The notes under the pieces: model-generated
Told to the model about the DNA's origin: nothing
Database searches by the model: none
The model's input: the letters and a program-made list of their open reading frames with translations, nothing else
Shown: piece after piece, positions 1 through 27,980 of the stretch
Numbering within the stretch: position 1 is the first letter of the stretch
Layout: each line of letters starts with the position of its first letter
Made by a program: the position numbers and the translations under genes
Source of the DNA: an uncultured Eubacteriales bacterium
Lineage (GTDB): Bacteria; Bacillota; Clostridia; TANB77; RGIG9151
Length of the DNA: 27,980 bases
Assembly (NCBI GenBank): GCA_964475435.1
Contig: CAYYWT010000001.1
Span: forward strand, 746 to 28,725
Reading direction: 5' to 3'

Positions 1-1336
1 TTAATTGTTGTTTTTCTTCTAAATTAGGAAGTAATATATCTTTATCATCTTCTGTATTTCCTTCGGTTGTTTCGGTATATAAGGTCATAAATCCCGGGAA
101 TTTTATTTGAGAACCGGAAGCTTTAAATAAATAATCATTAGCAGTTATGTCTATTGATAAAGTTGTAAATATAGCAGGAGTCATTTGACTCGCCATAAAT
201 CTTTCCCAAATTAATTTATATAATTTATATTGCTCATTTGTAAGTGAAGATTTCGCTTCTTCCGGAGTTATTGAAATATATGAAGGACGAATAGCTTCGT
301 GAGCATCTTGAGCGTTTTTCTTTGTTTTATATACATTTGGGGTAGAAGGATAAAAAGAATCTCCGTATCTTTCTAAAATTATTTTTTTAGCTTCTTGTTG
401 AGCCTCAACCGATATACGAGTAGAGTCAGTTCTCATATAGGTTATAAGACCGACAGTTCCGTGACCGGCTATATCTAGTCCTTCGTAAAGCTGTTGTGCA
501 ATCATCATGGTCTTAGATGTTCCATATCCGTATTTCCTGGAAGCTTCTTGTTGAAGCGAACTTGTTATAAACGGGGGAGCAGGGTATTTTCTTTTTTCTC
601 CGGGTTTTATATTCGAAACAGTGTAATTTGCGTTTTTTAATTCCGCAATTATTTTATCTACTTGTGATTTATTTGTTAATTCGACTTTTTTATCAATGTT
701 TCCGTAAAATTTCGCTTCTAAAGTTTTTTTGGATTTTTTATCTTCAAGTTTTGCAATCAATGTCCAATATTCTTCAGGTACAAATTTTTCTATTTCGGCT
801 TCACGATCCGTAATTAATTTTAAAGCTACTGATTGAACTCGTCCGGCACTTAAGCCTTTCTTTACATTTTTCCAAAGAAGCGGACTTATTTTATAACCTA
901 CAATTCTATCTAAGACACGTCTTGCTTGTTGAGCGTCTACTAAGTTCATATCAATATTTCTTGGATTGGCAATAGCTTTTTTTACAGCATTTTCAGTTAT
1001 TTCATTAAAAGTAACTCTTTTTAAATTTTCTTCAGACACATCAAGTAAATGCATAAGATGCCAAGATATAGCTTCTCCTTCACGGTCAGGGTCAGTTGCA
1101 AGAAAAACTTTTTTACTTTTTTTAGCGGCGGTTTTTAATTCTTTTATTAACGCCGCTTTTCCACGTATGTTAATATACTTTGGCTCGAAGTTATTTTCTA
1201 TATCAATTCCGAGTTGACTTTTGGGTAAATCACGAATATGCCCCATTGATGCAAGTACTTTATAATTATTCCCTAAAAATTTTTTTATAGTTTTTGATTT
1301 CGCAGGAGATTCTACAATAATTAAGTAGTTAGCCAT
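1..1336 (-). CDS. topA: DNA topoisomerase I, N-terminal ~445 codons (3' end runs off the window)
   Basis: Minus-strand reading frame open to the window edge, so it is absent from the ORF track. ATG is the reverse complement (rc) of 1334-1336, with a GGAGGA Shine-Dalgarno (SD) at rc 1340-1345. Translation starts MANYLIIVESPAKSKTIKKFLGNNYKVLASMGHIRDLPKSQLGID..., a TOPRIM N-terminus typical of bacterial type IA topoisomerase I. dprA-topA synteny is classical. Confidence 0.9.
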   Translation of the reverse strand, partial: MANYLIIVESPAKSKTIKKFLGNNYKVLASMGHIRDLPKSQLGIDIENNFEPKYINIRGKAALIKELKTAAKKSKKVFLATDPDREGEAISWHLMHLLDVSEENLKRVTFNEITENAVKKAIANPRNIDMNLVDAQQARRVLDRIVGYKISPLLWKNVKKGLSAGRVQSVALKLITDREAEIEKFVPEEYWTLIAKLEDKKSKKTLEAKFYGNIDKKVELTNKSQVDKIIAELKNANYTVSNIKPGEKRKYPAPPFITSSLQQEASRKYGYGTSKTMMIAQQLYEGLDIAGHGTVGLITYMRTDSTRISVEAQQEAKKIILERYGDSFYPSTPNVYKTKKNAQDAHEAIRPSYISITPEEAKSSLTNEQYKLYKLIWERFMASQMTPAIFTTLSIDITANDYLFKASGSQIKFPGFMTLYTETTEGNTEDDKDILLPNLEEKQQL

Positions 1337-1386
1337 AATTTCCTCCAATTCCGTTGCTAAATGAGCAACTCTTATAATTCAAATAG

Positions 1387-1415
1387 AGTGTACATTAAAT
1401 AGAAAAAATATGCAA
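1387..1415 (-). promoter_or_regulatory. candidate sigma-A promoter for topA
   Basis: Minus strand reads TTGCAT (rc 1410-1415), 17-nt spacer, TACACT (rc 1387-1392), about 50 nt upstream of the topA ATG. Sequence match only. Confidence 0.3.
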
Positions 1416-1435
1416 CAATTATTTTTCGACATACA

Positions 1436-1506
1436 TAGAGGGTAAAAAACTCGTTTATCATTTAAATAATGTATTGTACTGTACCAAGCGAAACAAAAAT
1501 TGCTTT
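1436..1506 (+). repeat. truncated copy (A) of the long-hairpin repeat family: left arm plus the first nucleotides of the core only
   Basis: tagagGGTAAAAAACTCGTTTATCATTTAAATAATGTATTGTACTGTACCAAGCGAAACAAAAATTGCTTT aligns with the left arms of copies B (2651-2720) and C (3574-3645). Homology stops at 1506, one base before the dprA stop codon (rc 1507-1509). No right arm is present. Confidence 0.8.
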
Positions 1507-2583
1507 CTAAATATTTATTTGATATTTTTGACCAGGAAGTTGTTTAATATATCCGTTTAATTCTAATATGGTAAGGGTTTCTAAAACTTTGGCTAAAGGA
1601 ATAGTAGTTTTCGTTATTAATGTATCTATTAAGATAGGTTCAAGAGAAAGTAACGAATAAATTTCTTGTTCTGTTTCTGTTAAATTATCCGGTGTAAACA
1701 TACTAAGTTGGGTAGATTTTGGAACAATTTGATTGATTTCGGTATAAATATCTTCAAGTATATCTTGAGCATTTGTTACAATTTTCGCTCCGTCTTTTAT
1801 TAGAGAATTTGTCCCTTCTGAGGAAACATCAAATATGCTTCCCGGAACAGCATATATATTACGCCCGTATTCTCCGGCAAGACCTGCGGTTATCATCGAA
1901 CCGCTTTTTAGTTTTGCTTCAACTACAAGAGTACCAAGCGAAAGCCCTGCTACAATTCTATTTCTTACCGGGAAATTTTGTGGATAAGCTAACATATTTA
2001 TTGGAAATTCGGAAATTACCGCTCCGTTTTCTATTATTTCGTAAAAAAGCTTTTTGTTTTGAGCGGGATAAATTGTATTTATTCCGCTACCTAAAACCGC
2101 GATTGTTCTTCCTTTTTTCGCTAGAGCGTAAGTGTGAGCAAATGTGTCAATTCCAATAGCCATACCGCTTATAATTGTTACTCCTGATAATGCTAATTCA
2201 GAAGCAATTTTTTTGGTAGCGAAATTACCGTATTCTGTGAAGTTTCTTGAGCCGACTATTGAAATCGAGCATTCATCTTTTGGAGAAAGTTCACCTTTAT
2301 AGTAAAGTAGAGGAGGGGGAATAGGAATATGAGATAAGTTTATCGGATAATTTTTTGAATTAAAAGTTAGTAATTTTATATTGTTTTTTAAGCAATAATC
2401 GTATTCATATTTTGCTGTATCTTTTAATTTTTGAGAAAATAATTTACTTTTTATCGCTTCGGATAGCTCAGAATTAGTTTCATTTGAATTAAATACATTT
2501 TCTATGCTTTCATTTTTTAAAAATTCATAAATATCATCATATTTATTAAAAATTTTTGTTAACCATATTAAATATAATTCCAT
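1507..2583 (-). CDS. dprA: DNA processing protein DprA (Smf)
   Basis: ORF 1507..2673. Preferred start is the ATG at rc 2581-2583 (MELYLIWL...), because AAGAGGTG (rc 2591-2598) lies 7 nt upstream and the 30 extra upstream codons reach into repeat copy B (2641-2885). DprA Rossmann-domain signatures: ISIVGSRNFTEYG, SGMAIGIDTFAHTYAL, AVLGSGI, VVEA..KSGSMITA. The C-terminal ...LPGQKY tail is typical of DprA. Confidence 0.9.
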   Translation of the reverse strand: MELYLIWLTKIFNKYDDIYEFLKNESIENVFNSNETNSELSEAIKSKLFSQKLKDTAKYEYDYCLKNNIKLLTFNSKNYPINLSHIPIPPPLLYYKGELSPKDECSISIVGSRNFTEYGNFATKKIASELALSGVTIISGMAIGIDTFAHTYALAKKGRTIAVLGSGINTIYPAQNKKLFYEIIENGAVISEFPINMLAYPQNFPVRNRIVAGLSLGTLVVEAKLKSGSMITAGLAGEYGRNIYAVPGSIFDVSSEGTNSLIKDGAKIVTNAQDILEDIYTEINQIVPKSTQLSMFTPDNLTETEQEIYSLLSLEPILIDTLITKTTIPLAKVLETLTILELNGYIKQLPGQKYQINI

Positions 2584-2640
2584 ACATATACACCTCTTAC
2601 ATATGCTACCATATAAGAGGTAAAATGTAAATACAAAAAA

Positions 2641-2885
2641 ATAAGAAGTGGCTGTAAAAAAGTCGTCTATCATTAAAATGAAGCGTTGTACTGTACCAAG
2701 AGAAACAAAAATTGCTTTTTTGTCCCTCTATGTAATTCATATTTTAAAGGTGTCCAGGATGTGAGCGTAAGCTCCGTTCCGTCCTTTAACTTAGCACTAC
2801 ACTTTCCACAAAAAATATTTTTGTTGAACGAGGTACAGTACGACGCTTTATGGCTTTTGCGACTTTTTTTACAGCCACTTCTTAT
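2641..2885 (+). repeat. full copy (B) of the long-hairpin repeat; its outer stem doubles as a bidirectional terminator-like hairpin between the DUF1858 gene and dprA
   Basis: Outer inverted repeat ATAAGAAGTGGCTGTAAAAAAGTCG (2641-2665) pairs with CGACTTTTTTTACAGCCACTTCTTAT (2860-2885) with a one-nt bulge. Nested stems: 2688-2697/2832-2841, 2704-2712/2817-2825, 2716-2723/2808-2815 and 2744-2750/2783-2789. Tip hairpin is GAGC-GTAA-GCTC at 2763-2774. T-runs flank both sides (rc of 2634-2640; 2886-2889). Confidence 0.95.
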
Positions 2886-2891
2886 TTTAGG

Positions 2892-3089
2892 CTACTTATT
2901 GATTTGAGAAAGTATTTCGTTTACATCTACACCGTGTACTTCACAAGCTTCAAGTAGCGTTTCCATTTGAGCGGAAGGGCACCCAAGACAATGCATTCCC
3001 ATTCCCATAAGAATAGGAGCAGCTTTCTCTCCGCACATTTCCATAATTTCACCGATTGTCATATCAGCAGTAATTTTTTCCATTTTCAT
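2892..3089 (-). CDS. DUF1858-type small redox-disulfide protein (hybrid-cluster-protein-associated family)
   Basis: 65 aa, MKMEKITADMTIGEIMEMCGEKAAPILMGMGMHCLGCPSAQMETLLEACEVHGVDVNEIL. The HCxGCP motif and overall pattern are typical of DUF1858 proteins. SD is AGGCGAG/GAAAGG upstream (rc ~3093-3101). Confidence 0.7.
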   Translation of the reverse strand: MKMEKITADMTIGEIMEMCGEKAAPILMGMGMHCLGCPSAQMETLLEACEVHGVDVNEILSQINK

Positions 3090-3172
3090 CTCGCCTTTCT
3101 AACATAATATGCTAGTATTATATAACGTTTTTAAAAAAATATAAAGTATTTAAAGAAAAAATAAGAAAAGTG

Positions 3173-3201
3173 TAGACAAATGTTAAAAGTTGGAATATAA
3201 T
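3173..3201 (+). promoter_or_regulatory. candidate sigma-A promoter for the 3250 gene (and possibly the downstream locus)
   Basis: TAGACA (3173-3178), 17-nt spacer, TATAAT (3196-3201), 48 nt upstream of the ATG at 3250. Confidence 0.5.
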
Positions 3202-3249
3202 TCTAGTAAATTAATGCATTAATGTTATAAAATGTAAAGGAGGTGACTT

Positions 3250-3567
3250 ATGAAGAAAAAAGTTGCTACAATCTTTACGTTTTGTGTTTTGATGACGACG
3301 GTATCGTTTGCAGCAACATACCCTACCATTATGAATAATTTAAAAAATGCTTTGACTCAAATTCAAGCTTGGCTTATTACTATTGCTACTCCGGCTGCTG
3401 CGATTGGCGTTATTACCGGTGTACTTATAAAAAAATTTAGTTTCGGAGATACTGAAAGAATGCTTACCGGAAGAAGGCTTATTCGATCATGCTTCGTTTC
3501 TTATGGCGTTGTTGTCGGAATTGATCTTATATTAAAGGCGATTACGACTTTTGTTACAAAGAAATAA
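3250..3567 (+). CDS. small secreted two-helix membrane protein, VirB2/TrbC-pilin-like topology
   Basis: Strong SD AAAGGAGGTG (3237-3246). Sec-type signal peptide MKKKVATIFTFCVLMTTVSFA|AT. Mature ~84 aa has two hydrophobic helices (AWLITIATPAAAIGVITGVLI and CFVSYGVVVGIDLILKAITTFV) joined by a basic loop KKFSFGDTERMLTGRRLIRS. The family call is inferred from this architecture only. Confidence 0.55.
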   Translation: MKKKVATIFTFCVLMTTVSFAATYPTIMNNLKNALTQIQAWLITIATPAAAIGVITGVLIKKFSFGDTERMLTGRRLIRSCFVSYGVVVGIDLILKAITTFVTKK

Positions 3568-3573
3568 TTTTTT

Positions 3574-3804
3574 AGAGACTGTAAAAAACTCATTTATTAT
3601 TAGAACAAAGCAATGTACTGTACCAAGAGAGACAAAAATTGCTTTTTTGTCCCTCTATGTAAAACATATTTTAAAGGTGCCCAGGATGTGAGCGTAAGCT
3701 CCGTTCCGTCCTTTAACTTAGCACTACACTTTCCACAAAAAATATTTTTGTTGAGCGAGGTACAGTACATTGCTTTATGAATTTTGTGAGTTTTTACAGT
3801 CTCT
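3574..3804 (+). repeat. full copy (C) of the long-hairpin repeat; its outer stem plus T7 forms a terminator-like structure between the 3250 gene and the 3830 gene
   Basis: AGAGACTGTAAAAAACTCA (3574-3592) pairs with TGAGTTTTTACAGTCTCT (3787-3804) and is followed by TTTTTT (3805-3810). Core 3616-3768 differs from copy B core 2689-2841 at 5 of 153 positions. Tip hairpin GAGC-GTAA-GCTC is at 3690-3701. Confidence 0.95.
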
Positions 3805-3829
3805 TTTTTTAATTAAAGGAGAAAAGAGT

Positions 3830-4651
3830 ATGGAAAAATTAGAGATAATTATTGCGACTCTTATGGTGCTTAAAGAGGCGGGGGAAGAAATTTCAGATTG
3901 GTTTTCGGTATCTATATCCGAAGAATTTTATTCAGCTCTTGATAAAATTACTTTTTTAACAAATAAATCACTTGGACTTTCCGGCAATGGTACGATTACC
4001 GATGCGACTTCTACTCTAGGAGAAGCTACTTGTGGGATTGGTAATTTGATAGTTTGGGGAATTTTACTTTATTATTGCTTTTGCAGTTTGTTTCAATATT
4101 TTTTGTCTAGGGAAGTAGAAATTCCATGGAAAGTTTTTATCAGAAGTATTATTTTCGGAATTTTAATTAATTCATCTTTTTTTATTTGCTACCAAGCAGT
4201 TTATTTTGCTGAAAATATTACGTTATATATTAGTGAGTATTGTGGCGGTAAAACTTCTTTCTCTTATATGGAGACTTTTAGTGATGAATTAGACTTAGAA
4301 ACTGATGAAGGACTTGAAGAAATAAGTATTTTTTCTATGAATGAACTGATAAAAGTATCGGCATATTTTATGACATTTGTTATGAGTGTTACTTTAGGTG
4401 GAAGATTTATTATTATAAAAGCTTTAATAATTTTATCTCCGATATTGTTAGCTTTTGGTTGTAGTAAATTAACTGAGAAAATTTTAACTAAAAGTGGTAA
4501 ATTATTTTTAAAACTTTTGGGTTACCAAATAGTGGTTGTAATAGTTTTAGAAATTTTTAATAATTTAAGTTTTTCAGGAGATGCAATTTTAGAGATTTTG
4601 TTTATTTCTACAATGTTAGTTGCAATAAAATTTGCGAAAAAAATATGCTAA
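3830..4651 (+). CDS. polytopic (5-6 TM) membrane protein, VirB6/TrbL-like
   Basis: ATG at 3830 follows SD AAAGGAGAAAAG (3815-3826). The 20 upstream codons of the tracked ORF (3770-3829) lie inside repeat C. About 95 aa of hydrophilic N-terminus is followed by helices such as GNLIVWGILLYYCFCSLFQYF and FIRSIIFGILINSSFFICYQAVYF. The segment IIKALIILSPILLAFGCSKLTEKILTKSGKLFLKLL resembles the VirB6/TrbL aP-x-lf-x-T-x-f-x-W region. Family call is an inference. Confidence 0.45.
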   Translation: MEKLEIIIATLMVLKEAGEEISDWFSVSISEEFYSALDKITFLTNKSLGLSGNGTITDATSTLGEATCGIGNLIVWGILLYYCFCSLFQYFLSREVEIPWKVFIRSIIFGILINSSFFICYQAVYFAENITLYISEYCGGKTSFSYMETFSDELDLETDEGLEEISIFSMNELIKVSAYFMTFVMSVTLGGRFIIIKALIILSPILLAFGCSKLTEKILTKSGKLFLKLLGYQIVVVIVLEIFNNLSFSGDAILEILFISTMLVAIKFAKKIC

Positions 4652-4712
4652 AACTATTAATTAAATTTACACTAAAGCCGATTAAAAAATTGAGAAAGGT
4701 AGGTAGGTTAAT

Positions 4713-5555
4713 GTGAAAATTTCAAGAGTGAGGCACGTAGTAATAACATGTATTATATTTTTGATTATAATTGCACTTATAATAACGGTGTATAATAATC
4801 GTTTGGAGGCTATTGCCAGAAATACTGAAGAGTATGTTAATAGGGTAGTTGCTACTGAAGATATTACTCCGGGGACTGTTATAACTGAAAAGAATGTTAA
4901 ACTTGTACAAATACAAGATGTTGTTAAGGCTGATGGGTTGGTATATAGACTAAATCAAAGAGATCAAGAAAGAGAAACTGTTGATGCAACTAATGAATAT
5001 AAAAATATGCTTTTAGCTGGTAAAATTAGTCCGTCTGCTTCATCGGACGATAGATGGGCTGTTGGTAAAACTGCTATTAGTACAATACGTAAAGGTGAAT
5101 TACTTATTGTTGATGACTTGAAATTGCCTGAAGATATGACTATGAGCAATGAAAGAATATATAGTATTTCTTTTGATTCATCTACGACTGGTGGATATAA
5201 TGTAAGAGTCGGAGATAAGATTGATATTTGTTTACTATATAATGATAATGAAAAAACTATAAAAGAATATCAAAATTTGGAAAAGAATAAGGCTATTGAT
5301 ATTGTTTTAGCTAAAAAAGAAATTATAGACATTAGGGATGAGGCAGGAAATAGTCAAGTTAATAATTCGGCGGTTGTTCCGGGTTATATATGTTTTAAGT
5401 TAACTTATGATGAAATTAATAAAGTTGAACTTGCTAAGAGACAAGGAAAAGTGTTTGCGGGAATTGTTGAAACATATCTTGATGATGCACATGTTGAAAC
5501 ATTTATGGATGGTGTAGAGTTGCCTACATTCGAAACTGATGATAGTAACTTTTAA
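4713..5555 (+). CDS. cpaB: Flp pilus assembly protein CpaB/RcpC-like (N-terminal TM plus SAF domain)
   Basis: GTG start at 4713 (the ATG at 4711 is out of frame and hits a stop immediately). SD is GAAAGGTAGGTAGG at 4694-4707. TM helix VVITCIIFLIIIALIITVY is followed by the SAF-like stretch RVVATEDITPGTVITEKNVKLVQIQ. Confidence 0.65.
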   Translation: MKISRVRHVVITCIIFLIIIALIITVYNNRLEAIARNTEEYVNRVVATEDITPGTVITEKNVKLVQIQDVVKADGLVYRLNQRDQERETVDATNEYKNMLLAGKISPSASSDDRWAVGKTAISTIRKGELLIVDDLKLPEDMTMSNERIYSISFDSSTTGGYNVRVGDKIDICLLYNDNEKTIKEYQNLEKNKAIDIVLAKKEIIDIRDEAGNSQVNNSAVVPGYICFKLTYDEINKVELAKRQGKVFAGIVETYLDDAHVETFMDGVELPTFETDDSNF

Positions 5556-5590
5556 TTAAATTGTGTAGTTTAGTAATAATTTGTTAAATG

Positions 5591-5612
5591 GGGCGGGGAT
5601 TTTTCACCGCCC
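5591..5612 (+). other. GC-rich intercistronic stem-loop without a U-tract
   Basis: GGGCGGGG (5591-5598) pairs with CACCGCCC (5605-5612), 7 of 8 bp, loop ATTTTT. It is followed by A6, not T, so it is not a canonical intrinsic terminator on either strand. It is conspicuous in otherwise AT-rich DNA. Confidence 0.6.
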
Positions 5613-5642
5613 AAAAAATATATGTTGGAAAGGAAGATATTT

Positions 5643-6488
5643 ATGAACGATAGAAATCCAAAAGTTATTTCTGTTGGAAGCGTAAAACATGGTCAAGGTG
5701 TTACTACACTTGCGTATAATTTGGCATATAAGTTATCTACTTTGTTACCGAAGAAAATACTTATTGTTGATGTTAATTATTTATTTAAGGAAATGAGCTA
5801 TTTAGCTGAACAAAATAATAAAAACGGGATAGATGATTTAATATCTATGGTAAAAACTCAAGAATTGACTCAAGATATTTTTATGTTACATACTGAGGAG
5901 ATAAATAGAAATTTAAGAGTTATTAATTCTACTCAAATTGAAACGCTAGATTATATAAAGAAAAATGATAAGTATTTAATAAAAGTTTTAGATGAAGCAA
6001 AGAAATATTTTGATATTATAATAGTTGATGCATCTGCTGGTGTTAAAAATTCGCTTACTACTGAACTATATGAATATAGTGATGTGTTTGTAAATATCCT
6101 AACTCAGAATGCGTATACAATAGATTGGTATACAAAGCATGAAAATTATAAAGATGATGATAAGATAGTAAATGTAATTAATATGTATGAGGAAGATATA
6201 TATCCTGATTACGGTGATATAAGGAAAGAGTTTAAACTTGAAAATATGGTGTTGCTAAGATATTCTAAGTTATTTAGACATTTCTATAACCAGAAAATTT
6301 TGGACCCTTTTTATAAGACTGAAGATTTATTTAATAATGATTTTTCGCAATTAATTGTAAAAATTGGAGAGAAAATAGAGTTAAAAGATTTATCTAAATT
6401 GGATATTGTAAATGACAATATGTTAATTGATGTAAAATATAATGATAAGAAAAAAGGATTTTTTAGCCGATTGTTTGGCAAAAAATAA
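5643..6488 (+). CDS. ParA/MinD-fold TadZ/CpaE-like protein with a degenerate Walker A
   Basis: Preferred ATG is 5643, 6 nt after GGAAAGGAAG (5627-5636); the alternative is 5622. P-loop region is VISVGSVKHGQGVTTLAYNLA (5676-5708 encodes GSVKHGQGVTT). Walker B-like segment is DIIIVDASAG. It sits immediately upstream of the TadA-type ATPase. Confidence 0.6.
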   Translation: MNDRNPKVISVGSVKHGQGVTTLAYNLAYKLSTLLPKKILIVDVNYLFKEMSYLAEQNNKNGIDDLISMVKTQELTQDIFMLHTEEINRNLRVINSTQIETLDYIKKNDKYLIKVLDEAKKYFDIIIVDASAGVKNSLTTELYEYSDVFVNILTQNAYTIDWYTKHENYKDDDKIVNVINMYEEDIYPDYGDIRKEFKLENMVLLRYSKLFRHFYNQKILDPFYKTEDLFNNDFSQLIVKIGEKIELKDLSKLDIVNDNMLIDVKYNDKKKGFFSRLFGKK

Positions 6489-6508
6489 ACTTTTCGGAGG
6501 GGAGAGTT

Positions 6509-7990
6509 ATGGCGGCTCAACAAGTGTTTTTGCAAGATATTATTAATTCAATAAAAGAGATAATGGAAAATTACAAGGAAGATAAGGAATTGAAGCTTTT
6601 ACATCAAAAGAAGATTGACCAAGCGGCGGCAGGTGGGATAGAAGCGAAAAGTTATGTAAAAGAAGAAATAATGAAAGTTTGTTTAAAAGATTTGAATACT
6701 AAGATTACTGAAGAAAACATAGACGATTTAATAAAACAATATCATGTTAATTATTATGAAAATATATATGGTGATGATCCTGAAGATAAATTTTATCAAA
6801 TCTTTGAACATATGATGTTGTCTGAAAATGATGAATTTGAAGTGAAGATGGAAAGACTTGTTCAAATAATATATCAAGAGTTGTACGGATTAGGCGTAAT
6901 TGATGAACTATGCGAAGGACATATTGATGAAACTGGGGTAAATGGTAAAGATTATATTTGGATTCAAGTTGGAGGTCTAAAACGTCAAATTAAAAAATTG
7001 CATTTCCAATCTCAGGCTGTTTTACAAAAGAAGGTTTCTACAGCTATAAGTTTTGATAGTAAAAGTGATATAACGGCGAGTGAACCGATAGTTTATTGCC
7101 AAAGAATGAATGGAAGCCGTGTTACGGCTGTTATTCCTCCAATAGCGAAATATCCTATCTTAAATATTCGTCATTTCCATTTAGCAAATGTTACGAAGTA
7201 TGATTTGGTAGATAAGGCTACATTAACTGATGATGCTGTAAGGTTTATTGAGTTAGTTTTTAAAGGCAGACCTAATTTCTTGATTATAGGTCAACAAGGT
7301 AGTGGTAAGTCTACATTACTTAGAGTTTTATTAAATGAAGTTTCGGATGCTATCGGTATCGGTACTATCGAGAATATGTTTGAGCTTAATTTAGATGATT
7401 ATTACCCTAATAAAAACGTAATTGCATTGCAGTCTACTGAAAAGTTCCCGGCTGATAAGTTATTTGAATTGATGCTAAGACAAAACAGAGATATTGTACT
7501 ACTTGGAGAAATTCGTTCTTCTAATGAGGCGGTAGAAACTATTAATGCGATGTTGCGTCAGTGTCGTGGTTCAGCGGCTACATTCCACAGTTCTTCTCCT
7601 ACTCGTGCGGTGCATGATTTGAGGAATTTATGTATGCGTAGTTCACAGTATAAAGATTTCTTAACAGCTCAATTCGACGTAGCGGATGCTATTGATTTAA
7701 TACTTGAGGGAAGACTTGACTATGAAACAGGTAAGAGGTATATAAATCGTATATCTGTAGTTGAAGCGAATGATGAAGATTATAAGTTTGAAGTTAATGA
7801 TATATTTAAGTACAATCACGACAAAAAGGAATTAGAACCAGTTCAATGTGTTTCTGATAAATTTATGGAAAAGTTATTGGATTATGGAATGCCGATAGAA
7901 AATATTGCTAAAATAAAAGCTATTTTTAATGAAAAAGTAAGAGATGTTGATAATACACAAAAAAGTAAGAAGAAAAGTGAAGAAAAATAG
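6509..7990 (+). CDS. tadA: TadA/CpaF-family secretion ATPase (VirB11/GspE superfamily)
   Basis: SD GGAGGGGAG (6497-6505). Walker A is GQQGSGKST (7289-7315). Walker B region is RDIVLLGEIR. His-box-like segment is GSAATFHSSS. Also has GVIDEL and the usual CpaF N-terminal domain. Confidence 0.85.
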   Translation: MAAQQVFLQDIINSIKEIMENYKEDKELKLLHQKKIDQAAAGGIEAKSYVKEEIMKVCLKDLNTKITEENIDDLIKQYHVNYYENIYGDDPEDKFYQIFEHMMLSENDEFEVKMERLVQIIYQELYGLGVIDELCEGHIDETGVNGKDYIWIQVGGLKRQIKKLHFQSQAVLQKKVSTAISFDSKSDITASEPIVYCQRMNGSRVTAVIPPIAKYPILNIRHFHLANVTKYDLVDKATLTDDAVRFIELVFKGRPNFLIIGQQGSGKSTLLRVLLNEVSDAIGIGTIENMFELNLDDYYPNKNVIALQSTEKFPADKLFELMLRQNRDIVLLGEIRSSNEAVETINAMLRQCRGSAATFHSSSPTRAVHDLRNLCMRSSQYKDFLTAQFDVADAIDLILEGRLDYETGKRYINRISVVEANDEDYKFEVNDIFKYNHDKKELEPVQCVSDKFMEKLLDYGMPIENIAKIKAIFNEKVRDVDNTQKSKKKSEEK

Positions 7991-8007
7991 AAGGGCAGGG
8001 AGATATA

Positions 8008-8964
8008 ATGGATGGAAATGTATTACAAACTGCCGATATTATGACTAAGTTGGGGAGCAGTTTATTAATTTTTATTGTGGTAGCAATTTTTATTTTGGTT
8101 GTAGTTGTAGTGTACATAGCGTATGTTGAAAAAAGGAATAGTTCGTGGCTTAATCAAAGACAAAGTGCGATTAAGGCTGTTTATTCGTTAAAAAATATAC
8201 CGTTTTTGTATGCTATTCAAACTAGAATTGCTAATAAATTTGCGATTACCAATACAGGAACACGTCAAGAAAATGAAAAATATGCGCTTTATGTTATGGC
8301 GTTTATTTGTATAATGGCTATAGGGATAATTTGTGGATTATGGCAATTTGTTAATCAGTATCCGTATGCAATAATTTTGTTATTGGCGATTGGAATTTCT
8401 ATCCCATGGATGTTGTTTAGTATATTTTATGAAGCCCAACTAGCCAAAATGATTAAACAGCTTCCTCAAGCGATAGACGAGTTTGCGAGCTCATACAGAA
8501 AATCTAATAAGGTATTTAATGCGTTAAAAGATTCATATCAATATATGCCAAAGGTTGTAGGAAAAGAATTTGAAAGATTATATAAATCTTATAATATTGA
8601 TTTCGAAGATGGTGTAGAGTATTTTAGAGAGAGAATAAAAAATGATTGGGCAGGTATTTTTGCAAGTCTACTTCTAATTAATTATACCAAAGGCGGAACT
8701 ATTATATCACAATTAGATGATTTAAATACTGAGATTGAAAATGATATAATTGCTAAAGATAGGGTTAGAAGTAAAATGCTTGGTTTTAAGTTAGTTGCGT
8801 TATCTAGTATGTTACTTATTGTATTGGTTATTTTCGCTAATATGATGATGTCCGAATCCGCTAAAGAGTATTACATGAATGTTAACGGTCAACAAGAAAT
8901 AATTTTAGCTTTAGCGGTAGGATTTATAACATTTTTATGTATGCTATTGGTAGAAAAATTGTAA
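8008..8964 (+). CDS. tadB: TadB-like inner-membrane platform protein (T2SS-F domain)
   Basis: N-terminal TM, two central TMs, a cytoplasmic helical T2SSF-like block (LPQAIDEFASSYRKSNKVFNALKDSY...EFERLYKSYNIDFEDGVEYFRERI) and C-terminal TMs. Position directly after the ATPase matches Tad loci. Confidence 0.7.
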   Translation: MDGNVLQTADIMTKLGSSLLIFIVVAIFILVVVVVYIAYVEKRNSSWLNQRQSAIKAVYSLKNIPFLYAIQTRIANKFAITNTGTRQENEKYALYVMAFICIMAIGIICGLWQFVNQYPYAIILLLAIGISIPWMLFSIFYEAQLAKMIKQLPQAIDEFASSYRKSNKVFNALKDSYQYMPKVVGKEFERLYKSYNIDFEDGVEYFRERIKNDWAGIFASLLLINYTKGGTIISQLDDLNTEIENDIIAKDRVRSKMLGFKLVALSSMLLIVLVIFANMMMSESAKEYYMNVNGQQEIILALAVGFITFLCMLLVEKL

Positions 8965-8981
8965 AGAGGTGATATTAAGAA

Positions 8982-10151
8982 ATGGCAACGAGTATTATAA
9001 TGAGTTTAATTATTGCAGCAATTATAATTTTAGTGCTAACATTATTGGTTTTGTGTATAAGACAACCTCAACAAGCTAAAATGAGAAATGACAAAGTTAC
9101 GTTGGAAATGCTTTCTTATTCGCCTATTTTTAAGAAAGCCGTTGATGCGATTATCCCGCCGGCTGAAGATAGAGAATTTAGGAAAAACGAAAGACTTATA
9201 AGTGATTCTGGTTATAATATGTCTATGAGAACATTATATTTCCTGAAACTTGTAATCCCGATTATGCTGTTAATTATATTTTTGTCTATTTATTTTATTA
9301 ATAGACAAGTTTATGTTGATGCAGTTATAACCGATAGCTTGACAAAAAATGTTGATGTGCTCGGTAGTAGTGCAAATGAAAAAGAAAAAACGAGTGAAGA
9401 GAAAAGTGAGTTTGAGCAAGCAAAACGTGATACGTATGATGTTGTTAATAGTTTTGTAGATAAACAAATTTTAAAAAGCGAAGATGCTATTGCTGTTAAA
9501 CAAGCTATTCAAGAAGCTTTCTTAAAAAATAATTTAGCGACTGAGTCTGATGTTTATTATCAAACGGAAGAAATGTACAATAAAATGCTTCAGGTAGAAA
9601 AAGCAAAGCAAATAAATCCGGTTACAATAATATTTATTGTCTTAGCTTCTTTAGTTGGTTTTATCGTGCCTGATGTTTTCTTAACATTGGCAAGGATGAT
9701 TAGATACCAGTCGTTTGATAATGAAATTATTGCGTTAGAAATGTTGACGATTTTGGTTGGTTCTATTGAGAATGTTACGGTAAAAGAAATTTTAAGAATT
9801 TTATCATTAAACAGTAAAGCTTTTAAGAAGAATTTCGAAAAAGCATTGCTTGAATATCCCATTGACTTTGAACAAGCGTTAATTAACTTAGGAGATAGTA
9901 GTAAAAATAAAGATTTCCAAGCTCTTATTTCTACATTAAGACAATGTGCTACATCAGATAAGTATTCAGCGCTTCAAACTCTTCAAAGAAGAAGAATTAG
10001 TAGAAAAGAGTACAGAAAACTTATGGAGGAGAAAAAAATTGAAACAAAAATGTACATTGGATTTATATTGTTAATTCCTGTATTATTCTTCTTGGCTAAG
10101 TTATTGTTATCTCCATGGCAAGATTTGATGAATAGTAGTGGATTGATGTAA
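8982..10151 (+). CDS. tadC: TadC-like inner-membrane platform protein (T2SS-F domain)
   Basis: N-terminal TM, second TM at LKLVIPIMLLIIFLSIYFI, a coiled/charged linker, then a T2SSF-like block (FDNEIIALEMLTILVGSIENVTVKEILRILS...FEKALLEYPIDFEQALINLG) and a terminal TM. It is a paralogous partner of the preceding gene. Confidence 0.65.
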   Translation: MATSIIMSLIIAAIIILVLTLLVLCIRQPQQAKMRNDKVTLEMLSYSPIFKKAVDAIIPPAEDREFRKNERLISDSGYNMSMRTLYFLKLVIPIMLLIIFLSIYFINRQVYVDAVITDSLTKNVDVLGSSANEKEKTSEEKSEFEQAKRDTYDVVNSFVDKQILKSEDAIAVKQAIQEAFLKNNLATESDVYYQTEEMYNKMLQVEKAKQINPVTIIFIVLASLVGFIVPDVFLTLARMIRYQSFDNEIIALEMLTILVGSIENVTVKEILRILSLNSKAFKKNFEKALLEYPIDFEQALINLGDSSKNKDFQALISTLRQCATSDKYSALQTLQRRRISRKEYRKLMEEKKIETKMYIGFILLIPVLFFLAKLLLSPWQDLMNSSGLM

Positions 10152-10181
10152 AGAATTTTATAAAAAGGAGAGTAATGAAAA

Positions 10182-10886
10182 ATGTTTTGTCCTAATTGTG
10201 GTAAAGAAGTTGGAGATTTTGATTTAACTTGTGAAGGGTGTGGATATACTTTAAAAGATAATGATGCTAAACCTAAAATAAAAACTACAGGACTTTTGGT
10301 GTGGAGCATTATTGAAATGATAAGTTGTTATACTTTTATTCCTGGACTTGTTGGACTTATTTTATGGATTAATAGCCTAAAACCTGCTGCTAATAGAGGA
10401 GATGTAGAAGGTGCTAAAAAGGCTAAAAAAAGAATAAAGATATCATTATGGATTGGCGTAGTAATCTGGGTATTAATTTTGGTAGTGATTGCTTTGTTAG
10501 TTGCGATTCCTAATGTTGTTGATGTAAGAGATACAACAGGATATAGCATAGAACTTAGTGATGCTACTAGAATAGGACAAGCTGTAAGAGTTTGGTATGT
10601 TGATGCTATATCTGATCCGGAGTTAGATTATGATATACCTACTGAGTGGGAATTAACAGCTGAGTTAGATGATATATATAATTATACAAGTATTGGCACT
10701 ACTAAGGATGGAAAAGATTATTATACAGCAATACAAAATACTGGGAAATTTGCTCCCAGAGTACTTATCGGAGTATCCTATACAGGAGAAGATTTGCCAC
10801 CGGTTTCGGATGTAGATGGAGTTACATATGACGGAAATGGTTCGGGAGTTTGCTATGTAGAATATATTGGGGATCTGATTTATTAG
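10182..10886 (+). CDS. zinc-ribbon / CD225(dispanin)-like membrane protein with a C-terminal extracytoplasmic domain that begins with a pilin-like helix
   Basis: SD AAAAGGAGAG (10164-10172). Zn-ribbon is CPNCG...CEGCG. The CD225-like two-TM unit has the loop NSLKPAANRGDVEGAKKAKKRIK. The second TM and following sequence, VLILVVIALLVAIPNVVDVRDTT...ATRIGQAVRVWY, resembles a type IV pilin alpha-1 helix but lacks a G/FxxxE cleavage motif. Confidence 0.5.
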   Translation: MFCPNCGKEVGDFDLTCEGCGYTLKDNDAKPKIKTTGLLVWSIIEMISCYTFIPGLVGLILWINSLKPAANRGDVEGAKKAKKRIKISLWIGVVIWVLILVVIALLVAIPNVVDVRDTTGYSIELSDATRIGQAVRVWYVDAISDPELDYDIPTEWELTAELDDIYNYTSIGTTKDGKDYYTAIQNTGKFAPRVLIGVSYTGEDLPPVSDVDGVTYDGNGSGVCYVEYIGDLIY

Positions 10887-10912
10887 TTTTTGGGAAAATC
10901 CGATTGTAAAAG

Positions 10913-10938
10913 GGTGGGCGAAAGTCCATCTTTTTTTT
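10913..10938 (+). terminator. intrinsic terminator ending the Tad-like operon
   Basis: GGTGGGC (10913-10919), GAAA loop, GTCCATC (10924-10930): a 7-bp stem with two G-U pairs, followed by T8 (10931-10938). Confidence 0.7.
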
Positions 10939-10939
10939 G

Positions 10940-10968
10940 TTGACTTTTAGTGTCGAAAAAGATAGAAT
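10940..10968 (+). promoter_or_regulatory. candidate sigma-A promoter for adhE
   Basis: TTGACT (10940-10945), 17-nt spacer, TAGAAT (10963-10968). This implies a ~105-nt leader before the ATG at 11079. Confidence 0.55.
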
Positions 10969-11078
10969 TAAAACGATGATAAATTTTAATTTTGGAATGC
11001 CAAGAAATGAGAATATAACCTCGTTTTAGGCTATATAATCCAGTTAACAAAAAGAATTATATAAAGGAGAGAAAATTT

Positions 11079-13658
11079 ATGAGAGATGTTAATGAAATGG
11101 TAAATGAGTTAGCAGTCAAGGCTGAAAAAGCCTTAAGAGAGTATATGCTTCTTGATCAAGAACAAGTTGATAAGATTGTTAACGCTATGGCTTTGGCGGG
11201 ACTTGACCACCATATGGAATTGGCTAAGATGGCTATTGAAGAAACTAACAGAGGTGTGTACGAGGATAAGGTTATTAAAAACATTTTTGCTACTGAGTAT
11301 ATATGGCATTCAATAAAGGATGAAAAGACTGCCGGAATTATTGAAGAAAACGAGCTTGAGGGATATGTTGAAGTTGCTGAACCGGTTGGAATTGTGGCGG
11401 GGGTTACGCCTGTTACCAATCCTACTTCTACAACGATGTTTAAGTCTTTGATTTGTGCAAAGGCTAGAAATCCTATTATATTTGGTTTCCATCCGTCTGC
11501 TCAACAATGCTCCAAAAGAGCTGCCGAGATTTTAAGAGATGCTGCTGTTAAAGCGGGAGCTCCCGAAGATTGTATTCAATGGGTAGAAGAACCTTCGATT
11601 GAAGCGACAACTGCTTTGATGAATCATCCTAGTATTTCGCTTATTTTAGCGACTGGTGGAGCAGGAATGGTAAAATCTGCTTATAGTTGCGGAAAACCTG
11701 CTTTAGGTGTTGGACCTGGTAATGCGCCTTGTTATATAGAAACTACTGCTAAATTAAAGAGAGCTTGTACTGATTTGATGCTTTCTAAGACTTTCGATAA
11801 TGGTATGATTTGTGCGTCTGAACAAGCCGTTGTTGTAGATAAGGTTGTTAAGGCTGCATTTGAAGAATATATGAAGGAAAATGGTTGTCATTTCTTAAGT
11901 AAAGAGGAAATTGAAAAGCTTACAGAATTTATGATGCCGGAAGGAAAACTTAATTCTAAGGTTCCGGGTATGCCAGCTACTAAAATTGCTGAGATGGCCG
12001 GGATAGATGTAGACAGTAAAACGAAGATTTTAATAGCTAAACTTGATGGGGTTGGTCCGGAATATCCGTTATCTCGTGAAAAATTATCTCCTGTTCTTGC
12101 TTATTATGTTGTTGAAGATTATAAGGAAGGATTTGAAGTATGTAAGAAAATCTTGGATTTTGGAGGACTTGGACATTCGGCTATTATTCATAGTACTAAC
12201 GAAGAAATAATTAAGATGTTTGGTGAAGCAATGAAAGTAGGAAGAGTAATTGTTAACTCGCCTTCTTCTCAAGGTGCGATTGGTGATATTTATAATACGA
12301 ATACTCCGTCACTAACGCTTGGGTGTGGTTCTTACGGACATAACAGTACGACGTCTAACGTATCTACTGTAAATCTTATAAATAAAAAGAAAATCGCTGA
12401 AAGAAGGGTTAATATGCAATGGTTTAAAATTCCACCGAAGATTTACTTTGAAAAAGATTCTATTCAATATTTAGAGAATATGGAAGATATCTCAAGAGCG
12501 TTTATAGTTACCGATCCTATGATGGTAAAACTGGGATATGTAGATAAGGCTTTATATTATTTAAGAAAGAGAGAGCAATATTGCCATTCTAAAATTTATT
12601 CGGATGTTGAGCCGGATCCTGATGTTGATACGATTATGCGTGGTGTAGCTGAAATGCGTGATTTTAAACCTGATGTTATTATTGCTATTGGTGGTGGTTC
12701 TGCGATTGATGCTGCAAAGGGTATGTGGTTATTCTATGAGCATCCTGATGCTACGTTTGATGGATTAAAACAAAAGTTTATGGATATTAGAAAGAGAGTA
12801 GTTAAGTTCCCTAATTTAGGTCAACTTGCTAAATTTGTTGCTGTGCCTACAACTAGCGGTACCGGTAGCGAGGTTACTGCGTTTGCGGTTATTACTGATA
12901 GAAAGAATGGAAATATTAAATATCCTTTAGCTGATTATGCATTAAAACCTGATGTTGCTATTATTGATCCTCAATTTGTAATGAGCTTGCCAAAATCGGC
13001 AACGGCTGATACCGGTATGGATGTTTTAACTCACGCGTTAGAAGCATATGTTTCTAATATGGCGAGTGATTATACAGATGGTCTTGCACTTCAAGCTATT
13101 GATTTAGTATTTGATTATTTAAAACGTGCTTATGATCACGGTGAAGAAGATGAAAAAGCCAGAGAGAAAATGCACAATGCGAGTTGTATTGCCGGAATGG
13201 CGTTTACTAATGCTTTCTTAGGATTAAATCACAGTATGGCTCATAAATTGGGCGGAGAGTATCATATTCCTCACGGTAGAGCTAATGCGGTACTACTTCC
13301 TTATGTTATTAAATATAATGCTACAAAGCCTACAAAGTTTGCGACTTTCCCTAAATATGAGTACTTTATTGCTGATGAAAAATACGCTAAGGCTGCTAGA
13401 TTTATAGGGCTTGCCGGAAGTACTACACAAGAGAGCGTAGATAATTTAATTAAAGCTGTAAGACAACTTATGAAAGATTTAAATATGCCACTTTCTATTA
13501 AGGAATGTGGTGTTGATGAAGAAGTATTTATGTCAGGCTTAAGAAAACTTGCTGAAAATGCTCACGACGATCAATGTACCGGAGCAAATCCTAGATATCC
13601 TCTTGTTGAAGAAATTATGGAAATTTATAAACAAGCTTATTACGGAGAAGAAAATTAG
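11079..13658 (+). CDS. adhE: bifunctional acetaldehyde-CoA / alcohol dehydrogenase
   Basis: 859 aa. N-terminal ALDH domain has the catalytic-Cys region FDNGMICASEQ. C-terminal Fe-ADH domain has GGGSAIDAAKGMW, VPTTSGTGSEVT and HSMAHKLGGEYHIPHG. SD is AAAGGAGAG. Confidence 0.95.
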   Translation: MRDVNEMVNELAVKAEKALREYMLLDQEQVDKIVNAMALAGLDHHMELAKMAIEETNRGVYEDKVIKNIFATEYIWHSIKDEKTAGIIEENELEGYVEVAEPVGIVAGVTPVTNPTSTTMFKSLICAKARNPIIFGFHPSAQQCSKRAAEILRDAAVKAGAPEDCIQWVEEPSIEATTALMNHPSISLILATGGAGMVKSAYSCGKPALGVGPGNAPCYIETTAKLKRACTDLMLSKTFDNGMICASEQAVVVDKVVKAAFEEYMKENGCHFLSKEEIEKLTEFMMPEGKLNSKVPGMPATKIAEMAGIDVDSKTKILIAKLDGVGPEYPLSREKLSPVLAYYVVEDYKEGFEVCKKILDFGGLGHSAIIHSTNEEIIKMFGEAMKVGRVIVNSPSSQGAIGDIYNTNTPSLTLGCGSYGHNSTTSNVSTVNLINKKKIAERRVNMQWFKIPPKIYFEKDSIQYLENMEDISRAFIVTDPMMVKLGYVDKALYYLRKREQYCHSKIYSDVEPDPDVDTIMRGVAEMRDFKPDVIIAIGGGSAIDAAKGMWLFYEHPDATFDGLKQKFMDIRKRVVKFPNLGQLAKFVAVPTTSGTGSEVTAFAVITDRKNGNIKYPLADYALKPDVAIIDPQFVMSLPKSATADTGMDVLTHALEAYVSNMASDYTDGLALQAIDLVFDYLKRAYDHGEEDEKAREKMHNASCIAGMAFTNAFLGLNHSMAHKLGGEYHIPHGRANAVLLPYVIKYNATKPTKFATFPKYEYFIADEKYAKAARFIGLAGSTTQESVDNLIKAVRQLMKDLNMPLSIKECGVDEEVFMSGLRKLAENAHDDQCTGANPRYPLVEEIMEIYKQAYYGEEN

Positions 13659-13674
13659 AAGGGAGAATGTAGTT

Positions 13675-13923
13675 ATGATATTAAAAGTTTGTGTAGGAAG
13701 TTCTTGTCATTTAAAAGGTTCTTATGATGTTATTGAAAAGTTTAAGGAATTAATAAAAAGATATGATGTAGAGGATAAGATAGAATTACAAGCAAGTTTT
13801 TGCCTTGGCCATTGCTCAGAAGGAGTTACGGTTAAGGCTGATGAGAGATTTATATTAAATGTTAACGCTGATAATGCGGAGGAAATTTTTACAAATGAAA
13901 TTTTATCTTCAGTAAACAATTAG
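13675..13923 (+). CDS. thioredoxin-like [2Fe-2S] ferredoxin (NuoE/HydC-like; HfsA-like)
   Basis: ATG 13675 follows GAAGGGAG (13658-13665). The longer tracked ORF (13549) overlaps adhE. Sequence MILKVCVGSSCHLKGSYDVIEKF...SFCLGHCSEGVTV has the Cys pattern C-x4-C ... C-x3-C. Confidence 0.7.
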   Translation: MILKVCVGSSCHLKGSYDVIEKFKELIKRYDVEDKIELQASFCLGHCSEGVTVKADERFILNVNADNAEEIFTNEILSSVNN

Positions 13924-13936
13924 GAGTGAGAGCTTT

Positions 13937-15643
13937 ATGGAGGAATATTTAGAGTTTAAAAATGCTCAATGTAAAGACTGTTACAAATGTCTAAGAGAAT
14001 GTCCAGTAAAAGCTATAAAGGTTGTTGATCATCAAGCTAAGATTATAAAAGAAAGATGTATTTTGTGTGGCAAATGTACTCAAGTTTGCCCACAAAATGC
14101 TAAAAGAGTGCATAGTTCGATAAGTGAAGTAATGGAACTTATAAAAAATAATAAGAAAGTTATAGCGAGTGTTGCTCCTTCATTTATTTCGAGCTTTAAG
14201 GTAAGTGATTTTTCTGTTATGAAGATAGCTTTGTGTAAACTTGGATTTTTTGATGCTGAGGAAACTTCGATAGGAGCTAATGTAGTGGTTCAAGAGTATG
14301 AAAAACTTTTAAAGAGTGGAAAATTTAAAAACTTTATTACATCAGCTTGTCCTGCAATTAATAGAATGATACAGATTTATTATCCTAATGTGTTACCGTA
14401 TTTAGCGCCTGTTGATACTCCGGCAATTGCTCATGCGAAAATGATTAAAGAAGCTGATAAAGATGCTAAAGTAGTTTTTATAGGACCTTGTATTGCTAAA
14501 AAAATGGAGGGTAAGGAAAGCGAAGTTATAGATGGAGTGCTTACTTTTGAAGAACTTACGGAGTTGTTTAATGAAAATAATATTGATTTAACAATGATTT
14601 CTAATGTTCCGTTTGAGGAGAATAAAAAAATTACTAATAGAGCTAAATATTTTCCGATTAGTAGAGGGATTATAAAATCTTTTTCAAAGTTGCCGGAAGG
14701 ATATGAATATATAGCGGTAGACGGAGTTGAGCGTTGCTTTGAGGTTTTAAATAGTATTACTGATTTGTCCGGGATATTTCTTGAAATTAACAGTTGTTCC
14801 GGAGCTTGTATAAACGGTCCTTGCAGTTTGACTAAGGAAAAAGAATGTATTAGTTCGAATGCTACAATAAGAAATTATGTAAAAAAAGAAATTGCAAATG
14901 GTACAGGTAATGAAAAAATAGATTATGATTTGGATTTTACAAAGGAATTCCCTAGACTCAGAGCGGGAGATATACCAGGTACTGATAAACAAATTGAGGC
15001 TATTCTTGCTAAAACCGGTAAGCTAAGACCTGAAGATGAGCTAAATTGTGGAGTATGTGGATATTCTACTTGTCGAGCTAAGGCTTGGGCTGTATTAAAC
15101 GGGTATGCCGATATTGATATGTGTTTACCGTATATGAGAAAAAAAGCTGAGTCTATGTCATATGAGATTATTCAAAATAGTCCGAATGGAATTATAGTTG
15201 TTGACAGTGAACTTAAAATTGTTGATATAAATGCTAAAGCAATGGAACTTGGCGGAATTACAGGATATGATGTTAAAGGTAAATATGTGGTTGATTATTT
15301 TGAACCTACAGATTTCGTGTTTGCATTAAATGATGAAAAAAATGTAGTTAGAAAGAAGATGTATATTCCTAAGACTAAGTCATATGTTGAACTATCTATA
15401 ACTTATATGAAAGAGCATAAGACGATGTTTGCGATTATGAAGGATATTACAAGTGGTGTAAATTATAGTGAAAAGTTAAATAGTGTAAAGCAAGAAACAT
15501 TTAAGACTACTGATGAGGTTATAAATAAGCAAATGAGAGTAGTTCAAGAAATTGCGTCGTTGCTTGGAGAAACTACTGCCGAATCTAAAGTGGCTTTGCT
15601 TAAGTTGAAGAAAACTTTAGCTGAGGAGGAGGAAGAAGAATGA
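13937..15643 (+). CDS. hydS: sensory-type [FeFe]-hydrogenase homologue with C-terminal PAS domain (HydS / HfsB-like)
   Basis: Two N-terminal 4Fe-4S motifs: CKDCYKCLRECP and CILCGKCTQVCP. H-cluster motifs are TSACP (14339-14353), GPCIAKK and INSCSGACINGPC. An extra Cys cluster CGVCGYSTC is present. PAS-like segment is IIQNSPNGIIVVDSELKIVDINAKAMEL. Confidence 0.8.
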   Translation: MEEYLEFKNAQCKDCYKCLRECPVKAIKVVDHQAKIIKERCILCGKCTQVCPQNAKRVHSSISEVMELIKNNKKVIASVAPSFISSFKVSDFSVMKIALCKLGFFDAEETSIGANVVVQEYEKLLKSGKFKNFITSACPAINRMIQIYYPNVLPYLAPVDTPAIAHAKMIKEADKDAKVVFIGPCIAKKMEGKESEVIDGVLTFEELTELFNENNIDLTMISNVPFEENKKITNRAKYFPISRGIIKSFSKLPEGYEYIAVDGVERCFEVLNSITDLSGIFLEINSCSGACINGPCSLTKEKECISSNATIRNYVKKEIANGTGNEKIDYDLDFTKEFPRLRAGDIPGTDKQIEAILAKTGKLRPEDELNCGVCGYSTCRAKAWAVLNGYADIDMCLPYMRKKAESMSYEIIQNSPNGIIVVDSELKIVDINAKAMELGGITGYDVKGKYVVDYFEPTDFVFALNDEKNVVRKKMYIPKTKSYVELSITYMKEHKTMFAIMKDITSGVNYSEKLNSVKQETFKTTDEVINKQMRVVQEIASLLGETTAESKVALLKLKKTLAEEEEEE

Positions 15644-16800
15644 GCCTTTTTCTTGAGTACGGTTATACTTCGTTAAACAAAGCAGGCGAGGAATTATGCG
15701 GAGATAATGTTGCTATTTCTGTTAATGGGGATTATACGACTTTAGTTTTGGCGGATGGTTTAGGAAGCGGAGTAAAGGCTAATATTTTATCTACACTTAC
15801 GTCTAAAATCCTGTGCACGATGATTTCTAATGATATAGAAATAGAAGAATGTATAGAAACTATGATACAATCTTTGCCTGTTTGCAAAGTTAGAGGGCTT
15901 GCTTATTCTACTTTTTCTGTTGTTCATATAAATAATGAAGGAAATGGATATCTAGTTGAATTCGATAATCCGCAAGCTATTTATTTACACGATAATAAAG
16001 CTCTTGATTTTGAAAGAGAGAGAATGGATATTTTAGGTAAGGTTGTTTATAAGACGAAACTTAATCTAAAACCGTCTGATGTAATTGTTGTTATGTCTGA
16101 TGGGACTGTTCACGCCGGAATAGGAATGCTTCTTAATTTAGGCTGGCAAAGGGCTGAGATTATGGAGTATTTAGAGAAAACGGTTACTCCTAAAATGTCG
16201 GCAAGATGTATTGCTTGTTTACTTGCGTCTGCTTGTAATGATTTATATTTGGATAAGCCGGGAGACGATACGACTGTTGCCGGAATAAGAATTCGTGAAA
16301 AGTCTCCTATAAATATTATGGTTGGTCCACCGGTGGATAAATCTAAAGATGATGAATATATAGGCGAGTTTATGCGTATGAAAGGAAAGCACATTGTTTG
16401 TGGAGGTACGAGTTCTCAAATTGTTGCTAGATATTTAGGTGAAGAACTTTATACCAGTCTTGATTTTTCAGATAAGGAAATTCCGCCGATAGCCTTTATT
16501 AAAGGAATTGATTTAGTAACAGAAGGAGTTATTACCATTAGAAAACTTCTTGCTATGTCTGAAAAATATTTAGATGTAAAAGATGTTACTCCTAAATACT
16601 ATGTAAAGAATGACGGAGCCTCATTGCTTGCAGAAGCTTTGTTTGAAGATGCTACAAATGTTAATTTTTTTGTGGGTCAAAGTGTAAATGTGGCTCATCA
16701 GGGGTTACCGATTGATACGACTATGAAATTAAAGTTAGTAGAGGCTTTATCTGAAAATTTAAAGAAAATGGGTAAAGACGTTACTGTTAAGTATTTTTAA
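15640..16800 (+). CDS. SpoIIE/PP2C-family protein phosphatase (HfsC-like)
   Basis: The start ATG overlaps the hydS stop (ATGA at 15640-15643). Sequence GEELCGDNVAISVNGDYTTLVLADGLGSGVKANILS ... VVMSDGTVHAG fits PP2C/SpoIIE. Confidence 0.7.
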   Translation: MSLFLEYGYTSLNKAGEELCGDNVAISVNGDYTTLVLADGLGSGVKANILSTLTSKILCTMISNDIEIEECIETMIQSLPVCKVRGLAYSTFSVVHINNEGNGYLVEFDNPQAIYLHDNKALDFERERMDILGKVVYKTKLNLKPSDVIVVMSDGTVHAGIGMLLNLGWQRAEIMEYLEKTVTPKMSARCIACLLASACNDLYLDKPGDDTTVAGIRIREKSPINIMVGPPVDKSKDDEYIGEFMRMKGKHIVCGGTSSQIVARYLGEELYTSLDFSDKEIPPIAFIKGIDLVTEGVITIRKLLAMSEKYLDVKDVTPKYYVKNDGASLLAEALFEDATNVNFFVGQSVNVAHQGLPIDTTMKLKLVEALSENLKKMGKDVTVKYF

Positions 16801-16812
16801 CGGAGGTATGTT

Positions 16813-17346
16813 ATGAGAGTTCTTATAGCGTCAGATATTCACGGTTCTGAATTTTTTATGAATAAGTTAATGAAACGTTTTTATGATGAAAATGTTGAAC
16901 AACTTATTTTATTAGGGGATTTGTATTATCACGGACCTAGAAATTCTTTGCCGGAAGGATATAATTCGCAAAAGGTTGCGGATATTTTAAATAGTATTAA
17001 AGATAAGATTTTATGTGTCAGAGGAAATTGTGACAGCGAAGTTGATGAAATGATTTCTAAATTTCACTTTACGGAAAACTTACAATTATATCTAAATGAG
17101 AAAAAAGTTTTTTTGACTCACGGACATAAATTGGAAGAGGAAAAAATAAAGAATGTTTATGATATTGTTATTTACGGACATTTACACACAGGCTTTATTA
17201 AGCGTGATGAGGGAACTATATTTGCTAATACAGGTTCGGTATCTTTGCCTAAAAATGGTACTGCTAATAGTTATATAGTTCTTAATGATACCAAAATTGA
17301 ATTAAAAGATTTAGACGGAAATTTAATTGAAAGTGAGGATTTTTAG
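16813..17346 (+). CDS. YfcE/MJ0936-family metallophosphoesterase
   Basis: Motifs VLIASDIHG, LGDLYYHGPRN, RGNCD, LTHGH and YGHLH. 177 aa. Confidence 0.8.
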   Translation: MRVLIASDIHGSEFFMNKLMKRFYDENVEQLILLGDLYYHGPRNSLPEGYNSQKVADILNSIKDKILCVRGNCDSEVDEMISKFHFTENLQLYLNEKKVFLTHGHKLEEEKIKNVYDIVIYGHLHTGFIKRDEGTIFANTGSVSLPKNGTANSYIVLNDTKIELKDLDGNLIESEDF

Positions 17347-17347
17347 A

Positions 17348-18781
17348 ATGAAAAAATTTGATACGAAGGTTCAACATTTAAAATATAAAGTGCTAAGAGA
17401 AGTAATTAAGAAAGCTGATGCTGATGATTTGCAAAATGTTTACCGCGACGTACCTAATATTGTTGTGCCGGGTCCTAAAGCTAGTATGAGATGTTGTATA
17501 TATAAAGAGAGAGCTATTGTTCAAGAGAGAATTAAAATGGCGCTTGGCGGAGATAAAGAAAATCCAAATGTTGTTGAGGTTATAGATATTGCTTGCGATG
17601 AATGTCCTATTGAAGGAATGTTGGTTACTCAAGCGTGTCGTGGTTGCATTGTTAACAGATGTACGGAGGTTTGCCCAAGAGGTGCTATAAGTATTGTTAA
17701 TAAAAAAGCTGTTATTGATAAAGATAAATGTATAGAATGTGGATTATGTACTAAGGCTTGCCCTTATTCCGCTATAATTGCTCAAAAGAGACCTTGTGTG
17801 AATAGTTGTAAGGTAAAGGCTATTAGTATGGGAGAAGATAAAAAGGCTGTAATAGATAATGATAAATGTATATCTTGCGGTGCTTGTGTTTATCAATGCC
17901 CATTTGGTGCTATTGTGGACAAGTCTTTGATTATGGATGTTTTGAAGATACTAAAAGAATCAGATGATAATAAGAATTATAAGGTATATGCTGTTATTGC
18001 ACCTTCTATTGTAAGCCAATTTAAATATGCTAAAATAGAACAGATAATTACAGGTATTAAGAAACTCGGATTTCACAATGTGGTTGAAGCTGCGCTTGGT
18101 GCGGATATTACTTTACATCACGAATTGGGAGAGTTAAAAGAAAAAGGGGTTATGACTACTTCTTGTTGTCCATCGTTTGTTATGTTTATTGAAAAGAATT
18201 TCCCTGAATTAACTAAATATATTTCGAGTTCTGTTTCTCCTATGGTTGAAACAGCTAAGTTAATTAAAAGGTCTGAACCTAATGCGAAGGTTATCTTTAT
18301 CGGACCTTGTTCGAGTAAAAAACATGAGTACAAGCTTCCTAAGACTGAAGGTGCTATTGATAGTGTTTTATCTTTTGAGGAATTACAGGCGTTCTTTGAC
18401 GCTAGAAATATAGATATTGCTTCTTTAGAAGAGTCCTCTTTAGATAATGCATCTTATTACGGAAGAATATTTGCAAAGTCAGGCGGTATAGCTAAGGGAG
18501 TTCGCGAAATAGGGGAGAGTATGGGACTTGATGTAAAACCTATTGCTATGAGTGGAATTGATGAATGTAGAGCGGCTTTATTGAAATTAAAAGCTAATAA
18601 AGCAGTTGAGAATTTCTTTGAAGGAATGGCTTGTGACGGGGGTTGCTTAAATGGAGCGCTTTGCTTAAGTCATGGACCTAAAAATGCGGCTGATGTAGAT
18701 AAATATGGTGAAGATGCAAAAGAAAAGACCATTGATAATTCTGTAAAATTATATGAAATGAGTTTAAATAAATCTGAATAA
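17348..18781 (+). CDS. [FeFe]-hydrogenase with N-terminal ferredoxin-like 4Fe-4S domains (HfsD-like)
   Basis: Preferred ATG is 17348, 8 nt after AGTGAGGA and 1 nt after the upstream stop. The tracked start at 17327 would overlap the previous gene. 4Fe-4S motifs: CIECGLCTKACP and CISCGACVYQCP. Canonical H-cluster motifs are TSCCP (18158-18172), GPCSSKK and MACDGGCLNG. Confidence 0.85.
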   Translation: MKKFDTKVQHLKYKVLREVIKKADADDLQNVYRDVPNIVVPGPKASMRCCIYKERAIVQERIKMALGGDKENPNVVEVIDIACDECPIEGMLVTQACRGCIVNRCTEVCPRGAISIVNKKAVIDKDKCIECGLCTKACPYSAIIAQKRPCVNSCKVKAISMGEDKKAVIDNDKCISCGACVYQCPFGAIVDKSLIMDVLKILKESDDNKNYKVYAVIAPSIVSQFKYAKIEQIITGIKKLGFHNVVEAALGADITLHHELGELKEKGVMTTSCCPSFVMFIEKNFPELTKYISSSVSPMVETAKLIKRSEPNAKVIFIGPCSSKKHEYKLPKTEGAIDSVLSFEELQAFFDARNIDIASLEESSLDNASYYGRIFAKSGGIAKGVREIGESMGLDVKPIAMSGIDECRAALLKLKANKAVENFFEGMACDGGCLNGALCLSHGPKNAADVDKYGEDAKEKTIDNSVKLYEMSLNKSE

Positions 18782-18788
18782 AATTTAG

Positions 18789-18920
18789 AGAAAACTGTAA
18801 AAAGCTTCAAAAATGAAATATTATTCTTTGCTTCGTTAAACAAAAATATTTTTGTTAGATGTATGATATCAAGGTGAAGTATAATGATTTATGCCTATGC
18901 AAAAGCTTTTTACAGTTTCT
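18789..18920 (+). terminator. long terminator-like hairpin after the hydrogenase operon; a core-less relative (D) of the repeat family
   Basis: AGAAAACTGTAAAAAGCTT (18789-18807) pairs with AAGCTTTTTACAGTTTCT (18903-18920) and is followed by TTTTAT. It shares CTGTAAAAA/TTTTTACAG termini, AAAATGAA, TTTATGC and the apical palindrome AAACAAAAAT|ATTTTTGTT (18838-18856) with copies B and C. It lacks their core. Confidence 0.6.
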
Positions 18921-19013
18921 TTTATCTAAATAGTTTGATACATTAGTTATAAATATAGTCGAAGTTTTGCGTTTTAAATTAAACGTAAAATTTTTTATTA
19001 ATTTGCAAAAATA

Positions 19014-19042
19014 TTTGCTAATTGTAAAAAAATTTGTTACAA
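19014..19042 (+). promoter_or_regulatory. candidate sigma-A promoter with extended -10 for the def cluster
   Basis: TTGCTA (19014-19019), 17-nt spacer, TGtTACAAT (TG at 19034-19035, -10 at 19037-19042). Confidence 0.55.
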
Positions 19043-19086
19043 TGTGTAATAGATTATGGATAATTATATGATAGAGGTGGAAAGTT

Positions 19087-19530
19087 TTGGCATTAAGAGA
19101 GATTAGAATACTTGGAGATGAAATTTTAAGAAAGAAATCAAGAGTCGTAAAAGAAGTTGACGATAAAGTCATAGAATTGATAAAAGATATGAAAGATACT
19201 ATGATTGAATATGACGGAGTAGGTATTGCTGCGCCTCAAGTTGGAGTGCTAAAAAGAATAGTAGTCGTATTAAACGGAAAGAAAATGGTTACGCTTATAA
19301 ATCCGGTTATAAGCGAACGTGAAGGTGAAGAAGTAGATGTTGAAGGTTGCCTTAGCGTAAAGAAAAGGACTGTTTCTGTAAAAAGACCTACCAAAATAAA
19401 AGTTGATGCGTTAGATGAAAACGGTAATGAAATTAGTTTTATTGCCGAAAATTATTATGCGAGAGAAATTTGCCACGAAGTGGATCACTTGGACGGAATT
19501 TTAATTGTGGATAGAGAGGAATGCGAATAA
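19087..19530 (+). CDS. def: peptide deformylase
   Basis: TTG start at 19087 follows AGAGGTGGA. Motifs GVGIAAPQVG, EGCLS and CHEVDHLDG. Confidence 0.95.
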   Translation: MALREIRILGDEILRKKSRVVKEVDDKVIELIKDMKDTMIEYDGVGIAAPQVGVLKRIVVVLNGKKMVTLINPVISEREGEEVDVEGCLSVKKRTVSVKRPTKIKVDALDENGNEISFIAENYYAREICHEVDHLDGILIVDREECE

Positions 19531-19532
19531 GT

Positions 19533-20558
19533 ATGAGAAATATATTTGATTATACGGTTGATGAGTTAACAGAACTTTATATTAGTGAGTTTAACCAAAA
19601 AAAGTATAGAGCTGTTCAGACATATAAATGGCTTTACCAAGAAAATATAGATGATTTTTTTAAGATGAGTGATCTTCCTTTGGATTTAAGGAAGTCTCTT
19701 AATGAAAACTTTAATATAATTACTTTGGAAAAGGAACAAGTTAAGCTTTCAAATGACGGGACGACTAAATTTTTATTTAAGCTACCGGATGGGGCCGCTG
19801 TTGAAACTGTTCTTATGAAATATAACTTCGGAAATAGTGTTTGTGTTTCTTCTCAAGTAGGTTGTAGGATGAAATGTGATTTTTGTGCGTCTTCAAAATT
19901 ATCTTTTGAGAGAAATTTAACTAGTGGAGAGATTGTTCAACAAATTATAATGGCGAGTCGTCATATTGGTGAGAAAATTTCTAATATTGTATTCATGGGA
20001 ATTGGAGAGCCATTTGATAATTATGATAATGTTATGAGGACTATAAAAATATTAAATGATCCTCATGGACTTAATATAGGAGCTAGACATATAACTGTGT
20101 CTACTTCCGGATTAGTTCCTCAAATTATGAAATTTGCTGATAGCGGAATTCAAGCTAATTTGTCTATTTCCTTACATGCTACAAGTGATGAGATGAGAGA
20201 TAAATTAATGCCTGTAAATAAAGCATATAATATGAAAGTTTTACTTGAAGCTTGTAAGAAATATATTGAGAAAACACATAGAAGAATTACGTTTGAATAT
20301 GCGATTATGTATGGTGTAAATGATACGATAAAAGATGCTTGTAAATTAGCTGATTTACTTGAAGGAATGCTATGTCATGTTAATTTAATACCTGTTAATG
20401 CGGTAGAGGGAGCAGGGTATAGAAGAGCTCCTCAAAATGTAATGATGGGATTTAGGGATGCGTTAAATAATCGTGGAATTACAGCTACTATAAGGCGTGA
20501 ACTTGGTAGTGATGTTGATGCTGCTTGTGGACAATTAAGACGTCAATATTTTGAGTAG
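19533..20558 (+). CDS. rlmN: 23S rRNA/tRNA (adenine-C2)-methyltransferase, radical SAM
   Basis: Preferred ATG is 19533 (MRNIFDY...); the tracked 19521 start overlaps def with no usable SD spacing. Sequence contains YRAVQTYKWLY, radical-SAM motif CRMKCDFCAS, GIGEP and C-terminal DVDAACGQL. Confidence 0.9.
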   Translation: MRNIFDYTVDELTELYISEFNQKKYRAVQTYKWLYQENIDDFFKMSDLPLDLRKSLNENFNIITLEKEQVKLSNDGTTKFLFKLPDGAAVETVLMKYNFGNSVCVSSQVGCRMKCDFCASSKLSFERNLTSGEIVQQIIMASRHIGEKISNIVFMGIGEPFDNYDNVMRTIKILNDPHGLNIGARHITVSTSGLVPQIMKFADSGIQANLSISLHATSDEMRDKLMPVNKAYNMKVLLEACKKYIEKTHRRITFEYAIMYGVNDTIKDACKLADLLEGMLCHVNLIPVNAVEGAGYRRAPQNVMMGFRDALNNRGITATIRRELGSDVDAACGQLRRQYFE

Positions 20559-20588
20559 AAAATAAATATTGTCGAGAGGAGGTGCGAT

Positions 20589-21314
20589 ATGATTTTTGGT
20601 GCTAGTAGTGATGTTGGTAAGATAAGAAAAGAAAATGAAGATAGCTTTTATATACCGTCATTAAATGATAGCGTTAATTTATTTTTGATTGCTGATGGAA
20701 TTGGTGGGCAAGGTCATGGTAAATTAGCGTCTATGATGACTATTGACGAAATAGTAAAATATGTTATAAAAAATAACGATAACATGATAGATAAGAAAAC
20801 GTTGCTGAAAAATTCTGTTGATTATGCAAATTCTAATGTAAAAAGGTTTTCTGAGGAAAATATACAATTTTCAGGTATGGGTACTACCTTAGTTGCTATG
20901 TTAATTGATAATGGTATTGCTTATGTTGCTAACGCCGGGGATAGTAGGTGCTACATAATACGTAAAGAAATTATATCGCAAATTACAATTGATAACAGTT
21001 ATGTTCAATATTTATTACAAAAAGGTGCGATTACAGTGGAAGAGGCTCAACGTCATCCGCAACGTAACTTGATAACTAAAGCTATTGGGATGTTAGACGA
21101 TGTTGATGTTGACATTGACTTTGTAAAACTTTATCCGGGAGACATTTTACTTCTTTGTACAGATGGTCTTACTACGATGTTATCGGATGAGGACATATTA
21201 CATATAATACTAAAGAAAAATGGTGATATGCAAAGTACTGCCGAAGACTTAGTTAAAAGAGCTAAGGAAAATGGTGGAACTGATAATATTACTGCGATTT
21301 TAGTGGAGGTGTAG
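20589..21314 (+). CDS. stp: PP2C-family Ser/Thr protein phosphatase
   Basis: SD GAGGAGG. Sequence contains ENEDSFYI, LIADGIGGQGHG, ANAGDSRCY, LLCTDGL and GGTDNITAILV. It is located upstream of prkC. Confidence 0.9.
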   Translation: MIFGASSDVGKIRKENEDSFYIPSLNDSVNLFLIADGIGGQGHGKLASMMTIDEIVKYVIKNNDNMIDKKTLLKNSVDYANSNVKRFSEENIQFSGMGTTLVAMLIDNGIAYVANAGDSRCYIIRKEIISQITIDNSYVQYLLQKGAITVEEAQRHPQRNLITKAIGMLDDVDVDIDFVKLYPGDILLLCTDGLTTMLSDEDILHIILKKNGDMQSTAEDLVKRAKENGGTDNITAILVEV

Positions 21315-21321
21315 GACTTTT

Positions 21322-23250
21322 ATGGATAATATGGTGGGAAGAGTTCTTGGAAATAGATATGAATTAGTTGAAAAAGTCGGCGGTGGCGGAATGGCAGTAG
21401 TGTATAAAGCTAAATGCCGACTCTTAAACAGGTTTGTTGCTGTAAAAATTTTGAGAACAGATTCGGATATGACGAATGATTTTATTAAGCGTTTTAAGGT
21501 GGAAGCACAAGCTGCCGGTAGTCTATCTCATCCTAATATTGTATCTATATATGATGTTGGGAATGAAGGTGATATAAATTATATAGTTATGGAGTATGTT
21601 GAAGGATATACTTTAAAAAAAGTAATTGAGCAAAGTGGGAAACTTACTTGGAGAGCTACTGTAAAGATTGCTTCGCAAATTTGTTCAGGGCTTGAACATG
21701 CTCATAAAAATCATATTATACATAGAGATATTAAATCTCAAAATATTTTAGTTAATGAGGAATTGGTAGCTAAAGTTACTGATTTTGGGATTGCAAGAGC
21801 GTCATCAAATTCTACGATAACTATGACAGGAAATACTATTGGATCGGTTCATTATTTTTCGCCGGAACAAGCTAAAGGTCAGCACACTGACGAAAAATCC
21901 GATATTTATTCTTTGGGAATTGTTATGTATGAAATGATAACAGGTCATGTGCCGTTTGATGCTGAAACTCCGGTATCGGTAGCGTTAAAACAAATCCAGG
22001 AAATACCGATACCTCCTATTCAATTTGATAGTCAGATGCCTGTTGCGGTAAATGATATAATTATGAAAGCGCTTCAGAAAGAGCCGAGGCTTAGATATCA
22101 GTCTGCGACGGAGATGTTAAAGGATTTGCAAAGTGTTTTTGAAAATCCTCAAAATACTGTTATTGCTGATAAAAATATTGGAGCGACGACAGTTATGCCG
22201 AGTGTAACTGAAAATATGATAAATGAGAGAGTTACAAAAGCGGTAGATACGGAGAGTGAGAATATGGGAAAAAGAAAAAAGAAGGGAATGTCTACCGGGA
22301 AATCATTATTTGCATTTTTTATAGCGTTGGTATTTGTTGCTATTATTTCCGGTGTTGTATTTTCGAGTATATGGAAATCTATAATGGGAACCGAAAAAGC
22401 CGTTGTTCAAATGCCGGATTTGATTGGTAAAACTTCTAAAGAGGCTGAGATTTTATTGAAAGAAAGAAAAATTAATTATACGCCTATTGAACAAGCTAAT
22501 GATTCACAACCTAAAGGTAAAGTTTATTCTCAAACTCCCCAAGCAGGGATGAGCGTAAAAGAGGGGTATACGGCTAAGATTTATATTAGTACAGGAAAAC
22601 TAGAAGTCGTTTTGGATGACTTGACTAATAAAAGTTTAGAAGAAGCTAAAACTACGCTAGATAATGAGGAAATTATTTATATGGTTATAGAAGAAGCTAG
22701 TGATACTGTTCCGGTTGGATATGTCACGAGAACCAATCCTGTAGGTGGAAGATCTATTTCACCTAGTACTAGAGTAGATATTTACGTAAGCCGTGGACCT
22801 GATACGAAGACTTTTATTATGCCTGATTTAGTTGGTAAGACGTTAACTAAAGCTAAAGAATTGGCTGAGGAAAATGATTTTAAATTAACGACTACTTTTG
22901 AAGAGTCAACTAAGGCTGCTAATACTGTGTTAAAACAAAGTGTTGACAAGGGAAGTACTGTTGAAGTTGGAACAACTGTGGCTTTGGTTGTAAGTAAGGC
23001 TAAAGATGTAGCTGTTCAAAATAAACAGACTATATATTTAAACTTATCTAATAAGGGCATAAATGGTTCGGAATTTTTGGTAGAAGTTAAGATTTCAGGT
23101 GGAGGATATACCGGTAAAAAGACTTTATACAGTAAGAAACATACGAGTGCTGATGGAGAGATTGGTGTTGATATTTACGGAAAAGGTGAGGCAATGCTTG
23201 AAGTATATATTGATGGAGTTCTAGATGCATCACAAATGCTTAATTTGTAA
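21322..23250 (+). CDS. prkC: Ser/Thr protein kinase with PASTA repeats
   Basis: Hanks kinase motifs GGGGMAVVYKA, VAVK, HRDIKSQN, DFGIA and SPEQA. TM helix is SLFAFFIALVFVAIISGVVF. Three PASTA-like repeats each begin with (M)PDL.GK or LDDLTNK, followed by a ~90-aa C-terminal beta-rich domain. Confidence 0.95.
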   Translation: MDNMVGRVLGNRYELVEKVGGGGMAVVYKAKCRLLNRFVAVKILRTDSDMTNDFIKRFKVEAQAAGSLSHPNIVSIYDVGNEGDINYIVMEYVEGYTLKKVIEQSGKLTWRATVKIASQICSGLEHAHKNHIIHRDIKSQNILVNEELVAKVTDFGIARASSNSTITMTGNTIGSVHYFSPEQAKGQHTDEKSDIYSLGIVMYEMITGHVPFDAETPVSVALKQIQEIPIPPIQFDSQMPVAVNDIIMKALQKEPRLRYQSATEMLKDLQSVFENPQNTVIADKNIGATTVMPSVTENMINERVTKAVDTESENMGKRKKKGMSTGKSLFAFFIALVFVAIISGVVFSSIWKSIMGTEKAVVQMPDLIGKTSKEAEILLKERKINYTPIEQANDSQPKGKVYSQTPQAGMSVKEGYTAKIYISTGKLEVVLDDLTNKSLEEAKTTLDNEEIIYMVIEEASDTVPVGYVTRTNPVGGRSISPSTRVDIYVSRGPDTKTFIMPDLVGKTLTKAKELAEENDFKLTTTFEESTKAANTVLKQSVDKGSTVEVGTTVALVVSKAKDVAVQNKQTIYLNLSNKGINGSEFLVEVKISGGGYTGKKTLYSKKHTSADGEIGVDIYGKGEAMLEVYIDGVLDASQMLNL

Positions 23251-23260
23251 ATTGGAATAA

Positions 23261-23299
23261 ACGGTCAAAGTTCGCTAGATTGGGAATTTTGACCGTTTT
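23261..23299 (+). terminator. candidate terminator/attenuator after prkC
   Basis: ACGGTCAAAGTTC (23261-23273) pairs with GAATTTTGACCGT (23284-23296): a 13-bp stem with one G-U and a 10-nt loop. The following U-tract is weak (TTTG). Confidence 0.45.
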
Positions 23300-23323
23300 G
23301 TATAAATAATATGGAGGAATAGT

Positions 23324-24178
23324 ATGGTTGGGAAGATAGTAAAGGCGATTAGTGGTTTTTATTATATTGAATTTGAAGATAAAGTTTTTGAGTGTCGAGC
23401 GAAAGGAATTTTGAAAAAAAATAATATATCCCCTTTGGTTGGAGATAATGCTGAATTTGAAAAGATAGGCGAAGATAAAGGAAATTTAATAACTATAACA
23501 GATAGAAAAAACGCTTTAGTTCGTCCGCCGGTAGCTAATATTGATAAAGTAGTTATTGTTGTTGCCGTAAAAAATCCTGAACCTTCGTTGTTATTTATAG
23601 ACAAACAACTAGCTTTTTTAGAGAAAAATAAGATACCTGTAACGATATGCCTTAATAAGGTAGATATAGGTAAAGCAGAAGAAATAAAGAGAATATATGA
23701 ACATATAGGATATAATGTTATTTTGACTAGTGTTAAGGAAAAAATAGGCATAGAGGAATTAAGGAAAGATATAAAAGGGAATACTGTAGCTTTTGTAGGA
23801 AACTCCGGAGTAGGCAAGTCTAGTCTTACTAATCGACTTATGAATGAAGTGATAATGGACGAAGGAAATTTAAGCAAAATTGAACGTGGAAAACAGACTA
23901 CAAGGCATTCTCAACTTCTAAAAGTAGAAGAAAATACATATATTATAGATACACCCGGATTTTCAAGTTTTGAATTGGATGATGTTAAATTAGACGAACT
24001 TGCTTTACTTTTTAGAGAATTTAATAACTATGTCTCGAATTGTAGGTATAGAGATTGTAGACATGTTTTAGAAGAAGAATGTGGCATAAGAAAAGCAGTA
24101 GATATAGGAGATGTAGCAACTGAAAGATTTGAAAATTTTAAGGTTATATACGACGAAATTTCAAAGAGGAGGAAGTAA
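23324..24178 (+). CDS. rsgA: ribosome small-subunit biogenesis GTPase
   Basis: N-terminal OB region GKIVKAISGFYYI..., circularly permuted GTPase motifs NKVD, GNSGVGKSSL and DTPG, and C-terminal zinc motif CRYRDCRH..EECG. Confidence 0.9.
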   Translation: MVGKIVKAISGFYYIEFEDKVFECRAKGILKKNNISPLVGDNAEFEKIGEDKGNLITITDRKNALVRPPVANIDKVVIVVAVKNPEPSLLFIDKQLAFLEKNKIPVTICLNKVDIGKAEEIKRIYEHIGYNVILTSVKEKIGIEELRKDIKGNTVAFVGNSGVGKSSLTNRLMNEVIMDEGNLSKIERGKQTTRHSQLLKVEENTYIIDTPGFSSFELDDVKLDELALLFREFNNYVSNCRYRDCRHVLEEECGIRKAVDIGDVATERFENFKVIYDEISKRRK

Positions 24179-24742
24179 ATGGATAAGAAAGTTAAATGGC
24201 CCGGAGGAGCTATGATAGCCCCGGTTCCGGCGGTATTAGTTACTAGTGGAAATATGGATAAGAATAATGTTATGACTGTTGCGTGGACAGGGATTTTAAA
24301 TACTATTCCGGCAAAAACGTATATTTCTGTTAGAAAAGAGAGATATTCGTACAATTTGATTAAAAATAGTATGGAATTTGTAATTAATTTGACGACTGAA
24401 GAGTTAGTGAGAGCTACTGATTTTTGCGGGGTTAGATCCGGAAAAGACATGGATAAATTCGAAGTTATGAATTTATCAAGACAAAAGGCAAATGAGGTAA
24501 GTTGTCCGATAATTGGAGAAAGTCCTGTATCTCTTGAATGTAAGGTTACGGATATAGTTGAACTTGGTTCTCATGATATGTTCGTTGCTGATATTGTGGC
24601 GGTTGATGTTGCGGAAAAATTAATTGATGAAAATGGTAGATTAGCGTTAGAAAAAGCTAATTTGATCGCTTATTGTCATGGTGAGTATTTTGCACTTGGC
24701 GAAAAACTTGGAAAGTTTGGATATACGGTAAAGAAAAAGTAG
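24179..24742 (+). CDS. flavin reductase-like (FMN-binding split-barrel) protein
   Basis: ATG directly abuts the rsgA stop (TAAATG). Sequence PVPAVLVTSG......NVMTVAWTGILNTIPAKTYISV ... HDMFVADIVAV is typical of the flavin reductase domain family. Confidence 0.65.
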   Translation: MDKKVKWPGGAMIAPVPAVLVTSGNMDKNNVMTVAWTGILNTIPAKTYISVRKERYSYNLIKNSMEFVINLTTEELVRATDFCGVRSGKDMDKFEVMNLSRQKANEVSCPIIGESPVSLECKVTDIVELGSHDMFVADIVAVDVAEKLIDENGRLALEKANLIAYCHGEYFALGEKLGKFGYTVKKK

Positions 24743-24765
24743 ATAGGAAAACAGCTTTAAATTTA

Positions 24766-24794
24766 TTGACGAAGAAAGTAAAAACATATATAAT
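24766..24794 (+). promoter_or_regulatory. candidate sigma-A promoter for cmk-plsC
   Basis: TTGACG (24766-24771), 17-nt spacer, TATAAT (24789-24794). Confidence 0.55.
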
Positions 24795-24826
24795 TTGTAT
24801 GGAATTTTTGAGAGGAGTGTTTTACT

Positions 24827-25492
24827 TTGGAGAAACAAATATCGATTGCTATTGATGGACCTGTTGGGGCCGGTAAAAGTACTATTGCTAGAATGGTTGC
24901 TAAAAAGCTTAATATAATATATGTAGATACGGGTGCTATGTATAGAACAGTTGGGCTATATGTGATTAGAAAAGGGCTTGATCCTACTGAATTTGATGAT
25001 GTTAGAAGTGTTATTGACGAAATAGAATTAGATGTAGAACTTACCGATAGAGGGCAATTGATATTCTTAAACGGAGAAAATGTTACTGATTTAATCAGGA
25101 CTCCTGAGATTTCTATGGCGGCGTCTAATGTTTCTGCTGTTCCGGAAGTAAGGGAGAAGATGGTTAATATCCAAAGAAATTTGGCTGATTCTAAAAGTGT
25201 TGTTATGGATGGAAGAGATATAGGAACGGTTGTGCTTCCTAATGCCAGCACTAAGATTTATTTAAGTGCTGATTTGGATGTAAGAGCTGAGAGAAGGTAT
25301 AAAGAACTTATTAATAAAGGTCAATCTGTTACGTTTGATGAAGTAAAAGAGGATATTATAAAGAGAGATAGAAATGATATGTTTCGTGCTACATCACCGC
25401 TGAAAAAAGCTGACGATGCAATTGAACTTGATACTACTAACCTTAATTTAGACCAAGTAGTGGAGCGATTGATTGGCATTGTCCAAAAATAA
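24827..25492 (+). CDS. cmk: cytidylate kinase
   Basis: TTG start follows GAGAGGAG (24810-24817). Sequence IAIDGPVGAGKSTIA, YVDTGAMYR, MDGRDIGTVV and RRYKEL. Confidence 0.9.
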   Translation: MEKQISIAIDGPVGAGKSTIARMVAKKLNIIYVDTGAMYRTVGLYVIRKGLDPTEFDDVRSVIDEIELDVELTDRGQLIFLNGENVTDLIRTPEISMAASNVSAVPEVREKMVNIQRNLADSKSVVMDGRDIGTVVLPNASTKIYLSADLDVRAERRYKELINKGQSVTFDEVKEDIIKRDRNDMFRATSPLKKADDAIELDTTNLNLDQVVERLIGIVQK

Positions 25493-25511
25493 CTTTTGAA
25501 AGGGAAAAGAT

Positions 25512-26108
25512 ATGTTTAGAAAAATTATTGTTTCTATTGTCGGATTATATATGAGATGTTGGTTTAAAGTTGATTTGGTTAATTATGAAAGATTTGAGAA
25601 GATAAAAACCGGTTGTATTTTAGCTCCGAATCATATTTCGGCTTGGGAAACGGTTATGATGCCGGCGCTTTCTAAAAAGGTAATGTATATGATGGCTAAA
25701 GAAGAAATTTTTAAAAATAAGTTTTTTGGTTGGTTTTTAAGACAAATGAAGGCGTTTCCTATTGCTCGTAAGAAAAATGATCTTGGTGCGATTAAAACTT
25801 GCGTAAAGTTGCTTAAAGATGGAAAGTCTATTTGTATGTTCCCGGAAGGAACTAGAAGTAAAGACGGAACTATGAATTTTAAAACTGGTGTTGCGATGAT
25901 TGCACATTCTGCTAAAGTGCCGGTTGTTCCTGTGGGAATTGTTGCGGAAGATAATTTTAAGTTTAGATCTAGGGTACATATTGTTTATGGAGAACCTATT
26001 TATTTTACTGATTACTATGATAAAAAGATAAACAAAGAAGATTTGATTAATATGACTGAAAAAGTAAAAGCTGGGGTTATTAAGGCTATAGAATTAAAAA
26101 AAGTTTGA
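25512..26108 (+). CDS. plsC: 1-acyl-sn-glycerol-3-phosphate acyltransferase
   Basis: Acyltransferase blocks PNHISAWE (an HX4E variant of HX4D), FPEGTRS and VPVVPVGI. cmk-plsC adjacency is common in Firmicutes. Confidence 0.8.
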   Translation: MFRKIIVSIVGLYMRCWFKVDLVNYERFEKIKTGCILAPNHISAWETVMMPALSKKVMYMMAKEEIFKNKFFGWFLRQMKAFPIARKKNDLGAIKTCVKLLKDGKSICMFPEGTRSKDGTMNFKTGVAMIAHSAKVPVVPVGIVAEDNFKFRSRVHIVYGEPIYFTDYYDKKINKEDLINMTEKVKAGVIKAIELKKV

Positions 26109-26116
26109 TTGCTTTT

Positions 26117-26197
26117 AAAAAAGAGGCTGTAAAGGACTCAAAAACATAAAGTATTACTTTATATTTTTGAAAAATGAGTTTTTTGCACCTCTTTTTT
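26117..26197 (+). terminator. long-stem intrinsic terminator after plsC; a short relative (E) of the repeat family
   Basis: GAGGCTGTAAAGGACTCA (26123-26140) pairs with TGAGTTTTTTGCACCTC (26175-26191), using G-U pairs on the plus strand, and is followed by T6 (26192-26197). The inner hairpin is ATAAAG/CTTTAT. Its termini resemble copy C (GACTGTAAAAAACTCA ... TGAGTTTTTACAGTC). Confidence 0.65.
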
Positions 26198-26263
26198 ATT
26201 TTCTAGGAAAGTTCGAGCTATAAGTAAACAATATAAATTTATATAAAAGATAAAATTATTTTC

Positions 26264-26292
26264 TTCCATATTGTAAATATATATGATAAAAT
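26264..26292 (+). promoter_or_regulatory. weak candidate promoter (extended -10) for the acyl-CoA ligase gene
   Basis: TTCCAT (26264-26269), 17-nt spacer, TGaTAAAAT (TG at 26284-26285, -10 at 26287-26292). The -35 element is poor. Confidence 0.3.
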
Positions 26293-26316
26293 ATACAAGA
26301 CGAGGGGGAAAAAATT

Positions 26317-27980
26317 ATGGAACCAATGATGACAAAGCCTATTTATAAGGTAAGAAAGATTAATGATTTAAAGGAATTGCTAGACCAATGTACTGCGTTA
26401 TTTAGTGATGAAATTGCGTTTATGTCTAAGGTTGATGATAAGTATGTCGGAACTACATATAAAAAGTATAGAGAAGATGTTTATGCTCTTGGGACGATGT
26501 TTTCTAAGCTTGGTATAAAAAATGAACATATTGCTGTTATTGGCGAAAACAGGTATGAATGGTGTGTTACATATATGGCGACTACCTGTGGCGGAGGAGT
26601 TATTGTTCCTCTTGATAAGGAGTTACCTAAAGATGAAATTGAAAATTTATTAAAGCGTTCTAAGGCTAAAGCTATTGTGTTTTCTAAGAAATATAGGGAA
26701 TACATAAAAGAGTTTATGAAGACTAATGAAAATTTAACTATTGCGATTGATATGGATGCTAGGGTTAAAGAGGAAGATATATATTCTTTCAATGAATTAA
26801 TTAATGAAGGAAATAAATTAATAGAATCCGGAAATAATGAGTTTGGTAAAACTAAAATTGAAAGTAGCCAGCTTGCCGGTATATGCTTTACTTCAGGAAC
26901 TACTGAGCTTGCTAAAGGTGTTATGCTTTCTCATAAAAATATTGCTTCAAACGTTATGGCGGGAATGGCTTTGTTTAATGCTAATCCGGGAGATAGATTA
27001 CTATCCATATTGCCTATTCATCATACGTATGAGTGTACTTGTGAGTTTTTATTAATGACTTTCCAAGGAGCTACTATATATTTTTGCGAAGGGTTAAAAC
27101 ATATTCAAAAGAATTTACAAGAGGCTAAACCTACTATAATTCTTGTTGTTCCTCTTATTTTAGAGAATATGTATAATAAGATTTGGAAACAAATTGAAAA
27201 GAAAGGGATTACTAAAAAAGTAAAAACAGCTCTTTCTATTAGCAATTTCTTGTTAAAACTTAATATAGATGTTAGGAAAAAATTATTTAAAGATATTTTG
27301 GCTGTATTTGGTGGAGAGTTAAAAGTAGCTATTGCCGGTGCTGCTGCGGTTAATCCTGAAGTTTTAAAAGGACTTAGGAGTTTTGGAATTACTACAATTC
27401 AAGGATATGGACTTACCGAGTCTTCTCCGCTTGCTGCGTTAAATCCGGTAAATAAGGCTAAAGACGCTGCTATTGGCATTCCTATGCCGGATTCGTTAAT
27501 GGTTATAGATAATCCGGATAAAGACGGAATTGGAGAAATTTTAATTAAGAGTGATTCCATTATGATGGGGTATTATGAAAATAAAGAGGCGACTGATGCA
27601 GTTTTAATTAACGGTTGGCTTCATTCCGGAGATATAGGATATAGAGACAAAGATGGTTATTTCTATATTACAGGAAGGAAGAAAAATGTTATTGTAACTA
27701 AAAACGGAAAAAATATTTTCCCTGAAGAAGTTGAATCATATATGCTAAAAAGTCCGTATATAGCTGAGATTATTGTTTATGGGAAGGATTTGCCTGGTGA
27801 ATTGGAAACTAAGGTTTGTGCGATTATTGTGCCGAATTATGAAGAAATAAAGAAGGATTTGCAAAAAGAAGAAGTAAGTAATGAAGAAGTAGAGAAGTTA
27901 ATTGATGAAGAGGTAAAGAAGGGTAATAAGCAAATGCCTTTATATAAAATGGTTAGAGAATTTGAAATAAGAGAGACTGA
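26317..27980 (+). CDS. AMP-dependent long-chain acyl-CoA synthetase/ligase (3' end runs off the window)
   Basis: ATG at 26317 follows GAGGGGGA. The frame stays open to the window end, so it is absent from the ORF track. Motifs: CFTSGTTELAKGVMLSH, HTYE, QGYGLTESS and GWLHSGDIGYRDKDGYFYITGRKKN. Confidence 0.85.
   Translation, partial: MEPMMTKPIYKVRKINDLKELLDQCTALFSDEIAFMSKVDDKYVGTTYKKYREDVYALGTMFSKLGIKNEHIAVIGENRYEWCVTYMATTCGGGVIVPLDKELPKDEIENLLKRSKAKAIVFSKKYREYIKEFMKTNENLTIAIDMDARVKEEDIYSFNELINEGNKLIESGNNEFGKTKIESSQLAGICFTSGTTELAKGVMLSHKNIASNVMAGMALFNANPGDRLLSILPIHHTYECTCEFLLMTFQGATIYFCEGLKHIQKNLQEAKPTIILVVPLILENMYNKIWKQIEKKGITKKVKTALSISNFLLKLNIDVRKKLFKDILAVFGGELKVAIAGAAAVNPEVLKGLRSFGITTIQGYGLTESSPLAALNPVNKAKDAAIGIPMPDSLMVIDNPDKDGIGEILIKSDSIMMGYYENKEATDAVLINGWLHSGDIGYRDKDGYFYITGRKKNVIVTKNGKNIFPEEVESYMLKSPYIAEIIVYGKDLPGELETKVCAIIVPNYEEIKKDLQKEEVSNEEVEKLIDEEVKKGNKQMPLYKMVREFEIRET

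Follow-up and report, generated by a model that had tools for sequence, protein, structure and literature searches.

Small non-coding repeats that fold into hairpins have been described in several bacteria. As summarised in PMC3184786, bcr1 of the Bacillus cereus group is a mobile repeat of ~155 bp with compensatory changes (Okstad 2004; Klevan 2007); like the element reported here, it is a non-coding, intergenic repeat of a Firmicutes host, its distribution is not conserved between close strains, and compensatory changes maintain its fold. Compared by the description in that summary (PMC3184786), bcr1 differs in that it carries direct repeats of 5 bp and adopts a cruciform-like fold made of two stem-loops, whereas the element here forms a single long rod that is itself nested in another hairpin, with a terminator stem around the whole. 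The pneumococcal repeats BOX, RUP and SPRITE are likewise small, AT-rich, interspersed stem-loop repeats that occur in clusters and become inserted one within another; SPRITE looks like a Rho-independent terminator and is located near gene 3' ends (PMC3049150). Their host is different and their sequence presumably unrelated; SPRITE consists of a duplex of 18 bp with a U-rich tract after it, whereas here a hairpin of 223 bp separates the two halves of a terminator stem, and orthologous sites without this hairpin were also found. The Correia/NEMIS elements of Neisseria measure ~100-155 bp, and TA is duplicated upon their insertion. Their hairpins are known substrates of RNase III, and the elements can carry promoters. 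[quoted passage not shown] Palindromes of the REP/RAYT type are 20-40 bp long and G+C-rich, with a GTAG or CGTC head (PMC3733652).

The window, i.e., the whole stretch of 27,980 nucleotides analysed, contains two full copies, B and C, of what is probably a ~223-bp non-coding, palindromic, non-autonomous MITE-like repeat of an uncultured low-GC Clostridia lineage. Copy B (CTGTAAAAAAGTC...GACTTTTTTTACAG, plus strand) spans 2652-2874, with its left arm at 2652-2686, its core at 2687-2841 and its right arm at 2842-2874; copy C, also on the plus strand, spans 3579-3799, with the corresponding parts at 3579-3613, 3614-3768 and 3769-3799. Both copies fold, both are non-coding over a length of 221-223 bp with a G+C content of 34-36%, and both matched the family profile across its full length at E-values of ~1e-73 (1.6e-73 for B and 1.5e-73 for C). 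A sequence-only reading of this locus had described B and C as direct repeats with a core about 97% identical, and this description was borne out: 2628-2868 and 3555-3795 align without gaps at 87% identity, and the 155-nt cores agree at 150 of 155 positions (97%). The arms were indeed less conserved than the core, with 26/35 and 24/33 positions matching, although the figure of 67% given earlier becomes ~74% over the slightly different span used here. The compensatory segments listed in that reading, gtcg/cgac versus ctca/tgag and gcgtt/gacgc versus gcaat/attgc, were all four recovered in place. The inverted termini form two sets, CTGTAAAAAACTC/GAGTTTTTTACAG for the outer element and TGTACTGTACC/GGTACAGTACA for the core, with the edges of the B core being TGTACTGTACC and GGTACAGTAC(G); the outer element and the core are alike in starting with TGTA and ending with TACA. 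The outer hairpin, with an asymmetric internal loop and an inner stem of 9 bp, carries the core at its tip, and the apical hairpin within the B core, GGATGTGAGC-GTAA-GCTCCGTTCC, is invariant and G+C-richer than the genome.

Copy B lies between the stop codon of the DUF1858 gene and the promoter of dprA, and copy C between the stop codon of a pilin-like gene and the ribosome-binding site of the next gene, which places both at transcription-unit boundaries, as had been proposed. Each is held in a clamp. The left half of the B clamp (AAAATAAGAAGTGG, 2638-2651) pairs with the right half (CCACTTCTTATTTT, 2875-2888) in a 24-nt perfect inverted repeat (2638-2661/2865-2888), and the A-run at 2635-2641 is a T-run on the minus strand, the strand of the DUF1858 gene and dprA. 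In C, the plus-strand halves are AGAGA (3574-3578) and TCTCT, the latter followed by a T-run (3800-3810) with the ribosome-binding site of the next gene directly after it. Judged from its sequence, the composite is enclosed by the halves of a short purine/pyrimidine stem which, with the T-run, is a predicted intrinsic terminator. In B, C and copy D (see below), the clamp and T-run are on the strand of the upstream gene and, as in SPRITE, a stem precedes a U-rich tract near a gene 3' end; this is not so in all MAG copies, and in one of them (L024:1006-1227) the flanking genes and the stronger T-run are on opposite strands. Every clamp has the generic form AAAAGRGG/CCYCTTTT, and the clamps could be part of the element itself and not of a host terminator.

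Five members of the family, A to E, are present in the 28-kb window when the tentative D and the weakly matching E are counted. Copy A (1440-1507, plus strand; profile E-value of 9.8e-16) is truncated to the left arm and the first ~30 nt of the core and abuts the dprA stop codon. Copy D (26117-26197) is a short, core-less hairpin with related termini (CTGTAAAGGACTC...GAGTTTTTTGCAC), a fold z score of -6.5 and the clamp AAAAAAGAGG/CCTCTTTTTT plus a T-run; it directly follows a gene ending at 26108 and was not picked up by the family sequence profile in the window search. Copy E (18795-18915, CTGTAAAAAGCTT...AAGCTTTTTACAG), a weak profile match with an E-value of 0.018, is degenerate and internally deleted and retains the core-like stretch AAACAAAAATATTTTTGTT. 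In another Eubacteriales MAG, CAYZJZ01, 5 full copies and 1 short copy were found in four contigs, and the element is multicopy in at least two genomes.

Copies B and C each fold into one long hairpin, with RNA energies of -102 and -87 kcal/mol and z scores of -12.7 and -10.5, respectively, and the folds were similar for the opposite strand and with DNA parameters. Among 7 full window-family copies from two organisms, two-sided changes were found in 10 of 78 pairs, as compared to 1-2 pairs in slid controls, and none of 500 shuffles scored as high; the stems thus covary, as the sequence-only reading had stated. In a sister family described below, 22 of 50 pairs were changed on both sides and 96% of cells were paired, again with 0/500 shuffles as high. 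In most copy pairs, evolution is faster in the arms than in the cores, with pairing of the arms retained, and the B arms form a long branch. Pairing is conserved, yet in a MITE-like element, and selection and hairpin-templated correction could each cause this; purifying selection for a compact hairpin and hairpin-templated correction probably maintain the pairing jointly.

Comparison of orthologous loci revealed presence/absence polymorphism at sites A, B and C and downstream of topA, each of which is occupied in some relatives and unoccupied in others. L053/L054 and L060/L061 lack the element at site B and have a plain terminator there (AAAAGGGC-TTG-GCCCTTTTATTTTTTT in L053/L054), and in L059 this site holds a short hairpin without the core. 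Site C is empty in L059 and L060/L061, also with a plain terminator (AGAGAGG(C)-loop-(G)CCTCTCT plus a T-run in L059/L060). Copy A is absent from the orthologous site in L053, L057, L059 and L060. Downstream of topA, L053, L054 and L057 carry the element, and L059 has a plain terminator. These natural pairs of filled and empty terminators allow the effect of a 220-nt insertion on termination to be tested. In the close relatives L057/L058 (93% DprA identity), B is inverted in place between identical flanks, and the inverted copy carries the B-specific arm variants. Among the copies, both orientations relative to transcription were seen, and truncated, internally deleted and core-less derivatives are present. 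The element has several features of a MITE, being non-coding and shorter than 300 bp, with terminal inverted repeats, dispersed multicopy occurrence and orthologous presence/absence.

These data bear on an alternative in which B and C represent a dedicated structured RNA, either cis-regulatory or a small RNA gene, whose fold is selected for a host function. Such an RNA would be in line with the covarying helices, with a core better conserved than the arms, with the location at transcription-unit boundaries and with the invariance of the 28-nt apical hairpin and its GTAA loop. Set against it are the empty orthologous sites, where a plain terminator serves; the occurrence of copies in both orientations to transcription, including the in-place inversion of B; the truncated, internally deleted and core-less derivatives; and the nearly equal folding of both strands. 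Moreover, copies adjoin unrelated housekeeping genes (such as the RNase R, rdgB-like and phosphorylase genes), and Rfam scans at the gathering score and at relaxed E-values matched no family in the window or in 18 related loci, returning only sub-threshold matches at chance level, in agreement with the sequence-only reading, in which the core could not be matched to any RNA consensus known to its author. We consider this alternative improbable. Covarying stems alone do not tell an RNA gene from a mobile repeat, and the opposition drawn in the sequence-only reading, a selected structure instead of a MITE, was not supported in view of the multicopy occurrence, site polymorphism, inversion, deleted derivatives and mixed orientations. 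The B/C element is most likely not a dedicated RNA gene but a mobile repeat of a kind, with covarying stems, already known from bcr1.

A clue to the ancestry of the core came from a sister repeat of ~165 nt, found in 23 copies in 12 Clostridia MAGs and common in Lachnospiraceae and Syntrophomonas, which has identical core termini and a rod-like fold, the 11-nt termini shared by the two families having been imposed by the search. The link between the two families is tentative: besides the termini, they have in common an equal length, a short additional match (CGTTCA) at one of the ends, folding as a rod and the class of their hosts, and no similarity was detectable between their interiors. The ends of the sister family are sharp, with CTAG directly before TGTACTGTACC and directly after GGTACAGTACA, and in 7 of the 23 copies the TAG stop codon of the neighboring gene lies within the flanking CTAG. 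IS630 targets TA within CTAG (Tenzen & Ohtsubo 1991, as cited in PMC2170065). The CTAG on both sides of the sister family and the TA on both sides of the core in beta-type window-family copies would fit IS630/Tc1-mariner elements; in contrast to those, no transposase was found here, and the composite shows no discernible duplication. IS5-type elements generate a 4-bp CTAG duplication, which, because CTAG is palindromic, is possible for the sister family taken by itself. At the same positions in B, C, L010 and L024:1006-1227, CG/CG, CA/TG, TG/CA and CA/TG were found, respectively, which are complementary and not direct repeats; the composite flanks are all palindromic, with no direct repeat distinguishable from the hairpin.

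Under the mobile-repeat explanation, the core would have descended from a DDE-type MITE that shared end sequences with the ~165-bp CTAG-site repeat family, and a single insertion may have brought it into a TA located where the outer hairpin repeat has its tip. From then on, core and outer hairpin would have been propagated together, either entering terminator hairpins located downstream of genes or being carried along as part of them. When transcribed, the composite would only lengthen the terminator hairpin, which would account for the tolerance of both orientations. As a source of the diverged arms, separate insertions of the core into hairpins already in place were considered and rejected because the orientation of the core relative to the asymmetric arms is the same in 10 of 10 informative copies.

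It is conceivable, albeit rather doubtful, that the element instead moves as folded single-strand DNA or by an unknown enzyme, homing to hairpin tips such as those of terminators, with pairing over its whole length being required for mobility. In every case, the composite is flanked by the two halves of a hairpin stem, with no direct-repeat duplication discernible; the differences seen from genome to genome, a reflection of the active lineages, leave the rod paired; both orientations occur; and the TGTA start and TACA end are common to the outer element and the core. However, the sister family, with its perfect terminal inverted repeats and its CTAG/TA flanks, agrees with ordinary DDE cut-and-paste elements, the known single-strand transposons (IS200/IS605 and REP/RAYT) lack terminal inverted repeats, no HUH or Y1 transposase gene was seen among the window ORFs scanned with Pfam (2-23250), and the location at terminators could just mirror which insertions are tolerated. 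We give a slender chance to the broader proposal of a distinct class of mobile hairpins that need full-length pairing to propagate as folded single-strand DNA or RNA and actively home to the tips of intrinsic terminators by an undescribed enzyme or template-switch route; if true, such a class would remodel terminators across Clostridia.

The element does not fit several known hairpin-based systems. It is not of the REP/RAYT type, being 223 bp long with 34-36% G+C and no GTAG or CGTC head. IS200/IS605-type elements have no terminal inverted repeats and carry different subterminal hairpins at their two ends, while here the ends are mutual inverted repeats and the whole element is one hairpin. 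Integron attC sites have RYYYAAC...GTTRRRY core sites and an integron integrase nearby; the ends here are off this consensus, and no integrase domain was found in a Pfam search of window ORFs (2-23250). A retron msr/msd, which has a reverse transcriptase gene next to it, was dismissed in view of the lack of a reverse transcriptase domain in the same search. The fetched loci, the window and the viral-contig matches revealed neither a transposase nor a full-length insertion sequence having these ends, and no lone termini were found in the fetched loci. Neither family had a blastn match in plasmids and phages; one scan of viral contigs gave no match, and a second produced 51 isolated hits at chance level, without a partner terminus in any of them (0/51). 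A metagenome scan with a pattern specific to the window family gave no match, and one with a general pattern yielded, besides palindromes that were for the most part unrelated, no more than 4 additional sister-family copies. A literature search for the terminal sequence retrieved unrelated primer sequences only, and exact-protein look-up returned no record for the DUF1858 and pilin-like proteins.

We also weighed whether the compensatory changes arose without selection, as by-products of hairpin-templated correction and inter-copy gene conversion in a neutral repeat. In four Syntrophomonas copies of the sister family, a 10-nt stretch has been turned at once into the reverse complement of the other arm, converting an unpaired region into an 11-bp helix and shifting the energy from -14 to -34 kcal/mol; this patch is a visible example of hairpin-templated (quasi-palindrome) correction, here in a wild repeat family. 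The in-place inversion of B points the same way, and identity between B and C peaks centrally and falls toward the edges, as gene conversion would give; such conversion may have taken place between the cores of B and C, which are separated by 927 bp. Against this, asymmetric internal loops and bulges have been kept across genomes and not erased, and therefore wholesale homogenisation of the arms is not occurring; we regard an account by these processes alone as very unlikely. Hairpin-templated correction may well operate within the mobile-repeat explanation. The suggestion that B and C are recombination sites bounding an excisable 0.9-kb cassette rests on their flanking the DUF1858 and pilin-like genes as direct repeats and is hardly credible, since relatives without B (L053/L054 and L060/L061) or C (L059 and L060/L061) show an unchanged gene order (pilin-like gene, DUF1858, dprA, topA) and no recombinase gene lies nearby.

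A coding role was rejected as well. Open reading frames that begin with M-Y-C-T cross the core on both strands; they are broken by indels or stops in many sister-family copies, and the differences among window-family copies are mostly non-synonymous in the core frames. The conserved bulges and the invariant apical hairpin with its GNRA loop would fit a specific RNA- or protein-binding role, and the mobile-repeat explanation needs none. Contigs of relatives end inside copies, and the repeat family documented here, hitherto unnamed, breaks assemblies of gut and anaerobe Clostridia genomes.

The element represented by the two full copies in the window, B and C, is a new, unnamed small palindromic mobile repeat of an already known class, and what is distinctive of it is a nested build, a seat within terminator hairpins and strongly conserved pairing. 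The two copies form direct repeats with 87% identity over 241 nt without gaps, and a sequence profile derived from the family scores 2652-2874 (B) and 3579-3799 (C), in both cases over the full profile length. The sequence-only reading was correct in its observations: the cores, i.e., the inner parts, are nearly identical (2687-2841 versus 3614-3768, 150 of 155 positions matching), the arms, i.e., the flanking halves of the outer hairpin, are less alike (26/35 and 24/33 matches, approximately 74%), and all four compensatory segments it quoted were found where it had placed them. Both copies fold as one long hairpin with a stability far above that of shuffled sequence, whichever strand is folded and whether RNA or DNA parameters are used. 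A third copy, A (1440-1507), is truncated to the left arm plus the core's first ~30 nt, while the putative copy D (26117-26197), just past a gene ending at 26108, is a short terminator-like hairpin that lacks the core; its termini are related to those of the outer arms in B and C. Copy E (18795-18915) is a degenerate, internally deleted relative; it is placed between a hydrogenase-like gene (end 18781) and a doubtful 105-aa minus-strand open reading frame (18855-19172), which has no Pfam match and is overlapped by the right half of E.

Within the window, topA (minus strand, up to 1336) is followed by copy A, dprA (1507-2583, minus), the promoter-like site of dprA and copy B, after which come the DUF1858 gene (2892-3089, minus), divergent promoter-like sites, a T4SS-pilin-like gene (3250-3567, plus), copy C, a 273-aa gene and Tad-like genes (RcpC/CpaB, AAA ATPase and T2SSE ATPase). 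Up to 23250, the limit of the scan, the remaining content is housekeeping, without any domain of a transposase, an integrase or a reverse transcriptase. The Tad-like pilus operon (3250-10151) begins with the gene for a 105-aa protein whose T4SS_pilin match is weak (E 0.0023, under the Pfam cut-off), and its place beside DUF1858, dprA and topA is kept in relatives.

Orthologous loci of relatives were fetched via DprA homologues, and relatives are denoted here by DprA identity to the window. Site A, with the truncated copy in the window, is empty in the 93% (L057/L058), 88% (L053/L054), 77% (L060/L061) and 73% (L059) relatives. Site B, filled in the window, is filled but inverted in the 93% relative, a plain terminator in the 88% and 77% relatives, and a short hairpin with family termini but no core in the 73% relative. 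Site C is filled in the window and the 88% relative, not covered in the 93% relative, and a plain terminator in the 77% and 73% relatives. The site downstream of topA, outside the window, is filled in the 93% relative; in the 88% relative it holds an internally deleted copy (L053:4214-4340, also L054) with intact arms and a core that a symmetric deletion of its centre has shortened to ~53 nt; the site is not covered in the 77% relative and is a plain, G+C-rich terminator in the 73% relative. Empty sites fold as canonical terminators. Compared to window 2652-2888, L057:1-54 and L058:1-54 contain B inverted between identical flanks with B-specific arm variants kept, which points to in-place inversion of the palindromic element. 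Contigs of several relatives start or stop within an element copy, as expected of a repeat. Gain, loss, inversion and erosion of the element thus all occur over short evolutionary scales. Because the order pilin-like gene/DUF1858/dprA/topA is conserved in all relatives' loci fetched, including those missing B or C, the 0.9-kb B-C stretch is not a mobile cassette, and its proposed excision is not supported.

The outermost layer of the window-type element is a short, variable clamp, a terminator-like stem pairing a purine half with a pyrimidine half, adjoining an A-run or T-run. Inside the outer stem, CTGTAAAAAACTC/GAGTTTTTTACAG, lie an asymmetric internal loop (~12 nt versus 8 nt), a 9-bp inner stem and the 155-nt core. 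Pairing of the inner stem persists despite its hypervariable sequence: by eye, 7 copies show 5 double changes in 9 bp, one transition pair was independently gained in both sub-lineages among these 7, and only ~5 single changes are uncompensated. Over the whole structure, both-sided changes were found in 10 of 78 pairs, a level reached by 0 of 500 shuffles, with slid controls at 1-2. Relative to the asymmetric arms, the core points the same way in 10/10 informative copies, indicating that the composite spreads as one unit. Family termini with an absent or reduced core also mark the hairpins D, E, L010:1771-1822, site B of L059 and the internally deleted L053/L054 copy downstream of topA.

Scanning species-representative genomes with the pattern TGTACTGTACC + 120-150 nt + GGTACAGTAC yielded 27 loci in two groups. 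Window-type copies were also found in one uncultured Eubacteriales MAG, CAYZJZ01 (5 full and 1 short derivative). The sister family, ~165 nt long, comprises 23 copies in 12 MAGs (≤7 per MAG) of Lachnospiraceae, Syntrophomonas, Clostridium and relatives. Its ends are sharp, with TGTACTGTACC...GGTACAGTACA bordered by CTAG on each side and unrelated sequence outside, and in 7/23 copies the TAG stop codon of a neighbouring gene falls in the flanking CTAG. The target of IS630, as relayed in PMC2170065, is the TA within CTAG, and this TA is duplicated (Tenzen and Ohtsubo 1991). As no similarity was detectable between the interiors of the window type and the sister family, we infer their probable kinship from shared features, namely ends identical over 11 nt (a condition of the search), equal length, an additional short match, CGTTCA, at one end, a rod-like fold and host class. 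Beside three sister-family copies, another shared hairpin sequence, GCGCTCCATCCAGACAG...CTGTCTGGATGGAGCGC (L005:2952-3015, with similar flanks in L007 and L008), may constitute a second repeat family, and a lone CTGTAAAAAGCTT terminus with a small hairpin (L016:3473-3522), 50 nt upstream of the full copy, may be the remnant of another member.

The fold of the sister family is a single rod with 96% of cells paired and both-sided changes in 22/50 pairs; shuffles reached this level in 0/500 cases, and slid controls were far lower. Its bulges and a few unpaired motifs are conserved, and the arms are thus not merely homogenised. In four Syntrophomonas copies (L004, L013, L022 and L023), however, a 10-nt 3'-arm stretch matches the reverse complement of the 5' arm almost exactly, whereas same-MAG sister copies (L003, L009 and L021) are unpaired there (alignment A2, columns ~97-110); with the patch, the apical energy is -34 instead of -14 kcal/mol. 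Alteration of this stretch in a single step suggests hairpin-templated correction, a mechanism known from E. coli as quasi-palindrome template switching, and compensation can therefore, at least in part, arise without stepwise selection.

In most copy pairs, arms (69-97%) are less alike than cores (87-100%). The B arms form a long branch relative to all other copies, a divergence already present in the 93% relative, and the C arms share 88% identity with the arms of a MAG copy (L024:1006-1227). A possible source of the core/arm contrast is gene conversion between the B and C cores, 927 bp apart, which would produce it equally.

With respect to function, copies tally at ~7 sense and 3 antisense relative to local transcription, B itself is flipped, and both element strands fold about equally well; these data do not support a strand-specific RNA function. 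Counts of G-U versus A-C mismatches were biased by the way structures were predicted. Possibly, the element has an orientation-independent role as a compact hairpin joining both halves of a terminator stem; B, C and D have a T-run on the same strand as the upstream gene, although not every MAG copy does. The proposal of a selected structure instead of a MITE is not supported, even though the covarying pairs are real, since the element is mobile, occurs in both orientations and is inverted at B; a novel RNA gene was rejected for its mobility, both orientations and lack of a strand-specific fold. M-Y-C-T open frames through the core on both strands (3613-3780 and 2686-2907, plus; 3600-3770, minus), present across the core of MAG copies too, are not conserved as coding.

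The Rfam check suggested earlier returned no matching family, and the element does not show the features that define REP/RAYT repeats, IS200/IS605-type elements, integron attC sites or retrons. Among described elements, the closest are bcr1, a mobile ~155-bp repeat with compensatory changes (PMC3184786); the pneumococcal stem-loop repeats BOX, RUP and SPRITE, which show mutual insertion and of which SPRITE is terminator-like (PMC3049150); and Correia elements, MITEs whose hairpins in mRNA are cleaved by RNase III (PMC10969869).

Follow-up and report, generated by a model that had tools for sequence, protein, structure and literature searches.

What a Tad-type assembly core might do without its pilins, led by two genes resembling parts of type IV secretion systems (T4SS), is the question raised by the window, i.e., the whole stretch of 27,980 nucleotides from an uncultured Eubacteriales bacterium analysed here. 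Eight ORFs, all co-oriented, occupy its positions 3250-10886, exactly where an earlier note on this DNA had placed them. As judged from their sequences, the first seven (g1-g7) bring a Tad assembly core and VirB2-/VirB6-like genes together into one conserved putative operon, a combination found in a clade of uncultured gut/rumen Clostridia. No published description of an operon joining a Tad core with T4SS pilin-/channel-like genes was found, and the arrangement may represent a new route to a surface filament or a DNA conduit. The features recognised are the following.

3173..3201, + strand: sigma-70-like promoter match, the region's best (TAGACA-17-TATAAT, 11/12), 49 nt 5' of g1; consensus match only
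3250..3567, + strand: g1, VirB2/TrbC-like (T4SS_pilin-like) small membrane protein, 105 aa (profile matches, hydropathy)
3830..4651, + strand: g2, VirB6/TrbL-like polytopic membrane protein, 273 aa (Foldseek, transitive profile matches)
4713..5555, + strand: g3, CpaB/RcpC-like protein with N-terminal TM helix, SAF domain and RcpC domain (profile matches)
5622..6488, + strand: g4, TadZ/CpaE-like ParA/MinD-fold protein (profile matches, motif)
6509..7990, + strand: g5, CpaF/TadA-type secretion ATPase (profile and PDB matches, motifs)
7289-7315, + strand: g5 Walker A motif, GQQGSGKST
7490-7510, + strand: g5 Walker B motif, DIVLLGE
7580-7591, + strand: g5 His box (motif)
8008..8964, + strand: g6, TadB-like platform protein (weak T2SSF match, position)
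8982..10151, + strand: g7, putative TadC-like platform protein (position, topology, weak local match to g6)
10182..10886, + strand: g8, Zn-ribbon + CD225-like membrane protein with extracytoplasmic C-terminal domain (profile matches)
10908..10935, + strand: intrinsic-terminator-like hairpin, the region's best (12-pair stem, then T run), 22 nt past g8; consensus match only

The spacing between the operon genes is tight, the best promoter match precedes g1 and the best terminator match follows the last gene; on the basis of these consensus scans, g1-g7 might be co-transcribed. In the window, a mobile 241-nt repeat is located between g1 and g2.

The g1 product carries a Sec-type signal peptide (..VSFA|AT) and, according to hydropathy, two hydrophobic helices. 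Its own match to PF18895 (T4SS_pilin) is weak (E 0.002; E 0.06 to TrbC), and in its family PF18895 is matched by 60 of the 67 members and PF04956 (TrbC/VirB2) by 28/67; signal peptide, helices and family matches support the earlier description of g1 as a Sec-signal, two-helix VirB2/TrbC-like protein. No g1 match was found among 72,556 plasmids. Its dN/dS is 0.04-0.09, and its charged loop, KKFSFGD, is invariant, even between the types of cassette described below, so that g1 itself bears no sign of adaptation to a new partner. The g2 reading frame is open from 3770, and the ATG at 3830, preceded by a GGAG-type RBS, is probably its true start. A direct Pfam match is lacking for g2; the Foldseek comparison of its AlphaFold model with the PDB returned TrwI/VirB6 as all of the top four hits (probability 0.97-1.0, E ~0.04, TM 0.43), and 17 of the 59 relatives found by profile match TrbL/VirB6 (PF04610; best 2.5e-8), with TrbL_4 matched by 4/59. 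Both results agree with the VirB6/TrbL-like identity previously proposed. This gene evolves fast (dN/dS 0.28-0.54).

The earlier note had described g3-g7 as a five-gene Tad/Cpa core including two T2SS-F platform proteins, a description that stands for g3-g5 and, weakly, for g6, but not for g7, in which neither Pfam nor PDB profile nor Foldseek detects T2SSF. The g3 product (dN/dS 0.06-0.27) matches SAF (27.8 bits, cut-off 21), RcpC (E 2.4e-6) and TIGR03177 CpaB (E 2e-12), and the gene is orthologous to the first one of two complete Tad loci, L099 and L101. The g4 product (dN/dS 0.03-0.09) matches AAA_31 (37.5 bits, cut-off 27) together with the MinD and eps families, and its P-loop, GSVKHGQGVTT, is devoid of the lysine. 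The g5 product (dN/dS 0.03-0.05) matches T2SSE (E 5e-20), among solved structures it is closest to Caulobacter CpaF (E 3.7e-24 versus 8e-8 for VirB11), and the Walker A motif formerly ascribed to it is in place. Five hydrophobic segments and a cytoplasmic T2SSF-like domain make up g6; its T2SSF match is weak (E 0.089), as it is in 9/9 orthologues (best E 0.007), and g6 orthologues hold the TadB position in L099 and L101. In the same two loci, g7 orthologues follow the TadB-like gene and precede the Flp-like arrays; g7 shows a local profile match to g6 (E 0.0014, probability 17%), and its family comprises 72 proteins only, all at least 50% identical.

The idea that the locus is bracketed by a CD225/pilin-like fusion found no support. 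The g8 product matches Zn_Ribbon_1 (E 6.6e-6) and, weakly, CD225 (E 5e-4); its "pilin-like helix", ~90 residues away from the N-terminus, does not constitute a class III signal. Since no g8 homologue adjoins the cluster in any related locus, the conserved unit is 3250-10151 rather than 3250-10886, and g8 is a lineage-specific passenger at the end of the operon, outside that unit.

The other seven ORFs are real genes, kept in order and under purifying selection. The g1-g7 order recurs in the loci L004-L010, L012, L013, L019, L103 and L104, and it is kept in at least nine related lineages; dN/dS is 0.03-0.13 for g1 and g4-g7, with saturated synonymous sites. Because all seven genes are under purifying selection despite this saturation, the pilin-less Tad core must still be in use. 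The flanks of the combined operon vary, both upstream (dprA/topA or VirD4-ispG) and downstream (adhE, VanY, dnaE or a transposase). The cluster thus compared appears to be no chance arrangement, and, of the genes flanking the tad genes in the earlier note, g1 and g2 are kept with them in at least nine lineages of the clade, whereas g8 is not. More distant relatives possess either module (g1-g2 or the Tad core) alone.

Each module has a recognisable parent. The g1-g2 pair derives from a four-gene Clostridial cassette, chromosomal and widespread in gut Clostridia, consisting of a T4CP-like ATPase, a VirB2-like, a VirB6-like and a weakly PrgI/VirB3-like gene. Of 80 metagenome loci retrieved through g1, at least 70 carry this cassette (T4CP-like - g1 - g2 - 94-aa protein) in a housekeeping context, always adjoining a divergent DUF1858 gene. 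The T4CP-like ATPase matches TrwB_AAD_bind above the cut-off (35 bits), and the 94-aa protein is weakly PrgI-like in 4/24 cases. At the C-terminus of g2, the tail ..E(F/L)xGG(I/L)ST.. is conserved in the T4CP-type cassettes and missing in every combined operon, a loss that might reflect a change of partner. The genes g3-g7, in turn, derive from a complete Tad locus, intact in the sister lineages L099 and L101, where 3-5 small pilins (leader KGG|IETII) come after CpaB-TadZ-CpaF-TadB-TadC; these loci also encode pseudopilin-like proteins (leader KKGG|IDT) and a Peptidase_A24 above the cut-off, and both g1 and g2 are absent from them. Identity between the combined-operon clade and L099/L101 is 52-57% for g7, or 54-57% in another comparison, 52-65% for g6 and 77-84% for g5, that between L099 and L101 being 52%, 58% and 76%, respectively. 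Since the former divergence is not above the latter, and the lengths of the Tad core proteins are unchanged between the clade and these two loci, no trace of a substrate switch can be seen in the Tad core.

Set against these parents, each half of the combined operon is without parts that the other half could supply: the T4SS-type half has neither the T4CP-like ATPase nor the PrgI/VirB3-like gene, and the Tad half has no Flp arrays, pseudopilin-like genes or A24 peptidase. No Flp-type ORF was detected in the window by the small-ORF list and a class-III-leader motif scan with positive control. Homologues of the L099/L101-type pilins, pseudopilin-like proteins or A24 peptidase, and of the cassette-type T4CP or 94-aa protein, were found neither in the window nor within 10 kb of any combined locus, which bears out the local absence of Flp prepilin, peptidase and pseudopilins stated in the earlier note. 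The A24 peptidase, VirB4, VirD4 and relaxase were likewise absent among the window proteins scanned (all but ORF 13937-15643 and several small ORFs). The absence of the last three, also stated before, holds for these proteins, but VirD4 is present in some relatives: in the subclade of L004, L012, L019 and L104, a full CD1115-family VirD4 (E 6e-125) is located 2.6 kb upstream. In the subclade formed by the window, L013 and L103, no VirD4 occurs within ~3.2 kb 5' of g1 (window) or 4-7 kb (L103, L013). Where flanks are visible, the missing gene sets are tightly linked to the cores in nearly all cassette loci, and the same is true of the two distinct complete Tad loci whose sequence extends past tadC. 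In several known bacteria, flp and tadV lie apart from tadABC.

The combined operon is a derived fusion of the two parent loci, inherited vertically in one clade of uncultured Clostridia. The reading of it that we tentatively prefer, with a probability of about 0.4, is that the Tad core has become the motor of the VirB2/VirB6 pair. Both halves would belong to a single apparatus, energised by the Tad motor in place of the lost T4CP-like ATPase; the motor would consist of a CpaF hexamer on a TadB/TadC platform, with the TadZ-like protein setting its position and CpaB accompanying it. By analogy with PrgF/PrgH and VirB2/VirB6, Sec would insert the g1 product, and a g2 oligomer would be the base on which it then polymerises, yielding a short filament or a conduit through the wall that might serve cell contact or the exchange of macromolecules, probably DNA. 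We infer the physical coupling of the halves, the role of g1 as filament subunit and the cargo alike. The earlier note had also spoken of a hybrid; the completeness of both parents elsewhere, the complementary absences and the g2 tail loss argue for it, while the unaccelerated change of the Tad core and the VirD4 of some relatives argue against. In the subclade possessing it, this VirD4 could energise g1-g2 in place of the Tad motor. To our knowledge, no type IV filament platform handles a VirB2-type subunit with two helices and Sec processing.

A serious, if still doubtful, alternative is that one operon encodes two separate co-operating machines, a Tad pilus and a VirB2/VirB6 conduit, with the missing genes elsewhere in the genome: Flp-type pilins, pseudopilins and peptidase would build a normal pilus bringing cells together, and a VirD4/T4CP would energise the conduit moving DNA or protein. 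Such a partnership has a known parallel in the thin pili and T4SS of R64, and others between T4P and T4SS-like systems have been described, namely Ups pili with Ced in Sulfolobales (PMC9905601) and T4P with the T4SS in Patescibacteria (PMC12857230; 10.1101/2025.01.22.634366). The Tad core, without accelerated evolution or architectural change after the fusion, the unchanged g1 loop and the CD1115-family VirD4 2.6 kb upstream in one subclade are all in keeping with it. However, four gene sets (flp array, pseudopilin-like genes, A24 peptidase, T4CP with 94-aa gene) would have to be unlinked in every lineage with the combined operon, against their tight linkage to the cores in the relatives with visible flanks; moreover, the subclade of the window, L013 and L103 has no VirD4 in the sequence available, and the loss of the g2 tail is left unexplained.

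It is rather unlikely that the two modules, unrelated in function and with their missing genes elsewhere, were accidentally juxtaposed by local rearrangement and kept by descent. Each is indeed found alone in other lineages, the cluster flanks are rearranged between subclades, and the repeat between g1 and g2 of the window is mobile; however, order and tight spacing are kept over at least nine lineages despite saturated synonymous sites and reshuffled flanks, and chance would have to account for both the complementary absences and the loss of the g2 tail. That the locus is a decaying remnant of a conjugative-element T4SS and a Tad locus, heading for loss, as the local absence of VirB4, relaxase, pilins and peptidase might suggest, is highly improbable. 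The selection data (seven ORFs intact in every lineage, five of them with dN/dS 0.03-0.13) largely refute it, and intact ATPase motifs, a housekeeping gene context without integrase and the lack of g1 matches in plasmids also speak against it.

Whether or not the Tad core drives the VirB2/VirB6 pair, the locus differs from the known systems closest to it. With the Tad/Flp (type IVc) pili (Aggregatibacter tad, Caulobacter cpa, Bifidobacterium breve tad) it shares CpaB, a TadZ/CpaE-like protein, CpaF/TadA and a TadB/TadC-type pair in the usual order; unlike in these systems, Flp prepilin, TadE/F-like protein and TadV are missing in and around the operon throughout the window clade, and the operon is led by two T4SS-type genes. 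In Helicobacter pylori, the DNA-uptake system ComB derives from a T4SS, is chromosomal, includes VirB2-like and VirB6-like components and serves DNA transport rather than conjugation; unlike the window locus, it retains VirB4 and VirB7-10 and lacks Tad components.

In the published model, VirB2-like proteins, those of Gram-positive T4SS included, polymerise on a VirB6 pentamer, and the PrgF (VirB2-like)/PrgH (VirB6-like) pair of the conjugative T4SS of pCF10 shares with g1-g2 the monoderm setting, a two-helix small protein with a charged loop and a polytopic VirB6-like partner (bioRxiv 10.64898/2025.12.18.695078). In contrast to pCF10, the window locus is chromosomal, devoid of VirB4, VirB8, VirB1 and relaxase, and unmatched in plasmids through g1, and its accompanying ATPase is of the CpaF type, not VirB4 or VirD4. 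The archaeal Ced/Ted DNA-import systems are domesticated, non-mobile chromosomal T4SS derivatives in which a VirB2-like pilin and a VirB6-like channel remain with a single ATPase, and they act together with a type IV pilus, Ups (PMC9905601). Their minimal gene layout is that of the ancestral Clostridial cassette, no sequence relationship being detectable; the ATPase is VirB4/HerA-like in Ced/Ted and T4CP-like in the cassette, whereas the window locus uses (or adjoins) a Tad core. Finally, Patescibacteria (CPR) possess VirB2-like pilin arrays in their T4SS and essential T4P (10.1101/2025.01.22.634366; PMC12857230). Their T4SS-like system is likewise monoderm, chromosomal and relaxase-less, includes VirB2-like (PF18895/PF04956) genes and has a functional association with type IV filament machinery; however, it keeps VirB4, VirB8 and VirD4, with separate and complete T4P loci, whereas in the window clade the core of the filament machine, without pilins, is embedded in the same operon.

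Eight consecutive open reading frames, referred to as g1 to g8, occupy positions 3250-10886, preceded by three genes located on the opposite strand.

upstream, minus strand, start of topA, which runs off the edge of the window
1507-2673, minus strand, dprA
2892-3089, minus strand, DUF1858 gene
3250-3567, plus strand, g1, VirB2-like protein
3830-4651, plus strand, g2, VirB6-like protein
4713-5555, plus strand, g3, CpaB-like protein
5622-6488, plus strand, g4, protein in the TadZ position
6509-7990, plus strand, g5, CpaF-like ATPase
8008-8964, plus strand, g6, protein in the TadB position
8982-10151, plus strand, g7, protein in the TadC position
10182-10886, plus strand, g8, Zn-ribbon and CD225-like protein

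The distances between the eight genes are short, the exception being the 262 nt that separate g1 from g2, which are occupied by one copy of a 241-nt repeat. In a consensus scan, the top promoter-like match of the region was located 49 nt 5' of g1 and the top terminator-like hairpin 22 nt 3' of g8. The two copies of the repeat (2628-2868, between dprA and the DUF1858 gene, and 3555-3795) are 87% identical to each other, and a partial copy of 70 nt (1437-1506) lies immediately beyond dprA. The element can be regarded as MITE-like, since it carries 43-nt terminal inverted repeats (arms at 3607-3649 and 3734-3776); it has no Rfam match and gives rise to spurious small ORFs (e.g., 2686-2907 and 3613-3780). 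The Rfam and tRNA scans of the whole window were both empty.

The relative order of g1-g7 is retained in a number of related loci, designated by L-numbers (L004-L006, L007/L008, L009, L010, L012, L013, L019, L103 and L104), and the nearest genomes to the window are rumen and gut MAGs labelled as uncultured Eubacteriales or Clostridia. The degree of identity to the window ranges from 87-96% (g5) down to 32-78% (g2). The pairwise dN/dS values are 0.03-0.13 for g1 and g4-g7, 0.06-0.27 for g3 and 0.28-0.54 for g2, with dS exceeding 1; such low ratios at this level of divergence indicate that all seven genes have been selectively maintained over a long time. The gene g8 encodes a two-TM protein with a Zn-ribbon and a CD225-like region, whose C-terminal domain, about 125 aa long, is extracytoplasmic; the gene is embedded between tadC (g7) and the terminator and, among all the loci compared, is present in this genome only. 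Since g8 never recurs, the conserved unit is represented by g1-g7. An earlier note on this DNA had extended the system over the whole 3250-10886 region and had placed at its end a CD225/pilin-like bracket; the portion 3250-10151 stands, given that the order g1-g7 recurs, and g8 has to be removed from it. Given the lack of co-conservation with the cluster, g8 is rejected as a component of the system; given the internal position of its helix, devoid of a class III motif, it is also rejected as a pilin.

Two types of genomic context surround the g1-g7 cluster. In the window, in L013 and in L103, it is located between topA-dprA-DUF1858 and either adhE or VanY; in L004, L012, L019 and L104, it is preceded by recN, two unknown genes, VirD4, a 55-aa coding sequence, ispG, CTP_transf and DUF1858, and it is followed by dnaE-uvrA. 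In one subclade, a full-length VirD4 of the CD1115 family (NF045973, E 6e-125) is found 2.6 kb upstream of g1, at the following positions and also in L005.

L004, 5476-7338, CD1115-family VirD4
L012, 2831-4693, CD1115-family VirD4
L019, 5878-7734, CD1115-family VirD4
L104, 249-2105, CD1115-family VirD4

This orphan VirD4 has recN and the two unknown genes (encoding 192 and 228 aa) on one side and ispG on the other, with no further conjugation genes nearby, and it is followed by a 55-58-aa protein of YtxH-like appearance. In L004, the corresponding 58-aa protein was considered as a possible Flp pilin and discarded: it resembles YtxH, lacks a leader motif and was missed by the scan for such leaders.

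The first two genes of the cluster resemble components of type IV secretion systems (T4SS). The product of g1 (105 aa) combines a signal peptide of the Sec type with a pair of hydrophobic helices and a charged loop, and it matches PF18895 (T4SS_pilin) with an E value of 0.002. Among 67 diverse homologues, 60 match PF18895 (best 2.4e-6) and 28 match PF04956 (TrbC/VirB2); all these matches fall under the gathering scores, so that the VirB2 membership of g1 holds at the clan level. At this level, the signal peptide, the two TM helices and the short charged loop point to a VirB2/TrbC-type pilin. The loop motif KKFSFGD is invariant throughout the g1 family; the charged loop forms the lining of the lumen in the VirB2-type pili known to date (10.64898/2025.12.18.695078). 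No direct Pfam match was retrieved for g2. The best four PDB matches of its AlphaFold model (pLDDT 68, pTM 0.63), as retrieved by Foldseek, all correspond to TrwI/VirB6 of the R388 T4SS, with probabilities of 0.97-1.0, but with E values of about 0.04 and a TM score of 0.43. A profile search against 1.8 billion representatives disclosed only 100 relatives of g2; 59 of them were scanned, and 17 match PF04610 (TrbL/VirB6; best 2.5e-8) and four match TrbL_4. On the basis of the model and of these matches, g2 is predicted to encode a polytopic channel or base protein of the VirB6/TrbL type.

The remaining five genes correspond in their order to a Tad core. The g3 product matches SAF with 27.8 bits (cut-off 21), RcpC with 27.9 bits, just under the cut-off of 28.8, and the CpaB model TIGR03177 with an E value of 2e-12, below the equivalog cut-off; it is therefore a CpaB/RcpC-like protein embedding SAF and RcpC domains. 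The AAA_31 match of g4 is above the cut-off and thus assigns it a ParA/MinD fold. Its P-loop is degenerate (GSVKHGQGVTT, residues 11-23; window 5652-5690) and the canonical lysine is missing, suggesting that the protein may bind a nucleotide without hydrolysing it, as reportedly occurs in some TadZ proteins. No TadZ-specific model was matched by g4, and its assignment to TadZ is consequently positional. In the case of g5, T2SSE is matched with an E value of 5e-20, and the NCBIfam models do not separate TadA from VirB11; against solved structures, the protein is clearly CpaF-like (8rkd and 9e24, E about 4e-24, best value 3.7e-24), followed by archaeal GspE (2e-13) and VirB11 (8e-8). Given the far better CpaF score, the idea that g5 is a VirB11 was rejected; with its Walker A, Walker B and His boxes all intact, it represents a secretion ATPase of the CpaF/TadA clade. 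An exact-sequence look-up of this protein retrieved no record.

The two putative platform proteins are much more elusive. A weak T2SSF match, below the cut-off (best E 0.007), was obtained for g6 and all of its eight orthologues (9/9). No family was detected for g7 by Pfam, PDB sequence profile or Foldseek; it has 72 homologues, all at least 50% identical and none of them with a Pfam domain, and since its AlphaFold model (pLDDT 67, pTM 0.44) yields no meaningful Foldseek match, the TadC label stays positional. The two proteins share a short motif, recovered by hhalign as a local profile match that is short only (E 0.0014), and they occupy the TadB and TadC positions of L099 and L101, two complete Tad loci. 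The alignments of g6, g7 and g1 used as profiles against PDB sequences gave noise only. Of the standard Tad core recognized in the earlier note, CpaB (g3, with SAF above the cut-off) and CpaF (g5) are retained; g7, which lacks a T2SSF signal, can be called TadC by position only.

That note had also remarked that the Flp pilin, the prepilin peptidase and the pseudopilins are missing, and this is borne out locally, in the window and in the 10-kb flanks. With the L099 and L101 pilins as queries, neither tblastn nor phmmer detected a Flp-type prepilin with a class III leader in the window or in the 10-kb regions flanking nine related loci; a leader motif scan, which picks up most of the positive controls (in L099 all five, in L101 3/3 small pilins), was equally negative. 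Peptidase_A24 was found neither among the window proteins scanned nor among the called genes of L004, L007, L103 and L104, and neither A24 peptidases nor pseudopilin-like proteins are encoded less than 10 kb away from the cluster in L004, L007, L012, L013, L103 and L104. As regards TadE/TadF-type proteins, the fused loci, i.e., those with g1-g7 together, contain no homologue of the 173-187-aa KKGG/IDT-leader proteins and of the 298/667-aa protein of L099 and L101. On the secretion side, neither the scanned window proteins nor the precomputed Pfam lists for the related loci yielded a match to VirB4, the ATPase that is the only ubiquitous T4SS marker (PMC4027160). A type IV coupling protein (T4CP; VirD4/TraG/TcpA) is absent among the window proteins scanned, and neither relaxase nor integrase genes occur among these proteins or in the related flanks, which are made up of housekeeping genes (topA, dprA, adhE, dnaE, uvrA, ispG). 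In view of this context and of the absence of tblastn matches of g1 in 72,556 plasmids, a plasmid or ICE origin was rejected. The locus therefore falls outside both parent families as defined: on the Tad side, prepilin, peptidase and pseudopilins are lacking, at least locally, and on the T4SS side, there is no VirB4, the one ubiquitous marker, and also no T4CP and no relaxase.

Both halves of the cluster exist separately in related bacteria. A metagenome scan with the g1 family retrieved 80 loci. At least 70, many of which lie on contigs of 100-450 kb, share the gene order DUF1858 (minus strand), a 550-590-aa ATPase, g1, g2 and a 94-aa two-TM protein. This four-gene cassette always adjoins the divergent DUF1858 gene and is usually followed by dnaD/dnaB-like and dnaI-like genes, and it was found in human-gut and rumen Clostridia (L001-L003, L015-L018, L020-L098 and L105-L106; e.g., L017 8108-11527). 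Its ATPase can be defined as T4CP-like on the basis of matches to TraG-D_C and to TrwB_AAD_bind, the latter exceeding the cut-off with 35 bits; no PDB relative was retrieved by phmmer. The 94-aa protein bears a weak PrgI/VirB3 label (4/24 members, best E 0.006). The cassette is a chromosomal mini-T4SS with neither relaxase nor VirB4. In L001 and L002, about 3 kb at most separate it from the replication-origin block parB, parA, gidB, gidA, trmE (L001 10621-16982), a placement that echoes the origin-proximal position reported for the T4SS genes of Patescibacteria.

Outside the fused clade, g3-g7 have their closest relatives in L099 (on the same contig as L011) and L101/L102, which share with the window clade 54-57% identity in g7 and 77-84% in g5. 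In L099 and L101, no g1 or g2 is located upstream, and the genes CpaB-TadZ-CpaF-TadB-TadC are directly followed by three to five genes for 48-68-aa proteins with a KGG/IETII leader and a hydrophobic helix, and then by the 173-187-aa proteins, the 298/667-aa protein and a Peptidase_A24 above the cut-off.

L099, 11576-15693, array of paralogous mini-pilins with the unusual leader KGG/(I/V)-(E/A)-(T/S)-I
L101, 11345-14831, array of paralogous mini-pilins with the same leader

These small Flp-like proteins do not match Pfam Flp_Fap, and they are called pilins on the basis of leader motif, size, array organization and adjacent A24 peptidase. One of the longer KKGG/IDT-leader proteins has a weak DUF4320 match, and the 667-aa protein of the L099 array carries Flg_new repeats.

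Since cassette and complete Tad locus are found separately in relatives, the fused operon is a derived state; it joins the pilin and base of the cassette to a Tad core, and both halves have lost parts that the other might supply, namely the ATPase and its small partner on one side and the filament subunits and the peptidase on the other. A third change correlates with the fusion: all the g2 proteins of the T4CP-type cassettes share a conserved cytoplasmic tail at their C-terminus, ..E(F/L)xGG(I/L)ST(D/E/N).. plus about 15 residues (about 11140-11227 in L017), which is absent from all those of the Tad-fused type (the matching end in the window is 4651). The tail may have served to dock the ATPase that was lost.

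The type IV filament machines (T4P, Tad, T2SS and archaella) and the T4SS are treated as separate superfamilies, with their own ATPases, subunits and maturation routes. The favored interpretation, to which a probability of roughly 0.4 can be attached, is that the Tad core and the g1/g2 module form a single apparatus. After the fusion, the Tad motor would energise the g1/g2 module, and the T4CP-like gene, the 94-aa gene, the flp array and tadV would thereby become dispensable; this would explain the complementary losses, the loss of the g2 tail, the tight operon and the selection acting on a Tad core with no pilin nearby. It requires three independent deletions, neutral only with redundant parts. 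In its most specific form, tentatively put forward, the Tad motor and platform would have replaced a VirB4/VirD4-class ATPase and would assemble or gate a filament or conduit built from a two-helix, Sec-processed pilin of the VirB2 type on a VirB6-type base, with no class III prepilin or peptidase. Alternatively, two machines might co-operate, their missing genes being located elsewhere. This possibility, quite conceivable and mechanistically conventional, has precedents in Ups with Ced, in the R64 thin pilus with its T4SS and in the CPR T4P with T4SS, and it is supported by the fact that the Tad core shows no acceleration or architectural change relative to its canonical relatives, that the g1 loop is unchanged and that the CD1115-family VirD4 is located close upstream in one subclade. 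A pure juxtaposition of the two halves is unlikely, as it agrees poorly with the conservation of the cluster and with the selection data, and for the same reasons its decay is highly improbable. On the whole, the observation of the earlier note is real and mostly accurate, and its hybrid reading is strengthened by the comparative data, though not established. As for the cargo, DNA is the natural guess for a module derived from T4CP and VirB6; the neighbours dprA, topA, recN, dnaE and uvrA are compatible with such a role and do not represent evidence for it, being also ordinary housekeeping genes.

Among known systems, the archaeal Ced and Ted resemble the ancestral cassette in consisting of a chromosomal, non-mobile pair of VirB2-like and VirB6-like proteins with a single dedicated ATPase, which is T4CP-like in the cassette; formally, the likeness extends to the window, where the ATPase is CpaF. 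However, CedB and TedB are of the VirB4/HerA type, whereas the ATPases described here are TrwB/TraG-D-like or CpaF-like. VirB2-type pili were thought to be absent from monoderms until 2025. A review of that year still names, among the monoderms, Patescibacteria alone as potentially having VirB2-type pili (PMC12857230), and a preprint of December 2025 adds Gram-positive plasmids, but neither chromosomal cassettes nor Tad, to the range of VirB2-like proteins (10.64898/2025.12.18.695078). The survey of type IV filaments by Denise et al. reports Tad systems in Clostridia, with no mention of such a chimera in the parts consulted (PMC6668835), and the Tad cluster described in TANB77 is a different, pilin-bearing locus (PMC11680825). 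In the literature searched, no description was found either of an operon fusing Tad with VirB2/VirB6 or of the four-gene cassette. The composition of g1-g7 is a new combination of two known kinds of system; should both halves belong to a single machine, it would be categorically new.

If a conserved operon under selection does link the motor half of one superfamily to the subunit and base half of the other, either modules can be swapped between type IV filament machines and T4SS or a tightly co-regulated pilus-plus-conduit pair exists in monoderm gut bacteria. If the chimera is true, it would represent a third way of building a conjugative-type pilus, and a type IV filament motor would be seen for the first time to act on a subunit other than a type IV pilin. 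The widespread mini-T4SS cassette, whose layout parallels the archaeal Ced DNA import system, could bear on DNA exchange among uncultured gut Clostridia. The presence of both the canonical and the fused state in close relatives makes the question accessible to comparative genomics.

Downstream of the cluster, the window harbors housekeeping genes, namely those for adhE, hydrogenase-like Fe-S proteins, SpoIIE/PP2C phosphatases, rlmN, a PASTA kinase, rsgA and cmk. Over the stretch 13937-18781, located 3' of adhE, Fe-S/[FeFe]-hydrogenase-like proteins are encoded in a run, with a SpoIIE-type phosphatase and a metallophosphoesterase in between; one of the hydrogenase-like proteins (568 aa) looks sensory and another (484 aa) possesses a Fe_hyd_lg_C domain. 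This run appears to be a hydrogenase-like sensory module, unrelated to g1-g7.
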